Numbered from the stretch's first letter, positions 1 through 64,000 are shown. The stretch: 64,000 nt of DNA from Gaiellaceae bacterium (GCA_045805965.1 JBJMKF010000016.1:30908-94907), one strand, 5' to 3'. A program made the numbers and translations. Notes: generated from the letters alone by a model not told the origin.

Positions 1-1506
1 AAGCTGCTGACGGTCTCGGCCACTCGAGGCGATCTCCGTCTCGTCGAGCGTGACGAGCGCCGTCACGTATGGGCGGCGGTCGCCGACGACGATTGCCTGT
101 GAGACGAACCGCGATGTCTTGAGGGCGTTCTCGAGGTTCTGCGGCGCGATGTTCTTGCCGCCGGCGGTGATGATGAGGTCCTTCTTCCGGTCGGTGATGC
201 GCAGGAACCCTTCGGCGTCGATCTGGCCGACGTCGCCCGTGCGCAGCCACCCTTCCTCGGTCAGCGCCGCCGCCGTTGCGTCCGGCTCCCGGTAGTAGCC
301 CGCGAAGACGGCGTCGCTGCGGATCAGGATCTCGCCGTCCTCGGCGAGCCGGATTTCGGCGCCCTCTACCGGCCGGCCGACGGTGCCGATCCGGAAGTCG
401 TCCAGCTCGTTGACGGTCGCAGAGCTTGCCGTCTCCGTCAGCCCATACCCCTCGATCACCGGCACGCCCAGCGCGTGGAAGAACTCCATCACGTCGGTGG
501 AGAGGGGCGCCGCGCCGGAGACCCCCACGCGCAGCCGACCGCCAAGCCGGTCGCGCACCTTCGCGAACACGAGCCGGTCGGCCACCCGCTGCTGCAGCCC
601 GAGGAAGCGCGGCACCGAAGCGCCCTCGCGACGAACGCGGCTCGCGCGGGCGCCGACACCGAGCGCCCAGAGCCCAATCTTCCCGCGAAGGCCGCCCGCG
701 CGCTCGATCTCGCCGAGCGTGTTGGCATGCACCTTCTCGTAGACACGCGGCACGGCCGGAAGGACGTGCGGCCGCACTGCCGCCATTGCCTCCGGCACGC
801 GGCCGACGTCGGCCACGACCGCGACGGTCGCGCCACGGAACGACGCCGCCTGGTGTGCAAGCCGGCCGTAGCTGTGCGCGAGCGGGAGGAACACGAGCAC
901 GATGTCACCTGCGGCCTGCAGCCCTTCCACGACGCAGGTCGCGGCTGTGACGACGTTCCGATGCCTGAGCATGCAGCCTTTCGGCGGCCCGGTCGTGCCG
1001 GAGGTGTAGATGAGCGTCGCGAGGTCTTCCTCCTCGACCGGCTCGGGCCGAAGGTGCTTGGCCAGGCGCCCGTCCGCTTCGAGCTTCTCGAGCCAGTCGA
1101 AGGGAACGATCTCGCGCAGCGCGGGCAATGAGCCACGGATCGAGACGAGCTTGCGCGTCTGCTCCTCGTCCTCTGTGAAGGCAAGCACCGCTTCGCAGTG
1201 CTCGAGGATGTATCCGCACTCCTTGGCCGAGCTCGTCGGGTAGAGCCCGACGACGACGGCGCCGATCGACATCAATGCCCAGTCGAGCAGGATCCACTCG
1301 AGCCGCGTGCGTGACAGAACCGCGACCCGGTCGCCGTGACGGACGCCGCGCGCCAGGAGGCCGTGGGCCAGATCGTCGACGCGCTCGGCTGCCTCGGCCC
1401 AAGAAACGGGCTCCCATCCGTCCGCCCGCTCCTCCATGTAGGCAGGCTCAGGAGGCGCGTCGCTCACAGCGTCGCGCCAGAGCTCCGGCGCGGTGCGCCG
1501 CTCCAT
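1..1506 (-). CDS. Long-chain acyl-CoA synthetase (AMP-dependent synthetase/ligase); C-terminus cut by the window edge
   Basis: Absent from the ORF track because it runs off the left edge. My minus-strand translation from ATG 1506 gives MERRTAPELWRDAV...LIYTSGTTGPPKGCML...EGYGLTETASS...WLRTGDVGQIDAEGFLRITDRKKDLIITAGGKNIAPQNLE, which are AMP-binding and FACS-type motifs. The frame stays open to base 1. Confidence 0.85.
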   Translation of the reverse strand, partial: MERRTAPELWRDAVSDAPPEPAYMEERADGWEPVSWAEAAERVDDLAHGLLARGVRHGDRVAVLSRTRLEWILLDWALMSIGAVVVGLYPTSSAKECGYILEHCEAVLAFTEDEEQTRKLVSIRGSLPALREIVPFDWLEKLEADGRLAKHLRPEPVEEEDLATLIYTSGTTGPPKGCMLRHRNVVTAATCVVEGLQAAGDIVLVFLPLAHSYGRLAHQAASFRGATVAVVADVGRVPEAMAAVRPHVLPAVPRVYEKVHANTLGEIERAGGLRGKIGLWALGVGARASRVRREGASVPRFLGLQQRVADRLVFAKVRDRLGGRLRVGVSGAAPLSTDVMEFFHALGVPVIEGYGLTETASSATVNELDDFRIGTVGRPVEGAEIRLAEDGEILIRSDAVFAGYYREPDATAAALTEEGWLRTGDVGQIDAEGFLRITDRKKDLIITAGGKNIAPQNLENALKTSRFVSQAIVVGDRRPYVTALVTLDETEIASSGRDRQQL

Positions 1507-1582
1507 GTGCCCAATCGTATGCAGGAGGGAAGCGGGCCGTCAGCGGGAATTCCGGGGTCCGCTACTAGACTGGAAAGAGGCA

Positions 1583-2446
1583 ATGCGGACTATCTGGAAC
1601 GGATCGATCAGCTTCGGCCTCGTCAACATCCCCGTCGGGCTCGCGCTTGCGACCCAGCGGCAGGACGTGTCGTTCCGCACCCTGCACAGGGAGTGCGGGT
1701 CGCCGATCAAGCAGAAGCGCTGGTGCCCGGTGCACGAGCGCGACGTCGAGCCGGACGAGCTCGTCAAGGGCTGGGAGTTCTCGAAGGGGCAGTATGTCTT
1801 TGTCGAGGAGGCCGACCTGGAGGCCGTTGCGCTCCAGCGCTCGCAGTCGATCGCGATCCTCCGCTTCGTTCGGCTCGAGGACGTCGACCCGGTCTACTTC
1901 GACCGCACGTATTACCTCGCGCCTTCCGACGCCGACGCGCAGCGGCGTCCCTACGTCCTCCTCCTGCGGGCGATGGAGGACTCGGGGATGGCGGCGGTCG
2001 GCAAGTTCGTCCTCTGGGGCAAGGAGAACCTCTGCCTGATCCGGGCCAGGGCCGGCGCACTGCTGCTCGAGACGCTCTTCTTCGCCGAGGATGTGCGTGC
2101 GAAGGACGAGATCGAGGAAGCGGTTGCCGAGACCGATGTTCAGGAGGCAGAGCTGAAGCTCGCCGAGCAGGTGATCTCGAGCCTCTCCGGCGAGTGGGCG
2201 CCGGAAGCTTTCGAGAACGACTATCGCCGCGACCTAGCCCAGATGCTCGAGGCCAAGCTCGCCGGCCAGGAGATCGTCGCGCCGGAGCCGGTCGCCGAGG
2301 CTCCGGTCATCGACCTCATGGAGGCGCTCCGCCAGAGCGTCGCCGACGCGCAGAGCCGGCGCTCCGCCGAGGATTCGACGGACGGGAAGACGGCTTCGAA
2401 GAGCCGCTCCCGTTCCCGCAAGACTCCCGCGAAGAAGTCCGCCTAG
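1583..2446 (+). CDS. ku: Ku-type NHEJ DNA-end-binding protein
   Basis: ORF 1493..2446. The conserved bacterial Ku N-terminus MRTIWNGSISFGLVNIPVGLALATQ begins at internal ATG 1583, preceded by GGAAAGAGG. Basic Ser/Lys/Arg C-terminal tail. Confidence 0.9.
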   Translation: MRTIWNGSISFGLVNIPVGLALATQRQDVSFRTLHRECGSPIKQKRWCPVHERDVEPDELVKGWEFSKGQYVFVEEADLEAVALQRSQSIAILRFVRLEDVDPVYFDRTYYLAPSDADAQRRPYVLLLRAMEDSGMAAVGKFVLWGKENLCLIRARAGALLLETLFFAEDVRAKDEIEEAVAETDVQEAELKLAEQVISSLSGEWAPEAFENDYRRDLAQMLEAKLAGQEIVAPEPVAEAPVIDLMEALRQSVADAQSRRSAEDSTDGKTASKSRSRSRKTPAKKSA

Positions 2447-2495
2447 CGAAAGGGGCGGCTCGTCGCCGCCCCCTTACCGCTGGTCCGAGTCGCGC

Positions 2496-2669
2496 CTAGG
2501 CTGCGTGCGGAGCGGCTTCGTGCTGGCTATTGAGGCTGAGAAGAAAGAGGTACTTGTCGATCTTCCCCTGGTAGATGGGCACGCCTTCTTCGACGCACAC
2601 CCTGATCACCTCTTGCCTGTCGAGACCGAGCTCCTTCGACAGTTCTTCGGGCGTGAGGTGATTTGCCAT
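2496..2669 (-). CDS. Small hypothetical protein (57 aa), possibly helix-turn-helix
   Basis: ORF 2496..2714. Internal ATG 2669 (MANHLTPEELSKELGLDRQEVIRVCVEEGVPIYQGK...) is preceded by a strong GGAAGGAG Shine-Dalgarno. Coding-like composition. Confidence 0.55.
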   Translation of the reverse strand: MANHLTPEELSKELGLDRQEVIRVCVEEGVPIYQGKIDKYLFLLSLNSQHEAAPHAA

Positions 2670-2695
2670 CCTCTTGCTCCTTCCCTTAGGAACGA

Positions 2696-2726
2696 AAAAA
2701 CCCGCCGCGCTCAACGCGCTGGCGGG
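2696..2726 (-). terminator. Intrinsic-terminator-like hairpin with U-tract, read on the minus strand
   Basis: cccgccgcgc-tcaac-gcgc(t)ggcggg forms a 10-bp GC stem (2701..2726). On the minus strand it is followed by TTTTT (2700..2696). It lies only 27 nt upstream of the small gene start at 2669. Confidence 0.45.
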
Positions 2727-2743
2727 TTAGGTCGCACCCTCGC

Positions 2744-3667
2744 TTGTCGTTTCTGCGGACATCACTCTGCCCGCCCTGCAGAAGCATTCATTGGTGCAAA
2801 GAATATGCCTCTTTGGTGACGGAGAGCAAACACCGGCTTTCGGGATTCGAGGAACGAGAGCTCGAGTGGCACGGAACGCGGCTTTGCTACGCCATCGGCG
2901 GCGCCGGTCCGCCACTCGTGCTGGTGCACGGGCTCGGCGGGACGATCGAGAACTGGCGCGCTCTCGCGTCCGCGCTCACCGCCCGTCACCGCGTGATCGT
3001 CCCCGACCTACCAGGCCATGGAGGATCGGCGCCGCTGCCCGAGCCGTGCGACCTGGACGCGATCGCGGAAGCGCTCGGAGCAATCGCGGATGCCGAGGAG
3101 ACGGGCAGCGCGGTGTGGATCGGCCACTCACTCGGAGGTCTCGTCGTTGTGCGTGCCTCCGTCCTGCGGCGCGAGGCAGTGCGCGGCGTCGTCCTCGCTG
3201 CTGCGGCGGGAATCGGCTCGGGATCCCGCGGTGCGCGCGTGACGCTCACGGTGCTGGGCATCACCCGGCCGGGACGCCTGATTGCGCCCTTTCGACATGC
3301 GTGGGCACAGTCACGGCTCGGCCGACGCGTTGCGTTCGGCTGGTGGGGCGTGTCCGATCCGGACGCGCTCGACCCCGCCCTCGCCGAGGCCTTCCTCGTC
3401 GGGCCCGCGCATCACACCGACACCCGTCAGGCCGCCCGCGCGCTGCTTCTCTCGGATCCGCGCAAGGAGCTCGATCGCGTGACCTGTCCGTGCCTTTGCC
3501 TCTGGGGAGCGAGCGACAACTGGGTCCGACCGGAGGACGGAATGGAGTACGCGCGCCGCCTCGGCGCTCCGTTGCGGACCATCGCCGGCTGCGGTCACCT
3601 CCTCATCGGCGAGCGACCCGATGCCTGCCTCGCCGCGATCGGCGACTTCGTCGATTCGCTCGGCTAG
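2744..3667 (+). CDS. Alpha/beta-fold hydrolase
   Basis: LVLVHGLGGTIENWRALASAL...PDLPGHGGS...IGHSLGG nucleophile elbow...CGHLLIGERPD. The start is uncertain: TTG 2744, or in-frame TTG 2813 / GTG 2816 just after an AT-rich GAATAT box, which could mean a leaderless mRNA. Confidence 0.8.
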   Translation: MSFLRTSLCPPCRSIHWCKEYASLVTESKHRLSGFEERELEWHGTRLCYAIGGAGPPLVLVHGLGGTIENWRALASALTARHRVIVPDLPGHGGSAPLPEPCDLDAIAEALGAIADAEETGSAVWIGHSLGGLVVVRASVLRREAVRGVVLAAAAGIGSGSRGARVTLTVLGITRPGRLIAPFRHAWAQSRLGRRVAFGWWGVSDPDALDPALAEAFLVGPAHHTDTRQAARALLLSDPRKELDRVTCPCLCLWGASDNWVRPEDGMEYARRLGAPLRTIAGCGHLLIGERPDACLAAIGDFVDSLG

Positions 3668-3723
3668 CTGTGCTGCAAGCGCCGGCGGCTAAGCCGTCGG
3701 CGCGCGGCGAGAGACCGCCCGCC

Positions 3724-4101
3724 CTAGGCGGGCCCCGCAGCGGCCGGCGCTTCGAACGGGATCACGTCCGCTCCGGCGCCCTCCTCCTCATCATGCCGCG
3801 GCCCGCCGCCGAGGAACTCGACCCGCCGAGCGACCACCTCGATCGCGCTGCGCCGTTTGCCTTCCTCCTCCCACGAACGGGACTTCAGCCGTCCGTCGAT
3901 GGCCACCCGCCGGCCCTTGCCGAGATACTCGGCGCACAGCTCTCCTTGTCGGTCCCATGCCGACACGGTCACGAAGTCGGCGCCGCCGTCGCGGCTCGCC
4001 CGCTCGACGGCAAGCACGAAGCTCGCCACCCGCTTGTCGGGCGCGACCTCGCGCACCTCGACCTCGGTCGCGAGGTTCCCGATCAGGGTCACCACGTTCA
4101 T
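3724..4101 (-). CDS. ssb: Single-stranded DNA-binding protein (OB fold)
   Basis: MNVVTLIGNLATEVEVREV...FVTVSAWDRQGELCAEYLGKGRRVAIDGRLKSRSWE is a typical SSB OB fold. Acidic tail with DVIPFE. Start taken at the second ATG (MNVV). Confidence 0.85.
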   Translation of the reverse strand: MNVVTLIGNLATEVEVREVAPDKRVASFVLAVERASRDGGADFVTVSAWDRQGELCAEYLGKGRRVAIDGRLKSRSWEEEGKRRSAIEVVARRVEFLGGGPRHDEEEGAGADVIPFEAPAAAGPA

Positions 4102-4115
4102 GCCGTGCACGCTAG

Positions 4116-5228
<1,113 letters not shown>

Positions 5229-5238
5229 GCGAGCCGGC

Positions 5239-6204
5239 GTGGACATCGAGGAAGTGGACGCGCGCAGCGCGTCCGACGACGTATTGGCCTGTTTCCATGC
5301 GCTCGAGCTCGCGTGCCACGAGGAGCTGAGCCCGGGTCAGCCGCCGCGGAGCGTCGAGGAAGTACTCGCGTTCCACCGTCACCTCCCGGAAACACAGACC
5401 AGCTGCCACTGGCTCGCGGACGGGGGCATGGCGGCGCTCTACGTGCACGGCCCGACCGCGACCTTCCTCGACCTGCTCGTCGAGCCCGGGCGGCGGCGAC
5501 GCGGCCTGGGCACCGCTCTGCTCGAACGGGCGCTCGCGCGATGCCGCGAGCTCGGGGTCGAGGGGCTCCGCAGCGTGCACTCGACCGCTGCGGGAGCCGC
5601 CTTCGCCGCGTCGGCCGGCGCGGCGGACGAGCAACGGATCGTCCGGTCGCACCTCGACCTCCACGCGGCCGAGCTGCCCGAGCCCAATCTCCCCGACGGC
5701 TTTCGCCTCGTCAGCTGGCTCGGCCGCGTTCCCGAGGAAGTTCTCGACGCCTACGTCACGGCCCGCACGGCTATGGACGACGCGCCTGCGCCCGACGGCA
5801 TGGACTTCCCGGCGTGGACGGCCGAGAAGATACGGGCGTCCGAGGAGTCGCTCGCACAGCGCGACCGCGAGATGCGGCTCACGGTCGCAATGAACGCGGA
5901 CGGCGAGATCGCCTCGTTCACGGAGCTTCGCGTCTCGCGCGGCTCCACGCTCGGCTTCACCGACGACACCGGAACCGTCGGCGCCCAACGCGGAAAGGGT
6001 CTCGCGCGGGCGGTCAAGCTCGAGTCGCTGCGGCGGCTCCGGGCCGATCACCCCGAGGTCGACGTCGTAGTCACCTCGAACGCCGAGGAGAACGGCGTGA
6101 TGCGGCATCTGAACGAGTCGATCGGCTTCTTGCCCTCCGTCGTCGGGACGCTCGCCGTCATCGATCTCGGCCGTCCGACCCAGACCGACGGGAACCCGAG
6201 GTAA
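5239..6204 (+). CDS. GNAT-family N-acetyltransferase (two GNAT-like halves)
   Basis: GTG start 11 nt after the mreB stop. LLVEPGRRRRGLGTALLERALARCRELG acetyl-CoA-binding motif in the N-terminal half; the second half has RGKGLARAVKLESL. Confidence 0.75.
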   Translation: MDIEEVDARSASDDVLACFHALELACHEELSPGQPPRSVEEVLAFHRHLPETQTSCHWLADGGMAALYVHGPTATFLDLLVEPGRRRRGLGTALLERALARCRELGVEGLRSVHSTAAGAAFAASAGAADEQRIVRSHLDLHAAELPEPNLPDGFRLVSWLGRVPEEVLDAYVTARTAMDDAPAPDGMDFPAWTAEKIRASEESLAQRDREMRLTVAMNADGEIASFTELRVSRGSTLGFTDDTGTVGAQRGKGLARAVKLESLRRLRADHPEVDVVVTSNAEENGVMRHLNESIGFLPSVVGTLAVIDLGRPTQTDGNPR

Positions 6205-6213
6205 CCTGTCTCG

Positions 6214-7152
6214 GTGGCTCCACCAAGTCGCAGCGCGCGCGCGGCTGTGCTCGCCTCATCGGTTCAACGTTCGAAGCCGGCTCCGTATCCCTCGAAGGCA
6301 CGCAGCGCGCTTATCCGGAGGACGGTCGTCGTCGTCCTCGTTCTCGTCGCGCTGACGCTCGTGACGATCTCGTTCCGCTCGCCCACGGCCGGAGCGCTGC
6401 ACGACATCCAAGGTGCAGGCTCGACCGCGCTGCGCCCCTTCCAGATCGCAGCGACGCGGGTCGCACAGCCGTTCCGTGACGCATACAACTACATCGACGG
6501 CCTTACCACGGCAAAGGCGGAAAACAAGAAGCTGAAGAAGGAGCTCATCCAGTACCGGGCTGCGCAGATCAGGGCGAGCGCTGCGGCGGCCAAGGAGCAG
6601 CAGCTCGAGAGGCTCCTCCATTTCGAACGACTCCCGCGCTTCCCGAACAACTACCGGGCCATCAACGCCGAGGTCACCTCGTTCCCTTCCGGCCCCTTCA
6701 CGCACACGCTGACGATCGCCGCAGGCTCCTCCGCGGGCGTTCGCCTGAACTCGGCGGTCGTGAGTGGCTACGGCCTCGTCGGGATCGTGTCGAACGTCTT
6801 CCCGGACACGGCGATCGTGACGCTGATCAGCGATCCGGACACCTTCGTCGCCGCGCGGGACCTGCGGACGCGCGTGCGCGGTGTTGTCGGCACGGGAGCG
6901 GGTGGGACGCTGATCCTCGACCACGTGTCGAAGACTGAGGTCGTCAGGCAGGGCGACACGATCGTCACCGATGGGACGCACAACGCGCGCTATCCGGATC
7001 TCTACCCGTACGGGATCCCGATCGGCCGAGTCTCGGCACCCCCCGGCGTCACCGACACGGCGAACTTCCTCCAGGTGCAGGTGCAGCCCTTTGCGAACCT
7101 CGGCTCGCTCGACGCGGTAGGAGTACTCGTCCCCACGCACCAGCGCCGATGA
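6214..7152 (+). CDS. mreC: Rod shape-determining protein MreC
   Basis: N-terminal TM segment, a coiled-coil stretch (KAENKKLKKELIQYRAAQ), then beta-rich domains. Position between mreB and mreD. Confidence 0.85.
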   Translation: MAPPSRSARAAVLASSVQRSKPAPYPSKARSALIRRTVVVVLVLVALTLVTISFRSPTAGALHDIQGAGSTALRPFQIAATRVAQPFRDAYNYIDGLTTAKAENKKLKKELIQYRAAQIRASAAAAKEQQLERLLHFERLPRFPNNYRAINAEVTSFPSGPFTHTLTIAAGSSAGVRLNSAVVSGYGLVGIVSNVFPDTAIVTLISDPDTFVAARDLRTRVRGVVGTGAGGTLILDHVSKTEVVRQGDTIVTDGTHNARYPDLYPYGIPIGRVSAPPGVTDTANFLQVQVQPFANLGSLDAVGVLVPTHQRR

Positions 7153-7673
7153 GCTTGCTCGACGGCGTCAAGGCCGCCGTACTGCTCTTTGTGGCGGCGA
7201 TCGCGCAGGTCTCGATCTTCTCCCAGGCCCACGTCTTCGGCGCCGTCCCCGACTTCCTGCTCGTCTCGCTCGTCGCGCTCGCCCTGCTGCGCGGCAGCGT
7301 CGCGGGCGCAGTCGGAGGCTTTTTCGCGGGGCTCCTCGTCGATACTGCATCGCTCGGCACGCTCGGGCTCACGTCGCTCGTGCTCACGCTCGCCGGCTAC
7401 TGGATCGGTCGCTACGGAGAGACGACCGGCCGCGATCGCGCGCACGCACCGTTCCTCTCGATCGCCGTCGTGACCGTTCTCTACGAGCTCGGCTTGCTCG
7501 TGGTGCATTTCGTGCTCGGCGAGAGCGCGCCGGCCGCAGCAGTCGTGCGCAGCCTCGTCCCGGCGATCGTCCTCAACCTGATCCTCACCGCGCCGGTCTA
7601 CGCACTCGCGCGGCGGCTGCTGCGGCCGGCTGAGCGGGCCGAGCTCAGCGCGGAGGTGCAGCTCCTTGGCTAG
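7149..7673 (+). CDS. mreD: Rod shape-determining protein MreD
   Basis: ATGA overlap with the mreC stop. Polytopic hydrophobic 174-aa protein in the canonical position. Confidence 0.75.
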   Translation: MSLLDGVKAAVLLFVAAIAQVSIFSQAHVFGAVPDFLLVSLVALALLRGSVAGAVGGFFAGLLVDTASLGTLGLTSLVLTLAGYWIGRYGETTGRDRAHAPFLSIAVVTVLYELGLLVVHFVLGESAPAAAVVRSLVPAIVLNLILTAPVYALARRLLRPAERAELSAEVQLLG

Positions 7674-9708
7674 CACCACGACGCGGCGACTCCCTCTGCC
7701 ACCGTCGCGCCGCGCACGCGTGGAGGAGCCGGACGCCGAGCAGACCGCGGTCGAGCCCTATCGGCTGACGCCCAAGCTCGCGCGACGAGTGGCGCTGCTC
7801 GGAGGCCTTGTCGTGATCGGTTTTGCGGCGCTCGTCGGGCGGCTCTGGGCGTTACAGGTGCTCGCAGGACCGAACTACGCCGCACGTGCGCAGGCGAACC
7901 AGGTACGCAGCGTGCGCGTCGAGGCGCCGCGCGGGCAGATCGTCGACCGGAATCGCAACGTCCTCGTGACGAACAAGCCGGTCACCGCGGTCGAGCTCTG
8001 GCCGTCGGGCCTGCCGAAGGTCTACTCGCGCCGCGTGGCCGAGCTCCGTGAGCTCGCACAGATCACGCGCGTGAACGTCCGTCAGGTGACCAGACTGATC
8101 CTCGCGCGTCGCCAGATGGGGGACATGCTCGACCCGGTCGTCGTGCGCCCCGATGCACCGGCGCCGATGCTGACGTACCTGCAGGAGCGAGCCGCCAACT
8201 TCCCGGGCCTGACGCTCGCGCGGAGCTACGTCCGCCGTTATCCGCACGGAGATCTCGCCTCACAGTTGCTCGGTTACGTCGGGCCGATCTCAGCGCCGGA
8301 GCTGCAGACCCTGGGGAAGGACGGCTATGCGCTGACCGACGTGATCGGGCAGACGGGAATCGAGGCGACCTACAACAAGTACCTCTTCGGCATTCCCGGT
8401 GCGGCGCGCGTCCGCGTCGATTCCCTCGGCCGTCCTCGCAGCGCGCGCACCCTGACGACCCAGCCGCAGGCGGGGCAGACTGTCCGTCTCACCATCGACA
8501 CCGGCCTGCAGCTCGCCGCCCAGAACGCGCTGGACTACGGCATCCAGACCGCCCGCAACGAGGGCAAGTGGGCGGCCGACGGCGGCGCGATCGTTGCCAT
8601 GAGCCCGAAGGACGGCTCGATCCTCGCGCTCGCCTCCTCGCCGACGTACGACCCGTCCGTCTACACCGGGCGCGTTACGACCGGCAAGCTCAAGGCGCAG
8701 GGGCTCGTTGGAGCGTCGGCTTTCGACAAGAACTACCCGTCGCTCGACCGCGCGCTCGACGCCACGTATCCGCCCGGCTCGACGTTCAAGCCGCTCACGG
8801 CGATCGCGGCGCTCGAGGAGCATCTGATCAAGCCGTACGCCTTCTATCCCTGCACCGGCACGTACACCTCGCCGGACGACAACTCGCATCACGTCTTCCA
8901 CAACTGGGACAAGTTCGTCGACCAGGGGATGGATCTGCCGACCGCGCTCGCGCGGTCGTGCGACACGTACTTCTATCGCGCCGGGAACGCGTTCTACGAA
9001 CTGCCGAAGGACCGCGGTCAGCCGCTACAGAAGTGGGCCCGCGCGTTCGGCTTCGGACGGCCCAGCGCCGTGGACGTCGGCCCCGACGTCGGCGGCACCG
9101 TCCCGACGATCGCCTACAAGCACAGGAGATTCACGAAGGCAGACGATCCGAACTGGCAGATCGACCGCCTCTGGAAGCCCGGCGACTCGATCACCCTCGC
9201 GATCGGCCAGGGCGACCTGCTCGTGACGCCGCTGCAGATGACGCGCTTCTACGCGGCGATCGCGAACGGCGGCCAGCTCGTCACGCCCCACGTCCTGCTG
9301 AACGTCGAGAACCCGAACGGGACGATCGTCCCGACGACGCCTCCGCCGGCCCGGCGACCGGTCCCGGGTCTCGATCGTGCCTACGTCAAGGTCGTCCAGC
9401 AGGGCCTCTTCCAGGCGACGCACGATGCGTATGGGACGTCGTTCGGCGTCTTCGGCAACTTCCCGTACCCGATCGCCGGTAAGACGGGCACCGCGCAGAA
9501 GACCGTCAGTCTTCCGGGCTACACGGGTGAGCAGGACCAGTCGTGGTGGTGCGGCTATGGTCCCGCGAACCATCCGAAGCTCGTCGTGTGCGCCATGATC
9601 GAGAACGGCGGCGAGGGCGGCGCGGCTGCGGCGCCGGCTGCAGAGCGGGTCTTCGCGAAGTTCTTCCACGTGCACGCGACACAACCAGTACTCATCCCCT
9701 CCGACTGA
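7666..9708 (+). CDS. mrdA: Penicillin-binding protein 2 (elongasome transpeptidase)
   Basis: TTG start overlapping the mreD stop. Motifs PPGSTFKP (SxxK) and AGKTGTAQ (KTG). Confidence 0.9.
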   Translation: MASTTTRRLPLPPSRRARVEEPDAEQTAVEPYRLTPKLARRVALLGGLVVIGFAALVGRLWALQVLAGPNYAARAQANQVRSVRVEAPRGQIVDRNRNVLVTNKPVTAVELWPSGLPKVYSRRVAELRELAQITRVNVRQVTRLILARRQMGDMLDPVVVRPDAPAPMLTYLQERAANFPGLTLARSYVRRYPHGDLASQLLGYVGPISAPELQTLGKDGYALTDVIGQTGIEATYNKYLFGIPGAARVRVDSLGRPRSARTLTTQPQAGQTVRLTIDTGLQLAAQNALDYGIQTARNEGKWAADGGAIVAMSPKDGSILALASSPTYDPSVYTGRVTTGKLKAQGLVGASAFDKNYPSLDRALDATYPPGSTFKPLTAIAALEEHLIKPYAFYPCTGTYTSPDDNSHHVFHNWDKFVDQGMDLPTALARSCDTYFYRAGNAFYELPKDRGQPLQKWARAFGFGRPSAVDVGPDVGGTVPTIAYKHRRFTKADDPNWQIDRLWKPGDSITLAIGQGDLLVTPLQMTRFYAAIANGGQLVTPHVLLNVENPNGTIVPTTPPPARRPVPGLDRAYVKVVQQGLFQATHDAYGTSFGVFGNFPYPIAGKTGTAQKTVSLPGYTGEQDQSWWCGYGPANHPKLVVCAMIENGGEGGAAAAPAAERVFAKFFHVHATQPVLIPSD

Positions 9709-10916
9709 TGCTCGAATACGCGGGATCACAACGAGCCGGCCTGCGCAACGAGCGCGACGCTCCCCATCTGCTGAGCGTCGCGCGCTCGCTCGACTGGGTG
9801 CTGTTCGTCGGCGTCGCGGCGCTCGTTCTCGTGGGCCTGTGGGGCGTCGCGGGGGTCACGAAGTTCGCCGTCCCGAACGATCCGAGCTACTACCTCAATC
9901 GCCAGATCCTCTACGCAGCCGTCGGCGGTGTCGTGCTCGTGGTCGCGGCGCTCGTCGACCCGGATCTCTACCGCCGCTACTGGCGCGGCATCTTCATCGG
10001 CACGGCGACGGTGATCGCGTTCGTTCTCCTGATCGGGCACGCGGCGCGCGGCTCGACGCGTTGGATCCACCTCGGCTTCTTCACGTTCCAGCCGTCGGAG
10101 TTCGGGAAGCTTCTCTTCGTGCTGGCGCTGGCCGGGCTGCTGGCCGAGCGCCAACGGGTCGTGGGCGCCTGGGAGACGACCCTGCGGGTCGTCGGGCTCG
10201 GCCTCCTGCCGGTCGTGCTCGTCTTCGCCCAGCCCGACCTCGGCACGGCGCTCGTTTACCTCGCGGCGCTCGGCGCGATGCTCTTCGTCGCCGGAGTGCC
10301 GTGGCGCCATCTCGCGGTGCTCGGAAGTCTCGTCGTGATCGTGGCGGTCGGCGTTCTCTGGGCCGGCCCCGCCGCCGGGGTCAACGTGCTCAAGAGCTAC
10401 CAGCAGCAGCGCTTGACGTGCTTCACGCATCCCTCGAACTGTCCGGCTTCAGCGGGCTACAACCTCGATCAGGCAAAGACGACGGTCGGCTCCGGGCAGA
10501 TCCGCGGACGCGGTACGAACGGCTCGACGCAGGTCAAATTCGGCTTCCTCCCCGAGAGCCAGACCGACTTCGTATTCGCAGCCTTTGCGGAGCAGCGAGG
10601 TTTCCTCGGAGCGGCGCTTCTGCTCGGGCTATATCTCATCGTGCTGTGGCGCGGGCTGCGTGTGATCACCGTCGCCCGCGACCTCTTCTCGGCCGTGGTC
10701 GCCGGCGGCATCGTGGTCGCGCTGCTCTTCCAGATCTTCATCAATGTCGGCATGACGATGGGAATCGCGCCGATCACCGGCATCCCCTTGCCGTTCGTCA
10801 GCGTCGGCGGCTCGTCGCTGATCGCGAACCTGGCCGCGATGGGCGTGCTGCTCGCGATCCACGCGCGCGGTCGCGTCTCTCGCGGGCGAAGAGCTTCGCT
10901 CTCCGCCCGGGGATGA
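9708..10916 (+). CDS. rodA: SEDS-family peptidoglycan polymerase RodA
   Basis: ORF 9543..10916. ATG 9708 overlaps the PBP2 stop (TGATG). FTFQPSEFGKL SEDS motif; multi-TM protein. Confidence 0.9.
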   Translation: MLEYAGSQRAGLRNERDAPHLLSVARSLDWVLFVGVAALVLVGLWGVAGVTKFAVPNDPSYYLNRQILYAAVGGVVLVVAALVDPDLYRRYWRGIFIGTATVIAFVLLIGHAARGSTRWIHLGFFTFQPSEFGKLLFVLALAGLLAERQRVVGAWETTLRVVGLGLLPVVLVFAQPDLGTALVYLAALGAMLFVAGVPWRHLAVLGSLVVIVAVGVLWAGPAAGVNVLKSYQQQRLTCFTHPSNCPASAGYNLDQAKTTVGSGQIRGRGTNGSTQVKFGFLPESQTDFVFAAFAEQRGFLGAALLLGLYLIVLWRGLRVITVARDLFSAVVAGGIVVALLFQIFINVGMTMGIAPITGIPLPFVSVGGSSLIANLAAMGVLLAIHARGRVSRGRRASLSARG

Positions 10917-10927
10917 CCGAACTGCGC

Positions 10928-10952
10928 CGACGGGAGACGCGGTCTCCCGTCG
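10928..10952 (+). terminator. Stem-loop after rodA (no U-tract)
   Basis: cgacgggagac-gcg-gtctcccgtcg is a perfect 11-bp stem lying 12 nt after the rodA stop. Confidence 0.35.
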
Positions 10953-11253
10953 GGTCCGTGCTGAGGGCACATTGGGCCTGTGTGGTTCGAATGCTTTGTT
11001 CTGACGTGGGCGAGGTTCGAAACGGTTCGACCATCGTTGCGCGAAAGGCCGGAGGCTAAGGCTCCCGCGTAGCGGGGACTTAGCCGCAGGCCGAACCGCG
11101 CTCGCGCCGGCCTCCGCCGCGCGCGAGCGCACGACAGTGACCTCCCGCCACAACGATCCCAATCCAAACTGCACGGAGCGGGCCGGAAACCGCGCTTTCC
11201 GGCCCGCGCAGTTCGGTTATCCCAGCGAAGCGAAGCGTCAGCTTCGTGCTTCG

Positions 11254-11445
11254 CTATGCGGCAGCAGGCCGCAGTCGCGCGCGCCGCGCTCTGATCGCGC
11301 GCAGCCTCTGACTCAGGCGTGCCCACGCCCAGGGCTCGATCTCGCGGTAGCGGCTCTCCGACTGGCTGTGTGTCGCCTCGAGGTACTCGAACCACGCGTC
11401 TGCCTCTTCGATCAGCAGGAGCTCTTCGGCTTCACGATTCGCCAC
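11254..11445 (-). CDS. Small hypothetical protein (63 aa)
   Basis: GTG 11445 is preceded by GGGAGGTG with a 7-nt spacer. MANREAEELLLIEEADAWFEYLEATHSQ.... Two hairpins follow the stop. Confidence 0.6.
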   Translation of the reverse strand: MANREAEELLLIEEADAWFEYLEATHSQSESRYREIEPWAWARLSQRLRAIRARRARLRPAAA

Positions 11446-11620
11446 TACGGTTCACCTCCCGGACGTGATTGGCCGGATCGTAGGTCCGGGCTCGGACGGA
11501 CTCCGCCGGTGCGATTGCTACCCTGGCGACGTAGGCCATGCCAAGCCTTTTCATTGACAACGAGCGCGCGCGCACCCCGACCGGGGTTGCTGGCGCGCGC
11601 CGCCACGAAGGAGTTCTTAC

Positions 11621-14359
11621 TTGCCCTGGTTCCGTATCCGGAAGAAGCGATCTTCCGACGACCAAATCTCTGATGTACCCGAGCTCGAGGCGAAGCCCGA
11701 GCCCGAGCTAGTCCCGGCCCGCGACGCGGCCGACACCGAATCAACCGATCCCACCAAGCCGAAGCGCCGGCGTGGTAGCCGCGGCGGACGAGGCCGGAAG
11801 AAGCCCGGCTCCGATTCCACCGCGACGACTGCAGCGCCCCAGCGGAAGGAGAAGGCGGAGGGGAAACAGCCGCAGCGCCGCGAGCTCTCCCAGCGGCAGG
11901 AGCGCCGCCGCGACCAGTCGTCGCGCCGGCGTCGCGAGCCGCAGCGCCGGGCGCCGCTTCCCGCTGCGAAGCGCGAGCTGCTCGTCTCCGTCGACGTCGG
12001 CGAGCGCCGCGTCGCGATCCTCGAGGACGAGCGCGTGGCCGAGGTCTACCTCGAGCGGCCGGAGCGCCGCTCGATCGCGGGCAACATCTACCTCGGCCGC
12101 GTGGACAACGTCCTGCCCGGGATGGAGGCCGCCTTCGTCGAGATCGGCCTCGAGAAGAACGGCTTCCTCTACGTCGACGAGATCGTCCGCCCCGAGCTCG
12201 AGAAGGGCCACGGCCGCAAGATCCAGGACCTCGTCTCGCGCGGCCAGACGATCCTCGTCCAGGCCGTCAAGGACCCGATGAAGACGAAGGGCGCGCGGCT
12301 CACCACGCAGATCTCGCTGCCCGGCCGGTTCGTCGTTCTCGTCCCGCAGGGAGAGGGCCTCGGCGTATCGCGCCGGCTCGACGACGACGAGCGGAACCGC
12401 CTGAAGGACATCCTCAAGCGCCTCGACGTGAAGGAGGGCGGCGTGATCGTCCGCACCGCCGCCGAGGGCGCGTCCGAGGAGGACATCGAGCGCGACCTCG
12501 TCTTCCTGCAGCGGCTCTGGCGCTCGATCCAGGCGAAGGCGAAGAACGCGAAGGCTCCCGAGCTGATCTACCAGGAGGCCGAGCTTCCGCTGCGCGTCGT
12601 CCGAGATCTCTTCACCGGCGATTTCGAGAAGGCCTACATCGACGATGAGCGCACGCATCGGCGCATCGTGGGCTATCTCAAGAAGACGTCTCCCCACATG
12701 GCCGAGCGCGTCGTTCGCTACAGGGAGAAGGCGCCGCTGATGGAGTCGTTCGGCGTCGAGCAGGAGATCAAGTCGACGATCAGCCGCCGCGTTGACCTTC
12801 CCTCCGGCGGCTACCTGATCTTCGACTACGCCGAGGCGTTCACCGTCATCGACGTCAACACCGGCCGCTTCGTCGGCGGCCGCGGGAAGAACTCCGGTGG
12901 CCGGCTCGAGGACACGATCACGAAGAACAACCTCGAGGCGGTGAAGGAGGTCGTCCGCCAGCTGCGGCTGCGCGACATCGGCGGGATCATCGTCATCGAC
13001 TTCATCGACATGGCCAACCCGAAGAACCGAGTGACTGTCGAGGAAGCGCTGCGGACCGAGCTCGAGCGCGACCGGACGAAGACCTACGTCGTCGAGATCT
13101 CGCCGCTCGGCCTCGTGGAGATGACGCGCCAGAACGTCACCGACGGCCCGCGCGAAGTGATGACGCGCAAGTGCCCGACCTGCGGCGGCGACGGAATCGT
13201 CTACTCCGAGGCTTCCGCGGCAATCGACGTCGAGCGGAGGCTCCGCGCACTCGCTGCCGGCTCGCGGGCGCTTGCGTTCAGAGTGGAGCTCGCGGATGCG
13301 ATCGCGAGCGCGCTCGTCGGCCCCGGCGCGCGTCGGCTGATCGAGCTCGAGGCGCTGACGAAGAAGCGGTTCTTCCTCGAAGGCAAGTCGGAAACACATC
13401 TCGACCACTTTGTCGTCGTCAGTGAAGGCAAGCTCGCCGATCTGGCTCCGCCGGCGCCCGTCGGGGAGGACGCCGAGACGATGCTGCAGCTCGTCGAGGT
13501 CGACCGCTACGACGCTGCTGCAGCTGTCGGCAAGCTCGACGGGCTCGACCTCGTCGTCGCCGACGCGGCTTCGCTTGTCGGCAAGCGTGTCAAGGTGCGC
13601 GTGGAGCGCGTACTCGACGGGCGCGCCTACGCCGTTCTCGTCCGCAAGACGAAGGAGGCGTCGGAGCCGCTCACGGCCGAAGGCGAGGCCGAGAAGCCGA
13701 CCCGCAAGCCGCCGGCGCGCAAGGGGGCCGCGGTTGCGAAGGACGCCGAGCCCGCCGAGATCGGAGAGCCGGTGGTTGTCGACGAGCCCGAGGCCGAGGC
13801 GGAGGCTGACGGCGAGGAGTCGGCGGAAGCCGAGGAAGCTCCGACGCCGAAGAAGAAGACCCGGCGCGGCTCGCGCGGCGGACGCAAGCGCAAGAAGCCA
13901 GCGACTGCACAAACGGCAGAGGCTGGGACGGAGGACGAAGCCGCCGCCGAGGAAACCCCTGAACCGTCGCGCGGGGTCACGATCCATGTCCCGGGCGACG
14001 ATCTCGGTCGGGAGGGCGGCGCCGAGGCTGCCGAGCCCGCGACTCCTGAGCCCGGGGCCGCAGACGAGCCCACGTCGGCGGAGGCCGTGCAAGAGGCTTC
14101 GGAGCTCGTGGATGAGCCCGGACCCGCGCCGGCGGCTTCGCCGACGGCGCATGCAGCCAAGAAGAAGACCCGCCGCGGCTCCCGTGGCGGGAAGAACCGT
14201 AAGAAGAAGCCTGCAACTGCAACCGCTGCGACGAATGGCGCCGAGGCGAGCGAGTCGTCAGAGCAACCTCAAGAGGAGGCGGAGCCGCAGCCCACGAACG
14301 GCGACTTCGAGTACGTCCCGATGTCGGAGTGGGGCGACGAGCTCGGCAGGAGTCGTTAG
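11621..14359 (+). CDS. rne: Ribonuclease E/G family endoribonuclease with Arg-rich N- and C-terminal extensions
   Basis: TTG start 8 nt after GAAGGAG. S1 domain GNIYLGRVDNVLPGMEAAFVEIG; catalytic core; CPTCGGDG Zn-link. Confidence 0.9.
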   Translation: MPWFRIRKKRSSDDQISDVPELEAKPEPELVPARDAADTESTDPTKPKRRRGSRGGRGRKKPGSDSTATTAAPQRKEKAEGKQPQRRELSQRQERRRDQSSRRRREPQRRAPLPAAKRELLVSVDVGERRVAILEDERVAEVYLERPERRSIAGNIYLGRVDNVLPGMEAAFVEIGLEKNGFLYVDEIVRPELEKGHGRKIQDLVSRGQTILVQAVKDPMKTKGARLTTQISLPGRFVVLVPQGEGLGVSRRLDDDERNRLKDILKRLDVKEGGVIVRTAAEGASEEDIERDLVFLQRLWRSIQAKAKNAKAPELIYQEAELPLRVVRDLFTGDFEKAYIDDERTHRRIVGYLKKTSPHMAERVVRYREKAPLMESFGVEQEIKSTISRRVDLPSGGYLIFDYAEAFTVIDVNTGRFVGGRGKNSGGRLEDTITKNNLEAVKEVVRQLRLRDIGGIIVIDFIDMANPKNRVTVEEALRTELERDRTKTYVVEISPLGLVEMTRQNVTDGPREVMTRKCPTCGGDGIVYSEASAAIDVERRLRALAAGSRALAFRVELADAIASALVGPGARRLIELEALTKKRFFLEGKSETHLDHFVVVSEGKLADLAPPAPVGEDAETMLQLVEVDRYDAAAAVGKLDGLDLVVADAASLVGKRVKVRVERVLDGRAYAVLVRKTKEASEPLTAEGEAEKPTRKPPARKGAAVAKDAEPAEIGEPVVVDEPEAEAEADGEESAEAEEAPTPKKKTRRGSRGGRKRKKPATAQTAEAGTEDEAAAEETPEPSRGVTIHVPGDDLGREGGAEAAEPATPEPGAADEPTSAEAVQEASELVDEPGPAPAASPTAHAAKKKTRRGSRGGKNRKKKPATATAATNGAEASESSEQPQEEAEPQPTNGDFEYVPMSEWGDELGRSR

Positions 14360-14373
14360 CTACACTGCCCTGT

Positions 14374-14395
14374 CGCGGGCGCAACGCCCGCGTTT
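14374..14395 (+). terminator. Hairpin plus short T-run between rne and rplU (possible partial terminator or processing site)
   Basis: cgcgggcg-caa-cgcccgcg then ttt, 15 nt after the rne stop and 8 nt before the rplU ATG. Confidence 0.35.
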
Positions 14396-14402
14396 CCACG
14401 CC

Positions 14403-15026
14403 ATGAGCTCCTACGCGATCATCAGTCTGGGCGGCAAGCAGTACCGCGTCCGGGAGGGCGAGCGGCTGCTCGTCGACCGCCTGCGCGCCGACGAGGGCGC
14501 GACTGTTGAGCCGCGCGTCCTGCTGGTCGGCGGCGACGGCACGCCGGATCTCGCGCCGTCCACGACCGTCACCGCGCGCGTCGTCGGGCATGAGCTCGGC
14601 GAGAAAATCCGCATCGGCAAGTACCGCCGCCGCACGGGCTACAAGAAGCACACCGGCCACCGCAGCCGGCTGACCCGGATCGAGATCGAGTCGATCGGCG
14701 CCGCGCAGCGCTCCAAGGCTGGAAGCACCGCCGGCAAAGCCGCCGGTGCCCGGCCAAAAGACCGCGCGGCTGCTGCCGCGCCCAGGGCGGCCGCCAAGCC
14801 GAAGGCCGAAGTGGCGGAGCCGAAATCCGCCGCGGCCCCCGCGCCGAAGGAAGAGACCGAGTCGGCGCTCCCGGAGGGCTACGCGGCGATGACGATCGCG
14901 CAGCTCACCGAGGCAGCAGGCAGCTGGAGCCGCGAGCAGGTCGAGGCAGCGCTCGAGCACGAGGGCTCCGGCAAGGCGCGCAAGGGCGCGCTCGCAGCAT
15001 TGGAATCGGCACTCGAGGAGAAGTAG
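14403..15026 (+). CDS. rplU: 50S ribosomal protein L21 with ~100-aa C-terminal extension
   Basis: [27 protein letters not shown]...[27 protein letters not shown] is the full L21 fold, followed by an Ala/Lys/Pro-rich tail. Confidence 0.9.
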
Positions 15027-15028
15027 GA

Positions 15029-15283
15029 ATGGCACACAAGAAGGGACTCGGCTCGTCGCGGAACGGCCGCGACTCCAATCCGCAGATGCTCGGCGTGAAG
15101 CTCTTCGCCGGCCAGGACGTGACGGCGGGGATGATCCTCGTCCGGCAGCGCGGCACGCGCTTCCGCCCGGGCCCCGGCGCCGGGATCGGCAAGGACGACA
15201 CGATCTTCGCGATGCGCGACGGCAGAGTCGCCTTCCGGACGAGCGGCGAGCGCCGCTTCGTCTCAGTCGTCGACGCCGGGTAG
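15029..15283 (+). CDS. rpmA: 50S ribosomal protein L27
   Basis: [29 protein letters not shown]. Confidence 0.95.
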
Positions 15284-15286
15284 GTC

Positions 15287-16474
15287 ATGTTCCACGACCG
15301 CGCGCGCCTGACGGCCGTCGCGGGCCGTGGCGGCGACGGCGCGATCCATTTCCGGCGGGAGAAGTACGTGCCCCGCGGAGGTCCGGACGGCGGCGACGGC
15401 GGCGACGGCGGCGACGTCGTGATCGTCGCCGATCCACGTCGGCGAGACCTGTCGGGGTTCCGTCCGAACCAGAGGCTCAGCGCCGGACGCGGCGGAGGAG
15501 GCGGTGGCCAGCTTGCTAACGGAGCCCGCGGAGAGGATGCGGTGCTCGCCGTTCCAGTGGGCACACAGATCTTCGAGGGCGACGAGCTCGTCGCCGACCT
15601 CGCTCACCCGGGAGCGCGCATAACCGTCGCGGAGGGGGGTGCGGGTGGTCGAGGCAACAAGCGTTTCGCCGGGCCGAGCCGGCAGACACCACGTTTCGCG
15701 GAGGTCGGCCTTCCCGGGGAAGGGCGAGAGATCGAGCTGCGCCTGAAGCTCCTTGCGGATGCCGCTCTCGTGGGTCTCCCGAACGCCGGCAAGTCGTCTC
15801 TGCTGACCCGGATCTCCAACGCGCGTCCGAAGGTCGCGGAGTATCCGTTCACCACGCTTTCGCCCGTGCTCGGGACGGTCGAGGCCTCCGACGGACGGCA
15901 GCTCGTTGTCGCCGACGTCCCCGGTTTGATCGAGGGCGCGAGCGAGGGGGTCGGCCTCGGGCACGAGTTCCTCGCGCACCTCGAGCGGGCTGCGCTGCTC
16001 GTGCACGTGATCGACTCGGCCGAGGACGATGCCGACGAGCGCTGGCGGACGATCGACGCCGAGCTCGCCGCCTACGGGGCGGGGCTCGACGAACGGCCGC
16101 AGATCGTTGTCCTCAACAAGATCGACCTGAGCCCCGAGCCGCCCTCGTTCGGCATCGAAGACGAGCGGATCCTCCGCGTCCTTCGTATCTCCGCCGCGAC
16201 GGGTGCGGGCCTCGGCGAGGTCCGCGGCGCGCTGTTCGAGCTCGTGCCGCAGGAGGAAGAGGCGTCGCACGAGCCCGTCGACGACATGGTCGACTTCCTC
16301 GTCTACCGTCCGCGTCCGTCGCGACGTGCGTTTCGCGTCTACCGCACCGAGCGCGGCTTTCGCGTCACCGGTACTCCACCTGCTGAGGCAGAGCTCGAGG
16401 CGATCCTCCGTGGAGCCGGGGCGCGAATGGGAGACGAGGTCGAGGTGGGGGAGGAGCTGCTCGAGTGGGAGTAG
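15287..16474 (+). CDS. obg: GTPase Obg/CgtA
   Basis: Gly-rich Obg fold GGPDGGDGGDGGDV; G1 motif GLPNAGKSSLL; DVPGLIEGA; NKID. Confidence 0.95.
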   Translation: MFHDRARLTAVAGRGGDGAIHFRREKYVPRGGPDGGDGGDGGDVVIVADPRRRDLSGFRPNQRLSAGRGGGGGGQLANGARGEDAVLAVPVGTQIFEGDELVADLAHPGARITVAEGGAGGRGNKRFAGPSRQTPRFAEVGLPGEGREIELRLKLLADAALVGLPNAGKSSLLTRISNARPKVAEYPFTTLSPVLGTVEASDGRQLVVADVPGLIEGASEGVGLGHEFLAHLERAALLVHVIDSAEDDADERWRTIDAELAAYGAGLDERPQIVVLNKIDLSPEPPSFGIEDERILRVLRISAATGAGLGEVRGALFELVPQEEEASHEPVDDMVDFLVYRPRPSRRAFRVYRTERGFRVTGTPPAEAELEAILRGAGARMGDEVEVGEELLEWE

Positions 16475-17019
16475 TGCTCTACGGCGGCGCATTCGATCCG
16501 CCGCATCTCGGCCACCTCGCCCTCGCCGATGCTGCGAGGAAGCAGTTCGGCGCAGACCGCCTGGTCGTGCTCGTGAGCGAGCGGCCGGCCCATCGCACCG
16601 TCCACGCGTCGCCCGAGGATCGGCTCGCGCTCGCACGCGCGGCCTTCCCGCGCGACGACGTCCGCCTCGATCCGTACCCGCGCACCATCGACCTGCTTCG
16701 GGCCGAGAGCTTCGACGACCCGGTCTTCGTGATCGGCGCAGACCAGTTCCGTGGCTTCCTCGACTGGAGCGAGCCGGACGCGGTGCTCGAACGGACGCGG
16801 GTCGCCGTCGCCACGCGGCCCGGCTTCCCACGCGCCGAGCTCGACGGCGTGCTCGCTCAGCTCGATCAGGCGGAGCGCGTCATCCTCTTCGAGATCGAGC
16901 CGAACCCAGTGGCTGCGACGGACGTGCGAGCCCGAATCGGCTCAGGGGAGCCACTCGACGGCCTGGTGCCTCCCGCGGTTGCGACGCTGATTTCGGAGCG
17001 CGGCCTTTACCGTCCATGA
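16465..17019 (+). CDS. nadD: Nicotinate-nucleotide adenylyltransferase
   Basis: GTG start overlapping the obg end. GGAFDPPHLGH (HxGH) motif. Confidence 0.9.
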   Translation: MGVVLYGGAFDPPHLGHLALADAARKQFGADRLVVLVSERPAHRTVHASPEDRLALARAAFPRDDVRLDPYPRTIDLLRAESFDDPVFVIGADQFRGFLDWSEPDAVLERTRVAVATRPGFPRAELDGVLAQLDQAERVILFEIEPNPVAATDVRARIGSGEPLDGLVPPAVATLISERGLYRP

Positions 17020-17423
17020 CTCGGGGATACACTGGAAGACACGCGATCCAAGGACACGAGCAGACTCTGACCTCCCTCCAACAGGCCCGCCGAATCGCCG
17101 CTCTCGCCCTCGAGAAGCTGGCGGAAGACGTCGTGATCCTCGACATGCGGCCCGAGTGCTCGTTCACCGACTACTTCGTGATCGCCACCGGTCGCACCCC
17201 GCGCCAGACCGCGTCGATCTGGGACGAGGTGCACGGGCGCTTGAAGCAGGAGGAGCGGCTGCTGCCGCAGAACGTCGACGGCACGCGCGAGGGCGAGTGG
17301 ATCGTGGCCGACTACCTCGACGTCGTCCTGCACGTGTTCACGCCGGACGCGCGGAGCTTCTACCGGCTCGAGGAGCTGTGGAGCGACGTGCCGGCCGTGG
17401 ATCTCGACGCCGCGGCCGTCTAG
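17016..17423 (+). CDS. rsfS: Ribosomal silencing factor RsfS (iojap family)
   Basis: ATGA overlap with the nadD stop. VILDMRPECSFTDYFVIATGRTPRQ...ADYLDVVLHVF. Confidence 0.85.
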   Translation: MTRGYTGRHAIQGHEQTLTSLQQARRIAALALEKLAEDVVILDMRPECSFTDYFVIATGRTPRQTASIWDEVHGRLKQEERLLPQNVDGTREGEWIVADYLDVVLHVFTPDARSFYRLEELWSDVPAVDLDAAAV

Positions 17424-18171
17424 GCAGGCTGCAGCCCCTTCGGGTCAGCAGGACGTTTCCGGCCTGTCTCGGGAGGCCGGTGACGAGCTTCCCGCCCATA
17501 CGGACGTCGAGGCTCGGCGGATCGCCGACGTCGATCCAGACGGGGCCGCTCTTCAGATTGACCGGCAGCGTCTTCCCCTGCGCGAGCGTCGCTTCGTAGA
17601 CCGTCGGCCCGCTCGCGCTGCCCGAGCGGATCCAGAGCCAGCAGTCGCCTCGAGACGCGACGAGGACGGCACGGGTCGGGAGCGCGACGGTGACGTGGTG
17701 CTTGTGCTTCTTCTTCGGCTTCTTCGGAGTCGTGTGTGTTGTGGTCGTGGTCTGCGTGGACACGGGCGGCGCGCCTTGGTTGTCCTTGCCGGATGAGCCT
17801 GCGAGCTGCCAGGCTGCCACCGCGGCGACGATCACCGCGAGCACGCCGACCGCGATCACGGGACTCAAGAGCCCCGAGCCGCGCAGGCGCGGGCCGGGTC
17901 CCGCGAACCGCTCGGGCACGAAATGCGGTTCCTCGTGCTGCGCGAAGCGGTTGTTGTACTCGTCGACGTAGAGGGTGCCGTCGAGGCCGAGATAATCCGC
18001 GTACGTTCGCAGGAATCCCTTCACGTAGGCGTCGCCGGGTAGAACCTCCCAGCGCTCCTCCTCGAGCGCCTGGAGGTAGCGGTCGCGAATCCGGATCGCC
18101 TTCTGGACGTCGGCGGCCGTGAGCCCTCGCTTCAGGCGGGCCTCGCGCAGGCTCCCACCGATCTCGAACAT
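17338..18171 (-). CDS. rodZ: RodZ-like cytoskeleton protein (N-terminal HTH, TM segment, DUF4115-like C-domain)
   Basis: MFEIGGSLREARLKRGLTAADVQKAIRIRDRYLQALEEERWEVLPGDAYVKGFLRTYADYLGL, then a TM helix and a Thr/Lys-rich linker. The 3' end is doubtful (see findings). Confidence 0.75.
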   Translation of the reverse strand: MFEIGGSLREARLKRGLTAADVQKAIRIRDRYLQALEEERWEVLPGDAYVKGFLRTYADYLGLDGTLYVDEYNNRFAQHEEPHFVPERFAGPGPRLRGSGLLSPVIAVGVLAVIVAAVAAWQLAGSSGKDNQGAPPVSTQTTTTTHTTPKKPKKKHKHHVTVALPTRAVLVASRGDCWLWIRSGSASGPTVYEATLAQGKTLPVNLKSGPVWIDVGDPPSLDVRMGGKLVTGLPRQAGNVLLTRRGCSLPRRPRRRDPRPARRSTAPRAGRSSARPA

Positions 18172-18211
18172 GCCGCATTGTCACGAATGCGGCGCGTAGC
18201 CGCCAATGTCC

Positions 18212-18649
18212 CTACACCAGGCTTCGCTGCGTCACCGGCGGGAGGAGCTCGTCGTAGAGCTCGTCGACGCGGCGGTGCAGGGCGAGGAAGGCTGCGCCGA
18301 GCTTCTCGGTCTCGTCGTCGCTGAGGCTCCCGGCATCCATCCGGCGCACAGCCTGCCGCTCGAGCAGCTCTCCGAGAATTTCGACGAGCACGAGGACGAG
18401 CTGCGCGAGGCCGCGCTGAAGCGAGTTCTCGTCCGCGTCGACGCGAGCCGGCATCCGCGCGCGCCTTTCGCGTCGCTCGCGGTGCGGGAACTCGAGGTCG
18501 TCCGCGCCCTCGGTGCCGACGGAGGCGAGCAGCGCCTTCAGCCGCAGGGCAATGAGGTCGACGCCGGCGACCGAGATGGTTACGTCGCCGCCCGCCGCGA
18601 CACCCGTGTCGACGAGCGAGTCGAGAAGATCGACGAGGGCGTCGCTCAC
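18212..18649 (-). CDS. gvpK: Gas vesicle protein: GvpS-like (GvpA/J fold) fused in frame to GvpK-like
   Basis: GTG 18649 overlaps the gvpL stop (GTGA). N-terminal half is ALVDLLDSLVDTGVAAGGDVTISVAGVDLIALRLKALLASV. C-terminal half is LAQLVLVLVEILGELLERQAVRRMDAGSLSDDETEKLGAAF. No stop codon lies between the two halves. Confidence 0.7.
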   Translation of the reverse strand: MSDALVDLLDSLVDTGVAAGGDVTISVAGVDLIALRLKALLASVGTEGADDLEFPHRERRERRARMPARVDADENSLQRGLAQLVLVLVEILGELLERQAVRRMDAGSLSDDETEKLGAAFLALHRRVDELYDELLPPVTQRSLV

Positions 18650-19335
18650 GGCAAGCGCGCGAACGAGTACGGCGGCCACGGGCCGGTGACCCGCAGCTCG
18701 TATCCCTCGGCCTCGAGATCCGAGATGGCGGCCGCAAACTCGTCCTGCCGAGCGGTGGCGACGAGGTACGCGTTGCCGGCAACGTCTTCGCTCGCTGCGG
18801 CGAGCCGTTCGCGCAATCCCGGCCGTGCCGTCGTCGCAAGGCGGGCGCCGAGGTACTGGGCGGCGTCCACCTCCGGCACGCTCCCGACTGTCTCGACGCT
18901 CCACTCGGCGTTGCCACGCAACCGGTCGAGCTCAGCGGCGAGAGCCGCATGATGTAGTTCGAGCCACGCCTCGAGTGCCTCGCGGTCTGGGAACGTCGTA
19001 CCAAAACGGAAGGGCACGACAGCGCCTTCCTCGAGCGCGGCGAGCAGCAGTTCGTTGTGCGCGCGCACGAGCCGCTCGAGCCGGGATTCGTCCTCGAGGT
19101 CTCCCGGCTGGAGCTCGAGCACGAGCGGTCGGACGCGGTCGGCCACGCCGGCTAGCGCGACAAGTGGCCGTCCCCCCAGCTTTTCCCCGACGCGACGCAG
19201 GAGATCCTCGGAGAAGAGACGGCGCAGGGTCTCGGCGACTTCCGCCCGCGCGTCGCCTTCCGCCTGCCTGATCAGGTCGCCGACGTCGAGCTCGCGCTCG
19301 GCGAGGATCCGTGCGAGCTCCTCGTGGGAGCTCAC
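18646..19335 (-). CDS. gvpL: Gas vesicle protein GvpL/GvpF family
   Basis: AVVPFRFGTTFPDREALEAWL...LRVTGPWPPYSFARL is the GvpF/L signature C-terminus. 4-nt overlap with gvpJ. Confidence 0.8.
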   Translation of the reverse strand: MSSHEELARILAERELDVGDLIRQAEGDARAEVAETLRRLFSEDLLRRVGEKLGGRPLVALAGVADRVRPLVLELQPGDLEDESRLERLVRAHNELLLAALEEGAVVPFRFGTTFPDREALEAWLELHHAALAAELDRLRGNAEWSVETVGSVPEVDAAQYLGARLATTARPGLRERLAAASEDVAGNAYLVATARQDEFAAAISDLEAEGYELRVTGPWPPYSFARLP

Positions 19336-19646
19336 CGGCCGTTCCTTTCGACCGCGCGCTCGAGCCGTTCGAGGCGCTCACGCAGGTCGCGGTTCTCCTG
19401 CTCCAGCTGGCGGTCGCGAGCGCGCGAGCTGAGCGCGGGGTCGTGCTCCCACCAGTCGATGCCCATCGACTTGGCCGTATCGGCGGAGGCGATCAGCAAC
19501 CGCAGCTTGAGCGTCAGCAGCTCGATGTCGAGCAGGTTCACCTGCACGTCGCCGGCGATGACGATTCCCTTGTCGAGCACCCGCTCGAGCAGGTCGGCCA
19601 GCGTCGCGCCGGAGGGCGGTTGGGCACGCGTTTCGAGAGCACTCAT
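19332..19646 (-). CDS. gvpJ: Gas vesicle protein GvpJ (GvpA/J family)
   Basis: LADLLERVLDKGIVIAGDVQVNLLDIELLTLKLRLLIASADTA. Confidence 0.85.
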   Translation of the reverse strand: MSALETRAQPPSGATLADLLERVLDKGIVIAGDVQVNLLDIELLTLKLRLLIASADTAKSMGIDWWEHDPALSSRARDRQLEQENRDLRERLERLERAVERNGR

Positions 19647-19945
19647 TCGTCCTCCTGCCGTTGCGTCGGATCCACCTGGTTGCGCGGGTAGCGGCGCGTC
19701 CGGTGCGCGCCGACGAGGTTCCCGTCCCCGTCGAGTGTCGCTTCGTAGGTGCCGAGCACGCTCGTCGTGTCGGGGATGCGGGGGAGCTCGAGCAGCTCGA
19801 GGGTGATCGTCCAGCCTTTGCCGTCGCCGTTTTCCTGCTCGAAGCCGGAGACGGCATCGACGGGCTTGCCGAACAGCTCCTCCATCTGCTCGCGGGCGCG
19901 GCCGACGACCTCAGGCGGAGACAGGTTCTTCTTGCTCTCAGCCAT
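19643..19945 (-). CDS. gvpO: Gas vesicle protein GvpO
   Basis: ARAREQMEELFGKPVDAVSGFEQENGDGKGWTITLELLELPRIPDTTSVLGTYEATLDGDGNLVG. Confidence 0.8.
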   Translation of the reverse strand: MAESKKNLSPPEVVGRAREQMEELFGKPVDAVSGFEQENGDGKGWTITLELLELPRIPDTTSVLGTYEATLDGDGNLVGAHRTRRYPRNQVDPTQRQEDE

Positions 19946-20159
19946 TGAGGCTGTCGAGGAGCTCCCGCTCCAGCGCTTCGTAGGTTTCCTCGTCGATCTC
20001 GCCGCGATCGAGCGCCGCCTCGGCGTTGGCCAGCTCGGCGCGGATGCGTCCCGGGTCGTGGAGCTGCGCCTCGGCCTCGTCGACGACCTGCTCGAACACC
20101 CATGCGAGCCCGCGCACCGGCGCGAGCGGAAGCGTGAGCAGGCCGCCGATCAGTCCCAT
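19938..20159 (-). CDS. gvpG: Gas vesicle protein GvpG
   Basis: [43 protein letters not shown]...GEIDEETYEALERELL. Confidence 0.75.
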   Translation of the reverse strand: MGLIGGLLTLPLAPVRGLAWVFEQVVDEAEAQLHDPGRIRAELANAEAALDRGEIDEETYEALERELLDSLNG

Positions 20160-20863
20160 CAGGCCACCGCGGGCATGGCGAGCCGGACGAAGCTGTACGG
20201 GGGTAGCGGACCGACTAGCTTGAAGTGGAGCGGTGGAGAGAGCCGCTCGGCGAGTCCCTCGAGCCGCTTCTCGATCGCACCGACCTGATCGCGGTCGATC
20301 AGCACCGCGAGGTCGAAAGCGGCGAGCTCCCCAGCCGGCTCGCTCGAGACGAAATCGAGGATGAGTGGACGCATCTCTTCGAGAACAGCGGATTCGTCGC
20401 GGGCGCGCCGCTCGTTGAGTTGCTGTCCGACGGCCTCGCCGAGTGCGATGCCTGCGTCAATGGACGGCACGGCGCGGTAGACGTCGCGAAGAGGCTGCAG
20501 CGGCGCAGCGATCTCAGCGAGCACCGAATCCTCATACGTGCCTTTGAGCGTCAGCTCGCAGGTGCGCTCGTGGCGCTCGAGCAGCTGCTCGACCTCCGGA
20601 ACGTCGAGCAGCTCGAGCGCCTCTTCGCGGCTGTCGAGAACGTGGCCGAAACGCGCGGGCAGTACGACGCCGTCCTCGTGCAGCTGCTCGACGACGTCGG
20701 CGTGTGCGAGCAGGTTCCGGCGTGTCGCCTCCACGGGCCCATCCTCGAGCGCCGACACGATCGTCGCACGATCGTCGGCGGTGACCAGAAAGACCCCATC
20801 GCCCGTGAGCCGCTTGCCGATTTCGCGCGGACGGGTGATGCCGTAGAGATAGAGCTTGCTCAC
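20159..20863 (-). CDS. gvpF: Gas vesicle protein GvpF
   Basis: [12 protein letters not shown]...[11 protein letters not shown]...[17 protein letters not shown] overlap with the gvpA stop. Confidence 0.85.
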
Positions 20864-21282
20864 CGGTCGTTGCCACTGCTGCGCGAGCGGCTGCCGGAGC
20901 GCTCTTTGTCGTCGTCGCCGCGGTTTCCGAGGCCCATCTTCTCCTTGATCGCGTCCATGCCGCCTTCGACAGCGCCCTTGGCTTCGTGTCCGGCCATGTC
21001 TTCCCCACCTTTCTCGAACAGGTCGGGCACACTCTTGGAATCGTCCGCCGCGCGAAGATCGAGGCGGTTCACGGCCTCGGCGAAGCGCAGATACGTGTCG
21101 ACACTCGCAATCACGACGCGGAGGTCGACCGTGAGGAGCTCGATCCCCACGAGCGAGACGCGAACGTAGGCGTCGATAACGAGTCCTCGATCGAGCAGGA
21201 TCTCCAGGACGTCGGCCAGCCCACTCGAGCGTGGGGCTCGAGTGATGTAGCCCGCCGACGATTCGCGTTGCATCACCGCCAC
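20860..21282 (-). CDS. gvpA: Major gas vesicle structural protein GvpA, actinomycete type with hydrophilic C-terminal extension
   Basis: [61 protein letters not shown] 21282 has GGAAAGGGTG upstream. Confidence 0.9.
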
Positions 21283-21366
21283 TTCAGATCACCCTTTCCG
21301 GTTCGCTTCGGCCTTGCCGGCTGTGCGAGTCGGACTCCCCGCGCCCACATGTCGGCAAACCGCCGC

Positions 21367-21834
21367 TCATGCGTTCTTCGCCAGACCGAGCTGGCTGGCA
21401 AGGCCGAGGTAGTCCCAGCTCGACCACTCTTCGGCGATCCGGCCGCCGTCGAGCCGGAGGATCGCGATTCCGTCGATTTCTCCTTCTCGTTTCGTTTCCC
21501 CGTGGCGCGCGCGCATCGTGGCTCGCACCGCGGCGTGCCCGTTGTGGCAGAGGAGTTCTTGGAGCTCGTACTCGACCTCTGCGAACGCCTTTGCATGACC
21601 GCCCACGATGTCGACCAGCTCGTCGGCGTCACGCTCCTCCATGCCCTCGAGCGTGTGGACGTGAGCCAGATAGTCGTCGGTCACGAGATCTCTGATCGCG
21701 TCGCCGTCGCCCTCAGACCAGGCGTCGAAGTACGCTCGGACGACGTCCCCCGACCCTGCACGGCGGCGACGGAGCGAGTGCGCGAGCGCAGCTGCGAGAG
21801 CGACAGCGCCAATTCTCAGCGCCAGCCGCTTCAT
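21367..21834 (-). CDS. SnoaL/NTF2-like fold protein with N-terminal signal or anchor sequence
   Basis: MKRLALRIGAVALAAALA then VVRAYFDAWSEGDGDAIRDLVTDDYLAHV...LRLDGGRIAEEWSSWD. Confidence 0.7.
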   Translation of the reverse strand: MKRLALRIGAVALAAALAHSLRRRRAGSGDVVRAYFDAWSEGDGDAIRDLVTDDYLAHVHTLEGMEERDADELVDIVGGHAKAFAEVEYELQELLCHNGHAAVRATMRARHGETKREGEIDGIAILRLDGGRIAEEWSSWDYLGLASQLGLAKNA

Positions 21835-22487
21835 CGATCGAGGACGACCCGCTCAGGCGGGAGGAGGATCTCCTTCTCCCCCTCGAAGCACGCGTCGAGG
21901 TAGATGCGCACCGAACGCTCCCGGGCGTTCACTCCCACGATCGTCCCGGCGGCCGAAGCGCCTTTGCCGAGGAAGATGCCGAGATAGGGCAACCCCGAAA
22001 GATCGACCCGTACGCGTGCGCCGGGAAGGTACGGTGCCGCGCCGACGTACGCAACCGGAGCCGGTGTCGGCTGCGGCGGCGGCGACCATTCGAGCTCGGC
22101 GTTCCAATCGAGCTTCGTCTCGTCGGCGCGCGGCTGTGAGTTGCCCTGGGGTCCGCTCGACTGCCTCTCGCGGTCGTCCCCGTCCGCGTCCACTTCCTCG
22201 TCCACTTCCTCGTCCTCGTCCTCGTCCTCGTCGGAGTCGTCGCGTGCCGCGAGCGCCTTCTCGATCTCGTCCTTCGTCAAGCGGCTCTCGACGGCCTGGA
22301 CGAGCTCGTCCTTCGTGCGCGAGGACAGCTTCTTCAACAGCTCGTCCTTGGTTCCCTCGCTGTCGTCGTCGAGCAGCTTCGAGATCTCGTCCTTCTTCAA
22401 CCGCGAGCCCAGCAGCTCGACGAGCTCGGCCTTCGTGGACTGTGAGCTCAGCTCGTCGACGAGCTCCGACTTCGTTTCCGACGCCAT
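21831..22487 (-). CDS. Hypothetical protein: HeH/SAP-like TK-x-EL repeats, poly-acidic tract and a C-terminal beta-rich domain
   Basis: ATG 22487 is preceded by AAGGAG; the ORF-track N-terminus (to 22763) would overlap a tRNA. Repeats TKSELVDEL / TKAELVELL / TKDELLKKL / TKDELVQAV / TKDEIEKAL. DSDEDEDEDEEVDEEVDADGDD acidic tract. ATGA overlap with the next gene. Confidence 0.65.
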   Translation of the reverse strand: MASETKSELVDELSSQSTKAELVELLGSRLKKDEISKLLDDDSEGTKDELLKKLSSRTKDELVQAVESRLTKDEIEKALAARDDSDEDEDEDEEVDEEVDADGDDRERQSSGPQGNSQPRADETKLDWNAELEWSPPPQPTPAPVAYVGAAPYLPGARVRVDLSGLPYLGIFLGKGASAAGTIVGVNARERSVRIYLDACFEGEKEILLPPERVVLDR

Positions 22488-22566
22488 GACGCTCCTTGTC
22501 CGAGATGCAGGGGAAACGTTCCCCCGGCAGTCGAAACGCGAACACGGGCGTGCGCGATACGCCGAA

Positions 22567-22639
22567 TGGACCCAGCCGGGCTCGAACCGGCGACCTTCGC
22601 GCTGCCAGCGCGACGCTCTCCCAGCTGAGCTATGGGCCC
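22567..22639 (-). tRNA. tRNA-Ala (anticodon GGC)
   Basis: The minus strand GGGCCCATAGCTCAGCTGGGAGAGCGTCGCGCTGGCAGCGCGAAGGTCGCCGGTTCGAGCCCGGCTGGGTCCA folds by hand into a cloverleaf. G3:U70 Ala identity pair, anticodon loop CT-GGC-AG, no encoded CCA. Confidence 0.9.
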
Positions 22640-22744
22640 GTGGGAAGGCGATTGTAGCCGCCCTCGGACCGCGGCAGATGGCTGGCCGGGGTCGTGCCTG
22701 CATGAGGAGGCATCGGCTCCGCAGTGCCTGCCTAGACTCCGTGG

Positions 22745-23176
22745 GTGAGCGAGGAGCCTGCAAGCAGGGAAAGCGCCGAGCTCCTTCTCCGCGGCTACCA
22801 CGCCTTCGTCGCGGGAGATCTCGAGGCGATCGAGGAGATGCTCGATCCCGACGTGGAATGGGTCGCCGCAGGGGAGTCCGAGGCGATCGTCATCAGCCGC
22901 GACCGCGTGCTCGAGGTCGTCGCCGAGCGCGCCGCGGAGGGATACCACGTCGTCGTCGACCGCGCGACCGGGCTCGCCGACCGTGTCGTCGTCAGCATGC
23001 GTTTCTCGCGGATCGAGATCGATCCCTCCGACGAGCGACCGTTGCAAAGCCGCCGCTCGTATCTCCTGGGCCGCTGGGCTGCCGTCGTGCACACGCGCGA
23101 TGGGCGGGTCGTTCGGGTCGAGGAGCACCCGCATCTCGAGTCGGCTCTCGAGGCGGCCGATCTCGGCACTGAGTAG
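22745..23176 (+). CDS. NTF2/SnoaL-like fold protein
   Basis: AELLLRGYHAFVAGDLEAIEEMLDPDVEWV... is a typical SnoaL_2/DUF4440-type N-terminus. GTG start. Confidence 0.7.
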   Translation: MSEEPASRESAELLLRGYHAFVAGDLEAIEEMLDPDVEWVAAGESEAIVISRDRVLEVVAERAAEGYHVVVDRATGLADRVVVSMRFSRIEIDPSDERPLQSRRSYLLGRWAAVVHTRDGRVVRVEEHPHLESALEAADLGTE

Positions 23177-23200
23177 GTACAATCGGGATACCTACTACAG
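23169..23200 (+). promoter_or_regulatory. Inverted repeat overlapping a TACAAT -10-like box just upstream of lon
   Basis: gtaggta-caatcggga-tacctac (23173..23195) has outer arms ctga/tacag. TACAAT lies at 23178..23183. Confidence 0.3.
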
Positions 23201-23219
23201 CTTGGAGTGTGATTCAGCC

Positions 23220-25514
23220 TTGTCCGATCTCTTGCTCGTCCCGTTGGAGGACACGGTCGTCTTCCCCGGCATGAACGTCACCCTCACGGTGGACGTCGGG
23301 GACGAGGATCGCGTCGTGCTCGTGCCGCGTCATGAAAGCGAATACGCGGCCGTCGGCACCGTTGCCGAGGTCACCGATCGCGTTCGGATGCGCGGCGGTG
23401 TGCGCGCGGTCACGCTCGACGGCCTCCATCGCGGCGTCATCGGCGCCGCCCACACCGATGCCCTGGGCGGCCTGCGTGCCGAGGTCGACGAACGTCCGGA
23501 CGAGAACCCGCCGCCTGTCCAGACGCGGGACCTCGAGCGCGAGTACCGCGCCGTCGTCGAGGAGATTCTCGACCTGCGCGGCGCGGACGATCGCGTCCGT
23601 GAGTTCCTTCGCGCGATCAGCGAGGCCGGCGCGCTCGCCGACACGTGCGCGTACGCGCCCGACATCACGTTCGCCCAGCGCGTCGAGCTGCTCGAGACGG
23701 TCGACGTCGTCGAGCGGCTGAAGCTCTCTCTCGAGCTCCAACGCGAACGGCTCGCCGAGCTGCAGGTGAGGCAGCGCATCCGCGACGACGTCGAGGAGGG
23801 CGCGCAGAAGCAGCAGCGCGAGTGGTTCCTGCGCCAGCAGATGAACTCGATCCGCAAGGAGCTCGGCGAGGACGAGGGGTCCGTCGTCGAGGAGTACCGG
23901 ACGAAGATCGACGAGGCAGGGATGCCCGAAGAGGTGCGGGGGCAGGCCGAGCGCGAGCTGCGGCGCCTGGAGTCGATGGGCGACGCGAGCGGCGAGGCAT
24001 CGATGATCCGCACGTACCTCGACTGGCTCATCTCCGTGCCGTGGTCGAAGCGAAGCGACGAGACACTCGACCCGACGGGCGCGAGGGATGTCCTCGACGC
24101 CGACCACGCGGGTCTCCAAGACGTCAAGGATCGGATCGTCGAGTACCTCGCGGTTCGCAAGCTCCGCCAGGACCGCGGAATCCCGAACGACAAGAAGAGC
24201 GGGGCAATCCTGACGCTGATCGGGCCTCCCGGCACCGGCAAGACGTCGATCGGCGAATCGGTCGCCCGCGCGCTCAACCGCGAGTTCGTGCGCATGTCGC
24301 TCGGCGGCATCCGCGACGAGGCCGAGATCCGCGGCCATCGGCGCACGTACATCGGCGCGCTCCCGGGCCGGCTCGTCCGCGCGCTGCGCGACGCGGGCAC
24401 GATGAACCCGGTCATCCTCCTCGACGAGGTGGACAAGGTCGGCGCCGACTGGCGCGGCGATCCGTCTGCGGCTCTGCTGGAGGTGCTCGATCCGGCGCAG
24501 AACCATTCGTTTCGGGACCACTACCTCGACGTCGAGCTCGACCTCTCCGAGGTCTTCTTCATCGCGACCGCGAACGTCGCCGACACGATCCCCGGCCCGC
24601 TGCTCGACCGGATGGAGGTCATCCGCTTCGACGGCTACACAGTCGACGAGAAGACGGCGATCGCGCGCGGCTACCTCTGGCCGCGGCAGGTCGAGCGGAA
24701 CGGGCTGCGCGAGGACGAGGTCTCCGTCTCGGACGACACGATCCAGCTCGTTGTCTCGGAGTACACGCGTGAGGCGGGCGTCCGGCAGCTCGAGCGCGAG
24801 TTCGGCACGATCCTCCGCAAGACCGCGACCCGCATCGCGGCGGGCCAGGCCGAGGCGCCGGTCGAGGTCGACGTGGACGTCGTGAGGGATGCTCTCGGCC
24901 GCCAGAAGTTCTTTCAAGAGGCGGCAGAGCGCACAGCCGTTCCCGGCGTCGCGACCGGCCTTGCCGTGACCGGCACCGGCGGGGACGTGCTCTTCGTCGA
25001 GGCGACCTCGATGGACGGCGGCAACGGCAACGAGCTCGTCCTCACCGGACAGCTCGGCGACGTGATGAAGGAGTCGGCCCGCATCGCGCTCTCCTTCGTC
25101 CACTCGCACGCGGAGGAGCTCGGGGTCGGGCACGACGCGTTCAAGGACAAGTCGTTCCATGTCCACGTCCCGGCGGGCGCGATCCCGAAGGACGGCCCGA
25201 GCGCGGGGATCACGATGACGACTGCGCTCGCGTCGCTCCTGTCGGACCGTCCGGTGAAGCACACGGTCGGCATGACCGGCGAGGTGACGCTGCAGGGCCG
25301 CGTCCTGCCGATCGGCGGGCTGAAGCAGAAGGTGCTGGCGGCCCACGCCGCCGGGCTGACCGACGTGATCATCCCGGAACGGAACCGCGCCGATCTCGAC
25401 GACGTGCCGGAGGACGTGCGCGAGGCGATGCGCTTCCACCCGGTGATGACGCTCGGCGAGGTGCTCGACCTTGCGCTCGAGCCCAAGCTGAAGCCGAGCC
25501 TGCACGCCGCCTAG
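23220..25514 (+). CDS. lon: ATP-dependent Lon protease
   Basis: LSDLLLVPLEDTVVFPGM N-domain; Walker A GPPGTGKTS; catalytic PKDGPSAGITM. The start is TTG 23220, or TTG 23202. The ORF-track start 22983 overlaps the upstream gene. Confidence 0.9.
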   Translation: MSDLLLVPLEDTVVFPGMNVTLTVDVGDEDRVVLVPRHESEYAAVGTVAEVTDRVRMRGGVRAVTLDGLHRGVIGAAHTDALGGLRAEVDERPDENPPPVQTRDLEREYRAVVEEILDLRGADDRVREFLRAISEAGALADTCAYAPDITFAQRVELLETVDVVERLKLSLELQRERLAELQVRQRIRDDVEEGAQKQQREWFLRQQMNSIRKELGEDEGSVVEEYRTKIDEAGMPEEVRGQAERELRRLESMGDASGEASMIRTYLDWLISVPWSKRSDETLDPTGARDVLDADHAGLQDVKDRIVEYLAVRKLRQDRGIPNDKKSGAILTLIGPPGTGKTSIGESVARALNREFVRMSLGGIRDEAEIRGHRRTYIGALPGRLVRALRDAGTMNPVILLDEVDKVGADWRGDPSAALLEVLDPAQNHSFRDHYLDVELDLSEVFFIATANVADTIPGPLLDRMEVIRFDGYTVDEKTAIARGYLWPRQVERNGLREDEVSVSDDTIQLVVSEYTREAGVRQLEREFGTILRKTATRIAAGQAEAPVEVDVDVVRDALGRQKFFQEAAERTAVPGVATGLAVTGTGGDVLFVEATSMDGGNGNELVLTGQLGDVMKESARIALSFVHSHAEELGVGHDAFKDKSFHVHVPAGAIPKDGPSAGITMTTALASLLSDRPVKHTVGMTGEVTLQGRVLPIGGLKQKVLAAHAAGLTDVIIPERNRADLDDVPEDVREAMRFHPVMTLGEVLDLALEPKLKPSLHAA

Positions 25515-25518
25515 CTCG

Positions 25519-25836
25519 ATGCGCTGCCGTCCCTGCCAGCCGCTTCCCGAGGAGGTCGCGCGCGCTGCCGACCTCCTCGGGCGGCGCTGGGCGCTCGCAA
25601 TCCTCTGGGCGGCGGCCGAGGCGGGCGCCGTCCGCTTCAACGAGTTCAAGCAGACCCTCGAGGGCATTCCTCCGCGAACGCTCGCCGCGCGCCTGAGCGA
25701 GTTGGAGGAGGCGGGTGTGCTCGAGCGGCGCGTCTTCGACTCGCGGCCGCCGCGCGTCGAGTATCGCCTCACCGAGGTCGGACGGCGTCTCAATTACGTG
25801 GTCGAGGCACTGAACGCCTGGGCCACGTCCGCGTAG
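25519..25836 (+). CDS. HxlR-family winged-helix transcriptional regulator
   Basis: DLLGRRWALAILWAAAEAGAVRFNEFKQTLEGIPPRTLAARLSELEEAGVLERR...PPRVEYRLTE. Confidence 0.85.
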   Translation: MRCRPCQPLPEEVARAADLLGRRWALAILWAAAEAGAVRFNEFKQTLEGIPPRTLAARLSELEEAGVLERRVFDSRPPRVEYRLTEVGRRLNYVVEALNAWATSA

Positions 25837-26877
25837 CTAGGCCGGAGCGAGTGCGGCGATCTCGCGCTCGCGGGCGAGTCGCTCGAGAGCCATGGTCTCG
25901 ATCTGGCGCACGCGCTCGCGGGTGAGGCCCATCTCTCGCCCGATTGTCTCCAGAGACTTCGGATCCCGGTCCCCGTTGAGCCCGTAGCGGAGCTTGATCA
26001 CGTGCTGCTCGCGCTCCGGCAGCTTCTCGACCGCAGCGCGCAGCAGATGCTCGCTGAGACCGACGACGACCTCCTCTTCGACGTCGCCCTTGTCGGTGGC
26101 GACGATGTCGCCGAAGGCCGTGTCGCTCTCGTCGCCGAGCGGCTTGTCGAGGCTCGCCACGGCACGCGCCGCCGCGCGCACCTCGCGGACGTGCTTGAGG
26201 GAGAGCTTGGCGGTCTTCGCAATTTCCTCGTCGGTCGGCGGCCGCTCGAGTTTCAGGGTCAGCTCTCTTTCGGCGCGGGCGATCTTCTGCTCGCGCTCGA
26301 CGATGTGCACGGGGATCCGGATCGTGCGCGACTTGTTCGCGACCCCGCGCTGCACCGCCTGGCGGATCCACCACGTCGCGTACGTCGAGAACTTGTAGCC
26401 GCGCCGCCAGTCGAACTTCTCCACCGCGCGGATCAGCCCGATGATCCCCTCCTGGATCAGGTCGAGCAGCGAGAGGCCGTGGCCCTGATACTTCTTCGCG
26501 ATCGAGACCACGAGGCGGAGGTTCGAGTTGATCATCCTGTCCTTCGCCTGGGGGTCGCCGCGCTCGATGCGCTTCGCGAGCTCCACCTCCTCGGCTGCGG
26601 TCAGCAGCGGATAGCGGCCCGCCTCGTTGAGGAACAGCTGCAGCGAGTCGGTCGTCATCGCGGCGACCGTCTCGTTCGAGAAGTGCGTCTCCTCCACGTC
26701 CGGGAGGCTGCAGTCGTCGGTGAGCTCGATCCCCTGCTTCTCGAGCTGCTCGTACAGCGCAGAGACCTCGTCGTCGCCGAGGTCCATCTCGGTCAGGAGC
26801 TGGGTGAGGGCCGACAGGTTCACACAGCCGGCATCGTGGGCGTGCTCCATCAGAGCACGAAGCTGGTCATGGCTCAT
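25837..26877 (-). CDS. RNA polymerase sigma-70 factor (group 1/2, RpoD-like, short N-terminus)
   Basis: [38 protein letters not shown] (region 2); RTIRIPVH; region 4 [19 protein letters not shown]. Confidence 0.9.
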
Positions 26878-27012
26878 GTCGGTCCTATTGCCGGGGTCGG
26901 CGGATCGGTAACGCGCGCATGGTGTGGAGAGGTCTTGACTGGGCCCGGCCGCTCACCGGCGGCTTTGCCGCCGGTGATTGCAGCCATCCATTCAGGGGTA
27001 CACTCAGACGCA

Positions 27013-27303
27013 GTGAAGGCGCCGGACACGCTCTGGGAGCTCGTCTTCCTCATGGTGATCCTCAAGATCCCCATCGCGTATCTCTGCTACGTGGTGTGGT
27101 ACGCGATCAAGGCGGAGCCGAGACGGGGGAGGGGCGGGCTTGCCGGCGTGCGTGTCTTGCCGGAGCCGCCGTCGCCGAGCTTCGATCGTGTCCGCCGGCC
27201 GCCGCGCCGGCGGCCGCAGCGCCCGCACGGAGGCCCCGCTCGGGTCTACGCCCGCACGGCACGCGCCGCAGCTGCGCGCGCCGATAGGATCGCCGATCGT
27301 TGA
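27013..27303 (+). CDS. Small membrane protein (one TM helix, Arg/Pro-rich tail)
   Basis: This is the tail of ORF 26002..27303, the rest of which is antisense to the sigma gene. GTG 27013 gives VKAPDTLWELVFLMVILKIPIAYLCYVVWYAIKAEP. A TACACT box lies 9 nt upstream. Confidence 0.45.
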   Translation: MKAPDTLWELVFLMVILKIPIAYLCYVVWYAIKAEPRRGRGGLAGVRVLPEPPSPSFDRVRRPPRRRPQRPHGGPARVYARTARAAAARADRIADR

Positions 27304-27575
27304 ACGTCGAGAGTGAGGCGTTCCACGAACCGGCTCGCCGGACTTCAGCGGAGACGGTCGCCGGTTACCTCTCCGCAGTAGCGATCTTCGTGAGCCTGGT
27401 CGGGATCGCGTGGCACCCGCTGCGGCTGATCCTTCCGTCGGCCGCGATCGCCTTGATCGCGTCGGGGATGTCCAGCAAGCGCCAGCAGCTTTCGCTTGCG
27501 GCTGTGGTGATCTGCGCCGTCAGCCTCTTCCTCGGGTTCGCGGTCGCGGTGGCCACGAGCCATCCCCTCTGGTAG
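27300..27575 (+). CDS. Small membrane protein (3 predicted TM helices)
   Basis: TTG start overlapping the upstream stop. Hydrophobic segments VAGYLSAVAIFVSLVGIAW, ILPSAAIALIASG, AAVVICAVSLFLGFAVAVA. Confidence 0.5.
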   Translation: MNVESEAFHEPARRTSAETVAGYLSAVAIFVSLVGIAWHPLRLILPSAAIALIASGMSSKRQQLSLAAVVICAVSLFLGFAVAVATSHPLW

Positions 27576-27600
27576 CCGCAGCGCCCCTGCTACAACAGGC

Positions 27601-30444
27601 GTGGTTATGGGACATCCCGACGTCGACGGGCTGAACACCGGGTACGCGGCGCTGCTCCTCGAGCAGTACCTCGACAACCCCAGCGCAGTCCCGGAGGAAT
27701 GGCGCCACCTGTTCGAGAGCGAACCGGAAGCTCTCTTACGCAGCCAACCAGGCCTCGTGCGTTTGCTCGAGCTCGCCGCCGATGGAGACGGCCACGCGAC
27801 TCCGCCGGTCGCAGCGCCACAGCCTCCTCCGCCGGCCCCGCCCGCTCCGGTCGCGGCTGACAAGGAGCTCCTCGGCGGGATCGCCGCTTCGATGGCGCTC
27901 GTCAAGGCGATCCGGATGCACGGCCATCTCGCAGCGCACCTCGATCCGCTCGGATCGGAACCGCCCGGCGACCCCGCCCTCGAACCCGAACGCCTCACGC
28001 CGAAGCTCACTCCGCAGCTGCAGGCGCGCATCCCCGCGCCGCTCCTTCGCCTCCACGTCGAGGGTGAAACGCTCGCCGACGCATACCCGCGGCTGCTCGA
28101 GACCTACACCGGCACGATCGCTTACGAGATCGAGCACATCTCGGATCACGAAGAGCGCGTCTGGTTGCGGCAGGCGATCGAATCCGGCCGCTACCGGCGT
28201 CCGTTCTCGCGGGACGAGCGGGTGCGGCTGCTCAGACGACTGAGCCAGGTGGAAGGAATGGAGCGGTACCTGCGCCGTGCCTTCCTCGGGCAGAAGCAGT
28301 TCTCCGTCGAGGGTCTCGACGTGATGATCCCGATGCTCGACGAGGCGATCGACCTCGCGGCCGGTGGAGGTGCGCACGAGGTCGTGGTGGGCATGGCGCA
28401 CCGCGGCAGGCTCAACGTCCTCGCTCACGTCGTCGGGCGTCCGTACGAGACGATTCTCCGCGAGTTCGAGGGCGAGCGGACGATCGAGGCTGTCGTCTCG
28501 AGCGAGGAGGGAGGCAGTGGCGACGTCAAGTACCACCTCGGTGCGCAGGGAACGCGCTCGACCTCGGCCGGCGACATCACGATCACTCTCGTCTCCAACC
28601 CGAGCCACCTCGAGGCGGTCGACCCGGTCGTCGAGGGAAGGGCCCGGGCGGAGCAGACCGACCGTTCGTCGCGGCAGGGCTACCACGATCCGAGCGTCGC
28701 TCTCCCGATTCTCATCCATGGCGACGCGTCGTTCGCCGGCCAGGGCAGCGTCGCCGAGACCCTCAACCTCCAGGCGCTCGCGGGCTATTCCACCGGCGGC
28801 ACGCTCCACCTGATCGCGAACAACCAGGTCGGCTTCACGACCGACCCGGAGAGCGGGCGCTCCACGCGCTACTCGAGCGACCTCGCGAAGGGCTTCGACA
28901 TCCCGATCGTCCACGTCAACGCGGACGACCCGGAGGCCGCGCTCGCGGCGATCCGGCTCGCGCTCGCGTACCGTCGCCGCTTCGGCCATGACGTCGTCGT
29001 CGACCTCGTCGGTTATCGGCGGCACGGTCACAACGAGCAGGACGAGGCGGCCTACACGCAGCCGATCCTTGCTGCGGCGATCGCAGACCATGCGACGGCG
29101 CGCGAGCAGTTCGCTGCGCGCCTCGTGGCCGAAGGCGACATCACGCAGGCGCAGGCGGACGAGCTCGAGGCGGATGTCGCGACCGAGCTTCGCAGCGCAC
29201 ACGAGGCACTCAAGGAGACGTTCGGGCAGCCGGAGGCTCCGCCGCGCGACGACACGCATGTCCCGGCCGCGACCGGGGACGAGGTCGTCACGGCCGTCGC
29301 CGCCGGCCGGCTGCGTTCACTCAACGAGCAGCTGCTCCGCGTGCCCGAGGGCTTCTCTCCGCACCCCAAGCTGATGCGCCAGCTCGAGCGGCGGCGCGAG
29401 GCGCTCGAGGACGGCGGGATCGACTGGGGGCAGGCCGAGGCGCTTGCCTTCGCCTCGCTCCTCGTCGAGGGCATCCCGATCCGACTCACCGGACAGGACA
29501 CCGAGCGCGGCACCTTCTCCCACCGGCACGACGTCCTCCACGACGTGAACACCGGAGGCACCTTCACGCCGCTTCAGCATCTCGACGACGCAGGTGCGGC
29601 CTTCGAGATCTACAACTCGCCGCTCTCCGAGTACGCCTGCGTCGGCTTCGAGTACGGCTACGCGGCCGCGGCGCCCGAGGCGCTCGTGCTCTGGGAGGCG
29701 CAGTTCGGCGACTTCGTCAACGGCGCGCAGATCATCATCGACCAGTTCATCGCCGCGGGGCTCTCGAAGTGGCGGGAGTCGACCCGCCTGACGCTCCTCT
29801 TGCCGCACGGCTACGAGGGCAACGGGCCGGAGCACTCGAGCGCCCGCCTCGAACGCTTCCTCCAGCTCGCCGCGCAGGAGAACCTCCGGATCGCGAACTG
29901 CACGACCTCCGGCCAGTACTTCCACCTCCTGCGGCGCCAGGCGCTCGACGCGACGGCCCGGCCGCTCGTCGTCATGACCCCGAAGGGGCTGCTGCGGCTG
30001 AAGCAGGCGAGCTCGACGCTCGACGATCTGGCGGGCGGCGAGTTCCGACCGGTTCTCGACGACTCGGGCGCCGACCGCGACCGTGTCGAGCGGCTCGTGC
30101 TCTGCCAGGGCAAGGTCTATTACGACATCACCGGCCACGCCGAGCGCGCGAACGCGCCCGGCGTGGCGGTCGCACGGGTCGAGCAGCTCTACCCGTTCCC
30201 GGGTGAGCGGGTGAAGGCCGTCGTCGCGCGATACCCGAACTTGCGGGAGCTCGTGTGGGCTCAGGAGGAGCCGCAGAACATGGGCGCATGGCGCGCCCTT
30301 CGCCACCGGCTCGAAGAGACGAAGCCCGAAAGCATCCCGCTGCGCTACATCGGACGGCCCTGGCGCGCGAGCCCGAGTGAGGGCTATCCGACCGCGCACT
30401 TGCGGGAGCAGGACAGGATCGTCCGCGCCGCGCTCACGGTTTAG
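27601..30444 (+). CDS. sucA: 2-oxoglutarate dehydrogenase E1 component
   Basis: LLLEQYLDNPSAVPEEWRHLF N-terminus; Ala/Pro linker; GMAHRGRLNVLAHV; IHGDASFAGQG; transketolase-like C-terminal half. Confidence 0.9.
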   Translation: MVMGHPDVDGLNTGYAALLLEQYLDNPSAVPEEWRHLFESEPEALLRSQPGLVRLLELAADGDGHATPPVAAPQPPPPAPPAPVAADKELLGGIAASMALVKAIRMHGHLAAHLDPLGSEPPGDPALEPERLTPKLTPQLQARIPAPLLRLHVEGETLADAYPRLLETYTGTIAYEIEHISDHEERVWLRQAIESGRYRRPFSRDERVRLLRRLSQVEGMERYLRRAFLGQKQFSVEGLDVMIPMLDEAIDLAAGGGAHEVVVGMAHRGRLNVLAHVVGRPYETILREFEGERTIEAVVSSEEGGSGDVKYHLGAQGTRSTSAGDITITLVSNPSHLEAVDPVVEGRARAEQTDRSSRQGYHDPSVALPILIHGDASFAGQGSVAETLNLQALAGYSTGGTLHLIANNQVGFTTDPESGRSTRYSSDLAKGFDIPIVHVNADDPEAALAAIRLALAYRRRFGHDVVVDLVGYRRHGHNEQDEAAYTQPILAAAIADHATAREQFAARLVAEGDITQAQADELEADVATELRSAHEALKETFGQPEAPPRDDTHVPAATGDEVVTAVAAGRLRSLNEQLLRVPEGFSPHPKLMRQLERRREALEDGGIDWGQAEALAFASLLVEGIPIRLTGQDTERGTFSHRHDVLHDVNTGGTFTPLQHLDDAGAAFEIYNSPLSEYACVGFEYGYAAAAPEALVLWEAQFGDFVNGAQIIIDQFIAAGLSKWRESTRLTLLLPHGYEGNGPEHSSARLERFLQLAAQENLRIANCTTSGQYFHLLRRQALDATARPLVVMTPKGLLRLKQASSTLDDLAGGEFRPVLDDSGADRDRVERLVLCQGKVYYDITGHAERANAPGVAVARVEQLYPFPGERVKAVVARYPNLRELVWAQEEPQNMGAWRALRHRLEETKPESIPLRYIGRPWRASPSEGYPTAHLREQDRIVRAALTV

Positions 30445-30452
30445 CTGCCCGC

Positions 30453-30635
30453 CTAGCTGCTGCTGCGGCGCCGGCTGCTCGCGGCCTTCGCCGCGCGCGC
30501 AGCGAGCTTGGGACCGTGCTTCCGTGCGAGCTTCATGAGCTGCCGGCGCTGTGCCGGCGGAAGACGCCGCCAGATGTCCCAGGCGGCGACGGTGAGCGCC
30601 CATGGCGTGGGACGAAACTTGCTCAAGCGTGGCAT
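30453..30635 (-). CDS. Small basic hypothetical protein (60 aa)
   Basis: ATG preceded by AGGA with a 7-nt spacer. MPRLSKFRPTPWALTVAAWDIWRRLPPAQRRQLMKLARKHG. Confidence 0.45.
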   Translation of the reverse strand: MPRLSKFRPTPWALTVAAWDIWRRLPPAQRRQLMKLARKHGPKLAARAAKAASSRRRSSS

Positions 30636-30688
30636 CGCCCCATCCTTGCAGATCGCGGCCGGGCTAAACCGCCCCGCGGTTGCCGCGT

Positions 30689-31789
30689 CTACGTCTTCGG
30701 ATCGTGGTCGTCGTCGTGTGGCTTCGGGGCCGGCGGCGGCCTGTCCGCCGGTGCAGTCTTCGCCTTCGGTTCCGGATTGGGCTTCGGGTGCGGAGCGCCG
30801 TCGACCCGAAGATCGTGGCCGACCGAGTTCCCGGTGCCCACGACCGCGTTCGCATTACCTGTGACCACGAGGTCGTGGCCAACCGAGTTGCCGTCCACCA
30901 CGATCGCGTTGGCGTTCCCCGCGACCACGAGATCGTGCCCGACGTTGCTGCCGCCGTTCGGGCAGCCCCCGATGAGCAACGCGCCGGCGGACGCGAGCCC
31001 GCCGGCGATCACCAGGTCGTGCCCGACCTCCGTGCCGCAGACATTGTTTCCGGTCGACGCGGCAGATCCGCTGAGCCCCTCGATCCGGAGGTCGTGGCCG
31101 ATCGAGTCCCCGCTGATGACGATGCCGGCCGGGTTCTGGGCGACCAGGTCGTGTTGGATGGTCACCGTCGGGTCGATCAGCGTCCCGCCCGGGTCCACCG
31201 TGAGATCGTGGGTCACCGTCGTACCGGAAGTCAGCACGCAGGTCGCGCCACTGGGAACGGTTACGTTCTTGCCCGTGCCGCCGTAGGTCCCGTCGCACAT
31301 CGTCGTGTCTGCCGAGAGCGGAACCGCCACGACCGGTGGTGGTGGCGGTGGTGGTGGAGGCGGAGGAGGAGGCGGCGGAGGCGGAGGCGGAGGCGGAGGC
31401 GGAGGCGGTGTATGTGGCCGACCTCGCGGATGGACTCTGTGGTGCCGCCGCGGGACCTTCGTAGGAGGCGTCGACGGGGTCTGGCGCGTCGTGTGTGTTC
31501 GTGAGACCCTGATCGTCCTCTTCACCACGCGCGTGACGTGCGTAACAGGCCGCGCCGGAGCTTTCCTCGAGCGCGGCGCCTCGCGCCTTCTCGGGGCAGG
31601 GCTGGGAACGGTGACGACGATGCGCGGTGCGGTTACACGTGGCGCAGCGAGATCGAGCCCTTGGCTGGGCTCCGGTTCCACGAGCACGTGGGGAACGAGC
31701 ACGGCACCGGCGAGTACGCCGGCCAGCATGAACGCTGCGAGCACGCGCGCGAAGATTCCTAGGCCCCCGTCTTCCCCGGCTGGCAGCAT
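30689..31789 (-). CDS. Membrane-anchored repeat protein: N-terminal TM helix, basic region, 25-proline run, then a GHDL-repeat (beta-helix-like) domain
   Basis: LGIFARVLAAFMLAGVLAGAVLV anchor; P x25; about 8 repeats of [VI][GTQ]HDL[VRT][VI] spaced 14-20 aa apart; Pro/Lys/Asp-rich C-terminus. Confidence 0.75.
   Translation of the reverse strand: MLPAGEDGGLGIFARVLAAFMLAGVLAGAVLVPHVLVEPEPSQGLDLAAPRVTAPRIVVTVPSPAPRRREAPRSRKAPARPVTHVTRVVKRTIRVSRTHTTRQTPSTPPTKVPRRHHRVHPRGRPHTPPPPPPPPPPPPPPPPPPPPPPPPPVVAVPLSADTTMCDGTYGGTGKNVTVPSGATCVLTSGTTVTHDLTVDPGGTLIDPTVTIQHDLVAQNPAGIVISGDSIGHDLRIEGLSGSAASTGNNVCGTEVGHDLVIAGGLASAGALLIGGCPNGGSNVGHDLVVAGNANAIVVDGNSVGHDLVVTGNANAVVGTGNSVGHDLRVDGAPHPKPNPEPKAKTAPADRPPPAPKPHDDDHDPKT
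30811..30960. repeat. Imperfect 60-nt tandem coding repeat (about 2.5 units) inside the GHDL-repeat gene
   Basis: 30841..30900 and 30901..30960 align base-for-base at most positions (cgaCcgcgtt... / cgaTcgcgtt...). 30811..30840 matches the last half-unit. Confidence 0.7.
31334..31408. repeat. Simple (NGG)25 repeat encoding 25 consecutive prolines on the minus strand
   Basis: Counted codon by codon: cgg tgg tgg tgg cgg tgg tgg tgg agg cgg agg agg agg cgg cgg agg cgg agg cgg agg cgg agg cgg agg cgg. Confidence 0.95.
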
Positions 31790-31955
31790 TTCCCGAGAGA
31801 GGCATGGCCATCGATCGGAACCGTCATGGCGCGAAATATCTCAACTCGGGTGGACGGCGCCCGGAGGCGGCTTTGACACTCTCGAGTGAGAAACGTGCCG
31901 AAATCCCCGTTATCATCCCCGCGGGAGGACGAGCACGACAACGGGAGGAAGCTTT

Positions 31956-32306
31956 ATGCCGGTAGAGACACCGTCCATTTTCGCGCAGGTCATCAGGGAG
32001 CACCTCGACCTGAAGGAGCGCAACGCGCGCCTTGGCAACGCAATGCCGATCGACCGCTACAAGGGCGAAGATCCATTCGACAACCATCCTCTCTTTAAGA
32101 GTGAGGAGCAGGCGCGAATCGAGGAAACGATGGACGGCGTCGAGCCGGACTTCAGCGACGCAAGCCTGGAGAACGTCGTGGAGTGGCCTGGCGAGGAGCC
32201 GCTCGAGGAGGTCACGGCCGAGACTCGGGAAGCCGCTGTACCCGCAATCGCGGAGTCCGCATTCTGGGGCACCGGCGGCGCGCGCGACTTCGACTGGGGC
32301 GACTAA
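31956..32306 (+). CDS. Hypothetical acidic protein (116 aa)
   Basis: ATG preceded by GGGAGGAAG. MPVETPSIFAQVIREHLDLKERNARLGNAMPIDRYKGEDPFDNHPLF. Confidence 0.6.
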   Translation: MPVETPSIFAQVIREHLDLKERNARLGNAMPIDRYKGEDPFDNHPLFKSEEQARIEETMDGVEPDFSDASLENVVEWPGEEPLEEVTAETREAAVPAIAESAFWGTGGARDFDWGD

Positions 32307-32327
32307 GCCTCGCCAGACCGGGGGCGT

Positions 32328-32945
32328 CTAGAGCACCGACGCCACGAGCTTTAGATCGCTGACGAACGCCTCCATCTCCTTGTGGCGTGACTCGTCGTCG
32401 CGCTGGCGGAGGACTGCGCTCGGATGGATCGTCGCCGTGACGTGATCGGCGAGGTCGGATTCGACCCACTCGCCGCGCTGGCGCGTGACCCTAAACTGGC
32501 GGCCCAGTAGGGCCTGTGCGGCTGTCGCGCCCAGGCAGACGAGCACGCGCGGACGCACGACGGCGAGCTCCGCTTCGAGCCACGGGCGGCAGGCGGTGAG
32601 CTCGCTCCAGCTCGGCTTCGCGTGGATGCGGCGCTTGCCTCGCGGCTCCCACTTGAAGTGCTTGACCGCGTTCGTGACGTAGGCCGCCCGACGATCGATG
32701 CCGGCAAGGTCGAGAGCGTCGTCGAGGATGCGGCCAGCCGGCCCGACGAACGGCGTGCCCTGCCGATCTTCCCGGTCGCCCGGCTGTTCCCCGACGAACA
32801 TCGCCACGGAGCTTCGGCGGCCCGCGCCGAACACCGTCTGGGTCGCGTTCTCCCAGAGCGGACACGCCCGGCAGTCGGCTGCCGCCTCGCGCAGCTTCGG
32901 CAGGGTCGGCCGCGCGGGGACCAGGTCGAGGGCGGAATCCGGCAT
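32328..32945 (-). CDS. udgX: UdgX-type family-4-like uracil-DNA glycosylase (Fe-S, KRRIH loop)
   Basis: CRACPLWENATQTVFGAG...FVGEQPGDRED...VTNAVKHFKWEPRGKRRIHAKPSWSELTACRPWL...IHPSAVLR. Confidence 0.85.
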   Translation of the reverse strand: MPDSALDLVPARPTLPKLREAAADCRACPLWENATQTVFGAGRRSSVAMFVGEQPGDREDRQGTPFVGPAGRILDDALDLAGIDRRAAYVTNAVKHFKWEPRGKRRIHAKPSWSELTACRPWLEAELAVVRPRVLVCLGATAAQALLGRQFRVTRQRGEWVESDLADHVTATIHPSAVLRQRDDESRHKEMEAFVSDLKLVASVL

Positions 32946-33110
32946 CTTCAGCGCTTTCCCAGGCCTGACGAGGGCGAAGCATGGGACGTGCGATCACTCG
33001 TACGAGGGACAGGCGCAGCGGACTTTGCACCGATTCTTGATCGGTCCGCTGCGGAACGTCCTTCGGAGGCTAAAAACGGTGCATTTCGACGCGAATCGAG
33101 TAGGGAATCG

Positions 33111-35795
33111 GTGGTGATCCGGCCGAACCATCTCCGGCTGCTCGAGGGCGATGGCGAACCTGGCGATCCCACGCTGGTCGAGTCCTACCGACGCCTCGCC
33201 GACGTCTTCCACGAGGTCCTCGCCGAGCAGAGCCTTGACGCGCTCCTCGTCCGCATCGCGGACGCCGTCGGCGACCTGATCCCGCTCGACACGCTGACGA
33301 TCTACGAGGCCGATGAAGCGAAGCGCGTGCTGAAGCCGGTCCTCGTCCGCGACGTGTACGCCGACGAGATCATGAGCACGACGATCAGCTTCGACGAGGG
33401 AATCACCGGCTGGGCCGCCAGGAACCGCGAGGCGGTGCTCTCGAACCAGGCGCATCTGGACCCGCGCGTGCGCACCGTGCCCGGTACGCCGCTCGAGCCG
33501 GAGGCACTGATCTGCGTCCCGCTCATCGCGCGTGGCCAGATCAAGGGCGCGCTCAACATCTACCGTGAAGGCGACGCGGTCGCCTTCAGCGAGATGGAGT
33601 TCGAGATCGCGAAGCGGTTCGGCGACGCGGCCGCCCTGGCGCTCGACAACGCCGAGGTTCGCGCGCGTCTCGAGCATCAGGCCCGGACCGACTCGCTCAC
33701 CGGCCTCTTCAACCACAGCGTCTTCTACGAGCGACTGCTTCAGTCGCTGCAGGAGTCGAGCCGCACGCGCGCGCCGCTCGCCGTGCTCATGCTCGACATC
33801 GACGACTTCAAGCAGGTCAACGACGTCCATGGGCATGCGGTCGGCGACGAGCTTCTCCGCTTCCTCGCCGAGGCGCTGCGCGCGATCGTCCGCCCGGAGG
33901 ACGGCATCTGCCGACTCGGCGGCGAGGAGTTTGCCGTCGTCATGGAGGACTGCAACGGCGAGGACGCCGTCCGCGTGGCCGAGCGGGTGCAGAAGCGTCT
34001 GGTTGCGGTCGAGTTTCCCGGTATCGGGCAGATGACCGTCTCGATCGGGCTCGCCTTGGGACCCGAGCACGCCATGAACCCGCGCGAGCTCGCGGCGTGC
34101 GCGGAGGCGGCGATGATGACTGCGAAGGCGCAGGGAAAGAACCAGGTCGTTCTCTACGCCGATGATGCGACGCGCCGGCCCGATGCGCCGGGCATCGAGC
34201 GCGACGTCCGCTCCATCGCACACCTCAAGATGTTGCAGAGTCTGAGCGGGAAGCTCAACCGTCTGAACGACGTCCGGGAGATCGGCGACGCGATCGCGGC
34301 CGAGCTCCGCTCGCTGGTCGATTATCACAACTGCCGCGTCTTCGTCGCCGACGGAGACGAGCTGCTCCCCGTTGCATTTCTCGGAGAGCTCAGCTCCAGC
34401 ACAGCGTCTCTATCCCTAGACCTCCTCCGGATCCACGTCGGCGAGGGCATCACCGGCCGGTGCGCCGAGCTCGGCGAGTCGATCGTGGTCGCGGACGCCG
34501 CGAACTGCGAGTTCGGCCGGCAGATCGAGGGCACCGATCCGATCGAGGAGTCGCTTCTGGCGGTGCCGCTCCGTTACGGGTCGCGCGTCGTGGGCGTGGT
34601 CGTCGTCTCGAAGCTCGGCCTGAACCAGTTCGACGAGGACGACGTTCGGCTGCTCGAGGTCCTCGCAGGACACGCGGCCGTCGCCGTCGAGAACGCGAGC
34701 TTGTACGAGTCGGCGCGGCGCGAGGCCGAGAGCGCGACGTCGCTGCTCCAGTTCGGCCGCGAGCTGGCGACTCTCGTCGACCTCGAGGACATCGCCGGCC
34801 GCGTCACCGAGCTCTCGGGGGAGATCCTCGGCAGCCGCCACACATCCTTCTACTTCGCGACCGACGGCAGTCTCTGCCTGCGCGCGGAGCACGGCCATCC
34901 CTCGGAGATGGTTGCGGAGCTTGCCGCGCGGCCGCTGCCGCTCGAGGCTCTCGACGTCGACCGGGACCCCTACATCGCCGAGCCGCGGGACTACGAGCCG
35001 TTGATCGGAGAAGCGCCCGTCCCCGGCGGTCGCTACGCGGTGGCGCCGTTCGTCGTCGACGGCCGGGCCGGCTGCCTCGTTGCGCTCGTCGAGCGGGAAG
35101 ACTTCGGGGAGCGCGAGCTACGACTGCTCGGCGGTCTCGCACAGCAGGCGAAGCTCGCGATTGCGAACGCCTCGAGCTACGAAGGCCTCGAGCGGACGTT
35201 CGTCTCCACGGTCGAGGCTCTCGCCAACGCTCTCGAGGCGAACGACGAGTACACGTCCACTCACGCCCGCTGGATCAAGGATCTCTCGCTGCGCGTGGGT
35301 CAGGAGCTCGGCCTCGACGATCGTGCGCTCAAGCGCCTCGAGCTCGGCGCCCTGTTGCACGACATCGGCAAGATCGGCATCCCGAGCGACGTGCTCTCGA
35401 AGCCGGGGCGGCTCACGGCGGCGGAGCGGACGATCGTGCAGACGCATCCGGAACTCGGTGAGCGGATCATCGCCCCGATCGACCGGCTCCAGGCCGTGCG
35501 GCCGATCGTCCGCCATTGCCACGAACGCTGGGACGGCTGCGGCTACCCCGACGGCGTCGCCGGCGACGAGATCCCGCTCGAGTCGCGGATCATCTTCGTC
35601 TGCGACGCGTACCACGCGATGACGACCGACCGGCCGTACCGGCGCCGCCTCAGCCATCGCGAAGCTGTGCGGAGGCTCGCCGAATCGTCGGGAAGCCAGT
35701 TCGATCCCGACGTGGTCGAGGTCGCGCTACGCGTTCTCGAACTGCCGGCAGAGGAGCTCGAACTGGGCACTCCCGATCCGCCGGAAGCCGCCTAG
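33111..35795 (+). CDS. Multidomain c-di-GMP protein: GAF-GGDEF-GAF-GAF-HD-GYP
   Basis: GTG 33111/33114 is the first plausible start clear of udgX. DSLTGLFNH...RPEDGICRLGGEEFAVV (I-site RxxD plus GGEEF). HARWIKD...LLHDIGKIGIP...HCHERWDGCGYPDG (HD-GYP). Confidence 0.85.
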   Translation: MVIRPNHLRLLEGDGEPGDPTLVESYRRLADVFHEVLAEQSLDALLVRIADAVGDLIPLDTLTIYEADEAKRVLKPVLVRDVYADEIMSTTISFDEGITGWAARNREAVLSNQAHLDPRVRTVPGTPLEPEALICVPLIARGQIKGALNIYREGDAVAFSEMEFEIAKRFGDAAALALDNAEVRARLEHQARTDSLTGLFNHSVFYERLLQSLQESSRTRAPLAVLMLDIDDFKQVNDVHGHAVGDELLRFLAEALRAIVRPEDGICRLGGEEFAVVMEDCNGEDAVRVAERVQKRLVAVEFPGIGQMTVSIGLALGPEHAMNPRELAACAEAAMMTAKAQGKNQVVLYADDATRRPDAPGIERDVRSIAHLKMLQSLSGKLNRLNDVREIGDAIAAELRSLVDYHNCRVFVADGDELLPVAFLGELSSSTASLSLDLLRIHVGEGITGRCAELGESIVVADAANCEFGRQIEGTDPIEESLLAVPLRYGSRVVGVVVVSKLGLNQFDEDDVRLLEVLAGHAAVAVENASLYESARREAESATSLLQFGRELATLVDLEDIAGRVTELSGEILGSRHTSFYFATDGSLCLRAEHGHPSEMVAELAARPLPLEALDVDRDPYIAEPRDYEPLIGEAPVPGGRYAVAPFVVDGRAGCLVALVEREDFGERELRLLGGLAQQAKLAIANASSYEGLERTFVSTVEALANALEANDEYTSTHARWIKDLSLRVGQELGLDDRALKRLELGALLHDIGKIGIPSDVLSKPGRLTAAERTIVQTHPELGERIIAPIDRLQAVRPIVRHCHERWDGCGYPDGVAGDEIPLESRIIFVCDAYHAMTTDRPYRRRLSHREAVRRLAESSGSQFDPDVVEVALRVLELPAEELELGTPDPPEAA

Positions 35796-37549
35796 CCCGC
35801 CGCAGCCAGTTCCGGCTCTCCGCCCTCGAGCGTGTGCGCGAGGCGCCGGAACGGTCCGTCGACGGCGAGTAGCTCGCGCTCGCTGCCCCGCTGCGAGATG
35901 TTGCCGTTCTCGACCACGAGGATCTCGTCGGCACGCCGAACGGTGGAGAGGCGGTGGGCGATGATGATCGAGGTGCGACCTTTCAGGAGCCGGTCGAGCG
36001 CCTGCTCGATGAGCACCTCGGTGGGTCGGTCGATGTTCGAGGTCGCCTCGTCGAGAACGAGGATGCGTGGGTCGGCCAGCAGCGCCCGCGCGATCGAGAT
36101 GAGCTGGCGCTCGCCGGCCGAGAGGCCTGCGCCGCCCTCGCGGACTTCGTGATCCAGGCCTCCGGAGAGCCGCGCCGCCACGCGATCGACGCCCACAGCG
36201 GCGGCTGCAGCCTCGACCTCCTCGTCCGACGCATCCGGCTTTGCGAACCGGATGTTCGAGGCGATCGTGCCGCTGAAGAGGAACGGATCCTGCAACACGA
36301 CGCCCAGCTGGCGCCGGTACGAACGGAGCTCGACGTCGCGCAGGTTGTGCCCGTCCACGCGCACGGCCCCCTGGTCGGGGTCGTAGTGGCGGCCGATCAG
36401 CCGTGCGAGCGTCGACTTCCCGTGGCCCGACTCGCCGACGAGCGCGAAGCAGCTACCCGGCGCCATGTGGAACGAGATCCCGTGCAGCACAGGGTCCTTG
36501 CCGTACGCGAACACGACCGAGTCGATCTCGAGATCGCCGTCGAGACGCGGTAGCGGCTCCGCTCCCGGCCGTTCGCGGATCTCCGACTCCTCGTCGAGGA
36601 TGCTCGCAATCTTCACCATCGCCGCGCCGGCCGACTGCAGCTGGCCGTAGACGTCAGACAACTCCTGCAGTGGCTGGAAGACGAGTTGCAGGAGGTAGAT
36701 CGCCGTGATCAGCGTCCCGATCGTGAGCGTGTCGTGCTCGTAGAGGTGCGAGCCGACATAGACGACCGTCCCCATCGCGAGCACGCCGAGGAACTCGATC
36801 GAGGGGAAGAAGCTCGAAAAGATCTTCTGCACGTACGTCGACTGGGCGCGGTTCGCCTCGTTCAGCGCGTCGAACTCGTCCTGGAAGCGGCGCTCGCGAT
36901 TGAACGCCTGCACCACCGCCATCCCCGCCACCGACTCCGCGATCTGGGCCGTGACGGCAGCGATCCGGTTGCGCTGCTCGACGTTCGCCGCATGTGAGGT
37001 GCGTTGGAACCAGCGCGAGAGGATGAGCGCCGGCGGCAGGACGGCGAACGAGACGAGCCCGAGGCGCCAGTCGGCGATGAGGAGCGCCGTGACTGCCGCC
37101 GGCAGGAGGGTGACGTTGGAGACGAGGGTCGGCATCCCCTGCGACAGAACGTCCGAGACGGCGTCGACGTCGCTCGTCAGGCGCGCGATGATCCAACCCG
37201 CTTTCTGCTGAGAGAAGTAGCGGAGCGAGAGTCCGGTCAGGTGATCGAAGAGGTTGCGCCGCAGACCGATCACGACCGCCTGCCCGATCCTCGCAAGACC
37301 GCGGATGAGCCACGCCTGCAGCAGCCAGCCCACCGCGGCGACCCCGAGGTAGATAGCGACGACGATCGTCAGGTGGTGCTCGTTACCGACGATTACCCCG
37401 TGCTTGTTGCGGACGACGATCCCCTCGTCGATCGCGTTGCGGACGAGCAGCCAGCCACCGGTCTGCGCCGCAGCGTTGCCCGCTCCGACGAGGACCATCA
37501 CCGCGGCCGCGAGCTTGCGGCCCTCCATGTACCTCCAGAGGCGTTTCAC
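35792..37549 (-). CDS. ABC exporter, fused permease/ATPase subunit (second of a pair)
   Basis: GTG 37549 overlaps the upstream stop (GTGA). Six-TM domain; Walker A GESGHGKST; signature LSAGERQL; Walker B ILVLDEATS. Confidence 0.85.
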   Translation of the reverse strand: MKRLWRYMEGRKLAAAVMVLVGAGNAAAQTGGWLLVRNAIDEGIVVRNKHGVIVGNEHHLTIVVAIYLGVAAVGWLLQAWLIRGLARIGQAVVIGLRRNLFDHLTGLSLRYFSQQKAGWIIARLTSDVDAVSDVLSQGMPTLVSNVTLLPAAVTALLIADWRLGLVSFAVLPPALILSRWFQRTSHAANVEQRNRIAAVTAQIAESVAGMAVVQAFNRERRFQDEFDALNEANRAQSTYVQKIFSSFFPSIEFLGVLAMGTVVYVGSHLYEHDTLTIGTLITAIYLLQLVFQPLQELSDVYGQLQSAGAAMVKIASILDEESEIRERPGAEPLPRLDGDLEIDSVVFAYGKDPVLHGISFHMAPGSCFALVGESGHGKSTLARLIGRHYDPDQGAVRVDGHNLRDVELRSYRRQLGVVLQDPFLFSGTIASNIRFAKPDASDEEVEAAAAAVGVDRVAARLSGGLDHEVREGGAGLSAGERQLISIARALLADPRILVLDEATSNIDRPTEVLIEQALDRLLKGRTSIIIAHRLSTVRRADEILVVENGNISQRGSERELLAVDGPFRRLAHTLEGGEPELAAAG

Positions 37550-39315
37550 GCGGCCACCACCTCGTCCCCGAAGAGCGTCGCGAACGCCCCGCCTGCGCGC
37601 AGCAGGTCGGCTGGCGTTCCCGTCTCGACGATCCGCCCGTCCGACAGCACCACCGCGCGGTCCGCAAGCGCGACCGTCGACAGGCGTTGGGTCGCGACGA
37701 GGACGGTGCGGCCGGAGAGCGCAGGCCTGAGCCGGGAGACCAGCCGCCGCTCGGTCAGCGTGTCGACTGCGGAAAGAGGGTCGTCGAGCACGACGACCCG
37801 CGCGCCCGTGACGAGCGCGCGCGCGAGCGCCACGCGCTGCCGCTGGCCGCCCGAGAGATTGACGCCCCGCTCGCCGATCAGCGTGTCGTAGCCATCGGGG
37901 AGTTTCGGCCCGAACGCGTCGACGCCGGCCGCTTCGCACGCCGCGAGCACCTCGTCCCAGTCGGCCTCTTCGCGGCCCGCGGTGAGGTTCTCGCGCAGCG
38001 GCACCGAGAAGAGCACCGGGCGTTGCGTGACGAGCGCGACGTCTCGCCGGAGTTCGGCGATCGGCAGGTCGCGTGTGTCGACGCCTCCGACGAGAACGCG
38101 CCCACCGGTCGGGTCGTAGAACCGCGGCAGGAGGTTGAGGAGGGATGTCTTGCCAGAGCCGGTCGAGCCACAGACAGCCACGATCTCGCCCGGCTCGATG
38201 CTGAGGTCCAGCTCGCGCAGGACGTCCACCTCGCCGCCGTACGCGAAGCTGACACCCTCGAATTGGACGCCGAGCGGGCCAGAAGGCAGGTGCTGCGGGG
38301 TCACCGGCTCGGGGAGCGGCTGGATGCCTTCGAGCCAGCCGAAGCTGCGGCCTGCGGAGGCGAGCGCCCGCTGCGCGAGGTCGAGGATCCAGCCGATCGC
38401 CTCGAGCGGCCAGACGAGCTGGAGGAGAAGCGTCTCGAAGAGGACGAACTGGCCGATGGTGATGTCGTGGTCGATGACGGCACGGCCGCCGAAGAAGACG
38501 ACGGCGGCGATCGAAAGGGCCGGCAGGTAATAGAGGCCCGGCACGTGCTGCGCCTCGACGCCGGCCTGGCGGAGCGCTGCGGAGCGGACTCCCTCGGCTC
38601 TGTCGCCGAAGCGCTCGCGCATGTCGTTCTCGCGGCCGAAGGCCTGCACCATCTCGATCCCGACGACGGCCTCGTCCGCCGACTCCGTCACGTCTCCCTT
38701 ACGCGCCTGAACCTCGCGCGAGATCGGCGAGACGCGATGCCCGAAACGATTGGCGATATACCCAATCGGCGGCAAGGAGACGGCCGCGTAGAGGGTCAGC
38801 TGTGGGTCGACCAGCGCGAGGACGATCCCGACGGCGATGATCATCATCACGCTCTGGATCCCCTGCACGAGCCCCCAGCCGATGAAGTAACGGATGGGGT
38901 AGAGGTCGTTCGTGGCGCGCGACAGCACCTGGCCGGTGGCGTGCCGGTCGTAGAACGCGCGCGGGTAGCGGAGATACGCCTGATAGAGGAGCTCGCGCAT
39001 CCGCGCCTCGATCCGCACGCCGATCCGCGCGGTCGCGAAACGGCGGTTGAAGTTGATGACCCAGCGCACGGCCGCCAGGCCGACGATCGCGGCGAGGTAC
39101 GGCCAGAGCCGCGACTCGTGATGGGGGACGATCGCGTGGTCGATCGCTCGCTGGGTGAGGATCGGGATCGTCGTCGAGATCAGCGTGTACGCAAGCGAGC
39201 AGCTGAGCGCGAACACGCCCAGATGCCACTGCTCGCGCCAGAGGCGAAGCAGCCTGCGGAAGGTCGGCAGCAGGCCGAGGTCGGGCGGGTCGACGGCATT
39301 CATGTACGTAGACAT
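37546..39315 (-). CDS. ABC exporter, fused permease/ATPase subunit (first of a pair)
   Basis: Walker A GSTGSGKTS; signature LSGGQRQR; Walker B VVVLDDPLS. Confidence 0.85.
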   Translation of the reverse strand: MSTYMNAVDPPDLGLLPTFRRLLRLWREQWHLGVFALSCSLAYTLISTTIPILTQRAIDHAIVPHHESRLWPYLAAIVGLAAVRWVINFNRRFATARIGVRIEARMRELLYQAYLRYPRAFYDRHATGQVLSRATNDLYPIRYFIGWGLVQGIQSVMMIIAVGIVLALVDPQLTLYAAVSLPPIGYIANRFGHRVSPISREVQARKGDVTESADEAVVGIEMVQAFGRENDMRERFGDRAEGVRSAALRQAGVEAQHVPGLYYLPALSIAAVVFFGGRAVIDHDITIGQFVLFETLLLQLVWPLEAIGWILDLAQRALASAGRSFGWLEGIQPLPEPVTPQHLPSGPLGVQFEGVSFAYGGEVDVLRELDLSIEPGEIVAVCGSTGSGKTSLLNLLPRFYDPTGGRVLVGGVDTRDLPIAELRRDVALVTQRPVLFSVPLRENLTAGREEADWDEVLAACEAAGVDAFGPKLPDGYDTLIGERGVNLSGGQRQRVALARALVTGARVVVLDDPLSAVDTLTERRLVSRLRPALSGRTVLVATQRLSTVALADRAVVLSDGRIVETGTPADLLRAGGAFATLFGDEVVAA

Positions 39316-39416
39316 GACAAAACGGCCCTCGCAGCGGGCCCCCAGCCCGGGCGACGAGCGAATCGACGATACCAGCGCGGCTGCGGGCCGCTGCCCTGGC
39401 AGCGTTTCCTGACCCG

Positions 39417-39947
39417 CTAGGAGGCCTTCGTGCTTCGGCTGCGAGGCTTCGCGCCCGCGGCCGGCTCGAGATCGGGCTCGCTCGGCGGCTGCGGCAACGG
39501 CGTCGGAGGCGGCGGCTCGCTATCCGGCTCGGACGGTTCGGGCTCGTTCAGGCCGCCGCTCGCCACCCGCGCTCGTTCCTCCTGCAGCTTGACGCGCAGC
39601 CCGGCGAGCTCCCGTTCGACTTTCCGGATCGACTGCTCGCGCTCGTCGAGCCGCTCCCGCTCGGCCTTCGCGAGCGCGAGCTCCTGCACTGCCTCGCGTT
39701 CGCGCTTCTCGGCCTCTGCAATCTTCTTGGCGAGCTCGCCCGAGCGGTCGGGCCCCGACGGCGCGGGAGCCGGAGCAGAAGCGCGCCGGCGACCCTGCCG
39801 GCCGGCGACCTCGAGCCGAAGCTCCTCGAGCTCCTTCTCGCGCGCCGCGACATTCTGTGCGTGCTCGCGCAGCCGCCGCTTCATGTCCTCGACCTCCGCG
39901 AGCGCTTGCTCGTAGCGGCCCCTCATGTCCAACGCGTCGTTCACCAA
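39417..39947 (-). CDS. Coiled-coil hypothetical protein with Pro/Glu-rich tail
   Basis: Heptad-like EKELEELRLEVAG...KIAEAEKREREAVQELALAKAERERLDEREQSIRKVERELAGLRVKLQEE. The start (TTG 39947) has no obvious Shine-Dalgarno. Confidence 0.5.
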   Translation of the reverse strand: MVNDALDMRGRYEQALAEVEDMKRRLREHAQNVAAREKELEELRLEVAGRQGRRRASAPAPAPSGPDRSGELAKKIAEAEKREREAVQELALAKAERERLDEREQSIRKVERELAGLRVKLQEERARVASGGLNEPEPSEPDSEPPPPTPLPQPPSEPDLEPAAGAKPRSRSTKAS

Positions 39948-40000
39948 GACGAAGTGTCGCTTTCAAACCGGCTGGTCGCAACCATCAACGGTCATACATC

Positions 40001-40456
40001 ATGACGCCGGTGGCAGAACCCGAGTTGCAAGTCGCAAGCGACGGCGTGGTCACGCTGCAGCCGCCGCGCCCCGGTGACGCGCAATTGCTCGTTGCGGGGA
40101 GGGACGAGGAGTTCTTCAGGTGGCTCGGCCCAGGAGCCGAAGAGCCGAATCCCACAGCCTGTGTCTGGGTCCGTGACGAGCTGATCGGGTGGGTCGACTA
40201 CGACCTCGAGCACGACTGGCTCGAGCCCGGCGAGGTGAACGTCGGCTACTACCTGTTCCCCAGTGCGCGGGGGAAGGGCTATGCATCGCGTGCCGTCGAG
40301 CTCCTGCTCCAGCACCTGAGCCGCAACACGGAGCACACCGTCGCAACGCTCCTCATCCGACCTGAGAACTCCCGCTCGCTTCTGTTAGCCCAGCGTCTGG
40401 GCTTTGTGCAGAAGGGCGAAATGGAAGGAGGTCTGTTCCTCGCCCGAGACGTCTAG
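40001..40456 (+). CDS. GNAT-family N-acetyltransferase (RimJ/RimL-like)
   Basis: Internal ATG 40001 (MTPVAEPELQVASDGVVTLQPPRPGDAQLL...). VNVGYYLFPSARGKGYASRAVELLLQHL. Confidence 0.75.
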   Translation: MTPVAEPELQVASDGVVTLQPPRPGDAQLLVAGRDEEFFRWLGPGAEEPNPTACVWVRDELIGWVDYDLEHDWLEPGEVNVGYYLFPSARGKGYASRAVELLLQHLSRNTEHTVATLLIRPENSRSLLLAQRLGFVQKGEMEGGLFLARDV

Positions 40457-40492
40457 GGGTTCAATTTTGTGAACTCGGGGATGGAGCCGGCC

Positions 40493-40792
40493 ATGGGTTT
40501 CATAGTCAGCATCATCCTCATCGCAGTCGGCTTCATCCTCGCGCTCGCGGTGCATCCGACAAACCCGCACCCGGTCGACGTGAACAGCGTCGGCTGGATC
40601 CTGGTCGTGGTCGGCTTCCTCGGCTTCATCGCCGACCTGATGCTCTGGTCGTCGTGGGGGCCTGGCTACCTACGCCGGAGGACATACGTCGACCAGGGCC
40701 CGGGTTACGGCGCCTATCCGACGCGCCGCGGTTATCCGGGTCGCCGTGTGATCGAGGATGAAGAGTCCGGGCCGCCAGGGCCGGGTTACTAA
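40493..40792 (+). CDS. Small two-TM membrane protein with Gly/Pro/Tyr-rich tail (DUF6458-like)
   Basis: MGFIVSIILIAVGFILALAV...VGWILVVVGFLGFIADLMLW. GGATGGAG upstream. Confidence 0.6.
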   Translation: MGFIVSIILIAVGFILALAVHPTNPHPVDVNSVGWILVVVGFLGFIADLMLWSSWGPGYLRRRTYVDQGPGYGAYPTRRGYPGRRVIEDEESGPPGPGY

Positions 40793-40805
40793 GGGCCCCG
40801 AATGT

Positions 40806-40831
40806 AAAACCCGCCTTCAGCGGCGGGTTTT
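40806..40831. terminator. Bidirectional intrinsic terminator
   Basis: aaaa-cccgcc-ttcagc-ggcggg-tttt lies between the convergent membrane-protein gene and tRNA-Ala. Confidence 0.6.
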
Positions 40832-40835
40832 CAGG

Positions 40836-40908
40836 TGGAGCGTACCGGGATCGAACCGGTGACCTCCGGCTTGCAAAGCCGGCGCTCTCCCAGCTGAGCT
40901 AACGCCCC
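40836..40908 (-). tRNA. tRNA-Ala (anticodon UGC)
   Basis: The minus strand GGGGCGTTAGCTCAGCTGGGAGAGCGCCGGCTTTGCAAGCCGGAGGTCACCGGTTCGATCCCGGTACGCTCCA forms a cloverleaf by hand. G3:U70 pair, anticodon loop TT-TGC-AA. Confidence 0.9.
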
Positions 40909-40939
40909 GAGAGAGCTTCAGTGTAGAGGTCGATTCGGC

Positions 40940-41209
40940 TCAGGCCGCGCGCTCGAGCCGTTCCTCGACCCGCGCGCGCGCGACGATCTTCTCGCGATCG
41001 CCGAAGCGCAGACGGGCGCGGACAGCTCGGTGCTCGTCCCAGAGGAGGTCGAGCTGCGCGTCGATCTCGTGGATCTCCGCCCGGACCTCCGGGTCGTGCT
41101 GGTCAGAGAGCCTGTGCCAGAGCTCGGTGCGCTCTTCGCTCAGGCGCTCGATCCGCTCGTGGATCTCATCAAGGGTTCGCATGCCGATTTCAACGGCTCG
41201 CATGCCCAT
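40940..41209 (-). CDS. Small helical protein (DUF2630-like)
   Basis: MRTLDEIHERIERLSEERTELWHRLSDQHDPEVRAEIHEIDAQLDLLWDEHR. The real start may be ATG 41182. Confidence 0.6.
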   Translation of the reverse strand: MGMRAVEIGMRTLDEIHERIERLSEERTELWHRLSDQHDPEVRAEIHEIDAQLDLLWDEHRAVRARLRFGDREKIVARARVEERLERAA

Positions 41210-41247
41210 CGCATTCCAGGTGAATCCTCAGCGTTAGCGGAAGTACG

Positions 41248-41970
41248 TCACCACGCCGGGCGGCTCGGCGGCACTCTCGGCCGACCGCGGGCGGCGAGCA
41301 GGACGAGACCGGTCGCGAGCCCGAACGCGAACCCCCCGATGTGCGCGAAGAACGCGGTGCCGCCGCCGGACTGCGGCTGCAGGAACGTGAGCCCGCCCGA
41401 CCACAGCTGCAGACCGATCCAGATGCCGAGGAACCACACCGCCGGGATCTCGCGGATGAGGATGATCCCGAAGACGATCACCGTGAGCACGCGGGCGCGC
41501 GGGAGAAGCACGAAGTAGGCGCCGAGGACGCCGGCGATCGCGCCACTCGCACCGATGTTCGGGACGCTCGCCGCACCGACCCCGGCGAACTCCAGCGTAA
41601 CGAAGCTCTGCACCGCCATCGCCGCGATGCCAGCGACGAGGTACCAGGCAAGGAAGCCGACGTGCCCGAGCGCGTCCTCGACGTTGTTGCCGAAGATCCA
41701 GAAGAAGAGCATGTTGCCGAGGATGTGCTCCCAGCTGGCGTGCATGAACATGCCGGTGAAGACGCCCTCGTACCACGGCAGGTGGTGGAAGCCTGTCGGC
41801 AGATGGCAAGGTCCGTGGAGCGCGCACGGATAGAAGCCGTCGCGGAAGACGTGCACGTCGACGCCGGGATGGCTCAGCTCCCAGAACCAGACGAGGAAGT
41901 TCACGACGATCAGCCCGATCGTCACGAACGGCACCGTCCGTGTCGGGACGTTGTCCTTTAGCGGGAGCAT
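41248..41970 (-). CDS. Rhomboid-family intramembrane serine protease
   Basis: HASWEHILGNMLFFWIFG, GASGAIAGVLGAY (catalytic Ser), AHIGGFAFG (catalytic His). Confidence 0.85.
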   Translation of the reverse strand: MLPLKDNVPTRTVPFVTIGLIVVNFLVWFWELSHPGVDVHVFRDGFYPCALHGPCHLPTGFHHLPWYEGVFTGMFMHASWEHILGNMLFFWIFGNNVEDALGHVGFLAWYLVAGIAAMAVQSFVTLEFAGVGAASVPNIGASGAIAGVLGAYFVLLPRARVLTVIVFGIILIREIPAVWFLGIWIGLQLWSGGLTFLQPQSGGGTAFFAHIGGFAFGLATGLVLLAARGRPRVPPSRPAW

Positions 41971-43464
41971 CTAGACCGCGGCGAGCGACTCGCGGATCCG
42001 ATCCGCGACGGCCCCCAGCTCGAGTGCCTCGCCGGTGACCTCGCGGAGCAGCTCGTCCGCGGTCGGCTTCTGGCCCTCGGCCCAGAGCTCGCGCAGCAGC
42101 GAGCCGGCCTCGCGCTTCGAGAACCACGCGTTGCCGAAGCGCTCGCGCAGGTAGGTGCGCAGCTGCGCTTCGAACGCCCACGCGCGGAGGTACTGCGAGG
42201 CGTAGAACCCGTCGTCGATGTCGCCGAGGTAGTCGACCGCTGCGGGCTCGACCTTCGTCGCGCCCATGAGCAGCTCGACGTAGCGTGGGCGCAGCTCGGT
42301 CAGGTCGTCCGCGGTGTGGAACTCGAGCTCGTACAACAGCTTGGCGCAGTAGCGCCGGACGAGCCAGAGGAGCTCTGTCGCGCCTTCTGCCGCGAATTCG
42401 TACGGGCGCGGGAAGTCGAGGCGCCGCTCGAGCCAGACCGGATCGATGGTCAGATGCTCGAGCAGCATCGCCCACCCCTCGGTGACGGCGTTGTCGCCGA
42501 GCCGTCGCTCCTCCGGAGAGAGGGAAGCGGACGTGTGCGCGAAATGCTCGGTGTGGCCGGCCTCGTGGAAGAGCGTCCGCCAGTCGGCAGGGCCGCCCTG
42601 CGGCTTCATCACCAGTACGACCCTGCCCGGCACCTCGATCGGCGCGCAGAACGCGCGGGGATCCTTGTTCGGCCGCTCCTCGAGGTCGAGCTCGATGTTC
42701 TTCTGGCCGTAGAGATCGACTCCGAGCTCGGCGAGCGTTACCTCGAGGGCCGGGGCCATGGCTTCGGCGGGAAAGGCCGCGTCCCAGTCGGCGCCGCGCC
42801 ATGCCCGCCCAAGGTCCCAGCGGGCGATCTCGCCCAGGCCGATCCCGACGCGCGACCGGAAGAAGCGGTCGCCTGCCTCCTCCCACAGGTCCTCCGTCTC
42901 GGCAAGCAGGTGGCGGCACTGCTCCGCGAGGTCATCGAGGGGAAAGCCAAAGCTGCGGTACAGGTCTGCGTAGTTCGCGGCGCCGAGTCGACGCGTCTCG
43001 CGCTGGACGATCCGCGCGGCTTGCAGCTCGAGGGCATTCAGGTGCTCCTCCGTGAGCTCGTTTCTGGCCGCCTCGACCCGTGCCCGGACGTCGCGGTTCT
43101 CTTCGTTTCCGAGCCGCGGTTTGAGCATCCGGAACGGGATCTCATCGCCGTCGACGCTCGCCGTGAGAGTCGCCTCCAGCTCGGCGATGCGCTCCGCCTC
43201 CTCGCTCACGAAGTTGCCGAGATACCCCTCGCACGAGAACTTCCAGAGCTCTCGTCTGCGGTGGTCGCCGTCGACCGAGGCGCCGAGGGCAAGGGCTGTG
43301 CCGAGTTCCGTCAGGCGCTCGTGGCGCTCGTAGATCGGCGCGAGATCGTACGTCTCCTTGAGGCCCGCGAAGTGGAGGTATGTCTCCTCGCCGAGCTCCG
43401 CATGGAAGCGGTCGCCGTCCGCGCTGAGCGCCTCGATCTCACCTTGTTCGAGCGGCTCCGCCAT
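41971..43464 (-). CDS. M3-like zinc metallopeptidase (oligoendopeptidase F-like)
   Basis: ATG 43464 (MAEPLEQGEIEAL...); the ORF-track N-terminus overlaps yjbQ on the opposite strand. HEAGHTEH zinc motif. Confidence 0.7.
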   Translation of the reverse strand: MAEPLEQGEIEALSADGDRFHAELGEETYLHFAGLKETYDLAPIYERHERLTELGTALALGASVDGDHRRRELWKFSCEGYLGNFVSEEAERIAELEATLTASVDGDEIPFRMLKPRLGNEENRDVRARVEAARNELTEEHLNALELQAARIVQRETRRLGAANYADLYRSFGFPLDDLAEQCRHLLAETEDLWEEAGDRFFRSRVGIGLGEIARWDLGRAWRGADWDAAFPAEAMAPALEVTLAELGVDLYGQKNIELDLEERPNKDPRAFCAPIEVPGRVVLVMKPQGGPADWRTLFHEAGHTEHFAHTSASLSPEERRLGDNAVTEGWAMLLEHLTIDPVWLERRLDFPRPYEFAAEGATELLWLVRRYCAKLLYELEFHTADDLTELRPRYVELLMGATKVEPAAVDYLGDIDDGFYASQYLRAWAFEAQLRTYLRERFGNAWFSKREAGSLLRELWAEGQKPTADELLREVTGEALELGAVADRIRESLAAV

Positions 43465-43485
43465 GCGGGTTCGTAGGATAGACCC

Positions 43486-43884
43486 GTGCGGGAGATTTCC
43501 CTCAAGACCGATCGGAAGACGCAACTGATCGAGATCACCGATCTCGTTCGCGACGCGCTCGGCGGGACGAACGGCGCGTCGGCAGCGCTCGTCTACGTCC
43601 CGCACACGACGGCCGGCGTGGCGATCAACGAGCGTATCGACCCCGAGCTCGTGACCGACCTCGAGAACGCCTTCCAGCGCGTAGTCGGCGACGACTGGGA
43701 GTGGCGGCACGACGACCAAGACGGGCCGAACGCGCCGTCCCATGCCCGCGCCTCGCTCGCCTCGAGCCCGCAGGTGCTCATCCCGCTTCGTGAAGGGAGC
43801 CTCGCGCTCGGCACATACCAGGGCGTCTTCTTCTGCGAGTTCGACGGGCCGCGCGACCGCAAGATCTACGTGACGACGCTGTAG
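43486..43884 (+). CDS. yjbQ: YjbQ/UPF0047-family protein (secondary thiamine-phosphate synthase type)
   Basis: ALVYVPHTTAGVAINERIDPELVTDLE...NAPSHARASLASSPQVLIPLREGSLALGTYQGVFFCEFDGPR. Confidence 0.85.
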   Translation: MREISLKTDRKTQLIEITDLVRDALGGTNGASAALVYVPHTTAGVAINERIDPELVTDLENAFQRVVGDDWEWRHDDQDGPNAPSHARASLASSPQVLIPLREGSLALGTYQGVFFCEFDGPRDRKIYVTTL

Positions 43885-43922
43885 GAGGGTTCACCAAACC
43901 CTCCTGACGCTACGGTGCGCGC

Positions 43923-45302
43923 ATGGCCGCGCCCGTCACGAAGGGAGAGGAGCTCGAGCTCGACGTCGACTCGCTCGCGTACGGCGGCAACGGCGTGGCG
44001 CGGCTCGACGGCTTCGTCGTCTTCGTGCGGCGAGGCTTGCCCGGCGACCGTGTCCGGGCGCGGGTCACGAAGGTCAAGCGCAGCCATGCCGAGGCGCTCG
44101 CAACCGAGGTGCTGCGGCCGGGGCCAGAGCGGGTCGAAGCACCGTGCGCACACTTCCCCGCGTGCGGCGGGTGCCGCTTCCAGGATCTCGCGTACGAGGC
44201 GCAGCTCGAGCAGAAGCAAATGCAGGTGCGCGACGCGCTACAGCGCTTGGCGGGTATCGCCGAGCCGCCGCTCGAGCGGATCCTCCCGTGCGAACCGGAG
44301 ATCTTCCACTACCGCAACAAGCTCGAGTACTCATTTACCACGACGCCGGACGGCCCCGCGCTCGGCTTCCACCGGGCCGGCCGCTGGGACGAGGTGCTCG
44401 AGATCGAGCGCTGCTGGCTCACTGACGAGCTCGGGAACGCGATTCGCAGTGCCGTCCGCGACTGGGCGCGCGAGGAGGCGCTCGAGCCGTACTCGCAGGC
44501 CGACGGCAGCGGCTACCTCCGCCACCTCGTCGTCCGGCAGGGCCGCAACACAGGGCAGGCGCTCGTCCAGCTCGTGACCGCGCCGGGCGAGCGGTTCGAG
44601 ACCGGCTATCTCGTCGACGTTCTCCGCCGCTTCCCGGAGGTGCGCTCGATCCACTGGTCGATCAACGACACGCCCGCCGAGGTGACGAATCTCCCCACCC
44701 GGCTGCTCTGGGGAGAGGGGTGGGTCGAGGAGGAGCTTTGCGGCCTGCGTTTTCGCGTGCGTCCGAACGCGTTCCTCCAGACGAATACGGCTATGGCCGA
44801 GCGGCTGTACGCCCTCGCACGCGACGCGGCCCAGCTCAGCGGCGAGGAGACGGTCTGGGATCTGTACTGCGGGATCGGCACCATCGGGCTCTCGCTCGCG
44901 CACGACGCCTTGACGGTCTGGGGGATCGAGGTCTCCGAGGAGTCGGTCGCCTGCGCGCTCGAGAGTGCCGAGCTCAACGGGATCACGAACGCCGCCTTCT
45001 TCGCGGGCAATGTCGGCGAGGTCGTCGAGGAGCTGCTCGAGCGCTCGGGCCCGCCGGACGTCGTCGTCGTCGACCCGCCGCGTGCGGGCCTTGCAGGCAG
45101 GGCACTACGACGGCTCGGGCGCATCGGCGCTCCGCGGCTCGTCTACGTCTCGTGCAACCCGACCACGCTCGCCGGAGACGTGAAGGCCCTTCGCGAGGAC
45201 TACGGTTACGACCTGCGGCACGTGACGCCGGTGGACATGTTCCCGCACACGCCGCACGTCGAGTGCGTCGCGCTGCTCGAGCGCGTCAGCGTGCCTGCCT
45301 GA
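43923..45302 (+). CDS. rlmD: 23S rRNA (uracil-5-)-methyltransferase RlmD/RumA family (TRAM, Fe-S and SAM-MTase domains)
   Basis: TRAM domain GGNGVARLDGFVVFVRRGLPGD; CAHFPACGGCRFQ; DLYCGIGTIG; VDPPRAGL; YVSCNPTT. Confidence 0.85.
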   Translation: MAAPVTKGEELELDVDSLAYGGNGVARLDGFVVFVRRGLPGDRVRARVTKVKRSHAEALATEVLRPGPERVEAPCAHFPACGGCRFQDLAYEAQLEQKQMQVRDALQRLAGIAEPPLERILPCEPEIFHYRNKLEYSFTTTPDGPALGFHRAGRWDEVLEIERCWLTDELGNAIRSAVRDWAREEALEPYSQADGSGYLRHLVVRQGRNTGQALVQLVTAPGERFETGYLVDVLRRFPEVRSIHWSINDTPAEVTNLPTRLLWGEGWVEEELCGLRFRVRPNAFLQTNTAMAERLYALARDAAQLSGEETVWDLYCGIGTIGLSLAHDALTVWGIEVSEESVACALESAELNGITNAAFFAGNVGEVVEELLERSGPPDVVVVDPPRAGLAGRALRRLGRIGAPRLVYVSCNPTTLAGDVKALREDYGYDLRHVTPVDMFPHTPHVECVALLERVSVPA

Positions 45303-46002
45303 ACCGTCGCCAGAGGAGGTCGGCGTTCGCGAGGAGGAAGCCGAAGGAGAGGAAGGGCAGCGCGGGCAGGCCGTTGACGTCTGTGAGGTTGGCGATCACG
45401 AGAGTCAGCGAATACATCCCCGTCATCGCAAGCCACGTCCACAAAGGCCGAAGCCTCCACCGCACCGTCGCAGCGAGGAAGAGGGCGAAGAAGAGAATGT
45501 CCGGTGGCCCGAGGTCTGCGGCCAGGCCGCCGGGTGCGAGGAAGGCGACCGCGACGGCCGAGTAGACCTCGAAGTGATGGTTGACGATGGCCTTCGTCGG
45601 CCCGGCGGCGACCGAGATCGCGTCGACGAAGGGGATGATCGCGGCGACGATGATCACCCAGCTGAGCGCCTCGAACAGCCAGAGGAACGCCCAGCCGGCG
45701 CAGGTGTAGGCGCCGAGCTTCGCGAAGTTCGAGGCGAGGTGCGAGTTCAGCTCCCAGCTCACGACGGCGGCGACGCCGAACGCGGCCCCGACGACGATGA
45801 TCCAGCGGCGTGACCAGAGCGGCAGTGCGAGGAGGATCAGACCCAGCGTCGCGGGCATCACTCCCGCCGCGATGACCGCGACCGTCGGCCAGAGCGAGAG
45901 CTCGTCGACGTGGGGCGCGACGGCATCCCACGTCACGACCGCCGCGGCGAGCACGACGAAGGCGCCGACGCGGCTCAGTACGGAGGCGTCTCGCTCCACC
46001 AT
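45286..46002 (-). CDS. Polytopic integral membrane protein, unknown function
   Basis: Six or seven hydrophobic segments. 28-nt overlap with the upstream UDG-like gene. Confidence 0.6.
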   Translation of the reverse strand: MVERDASVLSRVGAFVVLAAAVVTWDAVAPHVDELSLWPTVAVIAAGVMPATLGLILLALPLWSRRWIIVVGAAFGVAAVVSWELNSHLASNFAKLGAYTCAGWAFLWLFEALSWVIIVAAIIPFVDAISVAAGPTKAIVNHHFEVYSAVAVAFLAPGGLAADLGPPDILFFALFLAATVRWRLRPLWTWLAMTGMYSLTLVIANLTDVNGLPALPFLSFGFLLANADLLWRRFRQAR

Positions 46003-46559
46003 TCGCCGAGCACCTTGAAGGCGTTCCAGAACGCCGTCTTCGCCGGCTGCTCGTCGAGCGAGGAGTCGATGTCGGGCGTGACGAGCCCCTGGATCGTCGG
46101 CGTGTACTCCTGGAGCTCGCCCTCGGCCGGCTTCAACTCGCGCGAGAGCGGGAAGCGTGCCGCGTTGAGGAAGTCGAGCGCGGACGGGCCCATCGCGACC
46201 ACGAGCTTCGGCTGCACGATGTGCAGCTCGCGCAGGAGGTACGGCTGCGACTCCTCCTCGTCGCCTCCGGCGAACTTGAGGCAGTTCGTCCCGTAGATCG
46301 CCATCGGGTCGACGTGCAGGCGCTGCAGGGACTTGAGGAGCGCGTTGCCGGCGCGACCGTAGAAGGCGACGCCCTCCTGCAGCTCCGATGACTGCGGCGC
46401 GTACTTGAGGAGGAAGACGTCCGCCAGCGGATGGCCCGAGCCGAGCACGGGAACCCGCGCCCCGCCCGCGGCTTGCGCAAGCTCGTCACCGAGAGCGTTG
46501 CTCTCGGTGATCGCCTTTTGCAGGTATTTCTCGTAGATCTCGTCGTTCGCCACGGTCAC
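45975..46559 (-). CDS. Uracil-DNA-glycosylase-superfamily-like protein with divergent motifs
   Basis: GTG start. VPVLGSGHPLADVFLLKYAPQSSELQEGVAFYGRAGNALLKSL...KLVVAMGPSALDFL follows the family-4/5 fold layout. The GE[AQ]PG and HPS motifs are not conserved. Confidence 0.5.
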   Translation of the reverse strand: MTVANDEIYEKYLQKAITESNALGDELAQAAGGARVPVLGSGHPLADVFLLKYAPQSSELQEGVAFYGRAGNALLKSLQRLHVDPMAIYGTNCLKFAGGDEEESQPYLLRELHIVQPKLVVAMGPSALDFLNAARFPLSRELKPAEGELQEYTPTIQGLVTPDIDSSLDEQPAKTAFWNAFKVLGEWWSETPPY

Positions 46560-46739
46560 AGATTGCCCCGGGAGAAAGGTTCGGGATCAGCGCACCCGTT
46601 CCTTGGCCCGTCCGGCCGGAAGATCCGGCCGTGCTCGTTCGATCGGCTCGGCGAGGGGTCGCGGCTGAGGCGCCAGTTCGAGCTGCGCTTGGAGGGGCCG
46701 GAGATGTTGATTCGTGCGCCGGTTCCTGCCCGCTGCTCG

Positions 46740-48467
46740 TTAGCGCACCCGCTCCTTGGCCTGGGCGACCCACTTGAGACCCTGGAGATAGACGAGCGAC
46801 TTCGGGCGACGGAGCACCTCGGCGTCGTGAAGTGAGACGAGGAACTCCTCGGGGCCGCTGAAACGGCGCATCCGGACGGCGCCCGTGCCGACCCCGGCGA
46901 GTACGTGGGCGTCTGATCCGGCGCCCGGCGTGAGGTTGTACTTGCGGGCGAAGCGAAGCGCTTCCTCGTTGTACGCCTCGAAGAGGAGCCGGGCGTTGTA
47001 GACCTCGAGCACGTCGATCTCCGCCAGATGGCGGTGCAGCGTGGCCGGCTCAGGGATCGCGTGCAAGCGGTCGAACGGGTGCGGGAGGTAGACGAGGCCG
47101 CCCTGCGCGCGGATGGCGGCAATGGTCTCGCCGAAGGACATGCCTCGCGGGATCTCTTCCCGCAGGAAGAGCCCGATCACCTCTCCTTGGTCGGCCGTCT
47201 TCACCTCCTCGCCCGGAATGACGACGACGCGGCGGCTGCGAGCGCGTTCCACTGCCTCGAGCGCGCCGCCGAAAACGTTGTGGTCGGTGACCGCGATCGC
47301 GCCGAGCCCCTGTGCCTCGGCGTGGTCGAGCAGCTCGTCGACGTCGATCGAGCAGTCGTGCGACCAGCTCGTGTGCAGGTGGAGGTCGGCGATCACCCAG
47401 TCGCGCTCCTCGAGCGGTCGGCGGGAGGCCGGGGCACGCCGCCGCGAGGCGAGCCGCTCGTACACCTCTTCGACGTGGTCGGCGAGGGATCCGACCGTCT
47501 GCGACCCAGCCGCCGTGAGTCCTTCGGCCGCCCGCCGGGCACGGAAGTCCTCGTCCTCGATCATCCGCGCCGTCTCGGCGGCGGCGAGCTCAGGCTGCGC
47601 GTCGCGCCCCGGCGGAGCGGCGATCGCGGCGCCGGCAGTCTGCGCCTCGGCGATCAGGCGCGGTAGCCCGTCGACGGAGGGAACGAAAATCGCGGCGGAA
47701 GGGAGCAGTTCCGCGCGGGTGCTGCCGGTGCGGGCGGTGCGGACTCGCATCCGTCCTCTGAGCCGCGGGGAGACTGCAGGCCGGGAGGCGGGCGTGCGGA
47801 TCCGCAGCAGCACGAGCTCCCAACCGGGCTGTTGCGCGAGCTCGCGCACGAGGGCCCGCAGGAGCGGCCTCTCGGTCTGTCGCCACTCCATTACTACGAG
47901 CTTCTTCTTCGTGGCAGGGGCGAACAGCTCGGGATCGATCCCGTGCGGCACGAGCTCGTAGCGGCCGGGAAAGCGGGTCGCGGCGGCTTCGGCGACTTCC
48001 TCGTTCGTCGCGAGCAGTGCGTCGACGCGGCCCAGTAGGCGCTCGCGCTGCGCGCGCCCCGGGGGATAGCCGAGGCGTTCGTGCGAGAAGAACGTCGCAG
48101 CCGTCAGCGCCGCCGAGTCGCGGAGAGCCAGATACGACAGGCTGGGCAGGCCCGGCTCGAATCCGTGCACGACGTCGAACCGACCCCGGGCGAGAGCCAG
48201 CGAAAGGCTCGCCCGGACTCCGACCGGGACGCCCATTCGGCTGCGGCGCGAGATCGGCACGGCTGGGCCGAGGGCGATCAGCTCCTGGTCGTCGAAGGTT
48301 CCCAATAGGGCGCGCCGCCCGGCCGCGAGGTCGCGCGCGCGGTTCGAGGGAGCCAGCACGGTGACTTCGTGCTTGCGGGTGCGCAGCTCACGCGCAAGCC
48401 CGTCCACGTGCTCGTTGACGTCGTGCGGCTGCGACCAGGCGAACGGCGTGACGAGCGCGATCCGCAC
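46740..48467 (-). CDS. GT4 glycosyltransferase (PimA-like) fused to a C-terminal PHP-family phosphoesterase domain
   Basis: MRIALVTPFAWSQPHDVNEHVDGLARELRTRKHEVTVLAP is a GT-B N-terminus. From about residue 345: DWVIADLHLHTSWSHDCS...AIAVTDHN...PGEEV...LPHPFD...GSDAH, the PHP metal-ligand pattern. Confidence 0.8.
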   Translation of the reverse strand: MRIALVTPFAWSQPHDVNEHVDGLARELRTRKHEVTVLAPSNRARDLAAGRRALLGTFDDQELIALGPAVPISRRSRMGVPVGVRASLSLALARGRFDVVHGFEPGLPSLSYLALRDSAALTAATFFSHERLGYPPGRAQRERLLGRVDALLATNEEVAEAAATRFPGRYELVPHGIDPELFAPATKKKLVVMEWRQTERPLLRALVRELAQQPGWELVLLRIRTPASRPAVSPRLRGRMRVRTARTGSTRAELLPSAAIFVPSVDGLPRLIAEAQTAGAAIAAPPGRDAQPELAAAETARMIEDEDFRARRAAEGLTAAGSQTVGSLADHVEEVYERLASRRRAPASRRPLEERDWVIADLHLHTSWSHDCSIDVDELLDHAEAQGLGAIAVTDHNVFGGALEAVERARSRRVVVIPGEEVKTADQGEVIGLFLREEIPRGMSFGETIAAIRAQGGLVYLPHPFDRLHAIPEPATLHRHLAEIDVLEVYNARLLFEAYNEEALRFARKYNLTPGAGSDAHVLAGVGTGAVRMRRFSGPEEFLVSLHDAEVLRRPKSLVYLQGLKWVAQAKERVR

Positions 48468-48478
48468 GCTGATCGAGT

Positions 48479-49276
48479 CTAGTGCTCCTCGAGCTCGAGC
48501 AACATCTCGTGCTGACGAACGACGACCGTCGCGCCGAGCGAGCGAAATGCCGTCGCGGCCGGGTCGTCGTCGGGCAGATTGAGGATGCTGACCGGTCCGA
48601 GGCTTCGAAGCCCACGAAGCAGTGGCGCCGCGTCGCCGGCGATCTGGACGACTTGGAGGTTCTCGCCGGGCTGTCGGTAGACGGCCGCGCCCCCGTCAGT
48701 GACGAGCCCGCGCGCGTCGTCGTAGTGGGCGAGGCTCGCGTCGGCGCGCTGCCACGGCTCACGCTCCGTTCGCCGCTCGCGGACCTTCTCGTGAGCTTCT
48801 GCGGCCGGGACTTCACGCGCCGCCGGCTCGCCGTCTTCTGCGGCGGAGAGCGACCAGACCTCGACGTCGCGAAGAGTCCGGTAGCCGAGTTTCTCGTAGA
48901 GCGCGAAGGCACCGGTGTTCTCGACGATCACCTCGAGCCACACGCGCCGGATGCAGCGCTCCCGCGCCTGCTCGTGCAGCGCGCGCATGAGCGTCTCGCC
49001 CACACCCGTCCGGCGCGCGGTGGTAACCACCCCGACGCCGCCGATCCAGGCGTCCTCCCCACGAATACCGAGATTGCCGAGCCCCACAGCCTCCCCGTCG
49101 CGGAAGGCGATTCGCGAGGCGTCGGCATCGAGATCGAACGCCTCGCGCATCGCCGCGACGGTGTCCTCGTCGATGTGAAACGGAATGAGGTAGCCCTCGT
49201 ACGCAGCGTTGAAGAGCGCCGCGTACTCGGCGAGGCCGAGCGAGCGCGCCGGCAGGAGCGCCAGTTCGTCGGTCAC
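48479..49276 (-). CDS. GNAT-family acetyltransferase with an extra C-terminal domain
   Basis: GTG 49276 (VTDELALLPARSL...). WIGGVGVVTTARRTGVGETLMRALHEQARERCIRRVWLEVIVENTGAFALYEKLGY. Confidence 0.7.
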   Translation of the reverse strand: MTDELALLPARSLGLAEYAALFNAAYEGYLIPFHIDEDTVAAMREAFDLDADASRIAFRDGEAVGLGNLGIRGEDAWIGGVGVVTTARRTGVGETLMRALHEQARERCIRRVWLEVIVENTGAFALYEKLGYRTLRDVEVWSLSAAEDGEPAAREVPAAEAHEKVRERRTEREPWQRADASLAHYDDARGLVTDGGAAVYRQPGENLQVVQIAGDAAPLLRGLRSLGPVSILNLPDDDPAATAFRSLGATVVVRQHEMLLELEEH

Positions 49277-49416
49277 GCTAGGTCTCGCAGATTCCCGGCG
49301 TGCGGAAGACGAGCAGACCGACGGCGCAGGCAAGCGCCGGTTACCGTCGCCAGGATCGGGACGAGGACCGCGAGCGGTGTCAGCAACCTCCCCGCCGCCA
49401 CCGCCCGCGTGACCAT
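49273..49416 (-). CDS. Candidate 47-aa membrane micro-protein
   Basis: Below the ORF-track length cutoff. ATG 49416 lies 6 nt after the ino1 stop. MVTRAVAAGRLLTPLAVLVPILATVTGACLRRRSARLPHAGNLRDLA. Its TGA overlaps the GNAT GTG start (GTGA). Confidence 0.3.
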   Translation of the reverse strand: MVTRAVAAGRLLTPLAVLVPILATVTGACLRRRSARLPHAGNLRDLA

Positions 49417-49422
49417 CGGCTC

Positions 49423-50565
49423 TTAGACCTCTGCCGGAGCCTCGTGCTTCGCGGCGACGCGTGCGTTCTCGCGGATGAACTCCTCGGTCAGCTCGTACGC
49501 CTCGTCGTCGACGATCTGCTTCGGCGGCGACTTCATGAGGTACGAGCTCGGGCCGATGAGCGCGCCCGAGACGCCATTGTTGAGCGCGAGCTTCGAGAGG
49601 CGGACAGCGTCGATCACGATTCCGGCCGAGTTGGGTGAGTCCCAGACCTCGAGCTTGAGCTCGACGTTGAGCGGGACGTCGCCGAACGACGAGCCCTCCA
49701 TTCGGATGTAAGCCCACTTGCGGTCGGTCAGCCACGGCACGTAGTCGGAGGGGCCGACATGGACGTTCCCGGGGCCGAGGTCGTAGTCGAGCATCGACGT
49801 AACGGCGTTCGTTTTCGAGATCTTCTTCGACTCGAGGCGCTCCCGCTCGAGCATGTTGAGGAAGTCGGAGTTGCCGCCGACGTTGAGCTGCATCGTCTTG
49901 TCGAGATGCACGCCGCGCTCGCGGAAGAGCGAGGTCAGCACACGGTGCGTGATCGTGGCGCCGACCTGCGACTTGATGTCGTCGCCGATGATCGGCAAGC
50001 CCTTCTCCGTGAACCGCTTGCCCCAGTAGTCCTCGCGGGCGATGAAGACCGGCATGCAGTTCACCATCGCGCAGCCGGCCTCGAGGATCTGCTCGGCGTA
50101 CCACTTGGTCGCCGCCTCGGAGCCCACCGGGAGGTAGTTGACGACGACATCGGTCTTCGTCTCCTTGAGGATCCCAACCACGTCGTCCGTCTTACCGTGC
50201 GCCTTTTCGACGACCTGAGACAGGTACTTGCCGAGGCCGTCGTGCGTCATGCCGCGCGAGACCTTGACGCCGGTCTGCGGCACATCGGCGAACTTGATCG
50301 TGTCGTTCGGATGCGCCCACATCGCTTCGGCGAGATCCTCGCCGACCTTGCCTTTGACGACGTCGAAGGCGGCGGTGAACTCCACGTCCCGGACGTGGTA
50401 GCCGCCGAGGTTGACGTGCATGAGGCCCGGCACGAACTGGTCGTCGGGCGCGTCCTTGTAGTACTCGACGCCCTGGAGCAGCGAGTTCGCGCAGTTCCCG
50501 ACGCCGATGATCGCGACGCGGACCTTGCCGTCGTCGAGCCTTGCCCTACCGTTCGTTGCTGCCAC
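49423..50565 (-). CDS. ino1: myo-Inositol-1-phosphate synthase
   Basis: GTG 50565 after [30 protein letters not shown]...[10 protein letters not shown]...[13 protein letters not shown]...[10 protein letters not shown]...SKKISKT. Confidence 0.9.
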
Positions 50566-51208
50566 TGGTTCCTCCAGAAAGTTGCTTGCGGACGTGCAGG
50601 ATGCGCTGGACGACCGTGAGCCAGGCGGTCGCCGCCAGCGCGACGATCGCCCAGGGCAGGCCGCCCCATGGCGCGAAGATGAGACCGGCGGTGATGAGCA
50701 CGACGCGCTCCGCGCGCGAGCCCAGGCCGACGTCGCCGCGCAATCCAAGTGCCTCTGCGCGGGCGCGGGTATAGGAAACAAGGAAGGAACCGACGACTGC
50801 CACGACCGCGAGCACGACCGCCCAGTCCTTCCCGTGTCGCGAGAAGACGAGCGCGATCGCGGCGAGCATCGCGCCCTCTCCGACCCGGTCTGTCGTGGAG
50901 TCGATGAACGCCCCGAACGGGGTGGTCTTGCCGCCAACGCGAGCGAGGGCGCCGTCGAGGATGTCGAGCAGCGAGCCGACCACGAAAGTGCCGGCGGCCA
51001 GCCAGAAGAAGAGGAGCGTTCCGTGATCCTCGAACGGAACGAGGATCGCAGCCGCCAGGCAAAGCGAGACGCCGGTGGCCGTGAGGACGTTCGGCGTGAC
51101 GCCGGTGCGGGCGAGGCTCGTGACCGAGCGGCTTGCGAGGGAGCGCGCTCCACTCGTGTAGCCATGCTTGACGCGGCGGAGCCTGGGGGTCGCGTTCATC
51201 TCCAACAT
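50546..51208 (-). CDS. CDP-alcohol phosphatidyltransferase family protein (PIP-synthase or DIPP-synthase type)
   Basis: [30 protein letters not shown] matches D-G-x2-A-R-x8-G-x3-D-x3-D. Overlaps the ino1 start by 20 nt. The start is ATG 51208 or 51199. Confidence 0.85.
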
Positions 51209-51227
51209 AGCATTCCTGCTATGTCGA

Positions 51228-51983
51228 CTATAGCAGGTTTGCGATAGCGGGGCCAAGCCCGCGAACACGCTCGAGAAGCCGTGGCGACCACGCTGTAGCG
51301 AGCAGCGCGGTGACTGCGACGCCGATCCCCGCGACGACGTCGAGGAGGTAGTGGTTCGCGGTCGCGACGACGCAGAACCAGACCCAGAGAGGCCAGAGCG
51401 CCCAGAGCGTCTTCGCCCAGACCGTCCTCGAGGTGGACACGAGGAACCAGCCAACGATGAGCGCGTCCGCCGCATGCAGGCTCGGCATCGCCGCGTACGG
51501 ATTGCCCAGCGTCTTCAGAAGCGCGCTCGAATGATTGACGCCGTCGACGAATCCCATGTGCGGGAACATCCAGGGCGGTGCGGTCGGCATCAGAGCGAAG
51601 CCGAGGAGCCCGATGAGGTTGGCGAGCAGAATCGTGTTCCGGAAGCGGCTGAAGCCTTCGTGCCGGCGGAGGTAGACCCAGAGCAGTGCCAGGCCGATCA
51701 CGGTGAACTCCGAGTTCCAGTATGTCCACGCCGCAGCGGTTATGAGCAGAGAGGAGGAGTCGGCGACGCGCTCCACGGTCAGCTCGAAGAGGTGATGCGT
51801 CATCCGTTGCTCGAGCGAGATCACGCGCAGCCCGTTCCCGAGAGCCTTGCCCGGGGTTGCGTACGTGAGGTGCCTGACCCCGAGGTACGAGAAGTAGAAC
51901 CCGAACCAGATGACGAGTTGGATTCCGAAGTGCCGCCAACCGCGCGGCAACACACGACGTCCCAGCGCCGCGACTCGCTCCAT
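51228..51983 (-). CDS. PAP2-superfamily membrane protein (PAP2_3 / AUR1-IPC-synthase-like)
   Basis: Multi-TM protein. YAAMPSLHAADALIV and VVATANHYLLDVVAG resemble the PAP2 C2/C3 motifs (SxH ... H-x3-D). Confidence 0.7.
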   Translation of the reverse strand: MERVAALGRRVLPRGWRHFGIQLVIWFGFYFSYLGVRHLTYATPGKALGNGLRVISLEQRMTHHLFELTVERVADSSSLLITAAAWTYWNSEFTVIGLALLWVYLRRHEGFSRFRNTILLANLIGLLGFALMPTAPPWMFPHMGFVDGVNHSSALLKTLGNPYAAMPSLHAADALIVGWFLVSTSRTVWAKTLWALWPLWVWFCVVATANHYLLDVVAGIGVAVTALLATAWSPRLLERVRGLGPAIANLL

Positions 51984-52025
51984 GGAGCAACTCTAATCCT
52001 TGGGGTTACAGGAAGGCCACGGTGA

Positions 52026-53045
52026 CTATCCGCCGATGTACGACATCTCGACCTTCGGCACCGACGCCGTCTCCGCGGTTCGCAGCTCGGAGTAACGGTC
52101 GGTGCGGCGGGTCCAGATCGCGCGGAGCTGCTCGGCGACCTCCTCGTCGGACGCACCGAGGCGCAGCGGCGCGCGGAGATCGTGGCCGCGGGCTGCGAAG
52201 AGGCAGGTGTAGAGCCGTCCTTCTGCCGAGAGCCGCGCACGGGAGCAGGCGCCGCAGAACGGTTGCGTGACCGACGCGACGACGCCGATCTCGCCGGCGC
52301 CGTCGGCGTAGCGCCAGCGGCGCGCGGTCGCGTCCGGGCGCTCAAGTGCGACTGGTTCGAGTGGCCAGCGCTCCGAGATGCGCCGCACGATCTCGTCTGC
52401 GCTGACGACGTCTTCGAGTCGCCACCCGTTGCTCGAGCCAACATCCATGTACTCGATGAAGCGCAGCCCGTGCCCGCTGCCGCGGAAGTGCTCCGCGAGG
52501 GCGAGGACATCGCCGTCGTTCGCGCCTCGCTTGACGACCGCGTTGACCTTCACGGGCAGCCCGGCCGACGCGGCTGCGTCGATTCCCTCGAGCACGCGCT
52601 GCACCGGGAAGTCGACGTCGTTCATCGCGCGGAAGGCCCCGTCGTCGAGGGAGTCGAGGCTGACTGTGACGCGGTTCAAGCCGGCTGCGGCAAGAGCCTC
52701 GGCCTTTTGAGTGAGGAGCGAGCCGTTGGTCGTCAGCGCGAGCTCGAGCCGATTGCCTTCCCGCGTTTCGATTGCAGCGAGCAGGTCGACGAGGTGCTCG
52801 ACGTTGCGGCGAACCAGGGGCTCGCCGCCTGTGATGCGCACCGTGCGGACGCCGAGGCCGGCGAAGATGCCGACGACGCGCGCGAGCTCCTCGAGCGTGA
52901 GCAGCTCGCGGCGCTCGAGGAACGCGTAGTCGCGGCCGAAGACCTCCTTCGGCATGCAGTAGACGCAGCGGAAGTTGCACCGGTCGGTGATCGAGATTCG
53001 CAGCGTCTCGAGCGGGCGCCCGAGCCGGTCGAGGAGCGGTTCCAT
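52026..53045 (-). CDS. moaA: GTP 3',8-cyclase MoaA (radical SAM)
   Basis: LRISITDRCNFRCVYCMP; C-terminal FCGACSRARLSAEG second cluster. Confidence 0.9.
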   Translation of the reverse strand: MEPLLDRLGRPLETLRISITDRCNFRCVYCMPKEVFGRDYAFLERRELLTLEELARVVGIFAGLGVRTVRITGGEPLVRRNVEHLVDLLAAIETREGNRLELALTTNGSLLTQKAEALAAAGLNRVTVSLDSLDDGAFRAMNDVDFPVQRVLEGIDAAASAGLPVKVNAVVKRGANDGDVLALAEHFRGSGHGLRFIEYMDVGSSNGWRLEDVVSADEIVRRISERWPLEPVALERPDATARRWRYADGAGEIGVVASVTQPFCGACSRARLSAEGRLYTCLFAARGHDLRAPLRLGASDEEVAEQLRAIWTRRTDRYSELRTAETASVPKVEMSYIGG

Positions 53046-53061
53046 GCCCTCAGTATGCGCG

Positions 53062-54318
53062 TTACTGCCCGGCCCACACCCGTGCGAGCTCGACGAGCGT
53101 CGCGGCGGCCAGGCCCATGTCCTCGATGCAGATCCACTCGCGCTCGCTGTGTGCGTCGTGGCCGCCCGTGAAGACGTTCGCCGTGGGCAGACCCATCTCG
53201 GTCAGCGCGGAGCCGTCGGTTCCACCGCGGATCGCCGTTTGCCTCGGCTCGAGTCCGACGCGGCGAATCGCCTCCTCGAGGTTGGCCACGATCTCCGGAT
53301 ACCGCGCGAGCCCATCTCTCGTGTTGAGGTACTGGATGCGATCCTCGACCTCGATCGAGCAGCGAGGTTCGGCAGCGCCGACCTCCTCCGCGAGAGCACG
53401 CAGGAAGGCGACATGCTCGGCAAGGCGGTCGTTCTCGAAATCGCGGGCGATGAAGCGCAGCTCGACCTCGGTGGAGTCGCCCTCGACAAGCGCAGGGTGG
53501 ACGTATCCCTCGCGTCCCGCGCTCGTCTCGGGCGAAAGCCTGTCCTGCGGCAGCCGAGAGAGGATCTCGTTGGCAACCTTGATCGCGTTCACGAGCTCAC
53601 CCTTGGCCCAGCCGGGATGGATCGAGCGGCCATGGATGCGCATGCGCACCTGCGCGGCGGAGAAGGTCTCCGACTGCAACTCGCCGGCCGTGGAGCCGTC
53701 GACCGTGTAGGCGGCTGCCGCACCGAAGGTCTCGACCGGGAAATGGATGACGCCGCGGCCGACTTCCTCGTCGGGGTTGAAGGCGATCTTGACGGTTCCG
53801 TGCGGGATTTCGGGCCGCGCGGCGAGATAGGCCACCGCGGCCATGATCTCGGCGACGCCTGCCTTGTCGTCGGCCCCGAGGAGCGTCGTGCCGTCGGTCG
53901 TGATCAGCTCGTGTCCGAGGTGGTTCGCGAGCTCCGGCGATTGCTCGGGCCGGATCGACTGTCCAGAGGTGCCGAGCGGGATCTCGCCGCCGTCGTACTG
54001 CACATGTTGTGGCGAGACGTTGGCGCCGGTCACCTCGCGAGCCGTGTCGGCGTGGGCGAACAGGGCGATGGTAGGGACGTCCTCGTCGACAGTGGCCGGC
54101 AGGGTCGCAGTCACATAGCCATGCCGGTCGATCGCCGCGTCGACGAGCCCCACGTCCTCGAGCTCGTCGCGCAGCAGCCGAAGCAGGTCGAGCTGCTTCT
54201 CCGTGCTCGGGTACGTCTCCGAGTCCTCGTCGGACTGCGTATCGATGCGGACGTAGCGAAGGAAGCGCTCGGCGGCGTCCTCGGCGAGCTGGGCGGCGAG
54301 CGTCGTCTCCGCAGGCAT
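53062..54318 (-). CDS. pepT: Peptidase T (tripeptide aminopeptidase, M20B)
   Basis: ERFLRYVRIDTQSDEDSETYPSTEKQLDLLRLLRDELEDVGL...ALFAHADTA...GADDKAGVAEIM...NPDEEVG. Confidence 0.85.
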   Translation of the reverse strand: MPAETTLAAQLAEDAAERFLRYVRIDTQSDEDSETYPSTEKQLDLLRLLRDELEDVGLVDAAIDRHGYVTATLPATVDEDVPTIALFAHADTAREVTGANVSPQHVQYDGGEIPLGTSGQSIRPEQSPELANHLGHELITTDGTTLLGADDKAGVAEIMAAVAYLAARPEIPHGTVKIAFNPDEEVGRGVIHFPVETFGAAAAYTVDGSTAGELQSETFSAAQVRMRIHGRSIHPGWAKGELVNAIKVANEILSRLPQDRLSPETSAGREGYVHPALVEGDSTEVELRFIARDFENDRLAEHVAFLRALAEEVGAAEPRCSIEVEDRIQYLNTRDGLARYPEIVANLEEAIRRVGLEPRQTAIRGGTDGSALTEMGLPTANVFTGGHDAHSEREWICIEDMGLAAATLVELARVWAGQ

Positions 54319-54325
54319 CGCGCGA

Positions 54326-54943
54326 GTGTACGTTCGGGGAATGCGGTTGCGTCTCGTCCAGCTCTACGGCGGTCTTCTCCTCTACGGCGCCAGCTCGTCA
54401 CTGCTCGTGCTGGCGGGCCTCGGGCTCGATCCGTGGGACGTCTTCCACCAGGGGCTCTCCAAGACGTTCGGCCTCGCGATCGGGACGTGGGCGATCCTCG
54501 TCGGCGTCGTCGTGCTGCTGCTCTGGATCCCGCTCTGGCAGCGGCCGGGGATCGGGACGGTGAGCAACGTCGTTCTCGTCGGCGCGACGATGGATCTCGT
54601 GCTCGGCCACGTCCACGCGCCACATGCGATGGCGGCCCGCATCGCCTGCCTCGTCTGCGGCGTGTTCCTGAACGGCGTCGCGACGGGCGCGTACATCGGC
54701 GCCGGGCTCGGGCCGGGCCCGCGTGACGGCCTGATGACAGGGCTCGCCGCGCGCGGGCATTCGATCCGCGTCGTCCGCACCGGGATCGAGGTGATCGTGC
54801 TCGCCTCCGGTTGGCTCCTCGGCGGCACGGTCGGCGTGGGGACTGTGCTGTACGCGCTCGCGATCGGCCCGCTTGCGCACGTATTCGTGCCGCTCTTCGC
54901 CCGCGGCAGGCCGACGCCGGAGCATGCGCTGGAGGCCGCATAG
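54326..54943 (+). CDS. YczE/YitT-like membrane protein
   Basis: RLVQLYGGLLLYGASSSLLVLAGLGLDPWDVFHQGLS...GPGPRDGLMTGL. Confidence 0.7.
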   Translation: MYVRGMRLRLVQLYGGLLLYGASSSLLVLAGLGLDPWDVFHQGLSKTFGLAIGTWAILVGVVVLLLWIPLWQRPGIGTVSNVVLVGATMDLVLGHVHAPHAMAARIACLVCGVFLNGVATGAYIGAGLGPGPRDGLMTGLAARGHSIRVVRTGIEVIVLASGWLLGGTVGVGTVLYALAIGPLAHVFVPLFARGRPTPEHALEAA

Positions 54944-55788
54944 CCGCCGTCGGGCTCGGGCTGCTCTCTGCGCTGCTGTTCGGGGCTATGAGCGTCGCGT
55001 TGCGCATGGGGCTCGACCGGGACCCCGACGTCGCGCTCGGAACGATCGCCACCCTCTCGGTCGGTCTCGCCGTGACGGCGGTCGCGGTCGTCGCCGAGGC
55101 GCCCACGCGAGGGTTGCACCTGGGCTCCGCGTGGCCGTTCGTCCTCGCAGGGCTGCTCTCGCCTGGGCTGGCGCAGATCTTCGTCACCGTCGGCATCCGC
55201 GAGTCGGGTGCATCTCGGGTCTCGATGGTCTTCGGCGCGGCGCCGCTCGTCTCGGTCACGATTGCGCTCATCTTCCTCGGCGAGCCGGCCCGAGCGCCGC
55301 TCCTCGCGGGCGCTGTGCTCGTCGTCGCAGGAGGCGTTGAGCTCGCCCGTGAGCGCGACCGCCCCGCGCACCTCAACCGGCTCGGCCTGCTCTATGCATT
55401 CGTTGGTGCGGCGCTGTTCGCGATCCGGGACAACCTCGTGCGCCACTTCGCAGTGGGCAAGACGCCGGTGCCCCCGGCGGTCGCGGGGGCGACGGCGCTC
55501 GTCGGAGGGATGCTCGTGGCTGCGGTCTGGGCGCGTCGACGGGTGTCGCGCCGTTGGCTCGCCTTCGTGCCGGCCGGCCTTCTCTTCGGCGCGTCGTACA
55601 TCGCGCTTTTCGAGGCGTACTACCGCGGTCGCGTCACGGTCGTGGCCCCGCTCGTCGCGATCGAGTCACTAGCCGGGGTCGCGCTCTCAGTGGTCTTTCT
55701 CCGCGGGTCGGAGCTCGTGGGGAAGAGGCTCGTCTTCGGCGCGGCGCTGATCGTGGCGGGTGGCGCGCTCATCGGCGCGACGCGCTGA
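54811..55788 (+). CDS. EamA/DMT-family transporter; start uncertain
   Basis: Ten-TM pattern with two EamA halves (LLSALLFGAMSVALRMG ... GEPARAPLLAGAVLVVAGG ... ALIVAGGALIG). The only canonical in-frame start upstream of TM1 is TTG 54811, which gives a 133-nt overlap with the previous gene. Confidence 0.7.
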   Translation: MAPRRHGRRGDCAVRARDRPACARIRAALRPRQADAGACAGGRIAAVGLGLLSALLFGAMSVALRMGLDRDPDVALGTIATLSVGLAVTAVAVVAEAPTRGLHLGSAWPFVLAGLLSPGLAQIFVTVGIRESGASRVSMVFGAAPLVSVTIALIFLGEPARAPLLAGAVLVVAGGVELARERDRPAHLNRLGLLYAFVGAALFAIRDNLVRHFAVGKTPVPPAVAGATALVGGMLVAAVWARRRVSRRWLAFVPAGLLFGASYIALFEAYYRGRVTVVAPLVAIESLAGVALSVVFLRGSELVGKRLVFGAALIVAGGALIGATR

Positions 55789-55944
55789 GCGCGTCGAGGC
55801 GCAACATGCTGAGGCCGGTGGCAGGCACTGCACGGGATCGTGACATCTCATCCACAGCCGCGAGCTCCATTTCGTAAGTAGAACCAACCGGGCTGCGACG
55901 CGCCCTTGACGGTCTTGTATCGGTGGCTGCCACCGGTCGGCGTG

Positions 55945-55974
55945 CTTGCTCGACAAGTCACGAAGCCATATCTG
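55945..55974 (+). promoter_or_regulatory. Candidate dnaK promoter with overlapping palindrome
   Basis: TTGCTC (55946..55951), a 17-nt spacer, then TATCTG (55969..55974). The palindrome CTTGCTCGACAAG (55945..55957) covers the -35. A second palindrome CGGTGGCTGCCACCG lies at 55921..55935. Confidence 0.3.
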
Positions 55975-56019
55975 CTATAACCGGGCTAAGGTTTTCTCAA
56001 CGAGGAGGAAGAAGACAGC

Positions 56020-57936
56020 ATGGCGAAGACCATCGGCATCGACCTGGGCACGACGAACTCGTGCATGGCCGTGCTCGAGGGCGGCGAGCCGGCCGTCATC
56101 CCGAACGCCGAGGGGGGTCGCACGACGCCCTCCGTCGTCGCGTTCACGAAGGACGGCCAGCGGCTCGTCGGCGCTCCGGCCCGGCGGCAGCAGGTCACGA
56201 ACCCGCAGAACACGATCTTCTCGATCAAGCGCTTCATGGGGCGCAAGTTCGACGAGGTCACGGAGGAGATGACTATCGTCCCGTACGAGGTCGTCCAGGG
56301 CCCGAACGGCGACGTCCGCGTGAAGGCGGAGAGCAAGGAGTACGCCCCGCCTGAGATCAGCGCGATGATCCTCCAGAAACTCAAGCAGGACGCGGAGGCG
56401 TATCTCGGCGAGACCGTGACGGACGCCGTGATCACCGTCCCCGCCTACTTCAACAATGCGCAGCGCGAGGCGACGAAGGACGCCGGCAAGATCGCCGGCC
56501 TCAACGTGCTGCGCATCATCAACGAGCCGACCGCGGCCGCACTCGCGTATGGGCTCGACAAGGAGGGCTCCGACCAGACGATCCTCGTGTTCGACCTAGG
56601 CGGCGGCACGTTCGACGTGTCGGTGCTCGAGCTCGGCGAGGGCGTCTTCGAGGTCAAGTCGACTGCGGGTGACAACCACCTCGGCGGCGACAACTTCGAC
56701 AAGTCGGTCGTCGACTGGATGGCCGCGGAGTTCAAGAAGGACCAGGGCATCGACCTGACGCAGGACAAGATGGCGCTGCAGCGCCTCTACGAGGCTGCGG
56801 AGAAGGCGAAGATCGAGCTGTCGTCGACGATGACGACACAGATCAACCTCCCGTTCATCACGGCGACCGCCGAGGGCCCGAAGCACCTCGACCTGCAGCT
56901 CACGCGGGCGAAGCTCGAGGAGATCACGGCCGACCTGCTCGAGCGCACGGTTGGTCCGACGAAGCAGGCGCTCTCCGACGCCGGCCTCGACTCTTCGAAG
57001 ATCGACCACGTCGTTCTCGTCGGCGGCATGACCCGCATGCCGGCGGTGCAGGAGAAGGTCAAGGGGCTGATCGGCAAGGAGCCGCACAAGGGCGTCAACC
57101 CAGACGAGGTCGTCGCGGTCGGCGCAGCGCTCCAGGCCGGCGTGCTCAAAGGAGAGGTCAAGGACATCCTCCTGCTCGACGTCACTCCGCTCTCCCTCGG
57201 CATCGAGACGAAGGGCGGCGTGATGAACGCGCTGATCGAGCGCAACACGACCATCCCCACGAAGAAGTCGCAGGTCTACACGACCGCGGAGGACAACCAG
57301 CCCTCGGTCGAGGTGCACGTCCTGCAGGGCGAGTCGGAGATGGCCGCGTACAACAAGACGCTCGGCAAGTTCCAGCTCGTCGGGATCCCGCCGGCGCCGC
57401 GCGGCATGCCGCAGATCGAGGTCACCTTCGACATCGACGCGAACGGGATCATCAACGTGTCCGCGAAGGACATGGGCACCGGGAACGTCCAGCAGATCCA
57501 GATCCAGGGCGGCTCCGGGCTCTCCGAGGACGAGGTCCAGGAGATGATCCGCAACGCGGAGTCGCACGCCGACGAGGCGCACCGGCTGCGCGAGGCGGCG
57601 GACACGAAGAACCTCGCCGAGACGCTCGCGTACCAGACCGAGCGGTCGCTCTCCGAGCACCGCGACAAGCTCGACGAGTCCGACGCCTCGACGATCGAGG
57701 GCCGGGTCATGGAGCTGCGGCAGGCGCTCGAGAGCGACGACCTCGGCGAGATCCGCGCCAAGATGGAGGCGTTGCAGGAGGCCTCGCACAAGCTCGCCGA
57801 GGCGGTCTACGCCGAGGCGACTGCGCAGGCGCAGGCGGCGTCCGCGAGCGGCGGCAACGGCGAGTCCGCCTCCGACGACGAGGTCGTCGAGGAGGGCGAG
57901 TACGAGGTCGTCGACGAGGAGGCGCCCACCTCGTGA
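56020..57936 (+). CDS. dnaK: Chaperone DnaK (Hsp70)
   Basis: [22 protein letters not shown]...[20 protein letters not shown] Shine-Dalgarno. Confidence 0.97.
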
Positions 57937-58478
57937 GTGAGGAGCACCTTCAGCAGGACGAGGCGCAGGACGAAAGTCGGGTGCCTGGCACGGAAGAGCC
58001 GAGCCAGGCACCGGACGGTGAAGCGTCGAACGACGCCGCCGTCGAGGACGACCGTCTCCTCAGGCTCGCCGCTGACTTCGAGAACTACAAGAAGCGGGCG
58101 GCGCGCGAGCGGCAGGAGTACGTCGCGCTCGCGAACGAGCGGCTGATCGCCGAGCTTCTCCCGATTCTCGACGACCTCGAGCGCGCGCTGAGCGCGGCCG
58201 AGCAGCACGAGGAGGCGCAACTCGAGGAAGGCGTGGAGCTCGTCCACCGCTCCCTCGCGGGGCTACTCGAACGTCACGGCGTGCAGCCGATCGCCACGGA
58301 GGGCACGTTCGACCCGCACGTGCACGAGGCTTTGCTCTCCCAGCCGTCCGAGGCGGAGGAGGGCTCGGTGATCGACGTCGTCCAGAAGGGCTACAAGCTC
58401 GGTGACCGCGTCGTGCGTCCGGCCCGTGTCGTCGTCGCGGCGGCGGCGCCGGAGGAAACGACGGGCGGCGATGCCTGA
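57933..58478 (+). CDS. grpE: Nucleotide exchange factor GrpE
   Basis: GTGA overlap with dna[17 protein letters not shown]...FDPHVHEAL...[18 protein letters not shown]. Confidence 0.9.
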
Positions 58479-59541
58479 GACGCTCTACGAGACGCTCGGC
58501 GTGAAGAAGGCCTCGTCCGCCGACGAGATCAAGAAGGCGTACCGCAAGCTTGCCCGGCAGTACCACCCCGACACGAACCAGGGCGACAAGGCCGCGGAGG
58601 AGCGCTTCAAGCAGGTGCAGACCGCGTACGACGTCCTGTCCGATCCCGAGAAGCGGAAGGCGTACGACCGGTTCGGCTCGACGAACGGCCGTGGCGCCCC
58701 CGGCCCTGGCGGTGTCAACGTCGACTTCGGCGATCTCGGTGACCTCGGCGACATCCTCGGCGGCATCTTCGGCAACTTCGGCGGTGCCGCGCGTGGCGCC
58801 CGCGGTCGCGCCCGGACGCAGCCCGTCCGCGGCGCCGACGTCGAGACCGAGGTGCGTCTCTCGTTCGAGGACTCGCTTCGCGGCGCCGAGGCCAAGGTGC
58901 CCGTCGAGCTGACCGTCGCCTGCTCGCAGTGCGGCGGCACCGGCGCCGAGCCCGGCACTGCTCCGGTCATCTGCCCGGAATGCAACGGCCGCGGCGTGAT
59001 CTCGGAGTCGCAGGGCCTGTTCGCCCTTTCGCAGCCGTGCCCTCGCTGCCGCGGCAACGGCACCGTGATCGAGAAGCCGTGTGCGAAATGCCACGGCTCC
59101 GGCCGCGAACGGCGGCGGCGCACGTTCACTGTGAAGATCAAGCCGGGCGTCAAGGACGGTACGAAGATCCGGCTCAAGGGCAAGGGCGAGGCCGGCCAGC
59201 ATGGCGGCCCGAACGGCGACCTGATCGTCGTCACACGGGTCGAGACGTCGGCGACGTACGAGCGCCGCGGCGACGACCTGATCGTCCAGGTGCCGGTCTC
59301 CTTCCCGATGGCCGCGCTCGGCGGCAAGGTCGACGTTCCGACGCCGGAGGGCACGGTATCGCTCAAGATTCCGGCCGGTTCCGAGGACGGGAAGCTCCTG
59401 CGGATCAAGGGCCGCGGCGCGCCGAAGCTCAGCGGCTCGGGCAAGGGTGACGTGCTCGCGCGCGTGCGCATCCAGGTGCCGAAGCGCGTGAACAAGAAGG
59501 AGCGCGAGCTACTCGAAGAGCTCCAGAAGGGCGTCGGCTGA
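58471..59541 (+). CDS. dnaJ: Co-chaperone DnaJ
   Basis: [31 protein letters not shown]. Four CxxCxGxG motifs ([32 protein letters not shown]). Confidence 0.95.
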
Positions 59542-59838
59542 ATGTCGAACCACGACGAGCTGCTCAAGGAGGGCGCACGGGAGGCGCCAGAGCCCGAGTC
59601 CGCGGAGGAGAAGAGTCGCAAGCTCGGTCTGAAGACCGCAGGTGGCGCGGTCGCCGGCGGCGGCGCGGTCGCTGCGAAGGCGGGCGCCATCGGCGGCCTC
59701 GGCAAGCTCTTCTTCTGGCTCTTCGCGTGGAACGGCGTCAGCACGGCGCTCCGCATCGGCGGCTGGGTCGGTATCGCTCTCGTTGTGGCACTCGTGGCCG
59801 GCGTCATCCTCTACCGCCGCAGCCGGAGGCACGCCTGA
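59542..59838 (+). CDS. Small membrane protein (98 aa) embedded in the dnaK operon
   Basis: The ATG directly abuts the dnaJ stop (TGAATG), and its TGA overlaps the hspR ATG. Gly/Ala-rich region, then two hydrophobic helices [15 protein letters not shown] / [17 protein letters not shown]. Confidence 0.5.
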
Positions 59839-60212
59839 TGGAGACCTCCGAGCGTCCGATCTACATGATCTCGGTCGCGGCCGACCTCGTCGGCATGCAC
59901 CCGCAGACGCTGCGCATGTACGAGACGAAGGGTCTCGTGCGGCCGCACCGCACGCCGGGCGGCACGCGGATCTACTCCGAGGCCGACGTCGAGCGGTTGC
60001 GGATCGTCCAGCGGCTCACCTCCGAGCTCGGCCTCAACCTCGCCGGCGTCGAGCTCGTGCTGCGACTGGAGGACGAGTTGCGCAAGGCGCACGCGCACGT
60101 CGAGCGCCTGCAGCGAGAGCTCCGCACCGAGGTGCAGAACGTCCACAGGCAGTACCGCCGCGATCTCGTGCTCGTGCGCGACGAGCGGCTTCCGGAAAGG
60201 CAGAGGAACTAG
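59838..60212 (+). CDS. hspR: MerR-family heat-shock repressor HspR
   Basis: [54 protein letters not shown]. Confidence 0.85.
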
Positions 60213-62687
<2,475 letters not shown>

Positions 62688-62758
62688 CTCTCGGCGTAGA
62701 TCCGTGCCGGCCCCCACTGCCGCACGCGGCGAGCCTTGCCCGAGCTACGGTCCGCTCC

Positions 62759-63295
62759 GTGATGCTCGTCGTCGCCGCCACCGAGCGCGAGCTCGCGCTC
62801 CTCGGCGGGCACGACACTTTCTGCTGCGGGATCGGCCCCGTCGAGGCGGCGCTCCAGACCGCTCGTGTCCTCGCGGAGCGGTGGACGGACGCGGTGGTCC
62901 ATGTCGGGATCGCAGGGTCACGGACGCTCGAGCCTCCCGCGCTCGTGCTCGGGAGCGAAGCGGTCTACTGCGACGTGATCGACCCCGCGTCGACGCTGCC
63001 GCGGGTCGAGCGCGTCAGTCCGAATGCGGCGCTGCTCGAACGCGCGCGCGTGGCGCTTCCCGAGGCGCACGTGCTCCCGATCGCGACCTGCGGAAAGGTC
63101 GGCGGGGGCACGGGATTCGACGTCGAGGCGATGGAGGGCTTCGGCGTGCTGCGCGCGTGCGACCTCGCGGGAGTGCCGGCGATCGAGCTGCGCGCGATCT
63201 CGAACTCGCCGGACGAGGGTGACCGCACGCGCTGGCGTTTCGACGACGCGTTCGCCGCGCTCGCCGCGGCGCTAGATCGACTCGACGTCGTCTAG
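62759..63295 (+). CDS. PNP/UDP-family nucleosidase, futalosine-hydrolase (MqnB)-like
   Basis: MLVVAATERELALL...CGIGPVEAALQTARVL...VGIAGS...VEAMEGFGVLRAC...IELRAISN. Confidence 0.6.
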   Translation: MMLVVAATERELALLGGHDTFCCGIGPVEAALQTARVLAERWTDAVVHVGIAGSRTLEPPALVLGSEAVYCDVIDPASTLPRVERVSPNAALLERARVALPEAHVLPIATCGKVGGGTGFDVEAMEGFGVLRACDLAGVPAIELRAISNSPDEGDRTRWRFDDAFAALAAALDRLDVV

Positions 63296-63667
63296 AAACT
63301 CGGCATTGCCGTGGCGCGTCGGCGCGCCGTAGACGAAGACGAGGATCTCCTCGTCGCTCTCGTTCCGCATCTGGAGCGGCGTGCCCGCGTGGACGACGAC
63401 GACTCCGCTCGGTTCGACGTCCACCCGCTCCCACGGCTCGCCGAGCAGCATCGTCAGCGTGCCGCGCAGAGGTACGAACACTTCTTCCTGATCCGGATCG
63501 AGATGCCGTCGACCGCGGGTGTGCGCCGGATAGCGCCACATGCGGGCGCGCGACTCCGTCATGTTTGCGGCCTCGGTCAGCGTGGCCGCGTGGCGGGGCT
63601 CCTGCCCCTCATGTCCCGGCCGCTTCTCCCACTCGAGGTCGGCGCGCTGCACGACGTCCCAGCCCAT
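63272..63667 (-). CDS. Cupin-fold protein
   Basis: Internal ATG 63667 (MGWDVVQRADLEWEKRPGH...). HLDPDQEEVFVPLRGTLTMLLG...VVVVHAGTPLQMRNE. Confidence 0.7.
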   Translation of the reverse strand: MGWDVVQRADLEWEKRPGHEGQEPRHAATLTEAANMTESRARMWRYPAHTRGRRHLDPDQEEVFVPLRGTLTMLLGEPWERVDVEPSGVVVVHAGTPLQMRNESDEEILVFVYGAPTRHGNAEFLDDVESI

Positions 63668-63691
63668 GGGGCGACGATACCCTCCGCGCCG

Positions 63692-64000
63692 ATGGCCGAG
63701 CTGCGTCCTGTCGCGTTGCCGCCCGCCGAGCGCACGATCGGCCAGCTCGTGGCCGAGTCGATTCGCTTCTACGGGGAGCATTTCTGGCAGGTGTTGCCGC
63801 TCGGGCTCAGTCTTGTCGCCGTTGACGTTGCGAGCCTCCACCGCAGCGTCAATGTCCAAACGTTGATCCTGTGGGCGTTTGCGCCGCTGCTATCCGCCGC
63901 TTACGTCCATGCGGCAAGCCTCGTTCGCAACGAACTGTGGACGTGGCCTGCTTTCGTCGCCGCTCTTATCGTCTTCGTGCCGTTCCCGATCTTGGTGCGT
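63692..64000 (+). CDS. Hypothetical membrane protein, 5' part only (runs off the right edge)
   Basis: My translation from ATG 63692 is MAELRPVALPPAERTIGQLVAESIRFYGEHFWQVLPLGLSLVAVDVASL...WPAFVAALIVFVPFPILVR. The frame is open to base 64000. Confidence 0.4.
   Translation, partial: MAELRPVALPPAERTIGQLVAESIRFYGEHFWQVLPLGLSLVAVDVASLHRSVNVQTLILWAFAPLLSAAYVHAASLVRNELWTWPAFVAALIVFVPFPILVR

Follow-up and report, generated by a model that had tools for sequence, protein, structure and literature searches.

We tentatively favour a reading of the ino1-centred region of this Gaiellaceae bacterium as a phosphatidylinositol (PI) lipid operon, for which we infer a phosphatidylinositol phosphate (PIP) substrate, a targeting role for a glycosyltransferase (GT)-like domain and a transferase role for a PAP2_3 protein. 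The GT-like domain is fused to a PHP phosphoesterase domain in one 575-residue protein. The PHP half may serve as the PIP phosphatase without being orthologous to known ones, with the GT-like half as a PimA-derived, probably non-catalytic targeting module, a proposal to which we give slightly less than an even chance.

The genes lie on the minus strand of the window (the whole 64,000-nucleotide stretch analysed) in the order PAP2_3, CDP-alcohol phosphatidyltransferase, ino1, GNAT acetyltransferase and fusion (Table 1), exactly where a previous sequence-only reading had placed them. The gap between the first two is 19 nt, and 11 nt separate the GNAT gene from the fusion. The proposed overlap of the CDP-alcohol transferase stop with the start of ino1 is exactly 20 nt, and a GGAGG precedes the GTG start. 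The members of the co-directional run were listed correctly in that reading, but the run does not end at 46740: a UDG-like gene and then a 238-residue membrane protein continue it. The 47-codon frame that it counted as a micro-ORF is probably not a gene: of 80 related loci, tblastn recovered it from just 2, each time partially. The Gaiellaceae host of the cluster is a soil actinobacterium.

Table 1. Features of the cluster, in window coordinates.
Feature	Coordinates	Strand	Size	Evidence
Polytopic membrane protein	45286..46002	-	238 aa	28-nt overlap with UDG-like gene
UDG-superfamily (family-4-like) protein	45975..46559	-	194 aa	PF03167 E 2.4e-9
GT-like/PHP fusion	46740-48467	-	575 aa	Glyco_transf_4 residues 17-180, PHP 361-428, PHP_C 499-548
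PHP phosphoesterase domain of fusion	46740..47399	-	residues 357-575 + stop codon	PF02811 E 2.2e-11; PF13263 E 2e-11
PimA-like GT-B domain of fusion	47448..48467	-	residues 1-340	PF13439 E 1.8e-16
GNAT acetyltransferase	48479..49276	-	265 aa	PF00583 E 3.7e-17
Open frame, probably not a gene	49273-49416	-	47 codons
ino1, myo-inositol-1-phosphate synthase	49423..50565	-	380 aa	PF01658 E 1e-37; GTG start
CDP-alcohol phosphatidyltransferase, PIP/AIP-synthase type	50546..51208	-	220 aa	PF01066
Inverted repeat (hairpin)	51207..51245	-		conserved
PAP2_3 (Aur1/sphingomyelin-synthase-type) membrane protein	51228..51983	-	251 aa	PF14378 E 2.5e-38

The gene identities are established at the level of families. 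Ino1 scores 545.6 bits against TIGR03450 (cut-off 638). The CDP-alcohol enzyme scores 141 and 132 bits against the NCBIfam AIP and PIP synthase models, both below the equivalog cut-offs, and 56 and 33 bits against those of DIPP synthase and PgsA. It matches the BT_1523-based NCBIfam model (E 5e-30), its best PDB match is M. tuberculosis PgsA1 (6h53, E 1.3e-23), and it carries RxxR (R165, R168) and the signature D-x2-D-G-x2-A-R...G-x3-D-x3-D; by these comparisons it groups with PIP/AIP synthases. Given this grouping, and with no cytidylyltransferase in the cluster, the soluble solute (DIP) entertained as a product in the sequence-only reading finds no support; DIP genes were not found in Gaiella occulta either (PMC6741124). 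The PAP2_3 protein matches the BT_1522-based model of Bacteroides PI-dihydroceramide synthase weakly (NF052609, E 1.5e-14). Its sole PDB match, yeast Aur1, is non-significant (E 0.7), and its PSLH and NHYLLDV segments align with the Aur1 catalytic motifs. The KX6RP motif is absent from the sequence as read. We infer that PAP2_3 is a candidate phosphoinositol transferase using PI, a phosphatase role being less likely. Sphingolipid genes were seen neither in the cluster nor in the scanned neighbouring genes.

An inverted repeat covers the PAP2_3 stop together with the start signals of the PIP synthase gene, its Shine-Dalgarno sequence and ATG. It is unique in the window, where none is expected by chance, and its arms are retained in at least 35 Gaiellales loci around a loop of 6 to 10 nt. 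The consensus fold reaches -19 kcal/mol, with covariation almost nil. A hexamer pair resembling a promoter lies at 51256-51227.

The inositol-lipid cluster of Bacteroides thetaiotaomicron, BT_1522-BT_1526, comprises MIPS, PIPS, an Aur1-like synthase and the PgpA-type PIP phosphatase BT_1525 (Heaver et al. 2022, PMC9246714). Since PAP2_3 is Aur1-like, of the transferase type, the window cluster would be a close analogue of this characterised system: MIPS, PIP synthase and Aur1-like phosphoinositol transferase stand together with one phosphatase gene, which however belongs to the PgpA family in Bacteroides and to the PHP superfamily here. Three of the four Bacteroides roles have homologues in the window cluster, PgpA is absent from it, and the phosphatase slot is filled by the PHP protein only, which supports the PIP phosphatase reading. 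In the proposed pathway, Ino1 would supply 1L-myo-inositol-1-phosphate, which the CDP-alcohol phosphatidyltransferase would join to CDP-diacylglycerol to give PIP; the PHP domain would strip the inositol-ring phosphate from this presumed substrate to leave PI, and PAP2_3 would probably move phosphoinositol from PI onto another lipid. The PHP domain would be a non-orthologous substitute for the Bacteroides PgpA-type enzyme and its mycobacterial counterpart.

The C-terminal half of the fusion, earlier taken for a PHP domain from its motifs (DLHLHTSWSHD at 361-371, TDHN at 394-397, GSDAH at 517-521), matches both PHP profiles (Table 1). All 78 Gaiellales sequences share H363, H365, D371, H396, E421, E429, H463, D519 and H521, and the ligand residues are nearly invariant in 27 diverse ones. 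From the motif spacing, the sixth ligand position appears to be not His but an invariant Glu (E429). Over this half the window residue is matched with a mean identity of 0.86 (window protein and 77 relatives), and the AF2 model has a pLDDT of 90.3. The PHP half is intact. Foldseek matches it to TM0559 (2anu) and RNase AM (7ug9). The domain shares the PHP barrel fold and the His/Asp/Glu metal-ligand motifs with TM0559, RNase AM/YciV (7ug9, 9etk) and the pAp phosphatase Cv1693 (2yb1), but at ~20-26% identity, and its context is lipid synthesis instead of RNA or nucleotide metabolism. TM0559, among the nearest solved relatives, is an uncharacterised protein. The PHP half reaches the cut-off of no curated family, its weak NCBIfam matches being to nucleotide or nucleic-acid PHP enzymes and to histidinol-phosphate phosphatase.

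The fusion is genuine, as the sequence-only reading assumed, and neither a frameshift nor an assembly artefact: it is full-length in 120 of 120 homologues among the matches listed, its relatives are encoded at 559 genome loci, and it occurs in hundreds of genomes of Gaiellales and Solirubrobacterales, with identity down to ~35%. The block PIPS-ino1-PHP protein-UDG-like is retained across this divergence. The pairing with ino1 highlighted in that reading recurs widely: 68 of 69 Gaiellales loci have ino1 upstream in the same orientation, and the CDP-alcohol transferase and PAP2_3 genes are upstream in 53 of the 54 with enough sequence. CDP-alcohol transferase, ino1 and fusion stay together at 34-49% fusion identity (L082, L086, L088, L092, L093, L094, L097), where the neighbours have diverged too (CDP-alcohol transferase, 43-51% identity). 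The ino1-fusion junction is loose in Gaiellaceae (median gap 1.2 kb; at most 150 nt in only 11 of 68 loci) and usually holds an inserted unrelated gene. Here this is the GNAT gene. Of the 68 Gaiellales loci with ino1 upstream, 26 have it at the junction, and no distant locus does; other lineages have unrelated genes there. Judged by this distribution it is a lineage-specific insertion, not a conserved cluster member, and its suggested analogy with MshD is not supported (22.6 bits against TIGR03448, cut-off 163).

On the other side, the UDG-like gene follows the fusion on the same strand in each of the 75 Gaiellales loci, at a median distance of 25 nt, and in 15 of the 16 distant ones, so that its linkage to the PHP gene is as tight as that of ino1. 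The 238-residue membrane protein, which has no Pfam, NCBIfam or meaningful PDB match, is retained after it in most loci. Neither the UDG-like linkage nor the Aur1-like type of PAP2_3 had been considered previously. The PHP protein might instead act on nucleic acids with the UDG-like protein (3′-phosphate/AP-site or 5′-end trimming, like PolX-PHP or RNase AM), its adjacency to ino1 being inherited synteny; we consider this unlikely, at about one chance in five. In L081 and L092 the UDG-like gene and the fusion overlap or adjoin directly, and the distant locus L081 has the pair without ino1 upstream. RNase AM, the closest characterised fold relative, acts on nucleic acids, and the weak NCBIfam matches point the same way. 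RumA, which is clearly unrelated, and the dnaK operon are also syntenic around the cluster across the class; the gene order of the region is frozen, and part of the PHP-ino1 linkage may therefore reflect inheritance and not selection. However, a nucleic-acid role gives no rationale for a PimA-derived domain on a DNA/RNA enzyme. Moreover, when the UDG-like protein is aligned with PDB 4zbx (E 6e-7), the family-4 GEAPG position aligns to KYAPQ, and the Fe-S cysteines are absent from the sequence as read, so its DNA role is only putative. In one Gaiellales clade the PHP protein stands alone, lacking the GT domain, and is encoded in a compact PAP2_3-PIPS-ino1-PHP operon, where the PHP gene lies 3-8 nt from ino1 and a looser 81-111 nt from the UDG gene. 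There, PAP2_3/CDP-alcohol transferase and CDP-alcohol transferase/ino1 each overlap in ATGA (L095/L096), and the PHP start is 3 nt past ino1 in these loci, its product 56% identical to the window PHP domain, and 8 nt past it in L090. Elsewhere the fusion starts 14 nt past ino1 and is cut off from the UDG gene by three opposite-strand genes (L094), or has no UDG gene downstream (L082/L083).

The N-terminal half had been read as a PimA-type GT4. The fold assignment holds: PimA, the GDP-mannose-dependent phosphatidylinositol alpha-mannosyltransferase, is its only PDB match (phmmer, E 1e-11) and its top Foldseek match (4n9w/2gej, E 4e-15), followed by MshA. As PimA acts on PI, this is an independent link of the fusion to PI. 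The catalytic part of the assignment is not supported. The donor-binding half, Glycos_transf_1, is unmatched in a Pfam search of the fusion, and residues that bind GDP-mannose or are critical to PimA activity (G15/G16, R196, K202, H118, E274; PMC9202250) are lost in every one of the 78 Gaiellales sequences compared: H-D stands in place of G15/G16, Q or P in place of K202 and F or L in place of H118, and R196 and E274 fall in alignment gaps. The acceptor side is better kept (Y9 to F, Q18 to N, R68 to R77, E199 to E194, R201 to R196), as are the N-terminal motif MRI..V.P[FY] and the P-I loop. Mean identity to the window residue is 0.81 in the N half and 0.64 in the C half, the donor half being the least conserved region of the fusion. 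These features describe a PimA fold with acceptor-side features that is probably non-catalytic. An active PimA/MshA-like GT that glycosylates PIP or Ins-1-P, with the PHP domain dephosphorylating the product, was the earlier idea, modelled on OtsA/OtsB, SPS/SPP and MpgS/MpgP. These systems too combine GT-B and phosphatase domains in one pathway or polypeptide, but their GT is active and makes the phosphorylated product, which in the window would come from the CDP-alcohol transferase. Such bifunctionality is improbable here despite the PIMs made by Solirubrobacter and the ~700-residue relatives P0158, P0165 and P0175, which retain GGEW/GDEW (E274) and RGDDRKG (R196, K202), P0158 lying in the same kind of cluster (L097): besides the residue losses, the GT domain is missing or halved in related clades with the operon otherwise intact. 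The window domain, in which nucleotide-sugar binding would have been lost, appears to descend from a once active PimA-PHP fusion, its motifs kept in the ~700-residue relatives and the domain dispensed with in a sister clade. Most likely it would be a peripheral-membrane module that binds the PI(P) headgroup and keeps the phosphatase at its lipid substrate. A 2026 preprint predicts a mycobacterial PimA-ML0451c-EphE complex holding a PIP phosphatase candidate (bioRxiv 10.64898/2026.07.15.738315), which fits the idea of a PimA-phosphatase fusion; both would couple the candidate physically to a PimA or PimA-like partner at the membrane, although EphE is a non-covalently bound alpha/beta-hydrolase and the PHP domain is covalently fused.

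It is more doubtful still that the PHP protein is an inositol-1-phosphate phosphatase (IMPase analogue) supplying free inositol, or an accessory to PAP2_3 as the PIP phosphatase: the PHP gene directly follows ino1 in several lineages, some PHP enzymes, histidinol-phosphate phosphatase among them, dephosphorylate small molecules, and the PAP2 superfamily includes PgpB-type lipid phosphate phosphatases, so that PAP2_3 could itself fill the role, but its motifs are of the Aur1 type without KX6RP, the PimA-like domain suggests that the substrate is a lipid and not a soluble compound, and an IMPase encoded in the operon would be in competition with the neighbouring enzyme, since bacterial PIP synthases take Ins-1-P directly (PMC4634129).

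Among the polar lipids of Conexibacter, PI predominates, and Solirubrobacter contains PI and PIM. The actinobacterial PIP phosphatase has not yet been identified in the literature (PMC4634129; PMC9246714; bioRxiv 10.64898/2026.07.15.738315), in agreement with the sequence-only reading. As a metal-dependent PHP protein adjoining PIP-making genes, the fusion is a testable candidate for this missing phosphatase step, the one that would finish PI synthesis in Actinobacteria.

The 575-aa fusion encoded in the window joins a PimA-like GT-B domain (residues 1-340) to a PHP domain (residues 357-575). Full-length copies in hundreds of independent assemblies rule out a frameshift or assembly artefact, and the fusion is full-length in 120 of 120 homologues among the matches listed. 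Relatives are encoded at 559 genome loci, the best 80 of which all belong to Gaiellales or Thermoleophilia MAGs, with 66-91% identity. When 1.84 billion cluster representatives were searched exhaustively, 417 clusters fell below the threshold of E 1e-30, with full-length fusions reaching down to ~35% identity; one of the distant full-length proteins carries the name Solirubrobacteraceae and another Thermoleophilia. The GT4-PHP fusion is real and old, and database labels for this architecture are generic only.

The C-terminal domain is recognised by Pfam as PHP (PF02811; 44.8 bits, cut-off 26.4) and as PHP_C (PF13263; 43.7 bits, cut-off 21.3). In the AlphaFold2 model of the fusion (pLDDT 90.3, pTM 0.86), it is predicted to form the distorted (beta/alpha)7 barrel of the PHP superfamily, and Foldseek matches it to TM0559 (2anu; E 3e-10, TMt 0.69) and RNase AM (7ug9; E 6e-9). 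The PHP ligand set is kept: H363, H365, D371, H396, E421, H463, D519 and H521 are invariant in all 78 Gaiellales sequences, and the same eight residues are found in at least 26 of 27 diverse fusions. E429, invariant in Gaiellales and nearly so family-wide, occupies the place of the expected sixth His; the individual metal-ligand assignments, including E429 for the usual His, are predicted from the order and spacing of the motifs. Mean identity to the window residue, taken over the window protein and 77 relatives, is 0.86 in the PHP half, 0.81 in the N half of the GT, 0.64 in its C (donor) half and 0.52 in the linker. The invariant columns lie nearly all within the PHP half in alignments of 14 and of 27 diverse fusions. 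Judged from these alignments, the GT and PHP halves evolve at very different rates. A second PHP plus PHP_C gene, stand-alone and encoding 229 aa, lies beside dnaK in the distant locus L086 (15327-16016, minus strand), ~5 kb from the fusion; such PHP paralogues could confuse phyletic profiling.

The GT half has the GT-B two-Rossmann fold with a GT4 N-terminal domain (PF13439, E 1.8e-16). The closest Foldseek matches of residues 1-340 are the PimA structures 4n9w and 2gej (E 4e-15; TMt 0.68 for 4n9w), followed by MshA, PglA and BshA, and PimA is the sole significant PDB sequence match (E 1e-11). The fusion of the window gave no Glycos_transf_1 (PF00534) match at E <= 0.01; this domain is recognisable in some distant fusions. 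In PimA, G16, R196 and K202 bind the beta-phosphate, E274, S275 and F276 the mannose and E282 the ribose; activity depends critically on Y9, Q18, R68, H118, R196, E199, R201 and E274, and H118 is critical in PimB' as well (PMC9202250). In the fusion, PimA G15G16 is replaced by H15D16 (H15 in 78 and D16 in 76 of 78 sequences), R196 falls in an alignment gap and K202 has become Q or P in the Gaiellales proteins. The E274 position is also a gap, in a loop that is 2 (HMMER) or 3 (MAFFT) residues shorter, and the neighbouring D266 is variable (D 31, E 31, A 10, others). Gaiellales proteins retain E282, which 9 of 27 diverse fusions replace by R, K, D or A; the E-x7-E motif formed by PimA E274 and E282 is absent from the window protein. 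H118 corresponds to F127 in the window protein; of the 78 Gaiellales sequences, 75 have F or L at this position, and of the 27 diverse fusions, 17 have His. Among the acceptor-side residues, Y9 is replaced by F and Q18 by N, while R68, E199 and R201 are found as R77, E194 and R196. This mapping therefore indicates that the domain has kept its acceptor/membrane side and lost its nucleotide-sugar side.

Other members of the family differ in architecture. A few homologues of ~700 aa (P0158, P0165, P0175) still carry GGEW/GDEW and RGDDRKG; some clades have the C-terminal GT half and PHP only, and others PHP alone (~225 aa). These architectures look like a decay series starting from a PimA-PHP fusion. 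Four homologues of 372-389 aa (P0404, P0406, P0409 and P0166) consist of a Glycos_transf_1 half and PHP only, which looks like an intermediate between the full fusion and stand-alone PHP.

The gene order, the 20-nt overlap between ino1 and the CDP-alcohol phosphatidyltransferase (CDP-OH) gene, and the PHP and GT motifs quoted in the sequence-only reading were all found in the window, whose G+C content is ~69% and which the names of the nearest homologues assign to a Gaiellaceae bacterium (class Thermoleophilia). The genes that it listed stand; the end point that it gave to the string does not, since a UDG-superfamily gene and a gene for a 238-aa membrane protein extend it. A 47-codon ORF listed there was rejected as a gene, having a partial match only, in 2 of 80 related loci. 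A scan of the window found no terminator-like site on the minus strand that breaks the string. The polytopic 238-aa protein is conserved at most related loci and is without relatives in Pfam, NCBIfam and the PDB; its assignment as a presenilin-like protease from the motifs FVDA, LGPPD and GLPALP found no Pfam or PDB support and was discarded. Further along the window, an ORF of 639 aa (41971-43890, minus strand) has good coding statistics, no significant Pfam family and a faint Peptidase_M3 match (E 0.003); it adjoins a rhomboid protease gene (41248-41970).

Features of the ino1 gene string, in window coordinates
Feature	Position	Strand	Evidence or remarks
PAP2_3	51228-51983	minus	PF14378, 132 bits
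Inverted repeat	51207-51245	minus	arms of ~16 nt, ATCGCAAACCTGCTAT / ATAGCAGGATTGCGAT
CDP-OH	50546-51208	minus	family search and signature
ino1	49423-50565	minus	GTG start behind GGAGG; overlap with upstream stop exactly 20 nt
GNAT	48479-49276	minus	
Fusion, 575 aa	46740-48467	minus	Glyco_transf_4 at residues 17-180, PHP at 361-428, PHP_C at 499-548
UDG-superfamily gene	45975-46559	minus	downstream of the fusion
238-aa membrane protein	45286-46002	minus	28-nt overlap with the UDG-like gene

The genomic context of the PHP gene was compared over 80 Gaiellales loci, counting informative cases only. A same-strand ino1 gene precedes the fusion in 68 of 69 loci, 53 of 54 have CDP-OH and PAP2_3, and the UDG-like gene follows in 75 of 75. 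In Gaiellaceae, the junction between ino1 and the fusion is a hot spot for insertions; it holds a GNAT gene in 26 loci and unrelated genes in others, and in other lineages a PF04185 phosphoesterase, a histidine kinase, TetR or NlpC/P60. In some Gaiellales, as in the related locus L048, an opposite-strand gene of the PF04185 'Phosphoesterase family' (~600 aa; 6190-8016, minus strand) lies between ino1 and the fusion. The same insertion is deduced from size and position in L064 (6194-7987, minus strand), the Pfam match being confirmed only for L048; this protein, of the phospholipase C / acid phosphatase type, could bear on inositol-lipid turnover.

In distant lineages, identity to the window proteins is 34-49% for the fusion, 43-51% for CDP-OH and 42-53% for RumA, yet the order CDP-OH-ino1-fusion-UDG is kept. 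It is seen in L086 (gap ~72 nt), in L088, which retains PAP2_3 too, in L092 and L093, and in L097, which is of the P0158 type. L082 and L083 keep the cluster order but lack the UDG-like gene, and in L094 the fusion follows ino1 by 14 nt and is separated from UDG by three opposite-strand genes. Among the distant loci, L081 alone lacks ino1 next to the fusion-UDG pair. The stand-alone-PHP clade is the most informative case. In L095 and L096, the PAP2_3/CDP-OH and CDP-OH/ino1 overlaps are ATGA and PHP begins 3 nt after ino1; in L090 the stand-alone PHP gene begins 8 nt past ino1.

Phosphatidylinositol (PI) synthesis in bacteria passes via phosphatidylinositol phosphate (PIP), and the mycobacterial PIMs, LM and LAM are anchored by PI. 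PI is a main polar lipid in cultured Thermoleophilia. By its model scores, the CDP-OH enzyme appears to belong to the PIP/AIP synthases (PIPSynth 131.7 bits, cut-off 170; AIP synthase 141.2, cut-off 180; PgsA 32.6; DIPP synthase 56), and among PDB entries it matches M. tuberculosis (Mt) PgsA1 best (E 1e-23). It carries the CDP-AP signature, defined as D-x2-D-G-x2-A-R...G-x3-D-x3-D (PMC4634129), the second part reading GAFIDSTTD. The RxxR is kept, R165 and R168 aligning with Mt R152 and R155. In Mt PgsA1, R155 and R195 are the arginines that bind inositol phosphate; the counterpart of R195 falls outside the aligned stretch, and R202 in 'VVQR' is a plausible equivalent. Family and motifs suggest that PAP2_3 is a transferase of the Aur1/IPC-synthase-like type: PSLH and NHYLLDV align with Aur1 S-x-H and H-x3-D, the PDB match itself being non-significant (E 0.7). 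The KX6RP motif is absent from the PAP2_3 sequence, which weakly matches the Bacteroides PI-dihydroceramide synthase model. Because of these two probable assignments, the window cluster would mirror that of Bacteroides, composed of MIPS, a PIP synthase (PIPS), an Aur1-like synthase and a PIP phosphatase (PMC9246714). The phosphatase slot is filled by a PgpA-type enzyme in Bacteroides and by PHP in the window cluster.

Other pathway assignments fell away. The GNAT, previously likened to MshD, scores 22.6 bits against a TIGR03448 cut-off of 163.1, and it was dropped as a pathway member since it is not conserved in the cluster. A soluble di-myo-inositol phosphate (DIP) route is contradicted by the lack of a cytidylyltransferase in the cluster and by an IPCT/DIPPS model score of 56 bits (cut-off 580); DIP genes were not found in Gaiella occulta (PMC6741124).

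The inverted repeat occurs at the same place in L002-L048, L052 and L070, with almost invariant arms and a loop of 6-10 nt. The PAP2_3 stop codon is located at the top of the hairpin, the AGGA Shine-Dalgarno and ATG of the putative PIPS gene are within the 3' arm, and a sigma-70-like hexamer pair (51256-51227) overlaps the repeat. Since the arms are almost invariant, covariation cannot decide its RNA structure; loop-length variation is the sole sign that favours a hairpin rather than a dimeric operator. The repeat could couple PIPS translation to PAP2_3, or be another regulatory element.

The operon structure, the PimA-like fusion and the analogy with the only bacterial cluster whose phosphatase is known make the PHP domain a candidate for the PIP phosphatase. 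It would dephosphorylate PIP to PI, with the PimA-like domain serving as a targeting module. This is the best-supported reading, to which we give slightly less than an even chance. A serious rival, albeit an unlikely one, is that PHP acts on nucleic acids together with the UDG-like protein. It stays serious because of the gap sizes (median 25 nt from fusion to UDG-like gene, versus 1.2 kb across the insertion-prone ino1-fusion junction in Gaiellaceae), the synteny of the whole region within the class, RumA and dnaK included, and the nearest characterised PHP relative, which works on RNA. However, the UDG-like protein lacks the Fe-S cysteines and reads KYAPQ (KHDPT in L095) where family-4 enzymes have the catalytic motif GEAPG; it may be no uracil-DNA glycosylase, and a PimA-derived domain is hard to rationalise in such a role. 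The bifunctional enzyme proposed in the sequence-only reading, an active GT joined to a phosphatase, fits P0158-type relatives at best and not the window protein, and is improbable.

The reading of PHP as PIP phosphatase may be extended, more tentatively, to the whole class Thermoleophilia. The enzyme would have been born as a covalent PimA-phosphatase fusion coupling dephosphorylation to the first mannosylation. Its GT half would since have been lost in a sister clade and, in Gaiellaceae, have decayed into a non-catalytic module for lipid-headgroup/membrane targeting.

The actinobacterial PIP phosphatase has been called unidentified since 2010, and still in papers of 2015, 2022 and 2026 (PMC4634129; PMC9246714; bioRxiv 10.64898/2026.07.15.738315); as late as July 2026 it was termed "as-yet unidentified" and "long-sought", and an alpha/beta-hydrolase predicted to bind PimA was put forward as the mycobacterial candidate (bioRxiv 10.64898/2026.07.15.738315). 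Our literature search for a link between PHP and PimA or PI found none. The folds and the pathway are already known; the domain architecture and the candidate assignment to the PIP phosphatase step are new. The PHP family is seen only in Thermoleophilia and therefore may not explain the mycobacterial step. The GT4-PHP fusion independently supports the idea of a PIP phosphatase working physically attached to PimA, and a soluble PHP domain of ~225 residues is a concrete and easily tested candidate. If the proposal is true, it would be a third independent solution to PIP dephosphorylation, after Bacteroides PgpA and the proposed mycobacterial EphE, and the fusion would be a clear case of a pseudo-glycosyltransferase.
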